From Candidatus Onthovivens sp. (GTDB lineage Bacteria; Bacillota_I; Bacilli_A; RFN20; CAG-826), in assembly GCA_035270825.1 (NCBI GenBank), contig DATESL010000028.1, forward strand, positions 1,064 through 65,063: a stretch of 64,000 bases of DNA, in the 5' to 3' direction. The translations under genes and the position numbers were made by a program. Positions 1 to 64,000 of this stretch are shown piece after piece (the stretch's first letter is position 1; each line of letters begins with the position of its first letter). The notes below the pieces were generated by a model. That model worked only from the letters and a program-made list of their open reading frames with translations, made no database searches and was not told where the DNA came from.

Positions 1-23
1 AAGAACCAATAAATAAAAAATGC

Positions 24-53
24 ATTAAAAAAAGACTTTGTTAAGTCTTTTTT
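24..53 (-). terminator. Rho-independent terminator downstream of rpmB (hairpin is symmetric and usable in both directions)
   Basis: Perfect 8-bp hairpin aaagactt (31-38) / loop tgtt / aagtcttt (43-50), flanked by an A-run and a T-run. Confidence 0.6.
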
Positions 54-57
54 AAAT

Positions 58-246
58 TTAGTTTGAAGATTTATTGAGGGTACGGTAAGCTCTTGCGCTC
101 ATTCTGACTTTCATTACTTCTCCATCAACTTCGACTTTGTAAGTTTGTAAATTGACGTTCCATTTTCTACGAGTAGCTCTTAATGAGTGTGAACGTTTAT
201 TACCACTTAGTGGTCCTTTACCAGTGATTGGACAAAATCTTGACAT
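58..246 (-). CDS. rpmB: 50S ribosomal protein L28
   Basis: 62 aa; MSRFCPITGKGPLSGNKRSHSLRATRRKWNVNLQ is the typical L28 N-terminus; GGAGG RBS upstream. Confidence 0.92.
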   Translation of the reverse strand: MSRFCPITGKGPLSGNKRSHSLRATRRKWNVNLQTYKVEVDGEVMKVRMSARAYRTLNKSSN

Positions 247-278
247 TTCGTGATACCTCCTTCAATTTGTGCTCACTT

Positions 279-307
279 ATAATATCATTGTCTTTGAAAA
301 TAGTCAA
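279..307 (-). promoter_or_regulatory. Candidate sigma-A promoter of rpmB
   Basis: On the minus strand: TTGACT (302-307), 17 nt spacer, TATTAT (279-284), followed by GGAGG and ATG. Confidence 0.5.
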
Positions 308-314
308 AAGAAAT

Positions 315-800
315 TTACTTGATTTTATTCTTTGGGAAGCGCTTATTATATTCTTCTTTCGAAATTAAATTATGAGCGTTCTCTTTTACTAAATGATAGA
401 GCTCTTTTTTAGTATCAAGGACGAAAAATCGGGTGTCACCTTTGGCAGTATAAATCATTAAAGTATTGTGTTTTAGTGTATAGGGATGATCAATATAGAG
501 GATATCCTTAAAATCATATATTAAAGTATTTTTGCCTTTATGTTGGATTAGGGTTGTTTTTGTAACTTCATAATAAGAATTATTTACTAAAAAGAATGAA
601 CCAAAAATAAAGGCAAAAATACTAACTCCTAAAATAATAACATCAATAATCACTTTAGAGATAACAAGCATTGAATTTTCATCTAAATATGAAAAACGCG
701 ATCCAAAAGCAAGAATCATAATTAGAACGAGAACAACGACAAAAGAGCCATAAATTGTAATCAATTTAGTTGGATTTGGTTTGATTTTTTTAACTTTCAT
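315..800 (-). CDS. Small membrane protein with two N-terminal TM helices and a C-terminal soluble domain, possibly bacterial PH-like (YdbS/DUF304-type)
   Basis: Hydrophobic segments LITIYGSFVVVLVLIMILAFG and VIIDVIILGVSIFAFIFGSFFLV, then an about 85-aa beta-rich domain (YYEVTKTTLIQHKGKNTLIYDFKDILYID...); no catalytic motif seen. Confidence 0.4.
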   Translation of the reverse strand: MKVKKIKPNPTKLITIYGSFVVVLVLIMILAFGSRFSYLDENSMLVISKVIIDVIILGVSIFAFIFGSFFLVNNSYYEVTKTTLIQHKGKNTLIYDFKDILYIDHPYTLKHNTLMIYTAKGDTRFFVLDTKKELYHLVKENAHNLISKEEYNKRFPKNKIK

Positions 801-927
801 AATATAAAAAACTATACATAAATTACATTGATTTGTAAATAGTAAAGTCGAGTTGAAAATCTATCATTTTTTCTTTATAAAAGTGTGCATTTTTGTTATA
901 ATTTTAAAAGTTAGGATTAATTGTTTA

Positions 928-2364
928 ATGAATCTATTTGATATTGTCTCTTATAACTATTTCTCATTATTTGCCGGAAAAAATAAGTCCATTTATATGG
1001 AAAGTTTGATGGTTCTTTTTAAGATGCTTGAAAACGATGAAACCTTTATTAAGAAAAATGATTTTTTAAAGGCTTTAAAAGAAAAAGCTGAAAATTTAAA
1101 TGCTTTTTCTTTTCAAGATGAAGAAGTCGATGGCAAAGATGATCTATTAATTCGTGAAACTATTGGGGCTAAAGCCAGTTTTATTATTAAAAGATTAGAA
1201 GAAACCGGATGGTTAGATATTGCAATTGATCCGGAAACATTTGAAGAAACAATCGTTTTACCGCCCTATTCAATTGCAATTTTAAAAGCCTTCTTTGATG
1301 TTATTAGTGATTCTGAGAGTCCATATTTAAGTTTGGTTCACTCTACTTATAGTGAATTAAAACTTGAGGATGAAGAACAAGATGATTTAATGTTTGCGAC
1401 TCTTTTAAGAAGCTATGAAAATACTAAAAAATTAAAAGTTGAACTGATTACTTTAATGCATTCAATTCGTATTTTTCAAAATCGTTTAGGAAAGAAATTT
1501 CAAACTAATGAAGTTCTTCATGATTTTTTTGATATTTATAAAAAACAAATTAGTGATCGTTATTACCATCCATTAAAAACATTTGATAGTGTTTCTAAAT
1601 TTAAAAGACCAATTATTCGTATTTTAGAAAAATGGATTAAGGATAAAGATATTCGTGCTAAACTAGTTATGCAAGCCTCATTTTCTTATCGTAATAATGA
1701 CCGTAATGAAATCGAAAATGACGTTATTACTAAAATTAACTATATTAGTGATACTTATGAATCACTTAATTCCATTATTTCAAGTATTGATAAAGAAAAC
1801 AGTTTATATACTAAAGCCAGTGCCAATAAGATTTTATATTTAAATAATACCGATAAAACAATCAAGGGGCATTTAGAAAATATTTTTAAATATTATGCTA
1901 AAAATACTCATGACCCTTATTCATTAGCAAAAGTTTTATCAAAGATGCAAGATTCCCTTTATTTTTATGAACAGGGATTTATTGATTCAGAGTCTTTAAC
2001 ATTACCGCTTTTACGACGTTTAAAAGAACATTCATTACCGCTTGAAATTGTTAATTTTGATGAAGCTAATGAGTTTATTATGGAACACTTTTTAGAAGAA
2101 ACTAAAAATATTTATACAGATGAGCGAATTTATCAGTTTATGGAAAATGCTTTTGGGGATTCAAATGAATTGAAATCAGCTGACATCCCACTTCTTAATA
2201 CTGATTCCTTTATTTGTTTAATTATGGCTACGATTAAAAGAAGTGATCCGCTTTGTTTCTATGTGATTGAAGAAAAAGAAAAGAAATACATTAAAAATCA
2301 TGAATATTTAATTCCTGATTTCTTGTTTAAAAGAAAAGAACACTTTAATGAAGGAGATGAATAA
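928..2364 (+). CDS. jetA: JetA/MksF-like (kleisin-type) subunit of a Wadjet/MksBEF-family SMC complex
   Basis: 478 aa counted from ATG 928. The track ORF starts at TTG 853, upstream of a TGtTATAAT extended -10 at 894-902, and would add an artefactual hydrophobic leader. First gene of a tightly packed 478/218/1121-aa triad whose order and sizes match JetA-JetB-JetC. No motif-level confirmation is possible by eye. Confidence 0.6.
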   Translation: MNLFDIVSYNYFSLFAGKNKSIYMESLMVLFKMLENDETFIKKNDFLKALKEKAENLNAFSFQDEEVDGKDDLLIRETIGAKASFIIKRLEETGWLDIAIDPETFEETIVLPPYSIAILKAFFDVISDSESPYLSLVHSTYSELKLEDEEQDDLMFATLLRSYENTKKLKVELITLMHSIRIFQNRLGKKFQTNEVLHDFFDIYKKQISDRYYHPLKTFDSVSKFKRPIIRILEKWIKDKDIRAKLVMQASFSYRNNDRNEIENDVITKINYISDTYESLNSIISSIDKENSLYTKASANKILYLNNTDKTIKGHLENIFKYYAKNTHDPYSLAKVLSKMQDSLYFYEQGFIDSESLTLPLLRRLKEHSLPLEIVNFDEANEFIMEHFLEETKNIYTDERIYQFMENAFGDSNELKSADIPLLNTDSFICLIMATIKRSDPLCFYVIEEKEKKYIKNHEYLIPDFLFKRKEHFNEGDE

Positions 2365-2366
2365 TT

Positions 2367-3023
2367 ATGTTTGAAGAAGAATTTAATAAACTGGTCAGAC
2401 AAGATCAACAAGCCTTTGCTCAAATTACAAATAAAATTTTAATTAAAGGATTTATAGTCCGTGATGTTTTTGATACTCGTGAGAAGATAATTCGTGTTAA
2501 TCCTGATTATCGTTTTATTGAAAGATTTTATGAATTAATTGAAGATTATTTAGAGTTTTCTGGTTGGCATATTGAAAAGGATTCGATGAATGGAGTTATT
2601 GCTTTAAGTAATAACTTTGAAGATAATCGTTTACGAATTGATCGAGAAACATCCCTTATTTTATTTGCTTTAAGATTAATATATGAAAATGAGAAGGAAA
2701 CATCCTCCCAATCTCAAATTGCAATCTTTTTAACTACAGCTTCACTTATTTCAATGATGTTAGAACACGGCATTACGATGCCAGGGAAACGAATTACGGG
2801 GCGCGGAGTTTCCAAGGCTTTAAGATTTTTGGCTTCTCATAATATTATTAGTAAAGTTAGTGGAAGTTATGATGAGGGGAATGTGGCCTTTTATATTTTA
2901 CCTTCAGTTATTTATGCAATCGATAATGATAAAATTGTTGCTATGAGTAAAATTATTGATGAACTCAAGGGCAGTGAAGAACAAACTGATTTAGGAGGTG
3001 CACTTGATGAAACTATTAACTAA
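2367..3023 (+). CDS. jetB: JetB/MksE-like (DUF4194-type) subunit
   Basis: 218 aa acidic protein. It starts 2 nt after the jetA stop with an AAGGAGA RBS inside the jetA 3' end, and its 3' end overlaps the jetC start. Size and position match JetB/MksE. Confidence 0.6.
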   Translation: MFEEEFNKLVRQDQQAFAQITNKILIKGFIVRDVFDTREKIIRVNPDYRFIERFYELIEDYLEFSGWHIEKDSMNGVIALSNNFEDNRLRIDRETSLILFALRLIYENEKETSSQSQIAIFLTTASLISMMLEHGITMPGKRITGRGVSKALRFLASHNIISKVSGSYDEGNVAFYILPSVIYAIDNDKIVAMSKIIDELKGSEEQTDLGGALDETIN

Positions 3024-6000
3024 AGTTAAGATTATTAACTGGCATTATTTTTGGAATGAGACTATCGAGATTGAACCAATCGTCTTTTTAACAGGATTAA
3101 ATGGAAGTGGAAAATCAACTCTGATTGATGCCTTAGAAGTTGTTTTACTTGGTGATACTACTGGACGTTCATTTAATAAAGCCGCAATGGAAAAATCTTC
3201 GCGTACATTACGTGGATATTTAAAAGGTGAATTAGGTGATTCCCTTGATGGAGGCTTTAAATATTTAAGAAACGGCCGATTTACCAGCTATATTGCTTTA
3301 GAGTTTTTTGATGATTTAGTAAATGCTCCTTATACATTAGGAATTTGTTTTGATTCTTATGATGATGGGAGTGAAGAACATCGTTTCTTTTTCCTTGACG
3401 ATGGGATTCCTGAAAATGAATTTATTGTTAATAATTTACCAATGGATTATAAAACTTTGGCAGATTATTTTTCAATCAATTATAAAGATAAATATAGGTT
3501 CTTTGATTCTAATCGCCAATATCAAGATTTCTTAAAGAAGAAAAGTGGCGGTTTAAAGGATAAATATTTTTCCCTTCTTAAAAAATCGACTTCATTTAGT
3601 CCAATTACTGATATTACAACCTTTATTACTGAATATGTCTGCGACCCACAATCTAATTTAGATTTAACACATTTACAAGAAAATATTATTCAATATAAAA
3701 GACTCGAAAACGAAGCTTTAGCTATTCAAAAACGCGTTGATCGTTTAGAAGAAATTGATAAAACTTATCAAGTGTTTTTAGAACACAAAAAGAATTTTAC
3801 AATTTCTAAATATATTATCGAACGATGTGAATTAGAAAACTCCTATCTCAAATTAGATTCTTTTAGAAGTTCGATTGAAGATAACAAAGGACGCATTTTA
3901 GAAATTGATGATCGTCTTGCTGATTTTTCAATAGCTTCGGGAGAATTAGAAAAGAAAAGAGTTCATTTAATTCAAGATAAAGCTAATAATAGTGCCGCTA
4001 AATTAACGCAAGAATTATCCGAGCAAAAAGTTGATACTGAACGTAAGATTTTTGCTATTAAAGAAGAAGTTAAAAGAGGTAAAGATTCTTTAAAAGCCTA
4101 TAATGAAAAATTTGCTAACGCTGCAGATTTACTTTTTAAAGATTTGAAAAATATCAACCGTGATATTTTAGATGATGATAAATTAGAAGAAATTACTTTG
4201 TTAATTGATGAATGTTCCAAGACTCTTTCCTTAACAAAAGAATTTAATAATAAATGCGAAAATCATCTTTTTGATTTAACTCGTGATGATTTTACGAGTT
4301 ACCGCAGCGGTCTAAGTGAATTTAAAAATAAAGTTTCTAGTTTATCAATTTCCCTTGCTCGTACAATCTTTAACATTGAAAAGAAAATCGGTTCTTTAAA
4401 AGATGAACAATTAAATATTAAAAAGGGAAATAAAGTTTATGATACCCGACTTGTTAATATTAAAACTCGTTTAGAAAGCGAACTTGCAAGTCGTTTTAAT
4501 AAACAAATTAGAGTAAATATATTTGCTGATTTGATCGATATTAAAGATTTAAGTTGGTCTAATGCAATTGAGGGATATTTATATAATCAAAAATTTAACT
4601 TGTTTGTTGAACCTAAGTATTATTTTGAAGCATATAAGATTTTAAAGAGATTGCTTGATGAATATCGTTATTTTGGTACAGCTTTAGTTGACCAAGAGCG
4701 TATTATTGAAAGAAATTATGAGATTGAAAATTTATCTCTTGCTGAAGAAATTAAAACAAGTGATGAAGGTGCCAGAGCTTATACTAACTTCCTGATTGGA
4801 AGATTATATAAATCTAATACACTAGAAGCAGCTCGTGATTCAAATAACGGAATTACCAAAGATTGTGATTTATATCGTAATTTTACTTTTTCTCGAATTA
4901 ATCCACGTTTATATCAAGAAAGCTTTATTGGTTCTAATTTAGATGAACGATTTGTTGAAGAGAAAGCTCGTCAAATGCAAAATAATATCGCTAATTTAAC
5001 AGGGTACCGTGAATTAACTAAAATTATAAATGCAGCTAACTCCCTTGAAATCATGTCAACTTATGAAATTGATAATTACTTAGATATTATTAAAAAATCT
5101 AGTGAGGTGAGCGGCTTAGAAGAGACCCTAAGTTTTATTAACTCTGAATTAAAAGAACATGATACAACTTTAATCGCTTCTCTTGATAAACGTTTAAGAG
5201 ATGTCGAAGATGATATCCGTGATATCAACTTTAAAAGAGAACAAATCATTGAAGAAAAAGGCGCTTTACAAAGAGAAATTTCTGCAATTAAAGAAGAAAA
5301 AATTGCTAATGAAGAAAGAATTATTAAAGAACGTGAAGAATCAATTAAAATTAACTATGATCCTTATTTAGTTGAAGAAAAAGCTCTTCCTTTATTTAAT
5401 GAAAAACGCACTGAAAAAGGAACATTAGAGATCTTCCAAGAATTTAATGCTAATTTATCACGCTTACAATATTTAGTTAATAACCTCTCTACTCAAATTG
5501 CAAAAGCAAAAAGAGATTATGTTAGTGAATATCATCTAAGTTTTGATTGTGATAAGGAAGATGGCGATGAATTTAGAAATGAATTAATCGATTTTAGAGA
5601 CGTTAAACTCCCTGAATATCAAGAAAAAATTAAAGACTCTTACCAAAAAGCAACTCAACAATTTAAAGATGACTTCATTTTTAAATTAAGAGGCGCAATT
5701 CAAGATGTTGAAGATCAAATTGAAAACTTAAATGAAGCTTTAAAACAATCCTCTTTTGGTCAAGATTTATACCGTTTCACAGTTAAGCCTTCAACAATTT
5801 ATAAAAGATACTATGAAATGGTCATGGATGACTTAATTTTAGAAGTGGGTGAAGAAGAAACTGCTTTTGTTGAAAAATATAAAGGAGTTATGGAAGATTT
5901 ATTCAAACAAATTGTTGAAACTGGTGAAGGGGATAAAAATTCCTTATTAATTGATAACATAAATAAGTTTACGGACTACAGAAGTTATTTAGATTTTGAT

Positions 6001-6372
6001 TTAATAGTGTATAATAAAGATAGTGGAGAAGAACAAAGACTTTCCAAGATGATTAAGAAGAAAAGTGGTGGTGAAACTCAAACCCCATTCTACATTGCTG
6101 TTTTAGCTTCATTTGCTCAATTATATCATGTTAATGATGATGGAGAATTAGCTAATACAACTCGTTTAATTGTTTTTGATGAAGCTTTTTCAAAGATGGA
6201 TCGTGGTCGTATCAAGGAGGCTGTTAAGCTTCTAAGAAAGTTTAATTTACAAGTTGTTATTTCCTGTCCAAGTGATAAAATCGCTGATATTACCGAACTT
6301 GTTGATCAAACTCTTGTCGTTTTACATAATAAAAATAGCAGCTGTGTTCGTCTTTATTCAAAGGAAAAATAA
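3007..6372 (+). CDS. jetC: JetC/MksB-like SMC-family ABC ATPase
   Basis: 1121 aa from ATG 3007, with AGGAGG at 2993-2998. Walker A GLNGSGKST (nt 3094-3120) lies in the N-terminal head LTKVKIINWHYF...FLTGLNGSGKSTLIDALEVVLLGD. About 700 aa of charged heptad-rich coiled coil follows. The C-terminal head carries signature KKKSGGETQTPFY (SGGE nt 6064-6075) and Walker B LIVFDEAFSKMD (D-E nt 6178-6183). Confidence 0.82.
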   Translation: MKLLTKVKIINWHYFWNETIEIEPIVFLTGLNGSGKSTLIDALEVVLLGDTTGRSFNKAAMEKSSRTLRGYLKGELGDSLDGGFKYLRNGRFTSYIALEFFDDLVNAPYTLGICFDSYDDGSEEHRFFFLDDGIPENEFIVNNLPMDYKTLADYFSINYKDKYRFFDSNRQYQDFLKKKSGGLKDKYFSLLKKSTSFSPITDITTFITEYVCDPQSNLDLTHLQENIIQYKRLENEALAIQKRVDRLEEIDKTYQVFLEHKKNFTISKYIIERCELENSYLKLDSFRSSIEDNKGRILEIDDRLADFSIASGELEKKRVHLIQDKANNSAAKLTQELSEQKVDTERKIFAIKEEVKRGKDSLKAYNEKFANAADLLFKDLKNINRDILDDDKLEEITLLIDECSKTLSLTKEFNNKCENHLFDLTRDDFTSYRSGLSEFKNKVSSLSISLARTIFNIEKKIGSLKDEQLNIKKGNKVYDTRLVNIKTRLESELASRFNKQIRVNIFADLIDIKDLSWSNAIEGYLYNQKFNLFVEPKYYFEAYKILKRLLDEYRYFGTALVDQERIIERNYEIENLSLAEEIKTSDEGARAYTNFLIGRLYKSNTLEAARDSNNGITKDCDLYRNFTFSRINPRLYQESFIGSNLDERFVEEKARQMQNNIANLTGYRELTKIINAANSLEIMSTYEIDNYLDIIKKSSEVSGLEETLSFINSELKEHDTTLIASLDKRLRDVEDDIRDINFKREQIIEEKGALQREISAIKEEKIANEERIIKEREESIKINYDPYLVEEKALPLFNEKRTEKGTLEIFQEFNANLSRLQYLVNNLSTQIAKAKRDYVSEYHLSFDCDKEDGDEFRNELIDFRDVKLPEYQEKIKDSYQKATQQFKDDFIFKLRGAIQDVEDQIENLNEALKQSSFGQDLYRFTVKPSTIYKRYYEMVMDDLILEVGEEETAFVEKYKGVMEDLFKQIVETGEGDKNSLLIDNINKFTDYRSYLDFDLIVYNKDSGEEQRLSKMIKKKSGGETQTPFYIAVLASFAQLYHVNDDGELANTTRLIVFDEAFSKMDRGRIKEAVKLLRKFNLQVVISCPSDKIADITELVDQTLVVLHNKNSSCVRLYSKEK

Positions 6373-6413
6373 TTATTTATTTTATATATCTATAAAGAGG
6401 AGGTAAATCTTAT

Positions 6414-7547
6414 ATGGGTGCAAAAATTGTTTCGATGATACTTGCAGGAGGAAAAGGGACAAGGCTTCAAGCCTTGACTAAAAAAATTGCTAAACCAGCA
6501 GTTTATTTTGGAGGCAGATATCGAATTATCGATTTTTGTTTGTCAAATACTGCAAACTCATCAATTAACGCTGTTGGTGTTTTAACACAGTATGAATCAG
6601 TTGTCTTAAATAATTATATAGGAAACGGTTCGAAATGGGGCTTTGATGGAGTCAATTCAATTTGTGTTCCGCTTGCTCCTCGTCAGACTGAAGAAGGTGC
6701 TAACTGGTATAAGGGAACGGCTGACGCTATTTATCAAAACTTAGATTTTTTAGATGATCAAAATCCAGATTACGTTTTAATTCTTAGTGGTGATCATATT
6801 TATAAAACAACTTTTGATGATATGCTTGATGTTCATATTAAAAATAAAGCTGCTTGTACAATTTCAGTTTTAGAAGTTGATATCAAAGAAGCTTCTCGAT
6901 TTGGAATTCTTGAGGTCGACGAAAAAGATCGCATCCAAAAATTCGTTGAAAAACCAAAAGAACCTAAATCAAACTTAGCTTCGATGGGTGTTTATATTTT
7001 CTCTTATAAAGTTTTAAGAGAACAATTAATTAAAGATCATAAAAATCCAGCAACAAACTTTGACTTTGGAAAAAATATTATTCCAAATATGTTAAAAGAA
7101 AATAAAAAATTAATGGCCTATCGCTTCCATGGTTATTGGAGAGACGTGGGAACTCTTGATAGTTTACATCAAGCTAACATGGAGTTATTACCATCAAAGA
7201 GAAATGATGAAACAATTGATTTTGATGCTTTCCCAACAATTTATAGTGAAGATACGCACTCTTTACCTCTCCGCATCCAAAAAGGTGCAATTGTTAAAGA
7301 TTGCTTAATCAATCAAGGAGCTGAAATTAGAGGAAGAGTTGAAGCCTCAGTTATTTCTAATGAAGTTTTAATTGAAGAGGGCGCTAAAGTTACTAATAGT
7401 GTTTTAATGCCAGGGGTTATAATTCGCAAGAATGCAAAAGTTCATAATGCTATTTTAGGTCCTAATACTCAAATTAAAGAAAATGAAGAAATCAATATCG
7501 ATAAAGACGATATTGTTTTAATCGACTATGAAAGGAGCTTACAATAA
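6414..7547 (+). CDS. glgC: Glucose-1-phosphate adenylyltransferase
   Basis: ILAGGKGTRLQALTKKIAKPAVYFGGRYRIIDFCLSN N-terminal motif; left-handed beta-helix C-terminus; strong RBS AAAGAGGAGG. Confidence 0.92.
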   Translation: MGAKIVSMILAGGKGTRLQALTKKIAKPAVYFGGRYRIIDFCLSNTANSSINAVGVLTQYESVVLNNYIGNGSKWGFDGVNSICVPLAPRQTEEGANWYKGTADAIYQNLDFLDDQNPDYVLILSGDHIYKTTFDDMLDVHIKNKAACTISVLEVDIKEASRFGILEVDEKDRIQKFVEKPKEPKSNLASMGVYIFSYKVLREQLIKDHKNPATNFDFGKNIIPNMLKENKKLMAYRFHGYWRDVGTLDSLHQANMELLPSKRNDETIDFDAFPTIYSEDTHSLPLRIQKGAIVKDCLINQGAEIRGRVEASVISNEVLIEEGAKVTNSVLMPGVIIRKNAKVHNAILGPNTQIKENEEINIDKDDIVLIDYERSLQ

Positions 7548-8668
7548 TGAATAAAGTAGTAGCCTTAATTAATTTGCACACCTCTCCTGAGCTGGGCTTA
7601 TTGACAGAAAAACGTCCACTTGCCTCAACTACTTTTCTTGGTAGATATGCCTTTATTGATATTGTTTTATCAAATTTAACTAATTCTGGAATTGATGATA
7701 TTGGAATTTTAGTTAAAGAGCGTTACCGTAGTATTATTAAACATATTGGCAACGAAAATACATATTTACAAAACTCTAAAACAGGATTTTTAAACTTCTT
7801 TATTAATGAAAAAGGAAGTCTTAATCCTACTTTTAATACTGATTTGAATAATATTAAAGAGAACGACTACTTTCTTTTTGATAAACACGTTGAATATGTT
7901 TTAATTGCTCCAACTGAAATTATTATGACTTATGATTATAAAAATTTAATTTCTGAGCATATTAAATCTGGTAAGAAGATTTCTGTTTTATATGGAACCG
8001 GAAAGAATAGTAATGGAACCTATAACGGACTAAGTTCAATTGTTGTTGATCCATTAAACAATATTCAAAAAATTGATCCAATTGATAAAGATAGTGATGA
8101 AGAATTAAATATTTCCTTAAAATCTTATATTATTAATAAAGATTTCTTAAAAGAAATTTTAGATAAATTCTCTAATATTTCACAAATCTTTAATATTTCC
8201 GATATGGTTTTATATATTACTAAATATTTTGAAAAAGTAAATGCCGTTAAATTTGAAGGCAAATTCCTTTATTTTAATACTTTTAAGAAATATTATGATT
8301 ATTCCTTTAAAGTACTTGATCAAGGGATTTCTTTAACTGATCCTCTTGTTCCAGACTGGGTTATTTTTACCACCACTCATAATACAAGACCAGTTTTATT
8401 TGGTCCTAAGAGTAAAGTTGAAAATTCAATTGTTTCCAATGGTTGTCAAATTGATGGAACCGTAAAACGTTCAATTCTTTCACGAAATGTTGTCGTTGAA
8501 GAGGGAGCAACTGTTGAAGATTCAATTATTTTTACAAATTGCTATGTTAAAGCTGGAGTCACTTTAAAAAATGTTGTCAGTGATAAACACGTTAAATTTG
8601 TTAACAAAAAGGAGATTGCTGGAACAAGTAGTGAGCCAATTTATATTCCTCAAGGAGCTAAATTATAA
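7547..8668 (+). CDS. glgD: Glucose-1-phosphate adenylyltransferase regulatory subunit GlgD
   Basis: GlgC paralogue lacking the GGxGxRL motif (LINLHTSPELGLLTEKRPLAS); its start overlaps the glgC stop (TAATG); position between glgC and glgA as in Firmicutes. Confidence 0.8.
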   Translation: MNKVVALINLHTSPELGLLTEKRPLASTTFLGRYAFIDIVLSNLTNSGIDDIGILVKERYRSIIKHIGNENTYLQNSKTGFLNFFINEKGSLNPTFNTDLNNIKENDYFLFDKHVEYVLIAPTEIIMTYDYKNLISEHIKSGKKISVLYGTGKNSNGTYNGLSSIVVDPLNNIQKIDPIDKDSDEELNISLKSYIINKDFLKEILDKFSNISQIFNISDMVLYITKYFEKVNAVKFEGKFLYFNTFKKYYDYSFKVLDQGISLTDPLVPDWVIFTTTHNTRPVLFGPKSKVENSIVSNGCQIDGTVKRSILSRNVVVEEGATVEDSIIFTNCYVKAGVTLKNVVSDKHVKFVNKKEIAGTSSEPIYIPQGAKL

Positions 8669-10107
8669 TGAATATTGTAATGATTACCGGGGAATGTTTA
8701 CCTTTTTCTAAAACTGGTGGTTTAGGAGATGTTTGCTATTCTCTTTCTAAGGAATTTGTTAAAAATAAACACAATGTTTCAGTTTTTGTTCCGTTTTATA
8801 AAAAATTTGACTTTAATAAATATAAAGAAATTGAAAAAGTCTTTACCTTCCCAGTCAATATGGGATGGAGAAAACCTTTTGCTAATATTTTTAAATTAAA
8901 ATATGATGGAATTGATTTTTATTTTATTCAAAATGATTATTATTTTTCTCGTAATGGGATGTATGGATATCCTGATGATGGTGAAAGATATGCATTTTTT
9001 AATGTTGCTTCAGTTACTCTTTTATCGCTTTTAGATTTCAAAGTTGATGTTTGTCACGTTCATGACTGGCAAGCTGGAATGATTCCATGTATTTTAAAAG
9101 AAAACTTTGCCTCTGATCCAAAACTTAATAAAATTAAAACAGTTTTAACTATTCATAATCCTTTATTTAAGGGTTATATTAATCGCGAGTCATTAAGCGA
9201 TTTATTAAATTTAAATACTTATTTATTTGATTCAGGAAAAGTTCGTTTTGAAAATCAAGTCTCTTTCCTTAAAGCCGGAATCGTTTATAGTGATAAAATT
9301 ACAACCGTTTCACCAACACATGCCTGGGAATTAACAACAAAAGAAGGCTCAAAAGGGTTATGGTATGATTTAACTTTGCGTAAGGAAGATTTTGTTGGGA
9401 TCTTAAATGGAATGGATCAAGATGAATTCAATCCTCAAACTGATAAGACAATATATAAAACATATAATGAGGAAGATTTTTCAGTTAATAAATTAAAAAA
9501 CAAAACTGCTTTTTGTAAAGAACACAATTTAGATCCTAAATTACCTCTTTATTCAGTTGTTTCCCGTCTAACTTCACAAAAAGGATTAGATTTAATTTAT
9601 GCTATGGCTGAATATGTTGTCACTCATAATGGAAACTTTGCAATTTTAGGTAGTGGCGAAAGAGATGGAGAAGAATCATTTAATCACTTAGTAAGAACTT
9701 ATCCAAAAAATACTTTTGTTTATATTGGTTATAATGATGAAATTGCTCATAAATTATATGCTTCAAGTGATTTCTTTATTATGCCAAGTGCTTTTGAGCC
9801 ATGTGGTTTAGGGCAAATGATTGCTCAAAGATATGGAACATTACCGATTGTCCGTCAAACTGGTGGATTAAAAGATAGTGTTATTTGTTATAAAGAATCC
9901 GAGAAAAACCAAGCAAAAGCTAATGGATTTGGTTTTGAAGATTATAATAAGATGGTTGCTATGAAAGAAGTGGCTATTACTCTTGATCTTTATGAAAATA
10001 AGCCAGATCTTATTAATCAGCTTGTCGCAAATGCTTTTAAAACAGATAATAGTTGGGTCAAAAGTGCCAAGCAATATCTTAAACTTTACAAGTTGATTGA
10101 AAAATAA
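8668..10107 (+). CDS. glgA: Glycogen synthase (ADP-glucose type, GT5)
   Basis: N-terminal ECLPFSKTGGLGDV motif and C-terminal SAFEPCGLGQMIAQRYGTLPIVRQTGGLKDSV motif; start overlaps the glgD stop. Confidence 0.92.
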   Translation: MNIVMITGECLPFSKTGGLGDVCYSLSKEFVKNKHNVSVFVPFYKKFDFNKYKEIEKVFTFPVNMGWRKPFANIFKLKYDGIDFYFIQNDYYFSRNGMYGYPDDGERYAFFNVASVTLLSLLDFKVDVCHVHDWQAGMIPCILKENFASDPKLNKIKTVLTIHNPLFKGYINRESLSDLLNLNTYLFDSGKVRFENQVSFLKAGIVYSDKITTVSPTHAWELTTKEGSKGLWYDLTLRKEDFVGILNGMDQDEFNPQTDKTIYKTYNEEDFSVNKLKNKTAFCKEHNLDPKLPLYSVVSRLTSQKGLDLIYAMAEYVVTHNGNFAILGSGERDGEESFNHLVRTYPKNTFVYIGYNDEIAHKLYASSDFFIMPSAFEPCGLGQMIAQRYGTLPIVRQTGGLKDSVICYKESEKNQAKANGFGFEDYNKMVAMKEVAITLDLYENKPDLINQLVANAFKTDNSWVKSAKQYLKLYKLIEK

Positions 10108-10121
10108 TTCTTTGCTATAAT
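10093..10121 (+). promoter_or_regulatory. Candidate promoter of the leuS leader
   Basis: TTGATT (10093-10098), 17 nt spacer, TATAAT (10116-10121), partly inside the glgA 3' end. Confidence 0.45.
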
Positions 10122-10127
10122 ATTTTA

Positions 10128-10320
10128 AGTCTTAAAACGAATAATTTATTGTTAATAATTTATAGAGAGTTACCACTGGTGAAAGGTAATAATTACGAAA
10201 ATAAAATCTCACGTTTGATAAAAAGACGCAATTAAGAGTATCTTAAAAATTTTTAAGATAAATTAAGGTGGTACCGCGCAATTATAAGCGTCCTTAAAAG
10301 TTTAAGGACGCTTTTTATTT
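10128..10320 (+). promoter_or_regulatory. T-box riboswitch leader controlling leuS (candidate specifier CUC, Leu)
   Basis: Stem I AGAGAG and ctggtgaaagg elements; conserved T-box sequence aattaaggtggtaccgcg (10261-10278); terminator hairpin immediately after; CUC followed by A at 10208-10211 as candidate specifier. Confidence 0.8.
10288..10318 (+). terminator. T-box attenuator terminator
   Basis: gcgtcctta (10288-10296) / loop / taaggacgc (10302-10311), followed by tttttatttt. Confidence 0.75.
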
Positions 10321-10337
10321 TAAAAAAGGAGTAAATT

Positions 10338-12740
10338 ATGGCATTTAATCATTTAGAAATTGAAAAAAAATGGAAGAAAATTTGGGACGAGAGAAAAGAA
10401 TATGCTTGTGATACAAGCGATTTTAGTAAACCAAAATACTATGTTTTAGATATGTTCCCATATCCAAGTGCAACGGGATTACATGTTGGACATACCGAAG
10501 GTTATACGGCATCTGATATTGTTGCTCGTAGTAAAAGAATGCAAGGATTTAATGTTCTTCATCCAATCGGTTATGATGCTTTTGGCTTACCAGCAGAACA
10601 ATTTGCTATTAAAATGAATCAACATCCGGAGAATTTTACTTTAAAAAATATTGCTAATTACCGTGAGCAAATTAAAAATGTTGGTTTTAGTTATGATTTT
10701 GATCGTGAGATTATTACCTGTGATCCAAAATATTATAAATTTACACAAGAAATTTTCTTAAAATTCTTTGATAAAGATTTAGCTTTTGTAAGTTACAAAC
10801 CAGTTAATTTTTGTCCAGAACTTGGAACGGTTTTAGCAAATGAAGAAGTAATTAATGGTAAATCTGAAAGAGGTGGTTTTGATGTTATTCGTAAACCAAT
10901 GCGTCAATGGATGTTAAAAATTACTGAATATGCAGATCGTTTAGCAGAGGATTTATCACTTGTTAATTGGCCAAATTCAACAATTGAAATGCAAAGAAAC
11001 TGGATTGGAAAAAGTTATGGAACAGTTATTAACTTTTCAATTAAGGGAAGAGATGAAAAATTTGATGTTTTTACAACGCGCGCTGATACATTATTTGGTT
11101 GTTCATATTGCTGTTTGGCTCCCGAACATCCACTCGTTTTAAAAATTACTACAAAAGAACATTTAGAAGAGGTCGAGAAATATATCGATGAAGCAAATCG
11201 TAAATCAGATTTAGATCGTACGGAACTTAATAAAGATAAAACTGGCGTTTTCACGGGTGCTTTTGCTCTAAACCCTATTAATAATGAAGAAATCCCGATT
11301 TATGTTGCTGATTATGTTTTAGGAAGTTATGGATCAGGAGCAGTTATGGCTGTTCCAGCTCATGATAGCCGCGATTATCAATTTGCTAAAAAATATAATT
11401 TACCAATTAAAAAGATTATTGAATCTGATATAAGCGAAGATGCTTTTGTTGATGATGGAGTTCATACTAATAGTGATTTTATTAATGGTTTAATGATTAA
11501 AGAAGCTAAAGAAGAAGTTACTAAGAAATTAATTTCCATTAATAAGGGAGATTTTAAAGTTAACTATAAATTAAGAGATTGGTTATTTTCACGTCAAAGA
11601 TATTGGGGTGAACCAATTCCAATTTATTTATTTGAAGATGGTTCAATGCAAAGAGTTAAAGATGAATTTTTACCACTGGTTTTACCAGATTTAGATGAAT
11701 TTAAACCCAGTGGAACTGGTGAATCACCACTTGCAAATGCTAAAGAATGGCTGAATGTTGAAATTGATGGAAAAAAAGCCAAAAGAGAAACAAATACCAT
11801 GCCACAATGGTCTGGAAGTTGCTGGTATTATTTAAGATATATCGATCCAAAAAATGAAAATGAGATTGGTAAAAAAGAACTTTTAGATCACTGGTTACCA
11901 GTTGATTTATATATTGGCGGACAAGAACATGCTGTTTTACACTTATTATATGCCCGTTTCTGGCATAAATTCTTATATGACCAAGGAATTTTGAAGACCA
12001 AAGAACCTTTTGCTCGTTTATTCCACCAAGGAATGATTCTTGGAGAGGATGGAGATAAGATGTCTAAATCTAAGGGTAATGTTGTTAACCCTGATTCCTG
12101 TATTGAAATTTATGGTGCAGATGCATTAAGACTTTATGAAATGTTTATGGGCCCACTTGAGGCTTCACTTCCTTGGAATAATTCAGGATTAGAGGGTGCT
12201 CGTAGATTTATTGATCGTGTTTATCGTATTTATACTGAAGATACTTTAACTTCTAAAATTAGTGATACTAACGATCATTCTTTAGATTATATTTATAATT
12301 ATACTGTTAAAAAAATTACTGAAGATTTTGAAAATCTCAGTTTTAATACAGCTATTTCTCAAATGATGATCTTTATAAATGAAGTTTATAAAGCTAAATC
12401 AATTTATAAGCCTTATATTATTAATTTCCTTTCAATGTTTGCCTGTATTTGTCCATTTGTTAGTGAAGAGATCAACTCCTTATTAGGAAATAAAGATCTT
12501 TTAACTTATGTTAAATGGCCAAGTTATGATGAATCAAAGCTTGTTTTATCAACAATTTCTATTGCTGTCCAAGTTAATGGAAAATTAAGAGGAACAATAG
12601 AAATTGAAATTGATCTTGAAGAAGAGAAAGTCAAAGCTCAAGCTTTAGCAAATGAAAATGTTGCTAAATTTATTGAAAATAAAGAAATTAAAAAAGTAAT
12701 TTATGTTAAAGGGAAGATTGTTAATATAGTTGCTATTTAG
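10338..12740 (+). CDS. leuS: Leucine--tRNA ligase
   Basis: 800 aa; class I motifs HVGH ([16 protein letters not shown]) and KMSKS (DKMSKSKGN). Confidence 0.95.
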
Positions 12741-12813
12741 TTTCAAGAAAAATTGTTGTAAAATTAATCATCACGATATTTAGGAAACTAAAATTGTAGA
12801 TAGGAGAAAACAT

Positions 12814-13566
12814 ATGATACTTTGTATTGAAGTTGGCAATACTGCTATTAAATTAGGAGTATTTGAGGACGATGTTCTCAAAAAATATTTGTTAGCTAAG
12901 ACTGAAAAGAATAAAACGGCTGATGAATATCAAATGGTCTTTGAGTCTTTGCTTAAAGAATATCGGATTAGTGGGGCAATTATTTCAAGCGTTGTTCCGG
13001 AATTAACCAACATTATATACGAGGCGACTTATAAATATTGTGGTTTGAAACCAAAAATTTTAAATCGCGAATTAAAAACAAAACTACCAATTAAAATCGA
13101 TAATCCAACTGAACTTGGATCTGATTTTATTTGCACAGCAATTGGTGCACTTAAAGAATATAGCGCTCCTTTAATTATTGCAGATTTAGGAACAGCCACT
13201 AAATTATCAGTTATTGATAATAATGGCTCTTTTATTGGTGGAATTATTACTAGCGGAATGAATATTTCACTTGAGGCTCTTGTAGAAAAGACATCGCAAT
13301 TAATTAAAGTTGATAAAGTTGCACCAAAATCGATAATTGGAAAAAATACCAAGAATTGTATTCAAAGTGGAATTGTTTATGGACAGGCTTTTATGGTTAG
13401 TGAATTTGCTCGTCGTATTGAAAAGGAATTAGGTTATGAATTAAACCGTGTTCTAACAGGTGGATTTGCCAAAATTATTAAAGAAAGCATTGTCTGCTTT
13501 AATTATGAAGAAAAACTTTCAATTGAAGGTTTATATGAAATTTACAAAATCAACGAGGAGAATTAA
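12814..13566 (+). CDS. coaX: Type III pantothenate kinase
   Basis: 250 aa; MILCIEVGNTAIKLGVF N-terminus and ADLGTATK motif typical of CoaX. Confidence 0.85.
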   Translation: MILCIEVGNTAIKLGVFEDDVLKKYLLAKTEKNKTADEYQMVFESLLKEYRISGAIISSVVPELTNIIYEATYKYCGLKPKILNRELKTKLPIKIDNPTELGSDFICTAIGALKEYSAPLIIADLGTATKLSVIDNNGSFIGGIITSGMNISLEALVEKTSQLIKVDKVAPKSIIGKNTKNCIQSGIVYGQAFMVSEFARRIEKELGYELNRVLTGGFAKIIKESIVCFNYEEKLSIEGLYEIYKINEEN

Positions 13567-13568
13567 TT

Positions 13569-14201
13569 ATGAAAAACAAAAAACTTATAAAAAATATTAC
13601 AATTGATGCTATTTTCTTAGCCATATTTATTCTTTTTACTTTTGTACCTTATCTTGGTTTTTATCAAATTGGGATTATTTCTTTTACAATAATCCATGTT
13701 TTTGTTTTGATCGGAGCAATGGTCTTTGGTGTTAAAAAAGCAACTTTGTTTGGTTTCTTTTTTGGAATTCTTTCTCTTTTAAAAGCCATTATGTATCCTG
13801 GAACCTTAGATTTTCTTTTTATTAACCCTTTTATTAGTGTATTACCTCGAGTTCTTTTTGGATTTTTAAGTGGATTGCTTTTTGACTATTTAAGAAAAAT
13901 ACCTAATAAAAAGACATATTATGGATTATGCGTGGCAGGCGCTGCCTTGATGACTTTAGTTCATACTACGCTAACCTTGACATGTCTTTTTGTCTTTGGA
14001 ATTCTTGATGTCTTCCAAATGGCATCATTGCTTGGATTAGAAGCTTTAATCAACGAATTTAAAAATAGTCCAGAATATGCATTAGCCTTCTTTGGAGGAA
14101 TAATTAGTCCTGGAGCAGGAATCGAAATTGCTGTAGCGGCAATTACTGTCCCTTCAATTACTCTAGCCTTAGAAAAAGCAAATGTTAACAAAGATATTTA
14201 A
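13569..14201 (+). CDS. ECF transporter S-component; substrate possibly pantothenate (PanT-like) by context
   Basis: 210 aa with about 6 TM helices; S-component-like pattern (FTIIHVFVLIGAMVFGVKKATLFGFFFGILS; VLPRVLFGFLSGLLF); starts 2 nt after coaX. Confidence 0.55.
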   Translation: MKNKKLIKNITIDAIFLAIFILFTFVPYLGFYQIGIISFTIIHVFVLIGAMVFGVKKATLFGFFFGILSLLKAIMYPGTLDFLFINPFISVLPRVLFGFLSGLLFDYLRKIPNKKTYYGLCVAGAALMTLVHTTLTLTCLFVFGILDVFQMASLLGLEALINEFKNSPEYALAFFGGIISPGAGIEIAVAAITVPSITLALEKANVNKDI

Positions 14202-14274
14202 GTAATTTAAAGATAAAAATGTTTTTATATTGTATAATACTAAAAGTAATTTATTAAATTTTGAGGAGAAGAAT

Positions 14275-15645
14275 ATGGAATTGAATTTTAAAAAAATGGC
14301 TGAGAAATATTATGCAACAGCATTAAATACATTAACAAAAAATATTAAGATTGATAGCGTTTATGATGCAACAACTGTTTCAAAAGAAGCCCCTTATGGA
14401 AAAGGCGTTAAGAAGTGTTTTGATTTTATTAAACAACTTGCTATAAGTGATGGTTTTTTAGTTGATATGTGTGATGGCAGATGTATTGAAATTTCAACTG
14501 GTGCGGGAGCTCGTTTAGTTGGGGTTTTTGGTCATCAAGATGTTGTACCAATTTCTGGGAGTTGGAAATATCCACCTTTTTCGGCTGAAATTGAAGATAA
14601 TATTATGTATGGAAGAGGAACAAGTGATGATAAAGGACCAATTATTAGTGCCTATTATGCTTTAAAACTTTTAAAAGATCACGATTTAATTAATAACTAC
14701 CGTGTAAAACTTGTTATGGGCGGTGATGAAGAAAGAGGTTCGTCTTGCTTAGAATATTATTTTAAAACCTTAAAAAAGGAACAACCAACTTATGGTTTCA
14801 CGCCTGATGGAGACTTTCCATTAATTTATGGCGAAAAAGGAATTATGAATTATAAATATGAAGGTTCAATTCATTTTCCTGATATTATTTCAATTGAGGC
14901 TGGAGTTGTTGCAAATAGTGTTATTGATAAGGCTAAAGTTGTCGTTAAAGATCCTTTAAAATTAGATATCTATTTAAAAAATCATCCTGAAATAGAATAT
15001 AAAAAAATCAACGAAAATTCTTTTGTATTTTATGGTCAAGCTGCTCATGGTTCCACTCCTGAAAAAGGAGTTAATGCTGGCGTTATTGTTCTTGAAAGTA
15101 TTGGAAAAGCTTATGATATTTCATTTTTTAAGATTATTAGTGAAGAGTATAAGGATTATAATGGACGTAATTTAGAACAATTTTATGAATCAGAAAATTT
15201 AGGAAAAACAACTTATAATGTCGGATTAATTTCCTATGACGGAATTAAGTTTTCAATGACGGTTAATTTCAGATATCCAGAAACAGTTAATGGAGAAAAA
15301 GTAATTGAGGAAATTCAAAGAATATCTCCTCTTCCAATTTATATTTTATCTAAATCTGAATATTTATATTTTGATCCTGAAAACACCCCATTTATTAAAG
15401 CTTTATATGATGTTTATGTTGAAGAAACAGGTGACAGAGTTAATAAACCATTAACAATTGGTGGAGGAACTTATGCTAAAGAAGTTGAAAACACTGTTGC
15501 TTTTGGCTCATGCTTCCCATCAAGAAATGATCATATTCATGAAGCTAATGAAAAAATTCATTTAGAAGATTTTTATAACTCGATTGCAATTTATGCACAT
15601 GCTATTTATAAACTGGGAACTTTAGAAGATGAGAGTAACTTATAA
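14275..15645 (+). CDS. pepV: M20 family dipeptidase PepV-like
   Basis: GHQDVVP...WKYPPFSAEIEDNIMYGRGTSDDKGP metal-binding motifs. ATG 14275 is preceded by GAGGAG. The track start TTG 14230 lies inside a TGTATAAT -10 box. Confidence 0.85.
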   Translation: MELNFKKMAEKYYATALNTLTKNIKIDSVYDATTVSKEAPYGKGVKKCFDFIKQLAISDGFLVDMCDGRCIEISTGAGARLVGVFGHQDVVPISGSWKYPPFSAEIEDNIMYGRGTSDDKGPIISAYYALKLLKDHDLINNYRVKLVMGGDEERGSSCLEYYFKTLKKEQPTYGFTPDGDFPLIYGEKGIMNYKYEGSIHFPDIISIEAGVVANSVIDKAKVVVKDPLKLDIYLKNHPEIEYKKINENSFVFYGQAAHGSTPEKGVNAGVIVLESIGKAYDISFFKIISEEYKDYNGRNLEQFYESENLGKTTYNVGLISYDGIKFSMTVNFRYPETVNGEKVIEEIQRISPLPIYILSKSEYLYFDPENTPFIKALYDVYVEETGDRVNKPLTIGGGTYAKEVENTVAFGSCFPSRNDHIHEANEKIHLEDFYNSIAIYAHAIYKLGTLEDESNL

Positions 15646-16276
15646 AGCTTGGGCTGTTGAATATTTAAAGGAGTCTAATCTCAACCAACTCAAAATCGAA
15701 GAAGCAAACGAAGATATAAATAATTTTATCCGTGAAAAAGACACTTTTTTAGAAATTGGGCCAGGAAAAGGCAAGTTTATTATTTCTCTAGCAACCAAAT
15801 TTCCTGATTATAATTTTTTGGTGGTGGAATTAAACGCGACAATTTCAGGGATTGCTTTAAAAAAAATTGATGAATCTGGTCTAAAAAATATCAAAATAAT
15901 TTGTGGTGATTTTTATAAATTAGTTGATGTGATTGAACCTAATAGTTTACAAGGAATATTTCTAAATTTTTCTGATCCATGGCCAAAGAAAAGACATGCT
16001 AAAAGAAGATTAACAAGTCCTTTATTCTTAGAAAACTACATTAAAATTCTTAAAAATGATCACTATATTTACTTTAAAAGTGATAATGAGGGCTTATATC
16101 AATATACACTTGAAATATTTAATGAGTTTAAATTAAATATTATTGAAAATAATCCTGATTATAACGAACTTGCTAAATTAGATGCTCTTAGTGAGTATGA
16201 AGAAAAATTTAGAAATCAAGGAACGAAGATTAAAAGAATTGTTGTTAAAATTAAAGGAGATGAAACAAATGAATAA
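15629..16276 (+). CDS. trmB: tRNA (guanine46-N7)-methyltransferase
   Basis: 215 aa; LEIGPGKGKF SAM motif and FLNFSDPWPKKRHAKRRL motif; overlaps the pepV end by 17 nt. Confidence 0.88.
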   Translation: MRVTYKAWAVEYLKESNLNQLKIEEANEDINNFIREKDTFLEIGPGKGKFIISLATKFPDYNFLVVELNATISGIALKKIDESGLKNIKIICGDFYKLVDVIEPNSLQGIFLNFSDPWPKKRHAKRRLTSPLFLENYIKILKNDHYIYFKSDNEGLYQYTLEIFNEFKLNIIENNPDYNELAKLDALSEYEEKFRNQGTKIKRIVVKIKGDETNE

Positions 16277-16874
16277 ATACGGATTATATTACAATTATCA
16301 AACGATAAAAGACACCTTAATGATTATTTTTAAACCATTAGTTTTACCAACTAAAGTTGTTGAAAATGATAATGTAATTAGTTTATACAGGGAAGAAGAA
16401 CTTGTTGGAATTAATATTTTCAATGTTTCTGAATACATTAAAATCCATGCAAATGGTTTAATTCCTTTAATTAATGAAGAGATTTTAAAAGTAATTAATT
16501 CAGTTTTAGTTTCTCATGGATTAGAAGCCTTAGAATATCAAGCTGAATCTGGATTTAAAGTTGGGGAAATTATTGATATTGAAGAGCATCCTGAAAGTGA
16601 TCATCTTCATATTTGTATGGTTTCAATCAATGAGAAAGAGCCTTTACAAATTGTTTGTGGAGCTGCTAATGCTCGTGTTGGATTAAAATGTGTTGTCGCC
16701 ACAATTGGGACTTTTATGAGAACTGGAGAACAGATTCTTTTTTCAAAATTATTAGGGATTGAAAGTTATGGAATGCTTTGTAGCGGGAAAGAACTAGGAA
16801 TTGAAGGTTATGAGAATAAAAAAGGGCTTTTAGAGTTAGATGAAACCTATCAAATTGGGAAAGATTTTTATTAA
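16269..16874 (+). CDS. YtpR-like tRNA-binding domain protein
   Basis: 201 aa from ATG 16269; C-terminal OB-fold tRNA-binding pattern VGEIIDIEEHPESDHLHICMVSINEKEPLQIVCGAANARVG...GIESYGMLCSGKELG. Confidence 0.7.
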   Translation: MNKYGLYYNYQTIKDTLMIIFKPLVLPTKVVENDNVISLYREEELVGINIFNVSEYIKIHANGLIPLINEEILKVINSVLVSHGLEALEYQAESGFKVGEIIDIEEHPESDHLHICMVSINEKEPLQIVCGAANARVGLKCVVATIGTFMRTGEQILFSKLLGIESYGMLCSGKELGIEGYENKKGLLELDETYQIGKDFY

Positions 16875-16919
16875 TATATAAGATATATATGATAAGATTA
16901 TTATAATGAGGTTATTAAA

Positions 16920-17918
16920 ATGAAAGATTATCGAGAAAGAGTTACGATCTATGAAGTAGCAAGTGCGGCTGGTGTTAGTGTCGCCACTGTTTCTCGTGTT
17001 TTAAATAATGCTGGAACAGTTAAACCTGATACCAGCGCTAAAGTTTTAAAAATTATTAAAAAATTAGGATATCGACCAAGTGGAGTTGCTAGAAGTTTAG
17101 CAACTAATGTTACAACAAATATCGGGGTTATTATCCCTAATGCGAACTATGTTTATATTTCAGCTTTTCTTAACGGAATTGCTGAAGTTTCAAAGTCAAA
17201 GGGTTTTACCCTTCGACTTTATTCGACCTCACACAGTAAAGAAGATGCTCTAAAATCAATTGAAAAAATTATTGCTGATAATTTGGATGGAGCAATTGTT
17301 TTTGATGACGAGTTAGCGGATGAAGAATTAGATATTCTAAACGAATATAGTGTTCCAGTTATTGTTATTAATAATGATAAAATAGGAGCTAATATTGGTT
17401 GTGTTAACTTTGGTTATCAACACACTTTTAAAAATATTTTATTAGAATATTTTTCAAAGGGTGATAAGAAAATGAGTTTCTTACATGTTCATAATGCAGG
17501 GCGCTTATTAGCAAGAATTGAACAAACATTTATTAAAGTTCATATGGAAAATGGTAAGGATTATGAAATTATTAACTGTGATGATTCCTATACCAGAACA
17601 TATAATAACTTTATAGAAAGATTTAGACATGTTCGTGAAGATTATATTGTTTGTTATCGTGATTCAATTGCTGCTGCGGTTTTAAATGCTGCTACCGATA
17701 GTGGATTGAGAGTTCCTGAAGATGTGGAAGTTTTATCAATTATTGGAACGAAGTATTCAGAAATTATTCGCCCAACAATTTCTAATTTATATGTAAATAT
17801 GGCTGATGTTGGGAAGATTAGTATGTATATGTTGATTGATTTAATTAAGGGTGAGTTATATGAGAAGAAATATAAATTTGAATCTCGTTATATAAAAAGA
17901 AATTCGACAAGATTTTAG
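16920..17918 (+). CDS. LacI family transcriptional regulator
   Basis: N-terminal HTH VTIYEVASAAGVSVATVSRVLNN followed by a periplasmic-binding-protein-like sugar-binding fold. Confidence 0.85.
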   Translation: MKDYRERVTIYEVASAAGVSVATVSRVLNNAGTVKPDTSAKVLKIIKKLGYRPSGVARSLATNVTTNIGVIIPNANYVYISAFLNGIAEVSKSKGFTLRLYSTSHSKEDALKSIEKIIADNLDGAIVFDDELADEELDILNEYSVPVIVINNDKIGANIGCVNFGYQHTFKNILLEYFSKGDKKMSFLHVHNAGRLLARIEQTFIKVHMENGKDYEIINCDDSYTRTYNNFIERFRHVREDYIVCYRDSIAAAVLNAATDSGLRVPEDVEVLSIIGTKYSEIIRPTISNLYVNMADVGKISMYMLIDLIKGELYEKKYKFESRYIKRNSTRF

Positions 17919-17938
17919 TTTTAAAAAAGGATGGAAAA

Positions 17939-19192
17939 ATGGAAAATATTATTGATGAGTTGAAGTGGAGAGGTTTAATTAAAGACTTCTCAAATGAAGA
18001 AAAATTAAGAGAATTATTTGCTACCAAGCAAACTGTCTATTGTGGATTTGATCCTAGTGCAAGTTCAATGCATGTCGGTAATTTTGTAATGATTTCGATT
18101 TTGATGCGTATTCAAAATGCTGGTCATCGCGTGATTGCTCTGGCTGGCGGGGCAACTGGGATGATTGGGGATCCTTCTGGTAAATCAAAGGAAAGAAATC
18201 TTTTAACTCCAGAGAAAATTAAAGAAAATACACTAGGAATCAAAAATCAATTATCACATTTTATTGATTTGAATGATCCAGAAAAAGGGATTATGTTAGA
18301 TAACTATGATTGGTTATCCAAAATTTCTTTATTAGAATATTTAAGAGATTATGCTAAATACTTTAATATTAATTATATGTTAAGTAAGGATATTGTTTCC
18401 TCTCGTTTAGAGGCAGGAATTTCTTTAACAGAGTTTTCTTATATGACTTTACAATCAATTGATTTTTTAAATTTATATCGTAGTTTTGATTGTCATGTCC
18501 AAGTTGGCGGGAGTGATCAATGGGGTAATTTAACTGCAGGATTAGAATTAATCCGTAAAGTTGAGGGACCTGAAGCTCCAGCAGAATGTATGACTGCTCA
18601 TTTAATTACAAGAAGTGATGGGAAGAAATTTGGTAAAAGTGAAGATGGAGCCCTCTTTTTAGACGCTTCTTTAACTTCACCTTATAAGTTATATCAATTC
18701 TTTATTAATCAAAGTGATGAAGATAGCATTCGCTATTTAAAGGTTTTTACTTTCTTAAATAAGGAAGAAATTAGCGTTATTGAAAGAGAACATTTAGAAA
18801 AATTAGGTGCTCGTATTGCGCAAAAAGCTTTAGCTTTTGAAGTTACAAAAATAATTCATGGTGAAGAAGAAGCTCAAAACGTTATTAAAATGAGTGAAGC
18901 ATTATTTAGTGGTGATGTTTCAACTTTAAAAGAGAAAGATATTATCGAACTTTTTGGAACCTTAGCAGTTGAAGTTAAAGCCTCCTCTTTAGAAGATTTA
19001 TTAATTGAATTAAAAGCCGCTTCTTCAAAAAGAGAAGCTCGTGAGTTTATTAAAAATGGTGCTGTCATATTAAATGGAACCAAAATGAGTGATCAAGATG
19101 AAATTATTGATTCCTCAAAAGCTCTTTTTAGTAAATATTTAATTGTCCGTCGTGGAAAGAAAAACTATTATTTAGGCGTTTTCATAAAATGA
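17939..19192 (+). CDS. tyrS: Tyrosine--tRNA ligase
   Basis: 417 aa; HIGH-type motif (SSMHVGN), KFGKS (KMSKS-type) motif, C-terminal S4 domain; TGA stop overlaps the next ATG. Confidence 0.93.
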   Translation: MENIIDELKWRGLIKDFSNEEKLRELFATKQTVYCGFDPSASSMHVGNFVMISILMRIQNAGHRVIALAGGATGMIGDPSGKSKERNLLTPEKIKENTLGIKNQLSHFIDLNDPEKGIMLDNYDWLSKISLLEYLRDYAKYFNINYMLSKDIVSSRLEAGISLTEFSYMTLQSIDFLNLYRSFDCHVQVGGSDQWGNLTAGLELIRKVEGPEAPAECMTAHLITRSDGKKFGKSEDGALFLDASLTSPYKLYQFFINQSDEDSIRYLKVFTFLNKEEISVIEREHLEKLGARIAQKALAFEVTKIIHGEEEAQNVIKMSEALFSGDVSTLKEKDIIELFGTLAVEVKASSLEDLLIELKAASSKREAREFIKNGAVILNGTKMSDQDEIIDSSKALFSKYLIVRRGKKNYYLGVFIK

Positions 19193-19676
19193 GAGAGTTT
19201 TTAAAAGCAACTCTTGCTGATCTTGAGACTCTTAACCATTTGTATATTGAGGCTCGCGAGATTATGAAAGAAAGTGATAATTATTTTCAATGGGGTGATG
19301 TTCGTCCAAGTCTTGAATATTTGATTGAGTTAATTAATGAGAATTTATTATATAAAGTTGTTGAAAATAATCAAATTATTGGTGCCTTTTATGTTGTTGA
19401 ACACGATGAACTTTATGAATCAGAGGAAGAAAAATGGTTAAATTATGATCCTTATCTTGCTCTTCATTTAGTTGGTAAAACAAAAAAGCCCGTGGAGTTT
19501 TCAAATCGATTATTAATTATTTATTTACTTTGACAGACAATATTCGTTTAGATACCTTTAAAACGAACAAAATAATGCTTACTTTATTAGAAAAAGAGGG
19601 ATTTCAACCACTGGGAGAACTCTTTTTAGCCGAAGCAAATGAGAATGTCCTTATCTTTAGTAAAAATAAAACTTGA
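19189..19676 (+). pseudogene. GNAT family N-acetyltransferase interrupted by a single frameshift at an A6 homopolymer
   Basis: Frame 1 (19189-19533) encodes the GNAT N-terminal half. The -1 frame from about 19482 reads KKARGVFKSIINYLFTLTDNIRLDTFKTNKIMLTLLEKEGFQPLGELFLAEANENVLIFSKNKT, stop 19674-19676, which is the GNAT motif A/B half. One extra A in the run 19482-19487 would restore an about 162-aa ORF. Confidence 0.75.
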
Positions 19677-19730
19677 AGTAAAGCCAACTTATTGCTAGAA
19701 TAATTCATGCTATGGAAATAGCAATTAGGT

Positions 19731-19806
19731 GGACCAGTGGTGTAGCGGTTAACATGCCACTCTGTCACAGTGGAGATCGCGAGTTCGATTCTCGTCTGGT
19801 CCGCCA
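19731..19806 (+). tRNA. tRNA-Asp (GTC), CCA encoded
   Basis: Manual cloverleaf: acceptor GGACCAG/CTGGTCC, D-stem GTGT/ACAT, anticodon stem CCACT/AGTGG with loop CTGTCAC, T-arm GCGAG-TTCGATT-CTCGT; 76 nt. Confidence 0.9.
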
Positions 19807-19829
19807 ATTTTTTTTAAAAAAATGTATAT

Positions 19830-19905
19830 GGCCCGGTAGCTCAGTAGGTAGAGCAAAGGACTGAAAATCCTTGTGTCCCCGGTTCGAGCCCGGGTTGGGC
19901 CACCA
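19830..19905 (+). tRNA. tRNA-Phe (GAA), CCA encoded
   Basis: Manual cloverleaf: acceptor GGCCCGG/TTGGGCC, D-arm GCTC-AGTAGGTA-GAGC, anticodon stem AAGGA/TCCTT with loop CTGAAAA, T-arm CCCGG-TTCGAGC-CCGGG; 76 nt. Confidence 0.9.
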
Positions 19906-19916
19906 TTTATAAAAAT

Positions 19917-19937
19917 AGCATCAGTGATGCTTTTTTA
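19917..19937 (+). terminator. Rho-independent terminator after the tRNA pair
   Basis: agcatc (19917-19922) / agt / gatgct (19926-19931), followed by a T-run. Confidence 0.6.
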
Positions 19938-19982
19938 TTTGCCTAAATTGTAAAATTAGTCGATTTATAGTATAATTAATAT

Positions 19983-20441
19983 ATGAAGATTGAATTTAAG
20001 AAAGCGAAAGTAAAAGATTTAGACTTAATTATTGAATTTATTTACAAGATGGCTCGCTATGAAAAACTTGAACACGAAGTGACCCTCACTAAAGAGGATC
20101 TTTTTTACTATGTTTTTAAAACTAAACTAGTTAAGGTCCTTTTTTTACACGTAAATAAAAAACCAGTTGGTTTTGTTTTATATTATTATAATTTTTCAAC
20201 CTTTAAAGGACGCGCTGGAATTCATATTGAAGACATCTTTATATTAGAAGAACATCGTCGTCAAGGTTATGGGAAATTAATTATTAATAAATTAATTGAA
20301 GAAGCAAAAAATAAACATCTTGGAAGAATTGAGTGGGTTTGTTTAAAATGGAACGAAAAATCCTTAGAATTTTATCGTTCTTTAGGAGCAAGCGAAATGA
20401 ATGAATGGGCTTTTCTGCGTCTTGATGAGAGTGATTTTTAA
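19983..20441 (+). CDS. GNAT family N-acetyltransferase (diamine/SpeG-like)
   Basis: 152 aa; acetyl-CoA motif A EEHRRQGYGKLIINKLIEEA and C-terminal NEKSLEFYRSLGA. Confidence 0.8.
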   Translation: MKIEFKKAKVKDLDLIIEFIYKMARYEKLEHEVTLTKEDLFYYVFKTKLVKVLFLHVNKKPVGFVLYYYNFSTFKGRAGIHIEDIFILEEHRRQGYGKLIINKLIEEAKNKHLGRIEWVCLKWNEKSLEFYRSLGASEMNEWAFLRLDESDF

Positions 20442-20547
20442 CACTTAATAATCAAAGATTTTAAGATCTCTTGATTTGATTAATTTTCTCTTAAGTTTTT
20501 AGTCCAAATAATATATAATTATAATGTTTAACAAAGGAGCTTTTAAT

Positions 20548-21033
20548 ATGGTTATAAAAAAAGAAGCAGTTGATAAAATTGTGGAGATTTGTGCCCGTTA
20601 TAAAAACGAACCATCACCACTAATGCTCGTCCTTTCGGACACCCAAAAAGAATATGGATATATTCCTCTTGAAGTTCAAGAAGTAATTGCAAAAGAATTA
20701 GATATCCCAGCAAGCGATATTTATGGCGTTGTTACTTTTTATAGTTTTTTCTCATTAACACCAAAAGGAAAATTTGTTGTTGGAGTTTGTTTAGGAACTG
20801 CTTGTTATGTTAAAGGTGGACAAAACCTTTTAGATAAATTCTCAGAATTATTAAAAATTAAAGCCGGCCAAACAACCGAGGACGGTCTTTTTACTTTAGA
20901 TGCTTTACGTTGTATTGGAGCTTGTGGTATTGCCCCTGCTTTAACAATCAATGGTAAAGTTTATCCAAAAGTTTCGACAAATGATGTCGGTAAAATTATA
21001 CAAGAGTATAAGAATTTAGCTAAGGAGAACTAA
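20548..21033 (+). CDS. hydC: NuoE-like [2Fe-2S] subunit of a bifurcating-type [FeFe]-hydrogenase (HydC)
   Basis: 161 aa from ATG 20548 (AAAGGAG RBS); thioredoxin-like 2Fe-2S cysteines GVCLGTACYVKG and LRCIGACGIAP. Confidence 0.85.
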   Translation: MVIKKEAVDKIVEICARYKNEPSPLMLVLSDTQKEYGYIPLEVQEVIAKELDIPASDIYGVVTFYSFFSLTPKGKFVVGVCLGTACYVKGGQNLLDKFSELLKIKAGQTTEDGLFTLDALRCIGACGIAPALTINGKVYPKVSTNDVGKIIQEYKNLAKEN

Positions 21034-21034
21034 A

Positions 21035-22912
21035 ATGGCAATCACTAAAATTAAAAATGAAGCTGAACTAGCTGCTAAAATTCAAAGTTGTGGCAAATGT
21101 TTAGAAGAAAAATTCTCTGGTAAAGATGGTAAAAGACATCTTTGTGTTTGTGGAGGGACTGGTTGTTTATCCTCTGAATCACAAGAAATTCTTGATCGTT
21201 TACAACAATTAATTGTTGAAAACAATCTAGAAGATGTAGCAACAGTTAATGTTGTTGGTTGTTTTGGTTTTTGCTCACAAGGACCATTTGTTAAAATTTA
21301 TCCAGAAGATAGATTATATCGCACAGTTAAAGTTTCTGATTGTGAACGAATTATTAAAGAAGACATTATTGATGGAAAATTAATTGAAGATCTTTTATAT
21401 GAAGATCCAAATACTCATGAAAAAATTGAAAGACAAGACGACATCGCTTTCTATAAGAAACAAATTCGTATTGCTTTACATGGTTGTGGAACAATTAACC
21501 CTGAAGAACTTGATGAATCTTTTGGAAGTGAAGGCTTAGTTGCTTTATTAAAAGTTTTAAAAACAGACCGCCAAGAAGTTATTAAAGAAATTCTTGATAG
21601 TGGTTTAAGAGGCCGTGGAGGTGGTGGATTCCCTACTGGCCGTAAATGGCAATTTGCCTATGATCAAAAAAATGACACCAAATATGTTGTTTGTAATGGT
21701 GATGAGGGCGATCCAGGTGCATTCATGGACCGTTCAATTTTAGAAGGAAACCCAGTTTCAGTTATTGAAGGAATGATGATTGCAGGTTATGCAATTGGTG
21801 CTGAAAATGGTTATTTCTATGTTCGCGCTGAATATCCTACTGCTTTAGCTCGTTTAAGAAAAGCAATTAAAGAATTAGAAGAAATTGGAATCCTTGGTGA
21901 TAATATCCTTGGAACTGGTTTTAATTTTAGATGTCATATTCGTTTAGGAGCTGGAGCCTTTGTTTGTGGTGAAGAAACTGCTCTTTTAAACTCAATTGAA
22001 GGACAAAGAGGAATGCCTCGTCCACGTCCACCATTCCCTGCTGTTAAAGGATTATGGGGACGACCAACTATTATTAATAACGTTGAAACACTGGCCTGTA
22101 TTCCATACATTATTCGTGTTGGGGCAAGTGAATTTGCAAAAATTGGTACCGAAAAGAGTAAAGGTACTAAAGTTTTTGCTTTAGGCGGAAAAGTTAAAAA
22201 CGTTGGCTTAGTTGAAGTTCCAATGGGAACTACATTAAGAGAATTAATTTATGATATTGGTGGTGGAATTCCTGATGAAAAAGAATTCTTAGCCATTCAA
22301 ACTGGTGGTCCAAGTGGAGGTTGTTTAACAGCAGCCGAACTTGATACCCCAATTGATTATGATAACTTAATTGCAAAAGGTTCAATGATGGGAAGTGGCG
22401 GAGCCATTGTTATGGATGTCGATAACTGTATGGTCGATGTTGCAAAATTCTATCTTGAATTTATTTGTGATGAAAGCTGTGGAAAATGTTCCCCATGCCG
22501 TATTGGTACGAAAAGATTATTAGAAATTTTAACTCGTATTACAGAAGGAAGAGGGACTCGCGAAGATATCGATAAACTTGAAACTTTATCTGAGGCCATT
22601 CAAGTTGGTAGTTTATGTGGTCTTGGTCAAACTGCTTCAAATCCTGTTTTATCAACGATTACTAAATTTAGAGATGTTTATTATCGTCATATTGATGATA
22701 AAGCTTGTGATGCCGGAGTTTGTAAAAAACTTATTAGTTTTGTGGTCGACCCAATAAAATGTAAAAAATGTTCATTATGTGCTCGTAACTGTCCTGTTAA
22801 TTGTATTAGTGGGGTTATTGGTAAAGAACCATATTTTATTGATCAAGCTAAGTGTATTAAATGTGGCAGTTGTTTTACAGCATGTAAATTCGACGCAATA
22901 ATTAAGAAATAA
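21035..22912 (+). CDS. hydB: NuoF-like NAD(H)/FMN-binding Fe-S subunit (HydB)
   Basis: 625 aa. N-terminal 2Fe-2S (CVCGGTGC...CFGFCSQGP), FMN/NADH site GLRGRGGGGFPTGRKW, 4Fe-4S ESCGKCSPCRIG, and C-terminal 2x[4Fe-4S] CKKCSLCARNCP / CIKCGSCFTACK. Confidence 0.9.
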   Translation: MAITKIKNEAELAAKIQSCGKCLEEKFSGKDGKRHLCVCGGTGCLSSESQEILDRLQQLIVENNLEDVATVNVVGCFGFCSQGPFVKIYPEDRLYRTVKVSDCERIIKEDIIDGKLIEDLLYEDPNTHEKIERQDDIAFYKKQIRIALHGCGTINPEELDESFGSEGLVALLKVLKTDRQEVIKEILDSGLRGRGGGGFPTGRKWQFAYDQKNDTKYVVCNGDEGDPGAFMDRSILEGNPVSVIEGMMIAGYAIGAENGYFYVRAEYPTALARLRKAIKELEEIGILGDNILGTGFNFRCHIRLGAGAFVCGEETALLNSIEGQRGMPRPRPPFPAVKGLWGRPTIINNVETLACIPYIIRVGASEFAKIGTEKSKGTKVFALGGKVKNVGLVEVPMGTTLRELIYDIGGGIPDEKEFLAIQTGGPSGGCLTAAELDTPIDYDNLIAKGSMMGSGGAIVMDVDNCMVDVAKFYLEFICDESCGKCSPCRIGTKRLLEILTRITEGRGTREDIDKLETLSEAIQVGSLCGLGQTASNPVLSTITKFRDVYYRHIDDKACDAGVCKKLISFVVDPIKCKKCSLCARNCPVNCISGVIGKEPYFIDQAKCIKCGSCFTACKFDAIIKK

Positions 22913-22922
22913 GGAGAAAACC

Positions 22923-24698
22923 ATGGCTAAAATTACTATTTATATTGAATCTAAACCTTATCAAGTAGAGGAAGGTTTAACAGTCTTAGAGGCTTGTAGA
23001 GAATGTGGCTTTAATATTCCATCCTTATGTACCTGGAAAAATGGCGAATGTTCAGTGGCAAGTTGCCGTGTTTGTTTAGTTAAAATTGAGGGTGAAAGAG
23101 GATTATCACCAAGCTGTGCTTATCCAATAAGAGACGGAATGAAGATTTCAATTTCTGATCCACAAGCTGTTGAGGCTCGTCGAATCTCAGTTGAATTACT
23201 GCTTTCAAATCATAACTGGAACTGTCAAGCATGCCGTAAAAACGGACAATGTGAATTATTAGAAGTTGCTCAAAGAGTTGGAGCTCGCCCTGATATTTTC
23301 CCTGGTTCAAAAACTAAAACAACAATTGATACAATTGCTCCAGGATTAGTTCGTGATACTTCAAAATGTATTTTATGTGGACGCTGTGTTGAAGCTTGTA
23401 AAATTACTCAAGGCTTAGGAATTCTTGGCTTTGAAAATAGAGGCTTTGAAACAATCGTTGCTCCAATTGGTAATAAATCCTTTGCTGATGTTCCTTGTAT
23501 TCAATGCGGACAATGTACGCTTGTTTGTCCAACTGGCGCTTTAATGGAACATGATGAAATTTCCAAACTTGATGAAGCCATGAAGGCTGGCAAAAAAATT
23601 ATTGTTCAAACTGCACCTGCAGTTCGAGCTGCAATTGGTGAAGAATTTGGTGAAAAAATTGGAACTCGTTCTACTGGCAAAATGGTTGCTGCTCTTCACC
23701 GTTTAGGTTTCTATCGCGTCTTTGATACAAACTTTGGTGCTGACTTAACAATTACCGAAGAAGCAAATGAATTTGTCACTCGCTTTACAAGTAAGGTCAA
23801 AGGACCAATGATTACATCTTGCTCACCTGGTTGGGTTAATTATATGGAATATTACTACAGTGATTTAATTCCTCATTTATCCACATGTAAATCTCCTCAT
23901 CAAATGATGGGTGCGATTATTAAATCTTATTATGCTCAAAAATCAAACATTGATCCAAACGATATTTGTGTTGTTTCAATTATGCCATGTGTGGCTAAAA
24001 AGTTTGAAAAAGAAAGAGATCATCAAAGTGTTGATGGTTTAAAAGATGTTGATGTCGTTTTAACAACAAGAGAACTTGCTCGCTTAATTAAAAGAAGTGG
24101 AATTATCTGGTCAAAACTTCCTGATGAAGAATTTGATGATGATTTAATTGGTGATTATAGTGGTGCTGGAGCAATCTTTGGAGTTACAGGTGGAGTGATG
24201 GAGGCTGCTATTAGAACCGCTCATTACTTAATTACTAAAAAAGAATTAGAACCAATCGTTTTTGAACCAGCTCGTGGTTTAAAAGCAATTAAGGAAGCTA
24301 CTCTTGATATTGAAGGAACTAAAGTTAAAATCGCAATTGTTAGCGGAATGAGCAATGCCAAAGTCTTACTTGATCAAATTAGAGATGGCCAATCCCCTTA
24401 TGATTTTATTGAAATTATGGGTTGTCCAGGAGGTTGTATTAATGGTGGAGGTCAACCATATGTCTTCCCAGTCTTCCTTCCTAATGAAGATGCTGATATT
24501 AATGAAAAATATCGTGAATTAAGAGCTAAAACTTTATATGAAGAAGATGAAACACGTAAAGTTAGAAGATCTCATTTAAATCCTGATATTATTAAATTAT
24601 ATAATGATTTCTTAGGAGAATATGGTTCACATGTTTCTCATAAATACTTACATACTTCCTTTAATGCTAAACGCGAAAAATATCCAACAAAAAAATAG
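22923..24698 (+). CDS. hydA: [FeFe]-hydrogenase catalytic subunit, M3 architecture (HydA)
   Basis: N-terminal 2Fe-2S, His-ligated 4Fe-4S (HNWNCQACRKNGQC), and two ferredoxin 4Fe-4S motifs (CILCGRCVEAC, CIQCGQCTLVCP). H-cluster motifs are TSCSPGW (variant of TSCCPxW), MPCVAKKFE and EIMGCPGGCINGGGQP. Confidence 0.9.
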   Translation: MAKITIYIESKPYQVEEGLTVLEACRECGFNIPSLCTWKNGECSVASCRVCLVKIEGERGLSPSCAYPIRDGMKISISDPQAVEARRISVELLLSNHNWNCQACRKNGQCELLEVAQRVGARPDIFPGSKTKTTIDTIAPGLVRDTSKCILCGRCVEACKITQGLGILGFENRGFETIVAPIGNKSFADVPCIQCGQCTLVCPTGALMEHDEISKLDEAMKAGKKIIVQTAPAVRAAIGEEFGEKIGTRSTGKMVAALHRLGFYRVFDTNFGADLTITEEANEFVTRFTSKVKGPMITSCSPGWVNYMEYYYSDLIPHLSTCKSPHQMMGAIIKSYYAQKSNIDPNDICVVSIMPCVAKKFEKERDHQSVDGLKDVDVVLTTRELARLIKRSGIIWSKLPDEEFDDDLIGDYSGAGAIFGVTGGVMEAAIRTAHYLITKKELEPIVFEPARGLKAIKEATLDIEGTKVKIAIVSGMSNAKVLLDQIRDGQSPYDFIEIMGCPGGCINGGGQPYVFPVFLPNEDADINEKYRELRAKTLYEEDETRKVRRSHLNPDIIKLYNDFLGEYGSHVSHKYLHTSFNAKREKYPTKK

Positions 24699-24711
24699 TA
24701 TTTAAAATTAA

Positions 24712-24748
24712 AAAAAGGATTGAATATAATTGATTCAATCCTTTTTTC
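24712..24748. terminator. Bidirectional terminator between convergent hydA and the PAP2 gene
   Basis: ggattgaat (24717-24725) / ataattg / attcaatcc (24733-24741), flanked by an A-run and a T-run. Confidence 0.65.
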
Positions 24749-25352
24749 TTGCTAATTTTATTGTTATTTTTTGATATGTATAATCAAATGCTTTATATAA
24801 GGATAAAGGAGTGATTACTCCAAGGATTAATCCAGCAAGGACATCAGTAAAGTAGTGATGAATTAGGGCTAGACGCGATAGACCAATAAAGAAGGCAATG
24901 ATAATAAAAATAATAGAAATAATTAAAAGTGGTTTGGTTTCTAACTTATCAATAAATAAATAATAAAATAAAAGTGAAGTTGAAACACTAAAAGCTTGAT
25001 AAGTGTGAGAACTAAGAAAACTATAACCATCGATTGCAAAACCAAAAGGATCTAAATTATTATCAATAAAGGGACGGTTACGCATGGCAATATTTTTAAT
25101 TACTAATTCTCCAAGAACAACTGAAATAATTAAAACTATTAAAGCAAAGAAACCCGCCTTGCGAGTTCTTTTAAAAACGATTAAAGAAATAATTAATAAA
25201 AGCCAAATAATCGCGAAGTTTCCTAAACTTGAAAAGGTAATCCAAAAGGTTTTTAAAAATTCACTTTGCTCATGAAAGCGACTTGCAAAAAATTCAAAGA
25301 TACTTTGATCAAGAGGATTTATCCATGAATTAGCCAAAACTTGTAAAACCAT
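24735..25352 (-). CDS. PAP2 family lipid phosphatase (undecaprenyl-diphosphate or phosphatidate phosphatase-like)
   Basis: PAP2 motifs KNIAMRNRPF, SFLSSHT and SRLALIHHYFTDV. Start is uncertain: ATG 25352 is chosen, and the track uses TTG 25400; neither has a clear RBS. Confidence 0.75.
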   Translation of the reverse strand: MVLQVLANSWINPLDQSIFEFFASRFHEQSEFLKTFWITFSSLGNFAIIWLLLIISLIVFKRTRKAGFFALIVLIISVVLGELVIKNIAMRNRPFIDNNLDPFGFAIDGYSFLSSHTYQAFSVSTSLLFYYLFIDKLETKPLLIISIIFIIIAFFIGLSRLALIHHYFTDVLAGLILGVITPLSLYKAFDYTYQKITIKLARKKD

Positions 25353-25489
25353 ATTTAAATTGTAATATAAATTATCTAAATATATAATTAAATATATCAA
25401 TGTAAAGGAAAGTTTACATAAAATTACAAAAATATGCTATTATGCTACCTTATTTTATATAAAAGTATATTCATAACGGAGGTTTTATT

Positions 25490-26269
25490 ATGACAATAGA
25501 ATTAGCTTTACGACTTATTGAGTTTCGTAAAAAGAGTGGATTATCTCAAGATGAACTTGCCACTAAATTAAATGTAAGTCGCCAATCAATTTCAAAATGG
25601 GAAAGCGGAGAGAGCTCACCAAATATTGATTACTTAATTAGTTTAAGTAAAATTTATGGTGTAACTTTGGATGATTTAATCAATCCTGAGAAATCGGTTG
25701 ATGAATGTTATCAAGGTGAAAGAGAAGACTCAAAAAAGAAAAAGAAGGATCGAGTTGATATTTCACCAAATGGAATTTTTATCGATAACGAAGATGAACA
25801 TGTTCATATTTCTTTAGATGGGATTGACTTAGAAAATTTAAAAGATCGAGTTCATTTTGGGGAAAAAGGAGAAGATAGTGAAGTGATTTATGATAATATA
25901 ACTGGGAAAATAATTAAAAAAAGACCGCATATCAAAAACATTTCAAGTATTATTAATTTAACATGTCTCATCATGGCTTTAGTTGCTTATTTAGCAGTCT
26001 CTTTTACGGTTGATGGGGGCTGGGGCGTGTACTGGATTTTATTTATTTGTGCTCTAATTCCTGCTGAGATAGTTGAATGTTTTTATTATAAAAAAAGTTC
26101 GAAGTTTCCAATAACTTATATTGCTATTTCTACCTATTTATTTTTAGGAATGCTACAAGGAATGTGGCATCCAACATGGATCATCCTTTTAGCAATCCCA
26201 CTATATTATTTATTTTCTAATTTGGTAAATTCAATAATTGATGTTTCGAAAGAAAAAAGGCAAAAATAG
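25490..26269 (+). CDS. XRE-family HTH protein with a C-terminal multi-TM domain (membrane-anchored regulator)
   Basis: N-terminal HTH_3 pattern LRLIEFRKKSGLSQDELATKLNVSRQSISKWESGESSPNIDYLISLSKIYGVTLDDLI, a charged linker, then about 4 hydrophobic helices. Confidence 0.8.
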   Translation: MTIELALRLIEFRKKSGLSQDELATKLNVSRQSISKWESGESSPNIDYLISLSKIYGVTLDDLINPEKSVDECYQGEREDSKKKKKDRVDISPNGIFIDNEDEHVHISLDGIDLENLKDRVHFGEKGEDSEVIYDNITGKIIKKRPHIKNISSIINLTCLIMALVAYLAVSFTVDGGWGVYWILFICALIPAEIVECFYYKKSSKFPITYIAISTYLFLGMLQGMWHPTWIILLAIPLYYLFSNLVNSIIDVSKEKRQK

Positions 26270-26363
26270 TTGTGATATTTCTATCATAATTCTTCTTTAT
26301 AAATTATAATATATATGCGACTTGGTAAGTTAGATACATATTAAAGAAAAAGGAGAAGAATGT

Positions 26364-27200
26364 ATGAAATATAAAATAGTTTGTGATAGTAGTTCTAATC
26401 TCACTTCTGATTATTTAAAATCAGAAAAAGATATCGCTTTTGGGATTGCCCCATTAAGCATTTATGTTAAAGGAAAAGAGTTTGTCGATGATGATCATAT
26501 TGATGTTAACAAGCTTTTAGATGAAGTTAATGCCACTAGTGAAAAATCAACAAGTTCCTGTCCTTCCCCTCAAGATTTTATTAATAATTTTGAAGGTGCT
26601 GAAGAAGTTTTTTGTTTTACAATTACTTCTAAATTAAGCGGAGCATATAATAGTGCCTGTTTAGCAAAGGAATTAATGAAAGATCGTAATGAAAAGGTTT
26701 TTGTTTTAGATTCCAAATTAGTTGCTGGAACTATTGAGCAATTAGTTATTAAATGTGTGGAATTAATTAAAGAAGGCCTTGCTTATGAAGAAATTTGTCA
26801 AAAATTAGAAGAATATCGCGATTCGTTAAAGTTATTTTTTGCTTTAGATAAATTCGATAATCTTGTAAAAAATGGCCGTATGTCTAAAATTACTGCTTTA
26901 ATTGCGCAAATGATTGCTATTAAACCACTTTGTTATGGTGATAATGGTGAAATTAAAATTAAAGAGAAAATTCGTACCTTTAAAGGGGTTTTAGTTCGTT
27001 TAGCTTATAATATTGAAAAGTACGGGATTGATTTTTCAAGTCAAATCTGTATTATTTCTCATACTCGTAATGCTGAAGGAGCACAAAAATTAAAGGAGTT
27101 AATTGAAGCCACAACTAAATTTAAAGAAATTATTATTCGTGAAAACCGCGGATTATGTGCTTTTTATTCTCTAGATGGCGGAATCCTTTGTGCTTTTTAG
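26364..27200 (+). CDS. DegV family fatty-acid-binding protein (FakB-like)
   Basis: 278 aa; MKYKIVCDSSSNL start and overall DegV pattern (SSCPSPQDF, FTITSKLSGAYNSA). Confidence 0.85.
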   Translation: MKYKIVCDSSSNLTSDYLKSEKDIAFGIAPLSIYVKGKEFVDDDHIDVNKLLDEVNATSEKSTSSCPSPQDFINNFEGAEEVFCFTITSKLSGAYNSACLAKELMKDRNEKVFVLDSKLVAGTIEQLVIKCVELIKEGLAYEEICQKLEEYRDSLKLFFALDKFDNLVKNGRMSKITALIAQMIAIKPLCYGDNGEIKIKEKIRTFKGVLVRLAYNIEKYGIDFSSQICIISHTRNAEGAQKLKELIEATTKFKEIIIRENRGLCAFYSLDGGILCAF

Positions 27201-27210
27201 GTAAGTAAAG

Positions 27211-27996
27211 ATGCAAGTTGAAAAATTTAATGAGTTTAAGATTGAAAAAGTAGTTGTTAGTAAAATAGAAACGATTATTTCTATCTTTTTAAAAATCATT
27301 CTTTTAGGTATTGGAGTTGCAGGGGTCGTCCTTTCTTTTCCATATCTTTTTGAAGAGGGAATTAAATATTTTCTAGAGTTTGTTGAATTTCCTTTAATGT
27401 TAATTGCAACGCTAGTTATTTTTATTGAACTGATTTTTGATATTATTTATTTAATCACTGATAAGTATTATAAGAATAAATATTTATCAACCATTAAATT
27501 AGCCCTTATGGTCGCCCTAATTATTAATTTTTTTCAATACGCTATTTTAATGGCTCCATTTGTTGAAGTTTCTGTTTGGTTTGAACGAATTGATACTTTA
27601 TTTTTAGCAATTGTGGCTCCTATTATTTTAGTTACTGATTACATTTTAAGTGATTATTCATATCAATCAAAACGCTATTATGCTTATTTTGCTTTAATTC
27701 CTGGAACAATTTCGATGGGATTAAACTTTATTTTAACAAGTGGCTTTAATTTATTTGGTGATCAAGTTTTTATTAATTCTATTTATGATTACAATAAAAA
27801 TGGATGGTTTACTTTTGATTTATCTCTTTCAAATGCGAAAGAGGGAGTATATGGAATTGGGGTTGGATACTTAATTATTTTTGGAGCAATTTTAGCTATT
27901 TTGCTCGCACTGTTACTTTTGTTTATTAAGAATAAAAGACAGATTTCAAAGTATAATTTACAATTAGAAAAAAATCTATATCATCAAGATCTCTAG
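27211..27996 (+). CDS. Polytopic membrane protein of unknown function
   Basis: 261 aa with about 6-7 hydrophobic helices and no recognisable motif; starts 10 nt after degV. Confidence 0.5.
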   Translation: MQVEKFNEFKIEKVVVSKIETIISIFLKIILLGIGVAGVVLSFPYLFEEGIKYFLEFVEFPLMLIATLVIFIELIFDIIYLITDKYYKNKYLSTIKLALMVALIINFFQYAILMAPFVEVSVWFERIDTLFLAIVAPIILVTDYILSDYSYQSKRYYAYFALIPGTISMGLNFILTSGFNLFGDQVFINSIYDYNKNGWFTFDLSLSNAKEGVYGIGVGYLIIFGAILAILLALLLLFIKNKRQISKYNLQLEKNLYHQDL

Positions 27997-28085
27997 ATTT
28001 AAAATCTTTTTGTTTTTACTCTTTAAATTTGTATTTTATTTTTATATAATATTAATGATATTTTCATAAGGAGGATTGAGAAAAT

Positions 28086-29099
28086 ATGGCAATTAAAGTC
28101 GCAATAAACGGATTCGGGAGAATCGGACGTCTCGCATTCAGACAAATGTTTGGTGCAAATGGTTATGAAATCGTCGCAATCAATGATTTAACAGATCCAA
28201 AAATGTTAGCTCATTTACTTAAATACGATTCATCACAAGGAACTTATGCTTTAGCAAGTACTGTCGAAGCAAAAGAATCATCAATTGTTGTTGATGGCAA
28301 AGAAATTAAAATCTACAGTGAAAAAGACGCAATTAATTTACCTTGGAAAGATTTAAATGTTGATGTCGTTTTAGAGTGTACTGGTTTTTATACTTCAAAA
28401 GAAAAAGCAATGGCTCATATTAATGCCGGTGCTAAAAAAGTTATTATTAGTGCTCCAGCTGGTAAAGATTTACCAACAGTTGTTTTTGGAGTTAACGAAG
28501 GTATCTTAAAAGCTAGCGATACTGTTATCAGTGCTGCCAGCTGTACTACAAACTGCTTAGCCCCAATGGCTGATGGTTTAAATAAATTTGCTCCTATTCA
28601 ATCTGGAATTATGACCACAGTTCACGCTTATACTGGTGATCAAATGGTTTTAGATGGACCTCATAGAAAAGGTGACTTAAGAAGAGCACGTGCTGCTGCT
28701 GCAAACATCGTTCCTAATAGTACTGGTGCTGCAAAAGCAATTGGTTTAGTTATTCCTGAATTAAACGGAAAATTAATCGGTAGTGCACAAAGAGTTCCAG
28801 TTTTAACTGGTTCAACAACTATTTTAATTGCTGTTTGTAAAGGTAACTTTACAGCTGATGAAGTCAATGCTTATATGAAATCGGTTAAATCTGAATCTTA
28901 TGGATATAATGAAGATCAAATCGTTTCTAGCGATGTCATCGGAAGTAGTTATGGTTCCTTATTTGATTCAACTCAAACAATGGTTTCAAAAATTGATGAT
29001 AACACATCACTTGTTCAAGTTGTTAGCTGGTATGATAATGAAAATTCTTATACCACACAAATGGTCAGAACCATTAAATACTTTGCTGAATTAAAATAA
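28086..29099 (+). CDS. gap: Glyceraldehyde-3-phosphate dehydrogenase
   Basis: [16 protein letters not shown] motif and active site [12 protein letters not shown]. Confidence 0.95.
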
Positions 29100-29112
29100 T
29101 TATATTTTTAAA

Positions 29113-29145
29113 TTAAGGCCTGATCATATTAATTAGGCCTTTTTA
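29113..29145 (+). terminator. Hairpin (possible partial terminator) between gap and pgk
   Basis: aaggcct (29115-29121) / 13-nt loop / aggcctt (29135-29141), then tttt. Confidence 0.45.
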
Positions 29146-29164
29146 TATAAAAAAGGAGAAAAAG

Positions 29165-30391
29165 ATGAATACAATTGATACTTTAAAAGATTTAGATAAT
29201 AAAAAAGTTTTAGTTAGAGTTGACTTTAATGTTCCTTTAAAGGGTAGCGAAGTTCGTGATGACAACCGCGTTCAAGCCGCTTTACCTACCATTAAAGCAT
29301 TACTTGAAAAAGGTGCTACTCTTGTTTTAATGTCCCACTTAGGAAAAATTAAATGGGGAAAAGTTAGTGATGAAGAAATTGAAGCACAAAAAAAGAAAAA
29401 CAATATGGAATATGTTCTTCCAGTTTTAGAAAAACACTTACCTGGTGTTAAGGTTTATTTTTCTAAGGCCACAAGTGGTGAAGAATTAGCTGCTGCAATT
29501 GCTAAATTAAATAAGGGCGAGGTTTTACTTGTTCAAAATACTCGTTATGAAAAAGGTGAATCAAAGAATTCTCCAGAATTAGCAGCTGATTGGGCTAAAA
29601 ATGTTGATGGTTTTGTAATGGATGCTTTTGGGAGTGCTCATCGTGCTCATGCCTCAACCTTTGGTGTTCCTTCAATTTTAAAAGCTGAAGGTAAAATGGT
29701 TGCTCTTGGTTATTTAATGGAAAAAGAAGTTAAAAACTTAGGAGCTTGTGTTGAAGGCAAAACTCATCCCTATATTGCTATTTTAGGTGGATTTAAAGTT
29801 AGTGACAAAATTAAAGTTATTAGCGCTCTTTTAAATAAATGCGATAAAATTTTAATTGGTGGAGCCATGGCTTTTACTTTTGCTAAAGCTTTAGGAATTA
29901 GTATTGGAAATTCACCTTGTGAAGATGATCAATTAGAATTTGCAAGAAAATGCTATAGTAGTGGAAAGATTGTTTTACCAATTGATTCTAAATGCGCTAA
30001 TGGTTTTGATAATTATAATGATATTATTACCGTTAATACTGAAGTTGAATTAGGAAAAGCTGGAATTCCTGATGGTTATCAAGGGTTAGATATCGGACCT
30101 AAGACTGCTAAATTATATGAAGATATTATTCGCAGTAGTCGCCTTATTTTCTGGAATGGACCAATGGGTGTTTTCGAAGATCCAAACTTCCAAGATGGAA
30201 CAAAAGCTGTTTGTAAAGCAATTAGTTTAAATAAGGACGCCTTTAGTGTTATTGGTGGTGGTGATAGTGCTGCTGCGGCTAAAGAATTTGGATATTCAGA
30301 AGGATTCTCTCATGTTTCAACCGGTGGTGGTGCATCACTTGAAATGATTGAAAATGATGGAGCTTTACCTGGAATTGACGTCATTGGATAA
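29165..30391 (+). CDS. pgk: Phosphoglycerate kinase
   Basis: 408 aa; VRVDFNVPL, SHLGKI and GGGDSAAA motifs. Confidence 0.95.
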   Translation: MNTIDTLKDLDNKKVLVRVDFNVPLKGSEVRDDNRVQAALPTIKALLEKGATLVLMSHLGKIKWGKVSDEEIEAQKKKNNMEYVLPVLEKHLPGVKVYFSKATSGEELAAAIAKLNKGEVLLVQNTRYEKGESKNSPELAADWAKNVDGFVMDAFGSAHRAHASTFGVPSILKAEGKMVALGYLMEKEVKNLGACVEGKTHPYIAILGGFKVSDKIKVISALLNKCDKILIGGAMAFTFAKALGISIGNSPCEDDQLEFARKCYSSGKIVLPIDSKCANGFDNYNDIITVNTEVELGKAGIPDGYQGLDIGPKTAKLYEDIIRSSRLIFWNGPMGVFEDPNFQDGTKAVCKAISLNKDAFSVIGGGDSAAAAKEFGYSEGFSHVSTGGGASLEMIENDGALPGIDVIG

Positions 30392-30403
30392 GGAAAGAAA
30401 AAA

Positions 30404-31162
30404 ATGAGAAGAAAATTATTACTTGGCAACTGGAAAATGAATAAAACTGTTGCTGAAGCTACTTTTTTTGCTACCGAAGCTAAAACATTAGGTAAAGAAG
30501 CAAAAAAACATAAGATCGATATGGGAATTTGTGTTCCTTTCACTGCTTTAAGTGCTGTCAAAAAAATCTTAAAGAAGTCTTTAATTGTTGGAGCTCAAAA
30601 CTGTCATCATTTAAATTCTGGTGCTTACACTGGAGAAATTTCGATTCCAATGCTACAAGAGTTAAATATTGATACCTGTCTAGTTGGACACTCTGAAAGA
30701 AGAGAATATAACAATGAAACTAATGAAACTTGTAATTTAAAATTAAAAGCTTTATTAGCTGCTCAAATGACTCCAGTTTATTGCTGCGGTGAGAGTTTAA
30801 CTGTTTTTGAAGAGGGCAACACCAAAACTTTTGTCAAAGAACAAATTGAAAAAGGTTTTGAAGGGATTAGCGCTGAAGATGCAATTAAAGTTATTGTTGC
30901 TTATGAACCAATTTGGAGCATTGGCACAGGTAAAAATGCATCAAAGGAAATTGCTGAAGATGTTATTGCCTTTATTCGTAAAACTTTAAAAAATTTATAT
31001 GGAACAAAAATTTCTAATAAGATTCGCATCTTATATGGTGGAAGTGTTAAACCAAATAATATTAAAGAATATTTAAGTCAAAAAAATATCGATGGGGCTT
31101 TAGTTGGTGGAGCAAGTTTAGATGCTACATCTTATAAAGAATTATTAACAAATCTTATTTAA
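30404..31162 (+). CDS. tpiA: Triose-phosphate isomerase
   Basis: GNWKMNK, VGHSERR and AYEPIWSIGTGK motifs. Confidence 0.95.
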   Translation: MRRKLLLGNWKMNKTVAEATFFATEAKTLGKEAKKHKIDMGICVPFTALSAVKKILKKSLIVGAQNCHHLNSGAYTGEISIPMLQELNIDTCLVGHSERREYNNETNETCNLKLKALLAAQMTPVYCCGESLTVFEEGNTKTFVKEQIEKGFEGISAEDAIKVIVAYEPIWSIGTGKNASKEIAEDVIAFIRKTLKNLYGTKISNKIRILYGGSVKPNNIKEYLSQKNIDGALVGGASLDATSYKELLTNLI

Positions 31163-31184
31163 GAGATTTAGCAATAAAAGAAAA

Positions 31185-31215
31185 AGAAAAAGAGAATTAA
31201 TTTCTCTTTTTTTCT
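31185..31215 (+). terminator. Rho-independent terminator after tpiA
   Basis: aaaagagaa / ttaat / ttctctttt hairpin (about 31187-31211) followed by a T-run. Confidence 0.65.
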
Positions 31216-31274
31216 TGCATAATTTCCTCTCTATTATAAGATAAATATAGTTATTTATTTAAGGAGTAAAATCT

Positions 31275-32024
31275 ATGGAACAAAACATCAATCAAGTTGA
31301 TCAAAAAGAACTCAAAAAAGAGATGTCTCTTTATACTAAAACTTTCCTATTTTTAGGATTGGCATTACTCACTACTGCTCTTGCTACTATTGGCTTTGCG
31401 ATCATGTTTGCCTATTTCTTTCCTTACAGTGAAAATGCTTTTACTATTTATCTTATTTTTTCTATTGTTGCTGGAGTTGGAACAATGATTACTTCCCTGG
31501 TAACAACCTTTAAAGTTATTAAAAATAAATCCAGCGCCATTATACCTTTTATAATATATGTTTTATTTATGTCCTTATTACTTGCTAATATTTCCTATTT
31601 TATTGCTGATCCTTATACAATTGGTGTCTCTTTAGTAATTACATCCTTAATTTTTTTCACAATTTGTATTTGCACTTTAATCTTTAAATCAAGATATCGC
31701 CTTGTTTTTGGCCTCTTGATTGGGTTAGGAGTGGCTGTTGGAATTATGAGTTTAGTTAATTTTTTGATACTTCCTTTTCTTTTTACTGGAAGCGAAGCTG
31801 CTTTTGATGCTTTTATGCAAACTTTTTATATTGTTCAAGGGATAACTTTGATTTTAAGTGTTGTAGTAACAGTTGCAGATTTAATGGCTTTAAAATCCCT
31901 AGCAGCTACTGGGGAGAACCGTACAAACTATGCTTTATTGATGGCTCTGAACTTATATAACGATTTTATTTGGATTTTAATTCGTGTAATTATTCTTGTT
32001 TCGCGTAATCGCGGAAGAAATTAA
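31275..32024 (+). CDS. Bax inhibitor-1/YccA family membrane protein
   Basis: 249 aa with 7 TM helices; typical BI-1 C-terminus YALLMALNLYNDFIWILIRVIILV. Confidence 0.7.
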   Translation: MEQNINQVDQKELKKEMSLYTKTFLFLGLALLTTALATIGFAIMFAYFFPYSENAFTIYLIFSIVAGVGTMITSLVTTFKVIKNKSSAIIPFIIYVLFMSLLLANISYFIADPYTIGVSLVITSLIFFTICICTLIFKSRYRLVFGLLIGLGVAVGIMSLVNFLILPFLFTGSEAAFDAFMQTFYIVQGITLILSVVVTVADLMALKSLAATGENRTNYALLMALNLYNDFIWILIRVIILVSRNRGRN

Positions 32025-32105
32025 TACTAATTTTTGCCTAATTCGACAATTTATCTTCATTTTAAAATAAGTTGAAAAATATTTGTTAAATTTGCGATAT
32101 TTCGC

Positions 32106-32134
32106 TTTACAAAAAATAGGCATTAAGATACAAT
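32106..32134 (+). promoter_or_regulatory. Candidate rRNA promoter P1
   Basis: TTTACA (32106-32111), 17 nt spacer, TACAAT (32129-32134). Confidence 0.5.
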
Positions 32135-32257
32135 ACTAATAGACTTTTTTAGAGACTATTAAATTAATAAATAGTGCTTTAGATCTTAGTCAAATTTATA
32201 CTAAGATTAATATTTAATACGCTTAAAAATTAAATATGAAAAAAGTTTAAAAAAGTG

Positions 32258-32286
32258 TTGACATTACATTAGCAAATGTAATATCA
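32258..32286 (+). promoter_or_regulatory. Candidate rRNA promoter P2
   Basis: Consensus TTGACA (32258-32263) followed by tgTAATAT/ATATCA -10 candidates at 15-17 nt. Confidence 0.4.
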
Positions 32287-32353
32287 TATTAAAGCGTTCG
32301 GCAAAAGAGACTTTCTTAAAAGCCGAGTATAACGAGAGTTATAGCGCAAGAGA

Positions 32354-32374
32354 TCTTTGAAAACTAAACAGATG
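32354..32374 (+). other. 5' half of the 16S processing stem (boxA-like tctttgaaaacta element)
   Basis: aaaactaaacagatg is the perfect complement of catctgtttagtttt at 34089-34103, with 5 further pairs after one mismatch. Confidence 0.7.
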
Positions 32375-32450
32375 TACAACAAACAAACGTCATAAAATTA
32401 AGTTTTTATAAAAACAACAAAACCAGAATAATTAATGAAACAAGATACAA

Positions 32451-33983
<1,533 letters not shown>

Positions 33984-34088
33984 ATGGAATATAATAGAAA
34001 TCTCGACTAAAGTAAGTCGATGTGTAAAAAAATACTTAAAAAAACAAATTTATCTGTATTATTAAGTGGTGTATGACGTTTAAACGTT

Positions 34089-34109
34089 CATCTGTTTAGT
34101 TTTGAGAGA
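34089..34109 (+). other. 3' half of the 16S processing stem in the ITS
   Basis: Complementary to 32354-32374 (see that feature). Confidence 0.7.
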
Positions 34110-34128
34110 ATAGTCTTCTCTTAAAGCT

Positions 34129-34151
34129 TGTTCTTTGAAAACTAGATATTT
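34129..34151 (+). other. 5' half of the 23S processing stem (second boxA-like ttctttgaaaactaga element)
   Basis: tgttctttgaaaactagatattt pairs with aaatatctagttttcagagaaca at 37232-37254 (23 bp with one G-U). Confidence 0.7.
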
Positions 34152-34274
34152 ATAAAACATGTTCTTTCTGTTAAGTTGCAAATTTCATTTGAGTGTATAT
34201 TCAAATTTATTGCGATCTAACAAAAATTATTATTATTTGTTAAGACAAAACTAAAACCTAAATTTTTTTACGAA

Positions 34275-37160
<2,886 letters not shown>

Positions 37161-37231
37161 TCAAGAAAAGATTTTATTGATCTATAAAAAATATGTAAAA
37201 ACAATTTAGGGTAAGGAAAGAACATAAATAA

Positions 37232-37254
37232 AAATATCTAGTTTTCAGAGAACA
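37232..37254 (+). other. 3' half of the 23S processing stem
   Basis: Complementary to 34129-34151. Confidence 0.7.
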
Positions 37255-37289
37255 TCTTTAGTGATAGAATTCTCTTAGACGTATAAAAG

Positions 37290-37396
37290 TCTGGTGACGA
37301 TGACACAGTGGACACACCTCTTCCCATCCCGAACAGAGAAGTTAAGCACTGCAGTGGCGAAGGTAGTCGAAAGGCAAGAATAGCAAGTCGCTGGGC
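37290..37396 (+). rRNA. rrf: 5S ribosomal RNA (short, about 107 nt)
   Basis: tctggtgacgat...cccatcccgaacagagaagttaagc...gtcgctgggc; helix I closes 5' tctggtgac with 3' gtcgctggg; followed by a T-run. Confidence 0.88.
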
Positions 37397-37497
37397 TTTT
37401 TTTAATGCAAATTAATTAGATATTAAGATTTATATAGTTTTTATTTTGTTTAATTTTTGGTATAATAGATATTGCCTATCGTGATAGGAATTTAAAT

Positions 37498-37878
37498 ATG
37501 GAAAAAGTAAAAAAAGTAAAGAATGAGGTAGCTAATAAAGCTACTCCTAAAAAGCCCATAATCAATGTTAAAGAGCTCTCAACAATGGTTGGTGAGATCT
37601 GTAGCGAAGCATATGGGGTGGTTGGTTTAACAAAAGTCAATTCGATCCGCAATAATTATGTTATCTTATTGAAAAAGGATTATATTGAAGGTGTAGTTAT
37701 TACAAGCTATGGCTTAAATGAATTTGTCATTGATGTTCATTTAATTTTAGCATATGGTGTAAAAATTACCGAAGTCGCCAGTGAAGTCTCCAAGAGAATC
37801 TCTTACTTTTTATCAAAAAAATATGGAAAGATCTTCAAAGCTATCAACGTTTACGTTGAAGGGCTTCAAGAGATTTAA
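37498..37878 (+). CDS. Asp23/Gls24 family protein (YloU-like)
   Basis: 126 aa; AYGVVGL motif and position upstream of the DAK2 gene as in the Bacillus yloU-yloV pair. Confidence 0.8.
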   Translation: MEKVKKVKNEVANKATPKKPIINVKELSTMVGEICSEAYGVVGLTKVNSIRNNYVILLKKDYIEGVVITSYGLNEFVIDVHLILAYGVKITEVASEVSKRISYFLSKKYGKIFKAINVYVEGLQEI

Positions 37879-37893
37879 TTTTAGAGGTACAAT

Positions 37894-39546
37894 ATGCGAA
37901 TTATAAATGGTCAGTTATTAAAAGAAATGATTATTTCAGGTTCCAATAATTTATATAATTATTATCCTGATATCGATGCTTTAAATGTTTTCCCGGTTCC
38001 AGATGGTGATACCGGTACAAATATGAATTTAACAATGAGTTCTGGAGCAAAAACAATCATGAACCGTCAAGACGATGATTGTTATAGTATTGCTAAGGCC
38101 TTTTCAAAGGGCTTATTAATGGGAGCTCGTGGAAATAGTGGTGTTATTACCTCACAAATCTTTCGTGGGTTTGCTGATGCCTTAGAAGGTAAAAGTGAAA
38201 TTGATGCTCTAGCTTTAGCTGATGCATTTGAAAATGGTGCGAAAGTGGCCTATAAGGCCGTTATTAAACCAGTTGAGGGAACAATTTTAACAGTTATTCG
38301 TGAAACAAGTCAAAAATTAGCTAAAAGTGTTACAGCTAAAATGACAATTGAACAAGCCTTTAAGTTAATAATTTTAGAAGGTAATGCCTCTTTAGAGAGA
38401 ACTCCTAATCTTTTACCTGTTTTAAAGGAAGTTGGAGTTGTTGATAGTGGTGGTGCTGGGTTAATGAAAATTTTAGAAGGGATGCAAAGTGCTCTTTTAA
38501 ATAAAATGGTCGAAAGATTAGAAGATGTTGTTGAAACCGAAGGAAGCAGTATGCAAACTTCACTTGAAAGTGAAGAAGCCTATGGATATTGTACAGAATT
38601 TATTTTACGTTTAGAAGAAAGTGAAAATAAGAAAAAATTTGATCAAAAACGTTTCACAACTGTTTTAAACGCAAAAGGTAATAGTTTAGTCGTCGTTAGT
38701 GATTATGATGTTGTAAAAGTTCATATTCACACCCTTCGCCCAGGTGAAGTTTTTAACTATGCTCAACAATTTGGAGAGTTTGTTAAGTTAAAGTGTGAAA
38801 ATATGACTGAACAACATAATGAAATTCTCTTCCAAGAGAGTTTAAAAGAAAATAGTAAAAAAAGTGTCAAAGAATCACAAAAAGATTATGCTTTAATTGT
38901 CACTTCAAGTGGCAAAGGAATCGATAAACTTTTTAATGAAATTGGCATTACAAATATAGTTAATGGTGGACAAACGATGAATAGCTCAACGAGTGATTTC
39001 CTCGACGCCATCGAAAAAGCAAACGCTAAAGTTTGTTATCTTTTCCCAAATAATGGCAACATTATTTTAGCTGCTTCTCAAGCTAAGGAAATATTAGAGG
39101 GGAAGGTAAAAGTATACGTCATCCCAACTAAAACAATTATGCAAGGAGTTGTTAGTGCAATGAATTTTAATCCAGATTTAAAAGAGGATGAAAATTTTGA
39201 GGTGATGAATGAAGCAATTTCAAGTGTCCGCAGTGGAGCGGTTACTTTTGCTATTAAAGATACCGAAATTGAGGGTGTTAAAGTTAAGAAAAATGAGTTT
39301 ATGGCAATTGTTGAAAGTAAAAATATTATCAGCAGTCATAAATCAAAATTCATTGCTTTAAAATCACTTTTGAAGAGATTAATTGATGATAATAGTGCTA
39401 TTTGTACTATTTTATGTGGTGAAGATATTAAAGACCGTGAGATGAAAAATTTAGCCAAAGAATTAGAGGAAGAATATCCTTTAATTGATGTTGATATTCG
39501 CAAAGGCGATCAACCAGTCTATAGTTTCCTCGTTGGAATCGAATAA
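37894..39546 (+). CDS. fakA: DAK2-domain protein YloV / fatty acid kinase FakA-like
   Basis: 550 aa; N-terminal DAK2 motif VFPVPDGDTGTNM...GARGNSGVI and a C-terminal DegV-like domain. Confidence 0.8.
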   Translation: MRIINGQLLKEMIISGSNNLYNYYPDIDALNVFPVPDGDTGTNMNLTMSSGAKTIMNRQDDDCYSIAKAFSKGLLMGARGNSGVITSQIFRGFADALEGKSEIDALALADAFENGAKVAYKAVIKPVEGTILTVIRETSQKLAKSVTAKMTIEQAFKLIILEGNASLERTPNLLPVLKEVGVVDSGGAGLMKILEGMQSALLNKMVERLEDVVETEGSSMQTSLESEEAYGYCTEFILRLEESENKKKFDQKRFTTVLNAKGNSLVVVSDYDVVKVHIHTLRPGEVFNYAQQFGEFVKLKCENMTEQHNEILFQESLKENSKKSVKESQKDYALIVTSSGKGIDKLFNEIGITNIVNGGQTMNSSTSDFLDAIEKANAKVCYLFPNNGNIILAASQAKEILEGKVKVYVIPTKTIMQGVVSAMNFNPDLKEDENFEVMNEAISSVRSGAVTFAIKDTEIEGVKVKKNEFMAIVESKNIISSHKSKFIALKSLLKRLIDDNSAICTILCGEDIKDREMKNLAKELEEEYPLIDVDIRKGDQPVYSFLVGIE

Positions 39547-39560
39547 AGGAAGAAAAATTT

Positions 39561-40538
39561 ATGAACATTGTTATTGATATGATGGGTGGGGATAAGGGCT
39601 TAGAAGCAACAATCCCTAGTCTAAAAAAATTCTTGAAAAGTCATGATGATGTGATGATTTATGCTGTTGGAGATGAACCATCTTTAAGTGATTTTAAAAA
39701 TCATAAAAGAGTTAAAATTATTCCTTCAACTACTGTTTTAAAAATGGATGTTAATCCTCTTGATGCTATTCATGATAAAAATAGCTCTTTAATGGTTGGA
39801 ATTAAAACTCTTCTTGATAATGAGTGTGACGGGATTGTTAGTGCTGGCTCAACTGGAGCTTTATTAACAGCCGGGATCATGAAAATTAAAAGATTAAGCG
39901 GGATTTCTCGTCCTGGCTTATTAACTCCTTTTCCTACTGCCGTTAAAGGTAAAAAGATGGTGGTTATTGACTTAGGAGCTAACACTTCTAATACTCCTGA
40001 AGAATTAAATCAATTTGCGGTGATGGCATCATTATTTGCAAGTTTTGCTTATAAAACTAAACAACCAAAAGTTTATTTATTAAATAATGGAACGGAAGAA
40101 GAAAAAGGCAACGATATTACAAAAGCTGCTTTTAAACTTTTAAAAGAAAATAAGCAAATTAATTTTGTCGGAAATATGGAAGCTCGTGATGTATTAAATG
40201 GCGAAGCGGATTGTTTAATTTGTGATGGATTTAGTGGAAATATTCTTTTAAAAGCAATTGAGGGAACGGCTTCATTTGTTTCAAGTTTATTAAAGAAAGC
40301 TTTTAAAAGAAGTTTAGGATCTCGAATTGGTTATTTATTAACTAAAAAGGGTGTTAAAGAAATGAAAAGTGTTATGAATTATAAAAATACTGGTGGAGCA
40401 ATGCTTTGTGGGATTAACGAAGTTTGTATTAAAGCTCATGGTTCTAGTGATGATGAGGCTTTTTTAGGTGCTTTAGAGTTGACTTACAATTTATGTGATG
40501 CTCATATTGTTGAAAAATTCAAAGAGGCTTTGAAATAA
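39561..40538 (+). CDS. plsX: Phosphate acyltransferase PlsX
   Basis: 325 aa; IVIDMMGGDKG start and SAGSTGALL motif. Confidence 0.9.
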   Translation: MNIVIDMMGGDKGLEATIPSLKKFLKSHDDVMIYAVGDEPSLSDFKNHKRVKIIPSTTVLKMDVNPLDAIHDKNSSLMVGIKTLLDNECDGIVSAGSTGALLTAGIMKIKRLSGISRPGLLTPFPTAVKGKKMVVIDLGANTSNTPEELNQFAVMASLFASFAYKTKQPKVYLLNNGTEEEKGNDITKAAFKLLKENKQINFVGNMEARDVLNGEADCLICDGFSGNILLKAIEGTASFVSSLLKKAFKRSLGSRIGYLLTKKGVKEMKSVMNYKNTGGAMLCGINEVCIKAHGSSDDEAFLGALELTYNLCDAHIVEKFKEALK

Positions 40539-40545
40539 AATAAAA

Positions 40546-41229
40546 ATGGAAAATTTAAGAAGTTTTTTCAAAGAATTAAAAATTAAACCTCATAATAAAG
40601 AGCTCTATGAGATCGCTTTTACTCATTCCTCTTATAATAGTGATGCCAAAACTTCTCACCGTGATTATGAACGTTTAGAATTTATTGGAGATAGTGTGCT
40701 CGGTTTTGTTGTTGCCTCATTACTTTTTAGTGCTCATCCAGAGTTTAGAGAAGGTGATTTAACAAAAGCTAAGGCTTCTCTTGTTCAAACTAAGTCTCTA
40801 GCAATGTATGCTCGCAAGGAAGATTTTGCTGAATATATTAAAGTTGGTCATAGTATTTCAAAAGAAGAAGTTAAAAATAATAATTCGATTTTAGAAGATG
40901 TTTTTGAAGCTGTCATTGGAGCTATTTATTTAGATCAAGGAATTAAAGTATGTTCTAAATATATTTCTAAAGTATTTTTAGAAGATATTATTGATTTTAA
41001 AATGGAAGAAGTTAAAGATTATAAATCACTTCTTCAAGAAGCAATGCAGGCTGAATATCGTGAATCAGTTCACTATTCTTTAATTGAAGAAAAAGGACCT
41101 CCTCATGATAAAACATTTTTTGTTGAAGTCTCCTTTAATAATATTGTGTTAGGGCGAGGAACTGGTAAAACGAAGAAAGCTGCTGAGCAAAAAGCTGCTG
41201 AAGAAGCTTTGTCGAAAAAGGCTGGTTAA
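40546..41229 (+). CDS. rnc: Ribonuclease III
   Basis: Signature ERLEFIGDSVLG and C-terminal dsRBD (GPPHDKTFFVEV...GKTKKAAEQKAAEEAL). Confidence 0.93.
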   Translation: MENLRSFFKELKIKPHNKELYEIAFTHSSYNSDAKTSHRDYERLEFIGDSVLGFVVASLLFSAHPEFREGDLTKAKASLVQTKSLAMYARKEDFAEYIKVGHSISKEEVKNNNSILEDVFEAVIGAIYLDQGIKVCSKYISKVFLEDIIDFKMEEVKDYKSLLQEAMQAEYRESVHYSLIEEKGPPHDKTFFVEVSFNNIVLGRGTGKTKKAAEQKAAEEALSKKAG

Positions 41230-41230
41230 G

Positions 41231-42211
41231 ATGGGTTTTTTTAAAAATTTAAAAAACAAAATCTTTAATAATAAAGATAGAGAAAATCTTTCAACTTATG
41301 AAACGGGATTAGATAAATCTAATAAGTTTTTTTCATCTAAATTAGTTAAATTAGCCAAAGAAACAAAAAAAGTTAATTCTGAGTATTTTGAAAAACTAGA
41401 AGAAATATTAGTCGAGGCAGATTGTGGGATTAATTTTACGATTTCCATAATTGCTCGTTTAGTTCAAAAAGTAAGTGAATTAAAAATTGAAGATAGTGAG
41501 CAAATTAATGAGATGTTAGTGGAGTTAATGTTTGAAAATTACTTTAAAGAAGAAAGTGATAATCAGTTAATTACTTTTACAAAAAAGCCTGAAATTTTAT
41601 TAGTATGTGGAGTTAATGGAGTTGGGAAAACAACATCAATTGCTAAACTTGCTAATTTTTATTTAAAACAAAATAAGAAAATTACTTTAGTGGCTGCTGA
41701 TACTTTTAGAGCTGGAGCTAAAGAACAACTCAATGAATGGGCCAAAAGACTTGGTGTAGCAATTTGTTTAGGAGGGGACAATGAAGACCCTTCAAGTGTT
41801 TGTTATAGTGGCGTTACTTTAGGTTTAAAAAACAATAGTGATTTAATAATTATTGATACAGCTGGTAGGTTACACAACAAAACTAATTTAATGTTGGAAC
41901 TTTCTAAAATTAAAAGAGTGATTGCAAAGCAAATAAGCGACCCTATCACTGTTTATTTAGTTCTTGATGCAACAACTGGTCAAAATGGAATCATGCAGGC
42001 TAAGGCCTTTAAAGAGTTGATTGATATCGACGGGATTGTTATTACGAAGATGGATGGAACAAGTAAGGGCGGAATCATTCTTTCAATTAAAGAAGAATTA
42101 AATATTAAAGTTAAATTTATTGGTTTAGGTGAGGGGATTGATGATTTAGCGATTTTTGATTTAGAAAAATATCTCTATGGTTTAACAAAAGGATTAACAG
42201 AAAATGAATAA
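41231..42211 (+). CDS. ftsY: Signal recognition particle receptor FtsY
   Basis: GVNGVGKTTSIAKLA, DTAGRLHNK and TKMDGTSKGG GTPase motifs; starts 1 nt after the rnc stop. Confidence 0.93.
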   Translation: MGFFKNLKNKIFNNKDRENLSTYETGLDKSNKFFSSKLVKLAKETKKVNSEYFEKLEEILVEADCGINFTISIIARLVQKVSELKIEDSEQINEMLVELMFENYFKEESDNQLITFTKKPEILLVCGVNGVGKTTSIAKLANFYLKQNKKITLVAADTFRAGAKEQLNEWAKRLGVAICLGGDNEDPSSVCYSGVTLGLKNNSDLIIIDTAGRLHNKTNLMLELSKIKRVIAKQISDPITVYLVLDATTGQNGIMQAKAFKELIDIDGIVITKMDGTSKGGIILSIKEELNIKVKFIGLGEGIDDLAIFDLEKYLYGLTKGLTENE

Positions 42212-42521
42212 AATTGATGAATTTAATTATTTTAATGATTTAATCCCACTTTATAAAAACCTTCTAACCCTCAAACAACAAGAAGTTATTGAAAAGTATT
42301 TTATTTATAATCTCTCCCTTTCAGAAATAGCCGAGATTTTAATGATTTCAAAGGCAGGAGTTAATGATCATTTAGAACACGCTAAGCAAAATTTACTTGG
42401 TTATGAAGATAAATTACATATCTTAAAAAAATTAAGATTACTTGAAAAAGATATTGAAAACCTCAATATCACTAAAGAAGAAAAAGAAAAATTAATAAAG
42501 GATTTATATTATGGCATTTGA
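42204..42521 (+). CDS. ylxM: YlxM/UPF0122 putative HTH protein
   Basis: 105 aa; LTLKQQEVIEKYFIYNLSLSEIAEILMISKAGVNDHL; conserved position upstream of ffh. Confidence 0.8.
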   Translation: MNKIDEFNYFNDLIPLYKNLLTLKQQEVIEKYFIYNLSLSEIAEILMISKAGVNDHLEHAKQNLLGYEDKLHILKKLRLLEKDIENLNITKEEKEKLIKDLYYGI

Positions 42522-43857
42522 AAACTTACAAGACAAACTATCACGCATTGTTAAAAAAATAAAAGGTGAATCCAGATTAAATGAAAAGAATATGGAGGAA
42601 ATCTTAAAAGAAATTCGCGTCGCTTTACTTGAAGCAGACGTTAATTTTAAGGTAACCAGAGACTTTATTAATGAAATCAAAGAAAAAGCAACAGGTGAAG
42701 AAGTTTGGACCAAACTTAATCCTAGTGAAATGGTTATTAAAATTGTTCATGATGAATTAATTACCCTTTTAGGAGCTCAAGAAACTGAAATTAAATATAA
42801 TAAAAATAAACCAACTATTATTATGCTTTGTGGTCTTCAAGGTTCTGGTAAAACAACGACTGCTGGTAAGTTAGCATCGTTAATGAAAAATAAATTAAAG
42901 AAGAAAGTATTGCTTGCAGCTTGTGATGTTTATCGTCCTGCAGCCATTGCGCAACTAGCTCAACTTGCAGACTCAATTGATGTTGATTTAGTTAACTTAG
43001 GGGATAAAGTAAGTCCCGTCCATATTGCAAAAGAAGCTAAGAAAAAGGCATATAATGATCATTATGATGTCTTAATTCTTGATACAGCAGGCCGTTTACA
43101 AATCGATGAGCCTTTAATGAAAGAATTAAAGGATATTAAAGAAGAAGTTCAACCAGAAGAAATCTTATTATTGGTTGATGCGATGAGTGGACAAGATAGT
43201 GTTAACGTGGCAAGTTCTTTTAACGAATTACTTGGTTTAACTGGTTCTATTTTTTCTAAAATTGATGGTGACACCCGTGGGGGATCCATTTTAAGTATTA
43301 AAAAAATGACAAATGTTCCTATTAAATTTACAGGTACTGGGGAAAAAATTAGTGATCTTGATATATTCTATCCTGACCGTATGGCGGATCGAATTTTAGG
43401 CATGGGCGATGTTGTTTCTTTAATTGAAAAAGTCGAAGAAAACTTTAACCAAAAAGAAGCTAAAAAATCTGTTCAAAAAATGATGGATGGACGCTTTACT
43501 TTAGATGATATGCTAGCTCAAATGAAACAAATTGAAAAGATGGGTTCTCTAGGAGGACTTTTAAAAATGATTCCTGGAATGCCAAAAATCTCTGATCAAC
43601 AATTAGATTTAGCAATGAAAGAAATGAAACTATTTGAAGTTATTATCAACTCAATGACTAATGAAGAAAAAATTGATCCAAGTATTTTGAAGAATTCTCG
43701 CAAAGTAAGAATTGCTAAAGGAAGTGGAACTAATAGTGCCCAAATTAACAAAGTCATTAAAAAATATGATCAGATGAAATTAATGATGAAACAAATGAAA
43801 GGCAATAAAAAAGGCGGCATGCTGCCACCTGGTTTTGGCGGAGGTTTTGGTTTTTAA
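42511..43857 (+). CDS. ffh: Signal recognition particle protein Ffh
   Basis: GLQGSGKTTTAGKLA, DTAGRL and Met-rich M domain with a GGFGF tail. Confidence 0.95.
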   Translation: MAFENLQDKLSRIVKKIKGESRLNEKNMEEILKEIRVALLEADVNFKVTRDFINEIKEKATGEEVWTKLNPSEMVIKIVHDELITLLGAQETEIKYNKNKPTIIMLCGLQGSGKTTTAGKLASLMKNKLKKKVLLAACDVYRPAAIAQLAQLADSIDVDLVNLGDKVSPVHIAKEAKKKAYNDHYDVLILDTAGRLQIDEPLMKELKDIKEEVQPEEILLLVDAMSGQDSVNVASSFNELLGLTGSIFSKIDGDTRGGSILSIKKMTNVPIKFTGTGEKISDLDIFYPDRMADRILGMGDVVSLIEKVEENFNQKEAKKSVQKMMDGRFTLDDMLAQMKQIEKMGSLGGLLKMIPGMPKISDQQLDLAMKEMKLFEVIINSMTNEEKIDPSILKNSRKVRIAKGSGTNSAQINKVIKKYDQMKLMMKQMKGNKKGGMLPPGFGGGFGF

Positions 43858-44631
43858 TTACTTAATAAACTTCTTACCTTTATTTAAAGCTTCTAACTCC
43901 CAATCGGGAGTTTTTTCATTCTTTAATTCCTCAATTAACTTCTCTTCAGTCTTAGAATAAATATGCCCGTTTAGTAGGTCTTTTCTTAATTTAAGCGTTA
44001 AATCAAGCGATTTCTTTAAACGGTATTTTTCAATTGCTTGATGGTTTCCTGAGTATAAAATATCAGGTATTTTTTTATTATCGTATTCATATGGTTCAGT
44101 ATATTGAGGGTACTCAAGAAGGTGTGAGGAAAAACTTTCCTCTGCTAAAGATGACTCAGTAATAACCCCTTTAATAAGCCTTGAAACACTATCAATAATT
44201 GCCAAAGCAGCTGGTTCACCACCTGTTAAAATATAATCACCAATTGAAATAACTTCATCAAAATAATCATATATTCTTTCATCAAATCCTTCATAATGAC
44301 CACACAAAACTAAAATTTCTTCATAATCTTTTGCATAGTGGTTAGCAATTTTTTGATCGTATTTTATTCCACGAGGAGAAAGAATAATTTTGTGTGTTTT
44401 CTCACTAGAATTAGCTTTTAAAGCATCAATAATTGGTTGAATTTTTAAAATTAATCCTGCTCCACCACCAACAGGAGGAGTATCACAGCGATTATATTTA
44501 TCTTTCGTATAATCACGAATATTTACAAGTTTAACTTCAATTATTTCCTTACCAATAGCGCGTTTTAAAATTGAAGATGAAAGAAAACTTTCAAAGACTT
44601 CTGGGAATAATGTTAGGATAATAAATCTCAC
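43858..44631 (-). CDS. trmD: tRNA (guanine37-N1)-methyltransferase
   Basis: MRFIILTLFPEVFESFL start and GGGAGLILK...ILTGGEPAALAIIDSVSRLI motifs; its stop codon directly abuts the ffh stop codon. Confidence 0.92.
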   Translation of the reverse strand: MRFIILTLFPEVFESFLSSSILKRAIGKEIIEVKLVNIRDYTKDKYNRCDTPPVGGGAGLILKIQPIIDALKANSSEKTHKIILSPRGIKYDQKIANHYAKDYEEILVLCGHYEGFDERIYDYFDEVISIGDYILTGGEPAALAIIDSVSRLIKGVITESSLAEESFSSHLLEYPQYTEPYEYDNKKIPDILYSGNHQAIEKYRLKKSLDLTLKLRKDLLNGHIYSKTEEKLIEELKNEKTPDWELEALNKGKKFIK

Positions 44632-45140
44632 AATAAACCCTCGATTAAATTAATTACAATTCTTTCATCTTCCAAAGAAATTGAATCTATAAAGATGTCA
44701 ACAAATGGCAGATAAAAGAATTCTTCTGAATCCTTTTTTAAAATTTTTAATGTAATTTGAGCTGGAAATTCCTCTACTTTTGCAACTTTTCCAAGAAGAT
44801 TTAAGTCCTTATCATAGACTTCTAAATCAACTAAATCATCATAGAAAAATTCACCTTTTGGCAGGTCTTTTTGATTTTTAACTACTAAAAGGTCCTTATT
44901 TTCAAGGACTTCAGTTTCTTCAATTGAAGTGATTTCATTAAAAGCAATGGTGTAAATATTTCCCTTTATGCGACGAATACTTTTTAAAGTAAGGTCTTTT
45001 TTGCCTGTTTCATTTTCAATAAAAAAGGCAGAATTTTTTCTAAATCTTTTTTCAAATAAAGAAGTAGTGATATAAATTCTTAATTCACCTTTGAGGCCAC
45101 TTGCTTTTAATAATGTTCCGACTTTTAAATATTTTTCCAT
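44628..45140 (-). CDS. rimM: 16S rRNA processing protein RimM
   Basis: 170 aa; LKVGTLLKASGLKGELRI N-terminus and a PRC barrel C-terminus; overlaps the trmD start by 4 nt. Confidence 0.85.
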   Translation of the reverse strand: MEKYLKVGTLLKASGLKGELRIYITTSLFEKRFRKNSAFFIENETGKKDLTLKSIRRIKGNIYTIAFNEITSIEETEVLENKDLLVVKNQKDLPKGEFFYDDLVDLEVYDKDLNLLGKVAKVEEFPAQITLKILKKDSEEFFYLPFVDIFIDSISLEDERIVINLIEGLL

Positions 45141-45170
45141 AATTTTTCCTTAAAGAAAAAGAGTACACTC

Positions 45171-45428
45171 TTAATCTTTTTGATCGAAGGATTCAAATTT
45201 GACGTGTACTCTTTTGTTTTCTAATTTTCCGGCGACGGCTAAGATTTCTCTAATCGAATTTGCTACACAACCTTTTTTACCAATAAGTCTTGCCGTGTCT
45301 TCATTTTGAGCAACAACAAGCAAGGTAATATCACGAGGATTTTCTTGAGGAATTTCTCTAATTAAGATTGTATCTGGATTAGAAACAAAACCATCAATAA
45401 TTGTATGAATTAAACTAGTATAATTCAT
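45171..45428 (-). CDS. khpA: KH-domain RNA-binding protein (YlqC/KhpA)
   Basis: 85 aa; LIGKKGCVANSIREIL is a KH GxxG-type motif; conserved position after rpsP. Confidence 0.8.
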   Translation of the reverse strand: MNYTSLIHTIIDGFVSNPDTILIREIPQENPRDITLLVVAQNEDTARLIGKKGCVANSIREILAVAGKLENKRVHVKFESFDQKD

Positions 45429-45430
45429 AA

Positions 45431-45859
45431 CTATTCTCCTTTGACTTCGACTATTTCTTCAACAACTGGTGTAGTTTCTTCAACTTTTTTAACTGTCTTT
45501 TTAGCTGGAGCTTTTTTAGCTGGAGCCTTAGCAACCTTTGCTTTTTTAGCAACAGGTGATTTTGTACTTACAACTTTAGCTTTTTTAACAGCTTCAGGTT
45601 TTGTGGATTTAGCTTTTGCAAGTAATCCTTTTGCGGTTAAGATACCTTTGATTGTATCGCTATATTGAGCACCTTTTGCTAACCATTCTAAAACAGCTGT
45701 TTCATCGATAACGGCATTAGCGACTCCCTTTGAAGGATCGTAATAACCAATTTGTTGAACATAACGTCCATCACGAGCATATCTTGAATCTGCTGCTACA
45801 ATACGGTAGAAAGGATTTTGATGTCTTCCTATTCTTGTTAATCTAATTTTTACTGCCAT
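45431..45859 (-). CDS. rpsP: 30S ribosomal protein S16 with a Lys/Ala/Pro-rich C-terminal extension
   Basis: MAVKIRLTRIGRHQNPFYRIVAADSRYARDGRY is the canonical S16 core (about 85 aa), followed by an about 55-aa AKKAKVAKAPAKKAPAKK tail. Confidence 0.92.
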   Translation of the reverse strand: MAVKIRLTRIGRHQNPFYRIVAADSRYARDGRYVQQIGYYDPSKGVANAVIDETAVLEWLAKGAQYSDTIKGILTAKGLLAKAKSTKPEAVKKAKVVSTKSPVAKKAKVAKAPAKKAPAKKTVKKVEETTPVVEEIVEVKGE

Positions 45860-45888
45860 AATTTATTTCTCCTTAAATAACTGAAGTA

Positions 45889-45917
45889 ATATTAATAAAA
45901 AATGAAATGGTTGTCAA
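45889..45917 (-). promoter_or_regulatory. Candidate promoter of the rpsP-khpA-rimM-trmD operon
   Basis: On the minus strand: TTGACA (45912-45917), 17 nt spacer, TAATAT (45889-45894). Confidence 0.55.
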
Positions 45918-46007
45918 GTGTTTTCACTTAACACTAAGACTATTTGGCTTTTATTTAATATTTGATTCAAGTATAATATGAATTAGCATTGAAAGAGGGG
46001 ATTTCTT

Positions 46008-46328
46008 ATGATATTCAATTATGGATTGGTCTTGAGTGAGGCGCTTAACATTATGGATATTGTTGGTTATATTGCTGCAATTTTAACTACAATTTCATTT
46101 ATTCCGCAACTAATTAAAGTTATTAAAACAAGAAATACAGATTCGATATCTTTAATTATGTATATTCTTTTTGTTGTTGGAGTTATTTGCTGGGTTGGTT
46201 ATGGAATTTTTAAAGTTGATATTCCGGTGATTCTTGCTAATTGTTTCACACTTCTTTTTTCTGGTTTTATTTTAATTATTAAAATTATTAATACAGTTAA
46301 AGAACATAAAGCAAAGAAGAAATCTTAA
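46008..46328 (+). CDS. SemiSWEET / PQ-loop family small sugar transporter
   Basis: 106 aa with 3 TM helices; PQ motif ISFIPQLIKVIKTRNTDSISL and downstream WVGYG...PVILAN pattern; RBS AGAGGGG. Confidence 0.7.
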   Translation: MIFNYGLVLSEALNIMDIVGYIAAILTTISFIPQLIKVIKTRNTDSISLIMYILFVVGVICWVGYGIFKVDIPVILANCFTLLFSGFILIIKIINTVKEHKAKKKS

Positions 46329-46334
46329 AATTAC

Positions 46335-46363
46335 TTTACAAGTATAGTAAATTTCGATACAAT
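46335..46363 (+). promoter_or_regulatory. Candidate promoter of rplS
   Basis: TTTACA (46335-46340), 17 nt spacer, TACAAT (46358-46363); leaves an about 85-nt leader. Confidence 0.5.
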
Positions 46364-46452
46364 TATTAAGCATTTGAATGCTACGAGTGGTCCGCTACAA
46401 TCAGTCACATTGTATGAACATTAAGAGAACGAAAACAAAGGGGGAATTAATT

Positions 46453-46806
46453 ATGAACAAAAACTTAGTTAAAGAAGTAACCAAAACCCAACTTAGAACT
46501 GATTTACCAGAATTTGGTAGTGGAGACACTATTAAAGTCTCAGTAAGAATTACTGAAGGCGGAAAATCTAGAATCCAAATCTTTGAAGGCACAGTTATTG
46601 CCAGAAGAGGTGGAGGAGTTGCGGAGACATTCATTATTAGAAAAATGAGTGGTAACATTGGCGTTGAAAGAAACTTTCCATTACATTCACCAAATATCGA
46701 CAAAATTGAAGTTGTCAAATATGGTAAAGTAAGACGTAACAAGATCTTCTATATTAGAGGATTAAGTGGAAAAGCTGCAAGAATTAAACAAATTCTTAAA
46801 AAATAA
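46453..46806 (+). CDS. rplS: 50S ribosomal protein L19
   Basis: 117 aa from ATG 46453 (RBS AAGGGGG); [38 protein letters not shown] is typical L19. Confidence 0.93.
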
Positions 46807-46816
46807 TTATGTGACT

Positions 46817-46846
46817 AAAAGGATGAGGAAACTCATCCTTTTTTTA
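46817..46846 (+). terminator. Rho-independent terminator after rplS
   Basis: aaaaggatgag / gaaa / ctcatcctttt hairpin followed by a T-run. Confidence 0.75.
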
Positions 46847-46928
46847 TTACTTAAAATTTATTTTTTTATCTTCAAAGATGGATATATGTTATAATTTAGA
46901 AAAGTATTTTTAAGGAGGAATAAAATTT

Positions 46929-47432
46929 ATGAAAGTTACTAGTAATGGAATTATTGATGGTATTATTTTAGAAAAATATGGAAAAAAAGGAACTGAATTT
47001 AATGTTAATGGGGTTCCGACTCTTTCTTTACCTCTAGAAATTAAGGAAGCGCCTTTAGGAACTAAAAGTTTTGCTTTAGTTTTAGAAGATAAAGATGCTA
47101 TTCCAGTTAGTGGAGGATTTGCCTGGATTCACTGGGTCGCTTGTAATATTTTAAAAAACAAATTAGAAGAAAATGAAAGCCAAAAAGCTACTGATTTTAT
47201 TCAAGGAGCTAATTCATGGACTTCCTATCAAGGTGGTAATCAAAGTAGGGAACTATCTTCCTTTTATGGAGGAATGTGTCCACCAGATCAACTTCATTTA
47301 TATGAGTTACATGTTTATGCTTTAGATACTGTTTTAGATCTTAAAAATGGTTTTTATATGAATGAGATGTTCAAATTAATGGATGGTCATATTCTTGACT
47401 CATTTACTTTAAAGGGTTATTACAATGATTAG
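46929..47432 (+). CDS. YbhB/YbcL family (PEBP/Raf-kinase-inhibitor-like) protein
   Basis: 167 aa; LVLEDKDAIPVSGGFAWIHWVACNI and YGGMCPPDQLHLYELHVYAL patterns. Confidence 0.75.
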   Translation: MKVTSNGIIDGIILEKYGKKGTEFNVNGVPTLSLPLEIKEAPLGTKSFALVLEDKDAIPVSGGFAWIHWVACNILKNKLEENESQKATDFIQGANSWTSYQGGNQSRELSSFYGGMCPPDQLHLYELHVYALDTVLDLKNGFYMNEMFKLMDGHILDSFTLKGYYND

Positions 47433-47796
47433 AAAAATTGATCATGTAGTTATTACCACTAAAAATATTGAAAAATGTGTATATTTTTATCATTTATTAG
47501 GATTTAAAGTTCAAAATACTGATTTTGGTTATGCTCTTTTTGCTGGTGATTTTAAAATTAATGTTCATCAATTAGGAAAAGAATTAGAGCCTCATGCTTT
47601 AAATGTTACTTTAGGATCAAATGATTTATGTTTTGAAATTGATGATAATTTGGAAGAATTTAAAGAAGATTTGATTAAAAAAGGTGTGATTATTGAAGAA
47701 GGAATTGTTAAAAGAAATGGTGTTTTTGGTCCAATGAATTCAATCTATGTTCGTGATTATGATGGCAATTTAATTGAATTTTGTAATTATAAATAA
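47425..47796 (+). CDS. VOC (glyoxalase/bleomycin-resistance fold) family protein
   Basis: 123 aa; IDHVVITTKNIEKCVYFYHLLGF start and DYDGNLIEF end. Confidence 0.7.
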   Translation: MIRKIDHVVITTKNIEKCVYFYHLLGFKVQNTDFGYALFAGDFKINVHQLGKELEPHALNVTLGSNDLCFEIDDNLEEFKEDLIKKGVIIEEGIVKRNGVFGPMNSIYVRDYDGNLIEFCNYK

Positions 47797-47798
47797 AT

Positions 47799-48689
47799 AT
47801 GGAAAAAGAGAAAGAGAAAATAACTAAAAACCAAAAGGAACACGCTATTCACTGGTTCCCTGGACACATGAAAAAAGCCAGTAATAAAATTGAAGAATCA
47901 ATTAAACTGGTTGATTTTGTTATTGTTCTTCTTGATGCTCGTGCTCCGCTTTCTTCCTCTAGTGAGTATTTAATTTCTTTAACAAGAGAAAAACAAAAAC
48001 TCTTTATTATGACTAAAAATGATTTAGCTGATGAAAAGATTACTCTAGGGTGGCAAGATTATTTTTCTAAAGGAGAAGATCGAGTTTTATCTCTTGATTT
48101 AAAAGCAGCTGATTCTAAAAAACTAATTTTAAATGAAATTCATACTATTTTAAAAGATAAAAAAGATAAATATAGTAAAAAAGGAATTGTAAATTTTACT
48201 TATAAAGCAATGGTTGTGGGGATTCCTAATGTTGGTAAGTCAACCTTTATTAATATGGTTGCTAATAAAGCAATCACTAAAACCGCCAATACTCCAGGAT
48301 TAACTCGCAAAAATCGCTGGGTTAAAATTGATGCTAATCTTGAATTAATGGATACTCCAGGAATTTTAGAACCTTCTTATAAAGATAAGCAAGTTGCTAT
48401 TAATTTAGCGCTGATAGGGGCAATTAAAGCAACTATTTTACCAACAGAAGAATTGGCTAATTATGCTCTTGATTACTTAAAAGAAAATTACTTAAATATC
48501 TTAAATAGTAAATATAATTTAAATGTAGAAAAAATAACAGCAGGTCATGAAGTTTTTGAACAAATTGCTAAAAAAAGAGGTTACTTATTAAAGGGTCAAT
48601 TTTATGATTTAGATAAAGCACAAATCCTTTTATTAAATGATTTTAAAAATGGACAATTTGGAAGAATAAGTGTTGAGAAAGCTGATTAA
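47799..48689 (+). CDS. rbgA: Ribosome biogenesis GTPase A (YlqF/RbgA)
   Basis: HWFPGHMKKA, circularly permuted GTPase motifs (TKNDL ... GIPNVGKST ... DTPGIL). Confidence 0.9.
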   Translation: MEKEKEKITKNQKEHAIHWFPGHMKKASNKIEESIKLVDFVIVLLDARAPLSSSSEYLISLTREKQKLFIMTKNDLADEKITLGWQDYFSKGEDRVLSLDLKAADSKKLILNEIHTILKDKKDKYSKKGIVNFTYKAMVVGIPNVGKSTFINMVANKAITKTANTPGLTRKNRWVKIDANLELMDTPGILEPSYKDKQVAINLALIGAIKATILPTEELANYALDYLKENYLNILNSKYNLNVEKITAGHEVFEQIAKKRGYLLKGQFYDLDKAQILLLNDFKNGQFGRISVEKAD

Positions 48690-49310
48690 ATGCTTGATTT
48701 TGAGATAAAATATTTTAAGGAAAATATTAAAATAATTGCGGGATTAGATGAGGCCGGAAGAGGCCCTCTTTGTGGTCCAGTAGTGGCCTGTGTTGTTCTT
48801 ATTGATGATAAGTTTAAACATGTTGGAATTAATGATTCTAAAGCCTTAAGTGAAAAGAAAAGAAATGAATATTATGAATATATTTTAGAAAACGCTTTAG
48901 AAGTACAAATTGAAATAATCGAACCAATAGAGATTGATAAGTTAAATATTTATCAAGCAAGTAAAAAAGCTATGGAAAGAGCACTTGCTAAACTAAATAA
49001 GATTCCAGATCTAGTTTTAACTGACTGTATGCCTTTAATTTATAAAGATAAAGAAGTTATTTCATTAATTAAGGGCGATAAATTAGCTCTTTCAATTGCA
49101 GCAGCAAGTATTATTGCAAAAGTCACTCGAGATAAAATTATGGATCAATATGATGAAAAATATCCAGAGTATGGCTTTAAAAATCATAAGGGTTACTGTA
49201 CTAAAGCACATCTAGAGGCAATTACAAAATATGGAATAATAAAGGGTTTTTACCGTGAAAGTTACCGTCCTGTTAAAGAGATTTTAGATGCGGATTTAAA
49301 ATTATTTTAA
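48690..49310 (+). CDS. rnhB: Ribonuclease HII
   Basis: GLDEAGRGPLCGPVVA active-site motif; 206 aa. Confidence 0.9.
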   Translation: MLDFEIKYFKENIKIIAGLDEAGRGPLCGPVVACVVLIDDKFKHVGINDSKALSEKKRNEYYEYILENALEVQIEIIEPIEIDKLNIYQASKKAMERALAKLNKIPDLVLTDCMPLIYKDKEVISLIKGDKLALSIAAASIIAKVTRDKIMDQYDEKYPEYGFKNHKGYCTKAHLEAITKYGIIKGFYRESYRPVKEILDADLKLF

Positions 49311-49370
49311 TTTAATGACTAAAGATTTTAAATAAATAGCAATCTTGATAGTAAGGAGGTAATTTAATAA

Positions 49371-50156
49371 ATGATTACTATTAAAGATGTTATTTTTTAT
49401 TTTTGTTGTAAATATGTTGGAAACTGGGACAAGGTTTATAAGGCTTTTAAAGATAAGGAAGAATTTAAAGAAGAATTTTTTGCCGAATATAAGGAAAAAT
49501 ATGATTTTAATTCTTTTATTTCAATGGCTGATGATGAATATCCAGTTTCTCTAAAAGAAGCTACTAGACCACCTTTTGGTTTATTTTTTAAGGGAGATAT
49601 TAGTCTATTAAAAACACCTTTAAAAAATATGATTTCAGTTATTGGTAGTCGAAAGTGCACACCTTATGGTGAAAATACCACTAAAGACATTATTTCAAAA
49701 TTAGATGAAGAAAGAGTTATTATTAGTGGCTTGGCTAAGGGGATTGATGTTGTAGCACATACTGCGGCTCTTGATAGTGGTTTAGCGACCATTGCAGTTT
49801 TAGGTTCAGGGATTAATAATTGTTATCCTCGTGCTCATCAACCAGTCTATAATAAGATTTTAGCAAATGGAGGCTTAATTCTTAGTGAATATCCAGGAGA
49901 CACGGAACCTTTACCAGAATATTTTATTCATCGTAACAGAATTGTTGCATCATTATGTACTTTTTTACTTGTAAGCGAAAGCTATGGTAAAACAGGAACT
50001 TATTCCACAGTTTGCTTTGCTCTTGGAAGCGGAAAGGATGTAGGATGTGTTCCTTATGAAGCAAACCTTAATTCTAATTGTAATAAAATGATTAAAGAGG
50101 GAGCATATTTAATTGAGTCGGCAAGTGATATAATTAATGTAATTGAAAACAAATAA
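49371..50156 (+). CDS. dprA: DNA-processing protein DprA (short form)
   Basis: Rossmann-like core GSRKCTPYGENTTKDII...ISGLAKGIDVVAHTAAL...GSGINNCYPRAH. Confidence 0.85.
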   Translation: MITIKDVIFYFCCKYVGNWDKVYKAFKDKEEFKEEFFAEYKEKYDFNSFISMADDEYPVSLKEATRPPFGLFFKGDISLLKTPLKNMISVIGSRKCTPYGENTTKDIISKLDEERVIISGLAKGIDVVAHTAALDSGLATIAVLGSGINNCYPRAHQPVYNKILANGGLILSEYPGDTEPLPEYFIHRNRIVASLCTFLLVSESYGKTGTYSTVCFALGSGKDVGCVPYEANLNSNCNKMIKEGAYLIESASDIINVIENK

Positions 50157-50265
50157 AAAAAGAAAAAAAGATAAATATATATATATTTATAAGGATATAG
50201 ATAAATTATTACTCTTTACAAATTGCTAACTCTTATATATATTTTAGAAACGAAAGAAGAAAATT

Positions 50266-52350
50266 ATGAAACTAGTTATTGTTGAGTCCCCAGCTAAAAG
50301 TAAAACTATCGCCCAATATTTAGGTGAAGATTTTCGTGTTGAAGCAAGTGTTGGACATGTTAGAGACCTCTCAATTGGAGGTAAAGGTGGTTTAGGTGTT
50401 GATATTGAAAATGATTTTGCTGCTAAATATAGCATTAATAAAGAAAAAGTTAGTGTTGTTGCTAAACTTAAAAAATTAGCCAAAAATGCTGATGAAGTAA
50501 TTCTTGCAACTGACCCGGACCGTGAAGGGGAAGCGATTGCTTGGCATTTAGCCAGCGTTTTAAATCTAGATATTGAATCTACTAAAAGACTTGAGTTTCA
50601 TGAAATTACAAAAACTTCGATTTTAGAAGCAATGGATGATCCTCATTTAATTAATATGGACTTAGTTCATTCTCAAGAAGCTCGTCGCATTATTGATCGC
50701 ATCTTAGGGTTTAAACTTTCTAATCTTTTAAGAAACCGTATTAAATCAAATAGTGCAGGTCGTGTTCAAAGTGTTGCTCTGCGTTTAATTGTTGATCATG
50801 AAAAAGAGATTAACGATTTTATTAGTGAAATATATTATGTGATTGAAGCATCAATTTTAAAAGATAATCAAAAATATAAAATTGAATTATCAAAAGTTGA
50901 TGGGAAGACTCCTGAATTAAAGAGCGAAGAAAGCGCTAATTATGTTTTAACTTCCTTAGGTAAAACTTGCCAAGTGAGTGATATTAATGTTTCAAAGAAA
51001 ACTTTAGAATCTAAAGAACCATTTAGAACATCAACTCTTCAACAACAAGCTTACTCTAAGTTTGGTTATTCAATTAAAGAGACAACTGTTTTAGCTCAAC
51101 AATTGTATGAAGGTATTGAATTGGGTGGAGAATTAGTTGGTTTAGTCACCTATATTCGTACGGACTCAACTAAATTAAGTGAGGGTTTTGTTAAATCTGC
51201 ACAAGATTATATCATTGCTAATTATGGTGCTGATTATTATAAAGGTGCTAAAAAGTCTAAAAATGTTAAGAATTCTCAAGATGCTCACGAAGCAATTCGT
51301 CCTACAAGCTTAGAAAGAACACCAGCTAGTGTTAAAGCACAGCTTGCACCAAAAGCTTATAAATTATACAAATTAATTTATGAAAGAACTCTTTCTAGTT
51401 TGATGACATCTAAAATTGTTGAAACAACATCATTTGTTTTAACAAGTAATAATATTGCCTTTACTACCAAAACTAGTAAGGTCCTTTTTCCCGGTTATGA
51501 TATTTTTAAACTTGATGAAGAAGAAGAATCATCACTTATCCCATCCTTAAAGATTGGTGATAGTTTTGAATTAGTTGATGTATCCAGCAAACAAGAAGAA
51601 ACTAAACCACCAGCTCGTTATAGTGAGGGTAAATTTGTTAAAATTATGGAAGAAAACGGAATTGGTCGACCATCGACTTATTCTTCAACAATTCAAACAC
51701 TTGTTCAAAGAAAATATGTTACTTCAACAAAAGGAGTTTTAGCTCCAACTGAACAAGGAGTTTTAACCTCAACTGTTTTAGTTAAATATTTTGCTGAAAT
51801 GATGAATACTGATTATACTGCTGAACTTGAAACTTCACTTGATAAAATTCAAAATGGAGAAGTTTCTGAACTTGATGTTATGAAAAACTTCTATAGCGAT
51901 TTTGAAAAGATTTTTAATGAAGCAAAAGATAAAATGTATAAAGAACCATTAAAGAAAACTGGCGAAAAGTGCCCAGTTTGTGGAAATGATTTAGTTGAAC
52001 GAATTGGTCGTTATGGAAAATTTATTAGTTGTTCAGATTATCCAAATTGTAAATATATTGCCAAAACTCCAAAAGAGGCACCAGTTGAAGTTGGACGTAA
52101 TTGTCCAGATTGTGGTCATCCTTTGGTTTACCGCAAAAATAAAAAAGGTCAACAATTTATTGGTTGCTCTAATTTTCCAAAATGCCGTTATATTGAAACT
52201 GATCAAACAAATCAAGTCGAAGAAGAGAAAAAATATTGTCCAGATTGTGGGCAGTTATTAGTTCGTCGTAAAGGGAAAATTGGTTATTTCTATGGGTGCT
52301 CAGGTTATCCAAAATGTAAACATATTGAGCCAATTAAAGATGAAAAGTAA
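50266..52350 (+). CDS. topA: DNA topoisomerase I
   Basis: Toprim start MKLVIVESPAKSKTIAQYLG, DPDREGEAIAWH, and three C-terminal CPxCG...C zinc-ribbon repeats. Confidence 0.95.
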   Translation: MKLVIVESPAKSKTIAQYLGEDFRVEASVGHVRDLSIGGKGGLGVDIENDFAAKYSINKEKVSVVAKLKKLAKNADEVILATDPDREGEAIAWHLASVLNLDIESTKRLEFHEITKTSILEAMDDPHLINMDLVHSQEARRIIDRILGFKLSNLLRNRIKSNSAGRVQSVALRLIVDHEKEINDFISEIYYVIEASILKDNQKYKIELSKVDGKTPELKSEESANYVLTSLGKTCQVSDINVSKKTLESKEPFRTSTLQQQAYSKFGYSIKETTVLAQQLYEGIELGGELVGLVTYIRTDSTKLSEGFVKSAQDYIIANYGADYYKGAKKSKNVKNSQDAHEAIRPTSLERTPASVKAQLAPKAYKLYKLIYERTLSSLMTSKIVETTSFVLTSNNIAFTTKTSKVLFPGYDIFKLDEEEESSLIPSLKIGDSFELVDVSSKQEETKPPARYSEGKFVKIMEENGIGRPSTYSSTIQTLVQRKYVTSTKGVLAPTEQGVLTSTVLVKYFAEMMNTDYTAELETSLDKIQNGEVSELDVMKNFYSDFEKIFNEAKDKMYKEPLKKTGEKCPVCGNDLVERIGRYGKFISCSDYPNCKYIAKTPKEAPVEVGRNCPDCGHPLVYRKNKKGQQFIGCSNFPKCRYIETDQTNQVEEEKKYCPDCGQLLVRRKGKIGYFYGCSGYPKCKHIEPIKDEK

Positions 52351-53626
52351 AACAATTAATATTATTGGAGCAGGACTTGCTGGATCTGAAGCCGCTTATT
52401 TCTTAGCCAATAAAGGTTATAAAGTTAAATTATACGAAAAAAGACCACTTGTCTCTTCGGAAGCTCATAAAACAGATAAGTTTGCGGAATTAGTCTGTTC
52501 GAATTCTTTAAAATCAAAGGCTCTTGATAATGCTTGTGGTTTATTAAAAGAAGAAATACACCTTCTAGGTTCCATTATGATGGAAGCAGCGGCTGAAAGT
52601 GAAGTTAAAGGCGGAGATTCTTTAAATGTCGACCGTGAGATTTTTAGTGACTATATAACTAAAAAAATTAATGAACATGAAAATATTGAAGTTATTTATC
52701 AAGATGTTGAAGAGCCACTAGAGGGAATTAATCTAATTTGTACTGGTCCTTTAACAAGTGCAAAATTATTAAGTAAAATTTCTTTTGATACAAATGAAAA
52801 AGTTTATGGTTTTTATGATGCTAGTTCACCAATTGTTGAAAAAGATTCAATTGATTTTAGTAAGTGTTATTTTAAATCGCGCTATGATAAAGGCGATCCT
52901 AATATTTTAAATTGTCCAATGACAAAAAGTGAATATGACTTATTTTATAATGAATTAATAAATGCCAAAAGAGCACCCCTTCATGATTTTGATACTAATT
53001 ATTTTGAAGGTTGTTTACCAGTTGAAATAATCGCCTCACGCGGGATTGATACACTTCGCTTTGGTCCCTTAAAGCCAGTTGGACTTGAAAATAATGAACA
53101 TCAACCTTATGCTGTAGTTCAATTAAGACAGGATGATTTAATTGGTGATTTTTATAATTTAGTTGGTTTTCAAACTAATCTTACATATTCAGAACAAAGA
53201 AGAGTGTTTGCTTTAATTCCTGGATTAGAAAAGGCAAACTATATTCGATTTGGCTTGATGCACCGCAATTCTTATCTTTATGCACCTAAAGTTTTAAATG
53301 CTGATTTAAGTTTAAAATGCAACGCTGATATTTATGTTGGTGGACAGTTATCAGGGGTTGAGGGTTACGTTGAAAGTGCTGCCTCAGGACTGATGGCTGC
53401 AATTTATTTATATTTAAAACTTGAAGGAAAAGAATTTAGGGCTTTAAGTTTTAATACAGTTTTAGGAGCACTCCTAAGATATATCACTCATACGGGAGCA
53501 AATAATTTTGCCCCAATGAACGCAAATTTTGGTATAATTTATAGAGCCAACAAAGATCCAAAAGAATTAGTTATCAAAAGATCTTTGGATGCCGTTAAAG
53601 ATTTTATAAATTATATCAATGAATAA
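52340..53626 (+). CDS. trmFO: Methylenetetrahydrofolate--tRNA-(uracil54-C5)-methyltransferase TrmFO
   Basis: 428 aa from ATG 52340 (overlaps the topA end); FAD motif INIIGAGLAGSEAAYFLA; ELVCSNSLK. Confidence 0.9.
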   Translation: MKSKTINIIGAGLAGSEAAYFLANKGYKVKLYEKRPLVSSEAHKTDKFAELVCSNSLKSKALDNACGLLKEEIHLLGSIMMEAAAESEVKGGDSLNVDREIFSDYITKKINEHENIEVIYQDVEEPLEGINLICTGPLTSAKLLSKISFDTNEKVYGFYDASSPIVEKDSIDFSKCYFKSRYDKGDPNILNCPMTKSEYDLFYNELINAKRAPLHDFDTNYFEGCLPVEIIASRGIDTLRFGPLKPVGLENNEHQPYAVVQLRQDDLIGDFYNLVGFQTNLTYSEQRRVFALIPGLEKANYIRFGLMHRNSYLYAPKVLNADLSLKCNADIYVGGQLSGVEGYVESAASGLMAAIYLYLKLEGKEFRALSFNTVLGALLRYITHTGANNFAPMNANFGIIYRANKDPKELVIKRSLDAVKDFINYINE

Positions 53627-54548
53627 AGCAGAACATGAATTTTTATCCTTCCTTGAATTTGAACTAGGATATAGCAAAAATACTTTAAAAGCATATCAAA
53701 AAGATATTGATCTTTTCTATGAATATATTTTTGCTGAGGGTTATGAATTTGATAATGTTGATAAAGCAGGGGTTCGTGGATTTATGAAATCTCGACTTGA
53801 GACAACTACTTATCGCGGAGAAGAAGAAACACCTCGGACATTAAAAAGAAGAATTGCTGCTTTAAAGAAATACTATCAATTCTTAATGAAGAAAAAATAT
53901 ATTAAAAATAATCCATTTATTAATATTCAAACTCCTAAAGTTGTTAATAAACTTCCTGAAGTGATGTTTGAAAAAACTATTCAAAAACTTCTTGATACAA
54001 ATGCCTCTCGCGAAGATAAATTAAAAGATCGTGACCAAGCTATTTTAGAGTTGATGTATTCGAGTGGGTTGCGCTGTTCGGAGTTAATTAATATTAAAAT
54101 TAATGAAGTTAATCTTTCTGCTCGCTATTTAAGAGTTATTGGAAAAGGGAAAAAAGAACGTATTGTTCCCTTTTCTAATGAAGCCTTAGTGGCGATTAAA
54201 AGTTATGTTAGTGTTCTTCGTGAAGAGTTATTAAAAGATAAATCACCTCATGATCGTTCTAAGCACCTTTTTTTAAACTCTAAAGGGGAGGCCCTAACTT
54301 CTAGAGGTCTAGAATATATTCTTGATTCAATTGTAAAAAAGACTAATTTAAGTTTAGGAATTAAACTTCATCCCCATATTTTAAGACATTCATTTGCAAC
54401 TCATCTTCTAGAAAAAGGTGCTGATTTGCGTTTAATTCAAGAGTTGATGGGACATTCATCAATTAATACCACCCAAATTTATACTCACGTTTCAAAAGAA
54501 ACGATGAAGGAAGAATATAATAAATTTTTCCCTAAAGGTAAAAAGTAA
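53619..54548 (+). CDS. xerC: Tyrosine recombinase XerC/CodV-type
   Basis: R...HxxR...Y catalytic pattern (GLRCSELINI; HPHILRHSFATHLLEKGADLRLIQELMGHSSINTTQIYTHV). Confidence 0.88.
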   Translation: MNKAEHEFLSFLEFELGYSKNTLKAYQKDIDLFYEYIFAEGYEFDNVDKAGVRGFMKSRLETTTYRGEEETPRTLKRRIAALKKYYQFLMKKKYIKNNPFINIQTPKVVNKLPEVMFEKTIQKLLDTNASREDKLKDRDQAILELMYSSGLRCSELINIKINEVNLSARYLRVIGKGKKERIVPFSNEALVAIKSYVSVLREELLKDKSPHDRSKHLFLNSKGEALTSRGLEYILDSIVKKTNLSLGIKLHPHILRHSFATHLLEKGADLRLIQELMGHSSINTTQIYTHVSKETMKEEYNKFFPKGKK

Positions 54549-54565
54549 GTTTTTAAATATATAAT

Positions 54566-54594
54566 TTGCATTTTAAGCGTTTTATTGGTATAAT
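54566..54594 (+). promoter_or_regulatory. Candidate strong promoter of rpsB-tsf
   Basis: TTGCAT (54566-54571), 17 nt spacer, TATAAT (54589-54594) with a TGn extended -10 (54586-54588). Confidence 0.6.
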
Positions 54595-54729
54595 TTTTAA
54601 GACTTTTTGTGCTTTACAAAAAGAATACGCACATTATGGATTCAGCGTCCTAGTCTCTATTTATATTTTGAAAATAGAGGGAAGGCTGTTCGAAATAATG
54701 GAGGCATAACAAATAAGGGGGAGTCTTAA

Positions 54730-55869
54730 ATGACCGAAGAAAAAAACTTAAGCGCAACTTTAGACGCTGCTAGCGAAGAAATTACTGCTAGTGAAACTGA
54801 AGTAACAACCAATGAAATGGATAATATTATTTTTGATCCAACTCAACCAATCGTCACCTTAGCAAAACTTTTAGAAGGTGGAGTACATTATGGACACCAA
54901 ACAAGAAAATGGAATCCAAAAATGAAACAATACATCCATTGCGCAAGAAACGGTATTTACATTATTGATTTAAACAAATCAAAAGTTGGCATCGAAAGTG
55001 CTTATGATAAATTAAAAACAATCATTTTAGAGGGCGGAAAGGCTTTATTTGTCGGAACAAAAGACAATTCAAAACTTATCGTTAAAGAAGAAGCTGAAAG
55101 AAGTGGTTCCTTTTATATTAACAATAGATGGTTAGGTGGTATCTTAACAAACTTTAAAACCATTCAAACCAGAATTAAAAAACTTAAAGAATTAGAACAA
55201 GCTGAAGAAGAGGGAGTTTTTGATCAATTACCTAAAAAAGAAGCTGCTGCTTTAAGAAAAGAAAAAGAAAAATTAGCTAAAAACCTTGAAGGTATTAAGG
55301 AAATGAGAAAAATTCCTAACGCAATTATTGTTGTTGATCCAATGGAAGAACACAATGCTGTTGCTGAAGCTAGAATCTTAAATATTCCAGTTTTTGCAAT
55401 TTGTGATACAAACTGCAATCCTGAGGGTGTTGATTTCATTATTCCTGGAAACGATGACGCTACTAAATCAGTGAAATTAATTATTGGTCTATTAAGTGAT
55501 GCTGTTGTTGAAGCTAAAGGTGGATTACCACTTATTGCTTATACCAAAGATGAAGGTGAAGAAGTCACCATGAAAGATGCAATCAGACAAGCTGATAGAG
55601 AAAACGCTTTAAGATTAGCAGCAAGAAGAGAAATGCAACGTTTAAGAATGGAAAAAGATAAAGCTCGTTATGGAAATAACCGCTTTGGCAATCGTCCAAG
55701 ATATGAAAATAATCGCAATGAAGAAGCTCCAAAAGCACCAGTTGCCCCAACAGCACCTGTTGTTGAAGCTCCTGTAAGCGAAAAAGTTGAAGTTGCAGAA
55801 GTCAAAAAACCTGCTAAAAAACCTAGTGTTAAAAAAGTAGAAGAAAAGACTGAAGAAAAAGGAGAATAA
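54730..55869 (+). CDS. rpsB: 30S ribosomal protein S2 with N- and C-terminal extensions
   Basis: S2 core LLEGGVHYGHQTRKWNPKM...FVGTK...NRWLGGILTNF. It is preceded by an about 40-aa acidic extension and followed by an about 100-aa R/N- then K/A/P/E-rich tail. Confidence 0.92.
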   Translation: MTEEKNLSATLDAASEEITASETEVTTNEMDNIIFDPTQPIVTLAKLLEGGVHYGHQTRKWNPKMKQYIHCARNGIYIIDLNKSKVGIESAYDKLKTIILEGGKALFVGTKDNSKLIVKEEAERSGSFYINNRWLGGILTNFKTIQTRIKKLKELEQAEEEGVFDQLPKKEAAALRKEKEKLAKNLEGIKEMRKIPNAIIVVDPMEEHNAVAEARILNIPVFAICDTNCNPEGVDFIIPGNDDATKSVKLIIGLLSDAVVEAKGGLPLIAYTKDEGEEVTMKDAIRQADRENALRLAARREMQRLRMEKDKARYGNNRFGNRPRYENNRNEEAPKAPVAPTAPVVEAPVSEKVEVAEVKKPAKKPSVKKVEEKTEEKGE

Positions 55870-55872
55870 TCA

Positions 55873-56751
55873 ATGGCAAATATCGAATTAATTAAAATTT
55901 TAAGAGACCGTACAGGCGCTGGCATGATGGATTGTAAAAATGCATTAGATGCTGCTGAAAACGATGTTGATAAAGCAATTGCTTGGTTAAGAGAAAAAGG
56001 AATTTCCAAGCAAGCTAATAAAGCTTCAAGAATTGCTGCTGAAGGCTTATGCCAAATTAATATTTGTGAAGCTTGTAATTCTGGAATTATTTCTGAATTA
56101 AACTGTGAAACTGATTTCGTTGCTAAATCTGATGATTTTGCTAATTTAATCAATTTAACAAACCAAATTATTTTAAAAAATAAAATCGAAAGTGTTGAAA
56201 AAGCTATTGCTCATCCTGAAGTTGTTGAAGCTTTTACCAATGCAACTGTTAAATTAGGTGAAAAATTAAGTTTAAGAAGATTTGAAATTATTTCCAAAAC
56301 TGCTGAAAATGGTTTTGGTCGTTATATTCACCTTGGTGGAAAAATTGGTGTTATTATTGTTTTAGAAAAAGCTGATGAAGAATTAGCTAAAGGTTTAGCA
56401 ATGCATATTGCTGCTAATGCTCCTAAATATATCACCACTGAAGAGATTTCTAGCCAAGCTCGTGAAGAGGAAAGACATATTCAATTAGAAGCTGCTAAAA
56501 ATGATGAGAAATTAAAATCGAAACCAGAAGCTGCTTTAGAAAAAATCATTGAAGGTAAATTAAACAAAGTCTTTGGAGAATTCACCTTAACTGAACAAGA
56601 ATTCTTATTAGAACCAGGCAAAACAATTGCAACTGTTCTTAAAGAAAAAGGCAATCGAGTTTTAAAATTTGTTCGTTACAATGTTGGTGAAGGACTTGAA
56701 AAAAGAAAAGATAACTTCGCTGAAGAAGTAATGGCACAAGCTAATAACTAA
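55873..56751 (+). CDS. tsf: Elongation factor Ts
   Basis: UBA-like start LIKILRDRTGAGMMDCKNALDAAENDVDKAIAWLREKG. Confidence 0.93.
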   Translation: MANIELIKILRDRTGAGMMDCKNALDAAENDVDKAIAWLREKGISKQANKASRIAAEGLCQINICEACNSGIISELNCETDFVAKSDDFANLINLTNQIILKNKIESVEKAIAHPEVVEAFTNATVKLGEKLSLRRFEIISKTAENGFGRYIHLGGKIGVIIVLEKADEELAKGLAMHIAANAPKYITTEEISSQAREEERHIQLEAAKNDEKLKSKPEAALEKIIEGKLNKVFGEFTLTEQEFLLEPGKTIATVLKEKGNRVLKFVRYNVGEGLEKRKDNFAEEVMAQANN

Positions 56752-56755
56752 TTTA

Positions 56756-56785
56756 AGGAGACCCTATGGGTCTTCTTTTTTTATT
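56756..56785 (+). terminator. Rho-independent terminator after tsf
   Basis: aggagaccc / tat / gggtcttct hairpin (56756-56776) followed by a T-run. Confidence 0.7.
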
Positions 56786-56850
56786 TTTTATGAAATTTGT
56801 ATTTTAATTGTAAAATATTCATAGTTTTTTTGGTATAATAAAGGAGTTAT

Positions 56851-57576
56851 ATGGAAACGAAGTATAAAAGAGTTGTTTTAAAAATCAGTGGAGAATCCTT
56901 ATCAAGCAATAATGGCTTGATCTTTGACTCTTCTAAACTTAAAGAACTAGCAAAAATCGTTGAAAAACTTCAAAACATTGGGATTAAAGTCGCGATTGTT
57001 ATTGGAGCTGGAAATATTTTTAGAGGACGAATTGCTGAGGAATTAGGGATAGAAAAAGAAGATGGCGATTATATTGGAATGGTTGGAACAATCATTAACT
57101 GTAAGGCCTTTTCTTCAGTATTAGCTAATTTAAATATTAAAAACGTTGTCTTTTCTTCCTTGCATGTTGATAAAGTTGCTCAAGTTTATAATAAAGTTGA
57201 GGCAAAAAAACATTATGAAAATGGAGAAGTTGTCTTATTTGCTGGGGGGACAGGATTTCCAGGATTTACAACCGATACCTGTGCAACTAGAAGAGCAATT
57301 GATATTGAAGCCGAAGCAATCTTAATGGGAAAACATGGGATTGATGGAGTTTATAGCAGTGATCCTAATCGTGATAGTGAAGCTAAGTTTCTTAAACATT
57401 TAACCTATCAAGAAGTTCTTGATCGTAATTTAAAAGTAATGGACATTTCAGCTATTAAAGAGCTAATGCCTTATGATATTGATGTAAAAGTATTTTCAAT
57501 GGCAACAACCTCAAACTTTGTTGATGTATGTTTAGGGAAAGACATTGGAACGACAATTTGTAAAGGAGACCACTAA
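56851..57576 (+). CDS. pyrH: UMP kinase
   Basis: YKRVVLKISGESL start and VIGAGNIFRG motif. Confidence 0.92.
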   Translation: METKYKRVVLKISGESLSSNNGLIFDSSKLKELAKIVEKLQNIGIKVAIVIGAGNIFRGRIAEELGIEKEDGDYIGMVGTIINCKAFSSVLANLNIKNVVFSSLHVDKVAQVYNKVEAKKHYENGEVVLFAGGTGFPGFTTDTCATRRAIDIEAEAILMGKHGIDGVYSSDPNRDSEAKFLKHLTYQEVLDRNLKVMDISAIKELMPYDIDVKVFSMATTSNFVDVCLGKDIGTTICKGDH

Positions 57577-57577
57577 A

Positions 57578-58123
57578 ATGGAAGATGTAATTTTAAAAGC
57601 TCGAGAAAAGATGGATAAATCAATTCTTAACCTTAAGGAAAACTTAAACACCTTAAGAACTGGACGTGCTAATCCTTCATTATTAAATAATATTGATTGC
57701 GATTACTATGGAGAAAAAATGCCCGTTAGTCAATTAGCTGCTATTTCAACTCCTGAACCAAGACAACTTTTAATTGCTCCTTATGATTCAAATGATATTA
57801 AAAGTGTCGTGGCAGCAATTAATGCTAGTAATATTGGAATTAATCCAATTGTTGATGGTAAGCAAATTCGTTTAATCATGCCTCCATTAACTGAAGAACG
57901 TCGTAAAGAATTTGCAAAAAAAGCTAAAACCTATGGTGAAGATGCTAAAGTAGCTATTCGTAATATTCGTCGTGATTTTATCGACTTAATTAAAAAAGAC
58001 GATACTTATACCGAAGATTCTTTGAAAAAAGAAGAAGAAAACGTTCAAAAAGTTACAGATGAATTCATTAAGTTAATTGATGAAACAATAAAGAAGAAAA
58101 CAGAAGAAATTCTTACAATCTAG
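57578..58123 (+). CDS. frr: Ribosome recycling factor
   Basis: 181 aa from ATG 57578 (1 nt after the pyrH stop); LNTLRTGRANPSLL and IRNIRRD motifs. Confidence 0.92.
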   Translation: MEDVILKAREKMDKSILNLKENLNTLRTGRANPSLLNNIDCDYYGEKMPVSQLAAISTPEPRQLLIAPYDSNDIKSVVAAINASNIGINPIVDGKQIRLIMPPLTEERRKEFAKKAKTYGEDAKVAIRNIRRDFIDLIKKDDTYTEDSLKKEEENVQKVTDEFIKLIDETIKKKTEEILTI

Positions 58124-58128
58124 GTTAT

Positions 58129-59202
58129 ATGGAACGCAAGAATGAGAGTGAAAAGAATCAGCTACATGAAAAATATCTGAATTCTTTAAACGATAATGCT
58201 AAAAAATCAATGAAAAGCCGAGTTTTAACTGGGTTTTTTGTTATTTTAGTTTCGATTCCTTGCGCTATTATTGGCGATTATCTTTTCTTTGCTTTGATTG
58301 CAGTTTTGGCAATTATTGCGACTCATGAAATTTGTAAAGTTCCTCAATCAATAGAGAAAAAATTTAATAAATTTGTTTATATTTTTGCCTATATTCTTGT
58401 TTTATCACTGCTTTTTTGGGTTTTATTAAAAAATAACTTAAATAATTATTTTGATATTCAAAGTGGTGTGGTCCCTGGACCATTCCTTTTTTCCTTATCT
58501 AATGATTTTAAAGCCATTAGTATATCGGTTGGTTCATTTATGATTTGCATTATCTTTTTCTTTTTAATGTCTTTTATTGATGAAAGTTTTAAATTAAAAG
58601 ATGCCTTTTTCCTTACCACAATGCTTTTTGTCATTGCTCTTGGTTTGCAAGGACTGCTCTTTTTAAGATATGCAGCTTTTGCTTATGCTAATTCAGGAGC
58701 TGGGATAAACAGCATTCAAACACCAGCAGATTTCCGTTTTTTTCAAAGTGCTGGCTTAATTATTTTCCTTCTTATTGGAACATTTTTAAGTGATACAGGA
58801 GCTTATTTTATTGGTGTTTTATTTGGTAAACATAAACTATGTCCAAAAATCTCTCCTAAAAAAACATGGGAAGGATTTATTGGCGGCTTCTTCTTTAGCG
58901 TTGCTGCTTCCTTGTTATTTGCTTTCTTAATGGATTATTTTAAATATCCTATTTTAGAAGGAGTGCTAGATATTGCTCATTGGTACAATGTTTTAATTGC
59001 TAGTTTAATGATGCCATTAATTGGCACGATTGGTGATCTTTTATTCTCATCAATAAAAAGAACTTATTTAATTAAAGATTTTGGAACTATTTTAAAAGAT
59101 CACGGAGGAATTCTTGACCGTTTAGATAGTTTATTGCTAAATTCTGTTTGTCTTTCTCTTTTAGTAACAATTTTTGCAAATAATTGGAATTTTACAATTT
59201 AG
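58129..59202 (+). CDS. cdsA: Phosphatidate cytidylyltransferase (long form)
   Basis: SDTGAYFIGVLFGKHKLCPKISPKKTWEGFIGG and GDLLFSSIKR...KDFGTILKDHGGILDRLDS signature. Confidence 0.88.
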   Translation: MERKNESEKNQLHEKYLNSLNDNAKKSMKSRVLTGFFVILVSIPCAIIGDYLFFALIAVLAIIATHEICKVPQSIEKKFNKFVYIFAYILVLSLLFWVLLKNNLNNYFDIQSGVVPGPFLFSLSNDFKAISISVGSFMICIIFFFLMSFIDESFKLKDAFFLTTMLFVIALGLQGLLFLRYAAFAYANSGAGINSIQTPADFRFFQSAGLIIFLLIGTFLSDTGAYFIGVLFGKHKLCPKISPKKTWEGFIGGFFFSVAASLLFAFLMDYFKYPILEGVLDIAHWYNVLIASLMMPLIGTIGDLLFSSIKRTYLIKDFGTILKDHGGILDRLDSLLLNSVCLSLLVTIFANNWNFTI

Positions 59203-59212
59203 GGAACAAGAA

Positions 59213-60367
59213 ATGGAAAAAATTGTTATCCTTGGTGCAAGTGGTTCGATTGGGACCCAAGCTATTAATATTATTAAAGAAAAGAAAAATTTTGAATTAG
59301 TAGGAATTTCAGTTGGTGAAAACCTCAAAGTTGCTGAAGAACTAATTCAAAATTTTTCACTTTTATATGTATGTTTAAAAAATAAGAGTGCTTATAAAGT
59401 TTTTAAAAAGAAATATCCTCATATTCAGTTTTTTTATGGCGATAAGGGGTTATTAAAGCTGATCAAAAAATCAGGTTGTGAAAGTGTTTTAAATGCTTTA
59501 GTGGGATTTAGTGGTGTCATGCCATCAATTGAGTCATTAAAATTAAATAAAATCTTATATTTAGCTAATAAAGAAAGTTTAGTTTGTGCTGGAGATATAA
59601 TTAATGAATTAATAGCAAAAAATAATGGTAAATTATATCCAATTGATAGTGAACATGTTGCAATTGAAAAGTGTTTAAAAAATGTTAAAAAAGGTGAATT
59701 AGATTTTATTGGTTTAACTTGTAGTGGAGGACCATTCCTCCATAAAAAACTAGATAACTTTGATAAAATTACTTTAAAAGATGCATTGAAGCATCCTTCT
59801 TGGTCGATGGGTAAAAAGATTACTGTTGATAGTGCTACTTTAATGAATAAAGCCTTTGAGATTATTGAAGCTCATTATTTATTTGATGTTTATGCAAAAG
59901 ATATTAAAGTCTTTATTGATCCTAATTCTTATGTTCACTCCCTTATTCATTTAAAAGATGGAACATATAAATTACAGGTTTCCAAACCTTCGATGCAATA
60001 TCCGCTTGAATATGCCCTTGCTAAAAATCGCAATTATTATCAAGATGTTGAAATTAATACTTTTAAGAATTATAAATTTTATGAAGTTGATAAGGAAAAG
60101 TTTCCTTTAATCAATTATGGTTATTTAGTTGTTTTATTTAAAGGAAACTCAGGAGTGACTTTAAATGCTGCTAATGATATGGCGGTTAAAGCTTTTTTAG
60201 AAGAAAGTATCAAATACATTGATATAAAATTTATAATTGATAAAATTATGAAGGAATATAATTACACAAAAAAGATTAGTGTAAGAGGGTTGATGAAACA
60301 AAATAGAAAAATTGTTTATAAAACCAATAAGATTATTAATGAGTTAAAAAAGAAGAGGGAGAATTAA
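59213..60367 (+). CDS. dxr: 1-deoxy-D-xylulose-5-phosphate reductoisomerase
   Basis: 384 aa from ATG 59213; ILGASGSIGTQA NADPH motif, LANKESLV, PIDSEH, HPSWSMGKKITVDSATLMNK. Confidence 0.9.
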   Translation: MEKIVILGASGSIGTQAINIIKEKKNFELVGISVGENLKVAEELIQNFSLLYVCLKNKSAYKVFKKKYPHIQFFYGDKGLLKLIKKSGCESVLNALVGFSGVMPSIESLKLNKILYLANKESLVCAGDIINELIAKNNGKLYPIDSEHVAIEKCLKNVKKGELDFIGLTCSGGPFLHKKLDNFDKITLKDALKHPSWSMGKKITVDSATLMNKAFEIIEAHYLFDVYAKDIKVFIDPNSYVHSLIHLKDGTYKLQVSKPSMQYPLEYALAKNRNYYQDVEINTFKNYKFYEVDKEKFPLINYGYLVVLFKGNSGVTLNAANDMAVKAFLEESIKYIDIKFIIDKIMKEYNYTKKISVRGLMKQNRKIVYKTNKIINELKKKREN

Positions 60368-60368
60368 G

Positions 60369-61892
60369 ATGCAAATCGTATTATCAATTGTTTTATTTTT
60401 TATTGCTTTAGGGGCTTTAGTGGCAATTCATGAAGCCGGGCATTTAATCGCTGCGAAGGCTTTTAATGTTTATTGTAGTGATTTTTCGATTGGTTTTGGA
60501 CCAAAAATTATTAAAATAAAAAGAAAAACTGGGGAAACAAAGTTTTCAGTTGGTATTTTACCACTGGGGGGCTATGTTTCAATGTATGATGATGAGGGAG
60601 AATTAGAACCAGGAGTTAATGTTCCTTTATCTCGTTCCTTAAGAGGAATCTCTCGTTATAAAAAAATTATTATTATGGCTTCAGGGATTATTATGAACTT
60701 TGCCTTAGCATTTATAATCTTTTTTATTAGTGCAAGTTGTTTTGAACAACATGAACTGGGGGCCATTAATAAAGTTAAAGTGACAGATGCAACCCAATTT
60801 AATTTAAAATTTAAAGAGGTTGAAGATAGTAGTAGTGATTTAATTATCAATGGTGATGGTCGTTATTATTTAGTTGGGGGAACCTTCCAATATAAATATA
60901 CATCCGTTGATGATAAGGGCAATAAAACAGTTAACCAAGTTAAAAATATTTCAATTATTAAAACTGAAAACTTAGAAAATAATAACTACCAATATGCTTT
61001 AAGTTTAGATACTTCTCAAGTTGGAATTAATAATCTTGATTATAGTCAATCTTTTAAATTATTAGTGGGTGAAGTCTATGATAGTGAAATCACCTCAGAA
61101 ACGATTAGTGATGTTATGCAATATGATTCATCTAAAGAAGAATTTGTTCCTTTTAAAGGAGCAATTACTCTTCCTATATATAAGGGTGAATTTGCTCAAT
61201 ATGAAATTTCTGAAACCTCCCTTTTTAATCCTGAGATTTATCTTGGGACTTTAGAGGAAGAAAAAAACGATATTCAAGTATTTGATTTAGAATTAAAAGG
61301 AACAAAAGATCGAGTCTTTGAACCACTTGGTTTGTCAATTTATTCTCATTCATACTGGGCTGGTTGGGATTCTTTTGAGATTGCTGGTAAGCAATGGGTT
61401 AATTCAACTTCGCTAATTTCTCAAACTCTAGGACAACTCTTTGTTGGTAATCAAGAGGCTTGGGGTGGAGTTGGTGGACCATTAGCTATATTTTCTCAAA
61501 CAACAAATATTTTAAGTAATAATCCTTTCAATTATTATCTTAATACCTGGGGCATTATTAGCGTGAACTTAGCCTTATTTAATCTTTTACCATTCCCTGG
61601 TTTAGATGGATGGCAAATTGTGACAACAGTTGTTGAGGGCGGAGTTAATCAAGTCCTTAAATTAAAGAAGAAAAAAGCAAAAGAAGAAAAGGTTATTTTA
61701 GAAGGTTCAGTTGAAGAGGGAAATGATGGTGCTTTAAAAGAGATCTCTGTTGGGGAAGCTTTAAAAGTTAAAAAAGACGCTGAATGGAGAATTCCACCAA
61801 AAATTAATGCAATTCTTTCATATGTTGGTTTAGGTTTATTATTCTTATTTATGTTTGTGATTTTATTCAAAGATATATTTACATTTTTTTAA
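60369..61892 (+). CDS. rseP: RIP (site-2) M50 metalloprotease RseP/RasP-like with atypical insertions
   Basis: HEAGHLIAAKAF (HExxH) in TM1, GGYVSM, and NLLPFPGLDGWQI second metal-ligand motif; the central region does not look like a PDZ domain by eye. Confidence 0.8.
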   Translation: MQIVLSIVLFFIALGALVAIHEAGHLIAAKAFNVYCSDFSIGFGPKIIKIKRKTGETKFSVGILPLGGYVSMYDDEGELEPGVNVPLSRSLRGISRYKKIIIMASGIIMNFALAFIIFFISASCFEQHELGAINKVKVTDATQFNLKFKEVEDSSSDLIINGDGRYYLVGGTFQYKYTSVDDKGNKTVNQVKNISIIKTENLENNNYQYALSLDTSQVGINNLDYSQSFKLLVGEVYDSEITSETISDVMQYDSSKEEFVPFKGAITLPIYKGEFAQYEISETSLFNPEIYLGTLEEEKNDIQVFDLELKGTKDRVFEPLGLSIYSHSYWAGWDSFEIAGKQWVNSTSLISQTLGQLFVGNQEAWGGVGGPLAIFSQTTNILSNNPFNYYLNTWGIISVNLALFNLLPFPGLDGWQIVTTVVEGGVNQVLKLKKKKAKEEKVILEGSVEEGNDGALKEISVGEALKVKKDAEWRIPPKINAILSYVGLGLLFLFMFVILFKDIFTFF

Positions 61893-61929
61893 AATAAGTA
61901 GTTAGGTTTTTATTAAAGGAGGGAAATTT

Positions 61930-64000
61930 ATGGATCAAAAAATGCTTCGATTTTTAGAATCAATTCAGCTTGAAAATCCAGAAGATTTTGATTTATCATT
62001 TTTAAGTATTGTTAAATCAACCTCTGATAAAAACTTTTATACATATAATATTGTTAAGGAGACGCCATGGGATTATCAATTAATTGATCAATTTTTAAAT
62101 GCTCTTAATACAATTAATACTTATAAATACGAGATTAACTTCTCTTATAATAAAAAAATAACAATTGAAGATTTAACTCTTTTAATTGATGATTTTATTT
62201 TTAACAAAACTTATAATAAAATTCCTTTTTCTCTTCAAATAGAAAAAGAAATTTTAAATTTAATATCGGAAAAAGAAGAGGATTACTCTTCTTTAAAACC
62301 TTTTGAAGAAGAATTAAATTCATTCTTTAATTTTATTAATTATCCCTATGAAGTTCTTATTAATAAAGTTGAAGAGGAAGAAGAAATCTTAGAGTTAACA
62401 GAGGAAATAAAAGAAACCTTTATTAAAGAAGCAAAAGAAGAACAAAAAGAAAATGAAGCAATTTTATTAAAAGAAACTCAAGAAGCCTATAAGAAAATGA
62501 AAGAAGAGCGTCGTCTAAGTGAATTATTTTCAAAAAAAGGTGGTTATGAATATAAAAAAATTATTGAAATCAATGTTAATTTAGGCGGAGTTGATTTTAA
62601 CGGAAAAGTTTTTGAAGCGACTTCTCGTTTATCTAGAAATGGGAAAATGATTTATAAAGTAGGTGTTTTTGATGAATCAGATGCTATTTATGTAACTTTC
62701 ATTGCTAATTCTAAAGCCTTAAAGGTTGAAGAACTTGATAAGATTAAAACGGGTAGCAACATACGAATCAAAGGAAAGGTTGATTTTAATAAATATTCTC
62801 GAGATTGTGTAATTTTAGCACATTTTTTTGATCTCCTTCCTGATGATGAATTACGTAATGATAATGAAGAAGTTAAACGCGTTGAGCTTCATCTCCATAC
62901 GAAGATGTCAGAGATGGACGGCTGTGCCTCCATTATGGATTATGCAAAACTTGCCTCACACATGGGACATAAAGCACTTGCTGTTACAGATCATGGCGTG
63001 GTACAAGCTTTTCCTGAAGCGCAAGCTGCTGCTAAAAAATACGGCTTAAAGATGATTTATGGATCAGAATTATATTTAGTGGAGGATTATTTAAAAGGAG
63101 CCTTGTTTCCAAGTGATACTAAATTAGCCGATGCTACTTATGTTGTTTTTGATTTAGAATCAACTGGATTAAGCGCTAAATATGACCGCATTACTGAATT
63201 TGGTGCTGTTAAAATTAAGGGTGGGATGATTGTTGATCGACTTGATATTTTAATTAACCCAGGAATGAATATTTCTAAAAAAATTGAAGATTTAACCGGA
63301 ATTAGTAATGAATTAATTAAAGATTGTCCTAAAATTGAAGAAGTAATGGAAAAGATTATGAAGTTTATTGGAACTTCAATTTTAGTTTCTCATAATATAG
63401 AATTTGACTATGGAATGTTAAATGAAGCCTATGAACGAATTTATAATAAGGAATTAATAGTTCCATGTATTGATACTTTAGCTCTTTCTCGCTATATTTT
63501 CCCTATTAATAAAGCTCATAATCTTGGAGCACTCTGTTCTAGATTAAAAGTTGATTATGATGCAAAAAGTGCTCATAGAGCAGATTATGATGCAAGTGTT
63601 TTATCTTCATGCTGGCTTTCTTTAAGAGCTAGTTTAACAGAAAATAATAAGGATCTGCGCCATTGTGATTTAGAAAAATTAGAGATTAATAATGCCCTTT
63701 ATAAACATTTAAGAGGAACACATGTCACTGTTCTTGCTAAAAATAAAAAAGGTCTTAAAGATTTATATAAAATAATTTCTGCATCACACTTAGATTATTT
63801 AGGATTACATCCATGTGTTCCCCGTTCCTTATTGATTAAATACCGCGAAGACTTACTTGTTGGGAGTGCTTGTTTTAATGGTGATGTATTTAATGCCTCT
63901 AGTAAACGAAATAATCGTGTTTTAGAAGAGGTCATTTCTTTTTATGATTATATTGAAATTCAACCACTTCCTAACTATTCATATCTTGTAGAAAAGGAAG
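61930..64000 (+). CDS. polC: DNA polymerase III PolC-type, N-terminal part (runs off the window end; absent from the ORF track because no stop is reached)
   Basis: ATG 61930 after AAGGAGGG. In-frame PHP motif VELHLHTKMSEMDGCAS...AVTDHGVVQAF (nt about 62881). Exonuclease motifs YVVFDLESTGLS and SHNIEFDYGML. Confidence 0.9.
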   Translation, partial: MDQKMLRFLESIQLENPEDFDLSFLSIVKSTSDKNFYTYNIVKETPWDYQLIDQFLNALNTINTYKYEINFSYNKKITIEDLTLLIDDFIFNKTYNKIPFSLQIEKEILNLISEKEEDYSSLKPFEEELNSFFNFINYPYEVLINKVEEEEEILELTEEIKETFIKEAKEEQKENEAILLKETQEAYKKMKEERRLSELFSKKGGYEYKKIIEINVNLGGVDFNGKVFEATSRLSRNGKMIYKVGVFDESDAIYVTFIANSKALKVEELDKIKTGSNIRIKGKVDFNKYSRDCVILAHFFDLLPDDELRNDNEEVKRVELHLHTKMSEMDGCASIMDYAKLASHMGHKALAVTDHGVVQAFPEAQAAAKKYGLKMIYGSELYLVEDYLKGALFPSDTKLADATYVVFDLESTGLSAKYDRITEFGAVKIKGGMIVDRLDILINPGMNISKKIEDLTGISNELIKDCPKIEEVMEKIMKFIGTSILVSHNIEFDYGMLNEAYERIYNKELIVPCIDTLALSRYIFPINKAHNLGALCSRLKVDYDAKSAHRADYDASVLSSCWLSLRASLTENNKDLRHCDLEKLEINNALYKHLRGTHVTVLAKNKKGLKDLYKIISASHLDYLGLHPCVPRSLLIKYREDLLVGSACFNGDVFNASSKRNNRVLEEVISFYDYIEIQPLPNYSYLVEKE

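What the first reader, a model, noticed from the sequence alone, without database searches (positions are those of the whole stretch)
894..6372. JetABC/MksFEB-type SMC-family operon with no JetD/MksG nuclease gene alongside
Seen in sequence: three co-directional genes of 478, 218 and 1121 aa are packed with a 2-nt gap and then a 17-nt overlap, behind a TGtTATAAT -10 box. The third gene is an SMC/MukB-like ABC ATPase. It has Walker A GLNGSGKST, a long coiled coil, signature KKKSGGETQ and Walker B LIVFDEAF.
Established: this order and these sizes are the hallmark of Wadjet JetA-JetB-JetC and of MksF-MksE-MksB. Plasmid restriction by Wadjet requires the Toprim nuclease JetD (MksG), which is normally the fourth gene.
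Here glgC starts 41 nt after the jetC stop, and the only upstream neighbour is a divergent 161-aa membrane protein. No JetD-sized or Toprim-like ORF is present in this window. The operon sits among housekeeping genes with no mobile-element hallmarks.
Inference: this could be a nuclease-free Wadjet derivative that acts by DNA loop extrusion or compaction only. It could also be a lineage-specific condensin, or use an unrecognised effector.
Basis: partly seen in the sequence, partly recalled or inferred. Interest (0 to 1): 0.75.

Follow-up and report, generated by a model that had tools for sequence, protein, structure and literature searches.

The report
Nuclease-free Wadjet motor, likely condensin
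A plasmid-defence SMC machine (Wadjet JetABC) has lost its DNA-cutting subunit and become a conserved core-genome operon across a large group of small-genome gut Bacilli, in which the usual chromosome-folding gene smc is missing from its normal place, so it probably now folds the host chromosome.

Summary
Window 928-6372 encodes jetA (478 aa), jetB (218 aa) and jetC (1121 aa), spaced as described. All three give overwhelming matches to type I Wadjet models.

No jetD exists in the 64-kb window. None lies within 10 kb of jetC in about 85 related loci, spanning JetC identity down to 38% and GC from 27% to 55%.

The trio is not a remnant:
- It sits at a fixed core-genome position (rpmB - jetABC - glgCDA - leuS).
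- It diverges in step with its neighbours.
- Its dN/dS is 0.06-0.085, the same as glgC and leuS.
- Its ATPase motifs are invariant in 77 of 77 members.

The new point: in the same window rnc and ftsY are 1 nt apart. In Gram-positive bacteria smc normally sits between them. This slot is empty in four species of the lineage.

The best reading is a domesticated, nuclease-free Wadjet-I motor acting as a condensin, probably replacing Smc-ScpAB. This parallels MukBEF and P. aeruginosa MksBEF.

Two things could not be tested here: whether smc/scpAB or jetD lie elsewhere in these genomes. Nuclease-free Mks systems are already known, so this is a new variant of a known kind. It is still a useful natural test of the hypothesis that Wadjet systems get domesticated.

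The parts
874..902 (+). sigma-70-like promoter TTTATA-17-TATAAT with an extended TG, 26 nt upstream of the jetA ATG; a TAGGA ribosome-binding site lies at 912-916
   Evidence: this is a consensus match only, and the number of such sites in the region does not exceed shuffled sequence
928..2364 (+). jetA, kleisin subunit (478 aa)
   Evidence: Pfam PF18982 JetA 3.5e-92 with full-length coverage 2-434/434; PADLOC JetA1 9.7e-119; dN/dS 0.060
2367..3023 (+). jetB, KITE subunit (218 aa, DUF4194/MukE-like)
   Evidence: Pfam PF13835 8.3e-15; PADLOC JetB1 2.9e-66; dN/dS 0.068
3007..6372 (+). jetC, SMC/MukB-like ABC ATPase (1121 aa) with Walker A at residues 30-38, signature at 1017-1025 and Walker B/D-loop at 1054-1065
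   Evidence: PADLOC JetC1 PDLC00519 E=0, 1076 bits, the same best model as JetD-bearing plasmid JetCs; catalytic motifs invariant in 77/77 clade members; dN/dS 0.085
315..800 (-). divergent 161-aa membrane protein sharing the intergenic region with jetA; a neighbour, with no demonstrated functional link
   Evidence: BLAST-detectable homologue upstream of jetA in 33 of 80 related loci; no family assignment
6414..10107 (+). glgC-glgD-glgA, conserved downstream neighbours, possibly co-transcribed with jetABC (no terminator-like site in the 41-nt gap; first strong terminator at 10286-10313)
   Evidence: adjacency or proximity to jetABC kept in about 70 of 80 loci and in 3 of 4 distant relatives
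40546..42211 (+). rnc (40546-41229) directly followed by ftsY (41231-42211) with a 1-nt spacer: the canonical smc position of Gram-positive bacteria is empty
   Evidence: [quoted passage not shown]

Best explanation
This is a domesticated, nuclease-free type I Wadjet motor. JetC dimers (SMC ATPase), bridged by the JetA kleisin and bound by JetB KITE dimers, most likely load on the host chromosome and fold it by ATP-driven loop extrusion. Because there is no JetD, nothing is cut. The operon was fixed in the core genome of a large lineage of small-genome, uncultured gut Bacilli (Onthovivens / CAG-826 / Scatoplasma-type). It probably took over the chromosome compaction and segregation role of Smc-ScpAB, whose smc gene is missing from its conserved rnc-smc-ftsY slot.

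Shown: the identity of the three proteins, the local absence of jetD, vertical inheritance, strong purifying selection, intact ATPase motifs, and the empty smc slot.

Inferred: loop extrusion on the chromosome, the condensin function, and genome-wide loss of Smc-ScpAB.
For: 1. Identity. Type I JetA/B/C HMM matches are at E=1e-119, 3e-66 and 0, and Pfam JetA and DUF4194 match as well. The window JetC shares its best PADLOC model (PDLC00519) with bona fide JetD-bearing Bacillota systems.

2. No jetD. None is found in the window, in the 80 genome loci with up to 10 kb flank on each side, or in four distant relatives on contigs up to 865 kb. The positive controls score 1e-183 to 1e-209, and proteobacterial JetDs are still detected at 7e-24 and 8e-6.

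3. Core-genome fixation. The order rpmB-(membrane ORF)-jetABC-glgCDA-leuS recurs across JetC identities of 38-65%. JetC divergence correlates with that of GlgC, GlgD and GlgA (r about 0.8) and of JetA (r=0.94). No relatives occur on viral contigs, and plasmid and phage matches reach only about 21-30% identity.

4. Selection. dN/dS is 0.060 for JetA, 0.068 for JetB and 0.085 for JetC. The values for GlgC, LeuS and GlgA are 0.057, 0.061 and 0.088. Walker A, signature, Walker B and D-loop are invariant in 77/77 members.

5. The smc slot is empty. rnc and ftsY abut in the window and in L100, L131 and L132, while the flanking B. subtilis-like order (fakA, recG, plsX, rnc, ftsY, ylxM, ffh..., dprA, topA) is kept.

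6. Precedent. [quoted passage not shown] MukBEF replaced Smc-ScpAB (PMC10586767). [quoted passage not shown]
Against: Absence of smc/scpA/scpB and of jetD from the whole genome was not tested, because only about 64 kb of a roughly 1-Mb genome and local neighbourhoods could be read. smc could have moved elsewhere.

The extreme N-terminus of JetB (MFEEEF-like) is conserved and resembles that of JetD-bearing Bacillota JetBs. It is loosely like the IFDR JetD-docking motif, so a docking partner cannot be excluded.

In deep-branching relatives a DUF3137 membrane gene follows jetC. It could be a different partner.

There is no functional or expression data, and all genomes are MAGs.

The three other species with an empty smc slot (L100, L131, L132) are linked to jetABC carriage only by inference from similar divergence. 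Only the window shows both features on one contig.
Confidence: 0.55

Rival explanations
1. Accessory condensin. JetABC is nuclease-free and acts on the chromosome, but Smc-ScpAB still exists elsewhere in the genome. JetABC would then be a second, backup system, as MksBEF is in P. aeruginosa.
For: P. aeruginosa carries both Smc-ScpAB and MksBEF. Only the canonical slot, not the whole genome, was shown to lack smc. In other lineages with about 50% FtsY identity, ftsY has neither rnc nor smc upstream, which shows the linkage can break.
Against: In four species the flanks rnc and ftsY are kept and abut within 0-2 nt, which looks like a clean deletion and not a rearrangement. Genomes of about 1 Mb rarely keep redundant systems, yet jetABC is under housekeeping-level constraint.
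Confidence: 0.17
2. Nuclease-free defence, or defence through a different effector. JetABC still senses small circular DNA. It would neutralise it by compaction or silencing, or by recruiting an unrecognised effector. Candidates are the DUF3137 membrane protein of deep branches, the divergent 161-aa membrane protein, or a host nuclease.
For: By sequence the motor is type I Wadjet. The JetB N-terminal motif is conserved. A DUF3137 gene follows jetC with a 15-130 nt gap in many deep-branching members. A divergent membrane ORF lies upstream in 33 of 80 loci.
Against: Defence genes are usually patchy, mobile and fast-evolving. Here the position is fixed in all loci of the lineage recovered (by homology search, so presence across every genome of the lineage was not measured), divergence tracks the neighbours, and dN/dS equals that of leuS and glgC. 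The DUF3137 gene is absent from the whole window clade and has no PADLOC match. No other defence genes lie nearby.
Confidence: 0.15
3. Ordinary split Wadjet. A canonical jetD is encoded elsewhere in the genome, and the system still cleaves plasmids.
For: The whole genome was not searched. The JetB N-terminus resembles that of JetD-bearing systems. The JetC F919-equivalent test was inconclusive.
Against: jetD was the adjacent fourth gene in all five JetD-bearing operons examined (Variovorax weakly, 8e-6). About 85 loci spanning deep divergence all lack it within 10 kb, so a trans-encoded jetD would have had to persist across the whole lineage.
Confidence: 0.08
4. Decaying remnant of a Wadjet system with no current function.
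For: The effector gene has been lost.
Against: All three ORFs are intact in about 75-80 species. dN/dS is 0.06-0.085. The catalytic motifs are invariant in 77/77 members. The hinge segment that supplied the lineage-specific search patterns (WSNAIEG, QKFNLFV) is invariant in the 9-sequence alignment.
Confidence: 0.02

Closest known systems
Type I Wadjet JetABCD (E. coli GF4-3, P. aeruginosa PA14, Bacillota plasmid systems such as Cohnella herbarum NZ_CP051681.1)
   Same: The gene order jetA-jetB-jetC, the sizes and the tight coupling are the same. So are the Pfam/PADLOC families, including the same best JetC1 sub-model, PDLC00519. The ATPase motifs are intact.
   Different: There is no JetD Toprim nuclease. 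The locus is in a fixed core-genome position and not on a mobile or patchy locus. It evolves at a housekeeping rate. Pairwise JetC identity to the plasmid systems is only 20-29%.
MksBEF of Pseudomonas aeruginosa (nuclease-free Mks condensin)
   Same: It is a three-gene kleisin-KITE-SMC system without a nuclease. [quoted passage not shown]
   Different: P. aeruginosa keeps Smc-ScpAB and uses MksBEF as a backup. Here smc is missing from its canonical slot. The present proteins still score as type I Wadjet, and the host is a reduced-genome member of the Bacillota. Direct sequence relatedness to PaMksBEF was not tested.
MukBEF of gamma-proteobacteria
   Same: This is an SMC-kleisin-KITE complex that apparently replaced Smc-ScpAB in a whole lineage, possibly after a defence-system past. 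There is a weak MukB N-terminal match (PF04310, 2.3e-5).
   Different: There are no MukF or MukE family matches for JetA and JetB. The phylum is different, and the sequence is much closer to Wadjet than to MukBEF.
Smc-ScpAB (canonical bacterial condensin)
   Same: The proposed role (chromosome folding and segregation by loop extrusion) and the general SMC-kleisin-KITE architecture are the same.
   Different: The families are different: no SMC_hinge, ScpA or ScpB matches (SMC_N 28.8 bits is below the cutoff of 40). The locus is not at the rnc-ftsY position. There is no evidence for ParB-dependent loading.

Membership tests
Wadjet type I (JetABCD) | JetA kleisin (PF18982 / PADLOC JetA1) | tested here: met
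   3.5e-92 with full-length coverage; 9.7e-119
Wadjet type I (JetABCD) | JetB KITE (DUF4194 / PADLOC JetB1) | tested here: met
   8.3e-15; 2.9e-66
Wadjet type I (JetABCD) | JetC SMC-like ATPase with intact Walker A, signature and Walker B | tested here: met
   JetC1 E=0, 1076 bits; same best model as JetD-bearing controls; motifs invariant in 77/77
Wadjet type I (JetABCD) | JetD (aCAP + Toprim nuclease) encoded in the operon | tested here: not met
   No PADLOC JetD hit in the window. The JetD HMM finds nothing at E<1 in the window or in about 85 related loci. Controls score 1e-183 to 1e-209.
Wadjet type I (JetABCD) | JetD encoded anywhere in the genome | not testable with these tools
   Only the 64-kb window and up to 10 kb of flank on each side could be read; whole contigs of 0.9-1.08 Mb exist but could not be fetched.
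Wadjet type I (JetABCD) | JetD docking features (JetC larynx Phe equivalent to E. coli F919; JetB N-terminal IFDR motif) | tested here: inconclusive
   F919 aligns to an acidic, Ala or Ser patch in the JetD-less clade. However, JetD-bearing sequences are not consistently hydrophobic in that column. The JetB N-terminus (MFEEEF-like) is conserved and resembles the JetD-bearing Bacillota JetBs.
Wadjet type I (JetABCD) | Restriction of small circular plasmids | not testable with these tools
   This is an experimental property.
MksBEF-type nuclease-free condensin | kleisin-KITE-SMC operon without an associated nuclease | tested here: met
MksBEF-type nuclease-free condensin | Chromosomal, vertically inherited, under purifying selection | tested here: met
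MksBEF-type nuclease-free condensin | Contributes to chromosome organisation or segregation | not testable with these tools
   Needs Hi-C or genetics. The only indirect support is the empty smc slot.
MukBEF | MukF and MukE family partners with a MukB-type SMC | tested here: not met
   Pfam gives only JetA and DUF4194 for the partners. The MukB N-terminal match is marginal (24.7 bits against a cutoff of 23).
Smc-ScpAB | SMC with SMC_hinge plus ScpA/ScpB, usually at rnc-smc-ftsY in Gram-positives | tested here: not met
   No hinge, ScpA or ScpB matches. The rnc-ftsY junction is empty.

The most novel reading that the evidence does not exclude
An order-level lineage of reduced-genome gut Bacilli has lost Smc-ScpAB altogether and runs its chromosome on a domesticated type I Wadjet motor. 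This would be an independent, still recognisably Wadjet-like repeat of the transition proposed for MukBEF, caught at an early stage. It would give direct comparative material for how a plasmid-sensing SMC nuclease becomes a housekeeping condensin.
Probability: 0.42. Interest if true: 0.85.

Novelty: new variant of a known kind. Interest (0 to 1): 0.66.

Why it matters
The SMC field currently hypothesises that MukBEF and MksBEF arose by domestication of Wadjet defence systems after loss of the nuclease (PMC10586767; 10.1101/2025.03.10.642339). Those complexes are so diverged that the transition cannot be reconstructed.

Here the motor is still unambiguously type I Wadjet by sequence. Yet it is nuclease-free, fixed in the core genome of dozens of species, and constrained as strongly as leuS. 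It is also found in genomes where smc is missing from its conserved operon.

If Smc-ScpAB is absent genome-wide, this lineage offers three things:
- a natural series for asking which changes turn a plasmid sensor into a condensin;
- a second example of replacement of the otherwise near-universal bacterial condensin;
- a caution for defence-system annotation, since such trios match Wadjet models but are probably not defence systems.

Tried and rejected
1. jetD hidden nearby or degraded: rejected. A six-frame JetD HMM search of the window and about 135 loci found nothing.

2. The extra ORF of about 300 aa after jetC in distant relatives as a cryptic JetD: rejected. It is a two-TM DUF3137 membrane protein with no PADLOC hit.

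3. JetC F919 docking-residue comparison. It first looked like a natural 'F919E'. With more JetD-bearing sequences the column is not consistently hydrophobic, so it was dropped as evidence.

4. JetB IFDR motif loss: not supported. The N-terminus is conserved and similar to JetD-bearing Bacillota JetBs.

5. Finding a canonical SMC in any fetched DNA, or an SMC seed from a related lineage: none found.

7. The metagenome scan with FtsY picked lineage-specific peptides and returned only 27 loci, of which one (L100) was informative.

8. CGG-to-Trp reassignment reported for some Onthovivens: irrelevant here. There are no CGG codons in jetABC, glgC or leuS, and only 4 in 17,911 codons overall.

9. Mobile-element origin: no relatives on viral contigs, and plasmid and phage matches reach only about 21-30% identity.

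10. Literature on condensins in RFN20/RF39/Onthovivens: nothing found.
Full report
OBSERVATION

The three ORFs exist exactly as described. jetA is 928-2364 (478 aa). jetB is 2367-3023 (218 aa), after a 2-nt gap. jetC is 3007-6372 (1121 aa), with a 17-nt overlap. glgC starts 41 nt after the jetC stop, and a divergent 161-aa membrane ORF lies at 315-800. Gene calls on independent metagenome contigs give identical products.

A TTTATA-17-TGtTATAAT promoter-like site lies at 874-902. Such sites are no more frequent in this region than in shuffled sequence, so it is only a plausible promoter. No terminator-like site separates jetC from glgC. The first strong one follows glgA, at 10286-10313.

IDENTITY

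Pfam gives JetA (PF18982, 3.5e-92, full length), DUF4194 (8e-15), and SbcC_Walker_B/AAA_29. PADLOC gives JetA1 at 1e-118, JetB1 at 3e-66 and JetC1 at E=0 with 1076 bits.

The best JetC model, PDLC00519, is also the best model for bona fide JetD-bearing Bacillota plasmid systems: Cohnella at 1183 bits and Rossellomorea at 899 bits. So the window proteins are true type I Wadjet motor subunits. Pairwise JetC identity to those systems is only 20-29%.

The exact JetC sequence is annotated in NCBI as coming from a Candidatus Onthovivens MAG. NCBI taxonomy places this genus in Bacilli incertae sedis.

NO JetD

- None of the 46 other ORFs of at least 150 aa in the window matches a PADLOC JetD model among the 25 best of 31 matched families.
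- I took three canonical jetABCD operons from Bacillota plasmids and built a JetD HMM. I searched every six-frame segment of the window and of all related loci. The controls score 1e-183 to 1e-209, and nothing else scores better than E=1.
- The HMM still detects proteobacterial JetDs, at 7e-24 and 8e-6.
- The window does contain a Toprim protein, but it is topoisomerase I.

A FIXED, VERTICALLY INHERITED CORE-GENOME OPERON

A scan of species-representative genomes returned 80 loci, with JetC 38-65% identical. All are from uncultured Bacilli labelled 'Mollicutes', Onthovivens, Coprobacillus CAG:826 or Erysipelotrichales.

Gene order is almost always rlmN-prpC-prkC-rpe-thiN, rpmB(-), jetA-jetB-jetC, glgC-glgD-glgA, then often leuS.

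Querying with the deepest branch (L093) opened a larger superfamily, with 962 hits at E<1e-30. Four members were inspected. They lie on contigs up to 865 kb, have GC of 39-56%, and one belongs to a Candidatus Scatoplasma cluster. All four are again jetABC trios without jetD, in housekeeping contexts. glgCDA lies within 3.4 kb in three of the four.

JetC identity to the window co-varies with that of GlgC, GlgD and GlgA (r=0.79-0.84) and of JetA (r=0.94). No relative occurs on viral contigs. Plasmid and phage matches reach only about 21-30% identity.

SELECTION

Nei-Gojobori dN/dS was computed on 9-26 independent close pairs per gene (dS about 0.7). The values are 0.060 for JetA, 0.068 for JetB and 0.085 for JetC. 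For comparison, GlgC gives 0.057, LeuS 0.061, GlgA 0.088 and GlgD 0.099.

Walker A (G..G.GKST), the signature (SGGE.Q), Walker B and the D-loop (FDEAFSKMD) are invariant in 77/77 full-length JetCs. The hinge peptides WSNAIEG and QKFNLFV lie in a segment that is invariant in the 9-sequence JetC alignment, and they served as lineage-specific search patterns. A decaying remnant is excluded.

THE EMPTY smc SLOT

The window is colinear with the B. subtilis yloA...rpmB ... yloV-plsX-rnc-smc-ftsY-ylxM-ffh ... dprA-topA-trmFO-xerC-rpsB segment. The B. subtilis order is partly from my own knowledge. [quoted passage not shown]

In the window rnc ends at 41229 and ftsY starts at 41231. There is no room for smc, and no other ORF longer than 800 aa exists in the window.

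The same direct junction occurs in three further species with FtsY 59-64% identical: L100, L131 and L132. In L131 the whole neighbourhood is B. subtilis-like apart from smc and the fab genes: asp23-fakA-recG...plsX-rnc-ftsY-ylxM-ffh...rplS-ylqF-rnhB-dprA-topA. This looks like a clean deletion of smc.

I could not test whether smc/scpAB, or jetD, lie elsewhere in these genomes. All whole-collection searches that could have addressed this list only the best-scoring hits or are restricted in the queries they accept. This remains the main gap.

MECHANISM

By homology to solved type I JetABC, the complex should be a kleisin-bridged dimer of JetC2-JetA-JetB2 motor units that extrude DNA loops using ATP (reviewed in PMC10586767).

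In canonical Wadjet, stalling of the motors on a small circle creates the bent DNA that a JetD dimer cleaves (10.1101/2023.11.03.565488). Without JetD the same motor can only fold DNA.

The core-genome fixation, the housekeeping-level constraint and the missing smc together point to one role. The most likely one is chromosome compaction and segregation, as in P. aeruginosa MksBEF and MukBEF.

[quoted passage not shown] This locus fits that proposal.

CAVEATS AND RIVALS

- Two known JetD docking features gave no clear answer. The alignment around E. coli JetC F919 is unreliable. The JetB N-terminus is conserved, not lost.
- In deep branches a DUF3137 membrane gene directly follows jetC, which leaves room for an alternative partner.
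- The rivals are an accessory condensin with Smc elsewhere (0.17), nuclease-free or alternative-effector defence (0.15), a split Wadjet (0.08) and a remnant (0.02).

NOVELTY

Nuclease-free Mks/Jet trios are known, and I found another in Agathobacter rectalis under a different PADLOC sub-model. The category is therefore not new.

What is new is the combination:
- a motor that is still Wadjet-I by sequence;
- fixation across a deep lineage of reduced-genome Bacilli;
- coincidence with an empty smc slot.

I rate it a new variant of a known kind, with interest 0.66. It would rise to about 0.85 if genome-wide loss of Smc-ScpAB is confirmed.

Noticed in passing
window 40546-42211: rnc and ftsY are separated by 1 nt, so smc is missing from the rnc-smc-ftsY operon that is otherwise conserved in Gram-positive bacteria. 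The same junction occurs in L100, L131 and L132.
   Followed up: yes
window 37894-41229: plsX (39561-40538) is followed 7 nt later by rnc. The fabD-fabG-acpP genes that separate them in B. subtilis are absent, while fakA (37894) and a DegV protein (26364-27200) are present. This suggests dependence on exogenous fatty acids.
   Followed up: partly
L093:13541-14587; L129:13594-14619; L130:13708-14568; also L052, L053, L054, L059, L075, L076, L090: A co-directional gene of about 290-350 aa for a two-TM DUF3137 membrane protein directly follows jetC in deep-branching relatives. It is absent from the window's clade and has no PADLOC match. A possible functional partner of nuclease-free JetABC.
   Followed up: partly
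L133 (Agathobacter rectalis NZ_CP143948.1, 194000-204263): A 252-kb non-mobilizable replicon carries jetABC with no jetD; carbonic anhydrase and an MFS transporter follow. Its JetC best matches a different PADLOC sub-model (PDLC00505), suggesting an independent loss of the nuclease.
   Followed up: partly
window 6372-6414 and L015-L094, L127, L129, L130: The adjacency of jetABC and the glycogen genes glgCDA is kept from 27% to 55% GC genomes and down to 38% JetC identity. In the window there is no terminator-like site in the 41-nt gap, so the six genes may be co-transcribed.
   Followed up: partly
window 315-800 (-): A divergent 161-aa membrane protein shares the promoter region with jetA. A BLAST-detectable homologue is at the same place in 33 of 80 related loci. 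It has no family assignment.
   Followed up: partly
window 43858-45140 (-): trmD-rimM are inverted relative to ffh compared with the B. subtilis order. The same inversion, including khpA-rpsP, is seen in L131 and L132.
   Followed up: no
window, all ORFs of at least 150 aa: CGG is almost unused: 4 of 17,911 codons, two of them in a spurious antisense ORF. Some Onthovivens are reported to read CGG as Trp (PMC13092985). The one CGG checked (coaX codon 51) lies at a variable K/E/N position, so there is no sign of reassignment here.
   Followed up: partly
L134 (Salipiger sp. NZ_CP014597.1): jetABC is followed by an unannotated gap of about 800 nt, with no JetD HMM match. This is either another nuclease-free trio or a degraded or divergent jetD.
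   Followed up: no
window 20524-24698: A cluster of a NuoE-like 2Fe-2S protein, a NuoF-like flavoprotein and an [FeFe]-hydrogenase large subunit. It is a likely electron-bifurcating hydrogenase, consistent with an anaerobic gut lifestyle.
   Followed up: no
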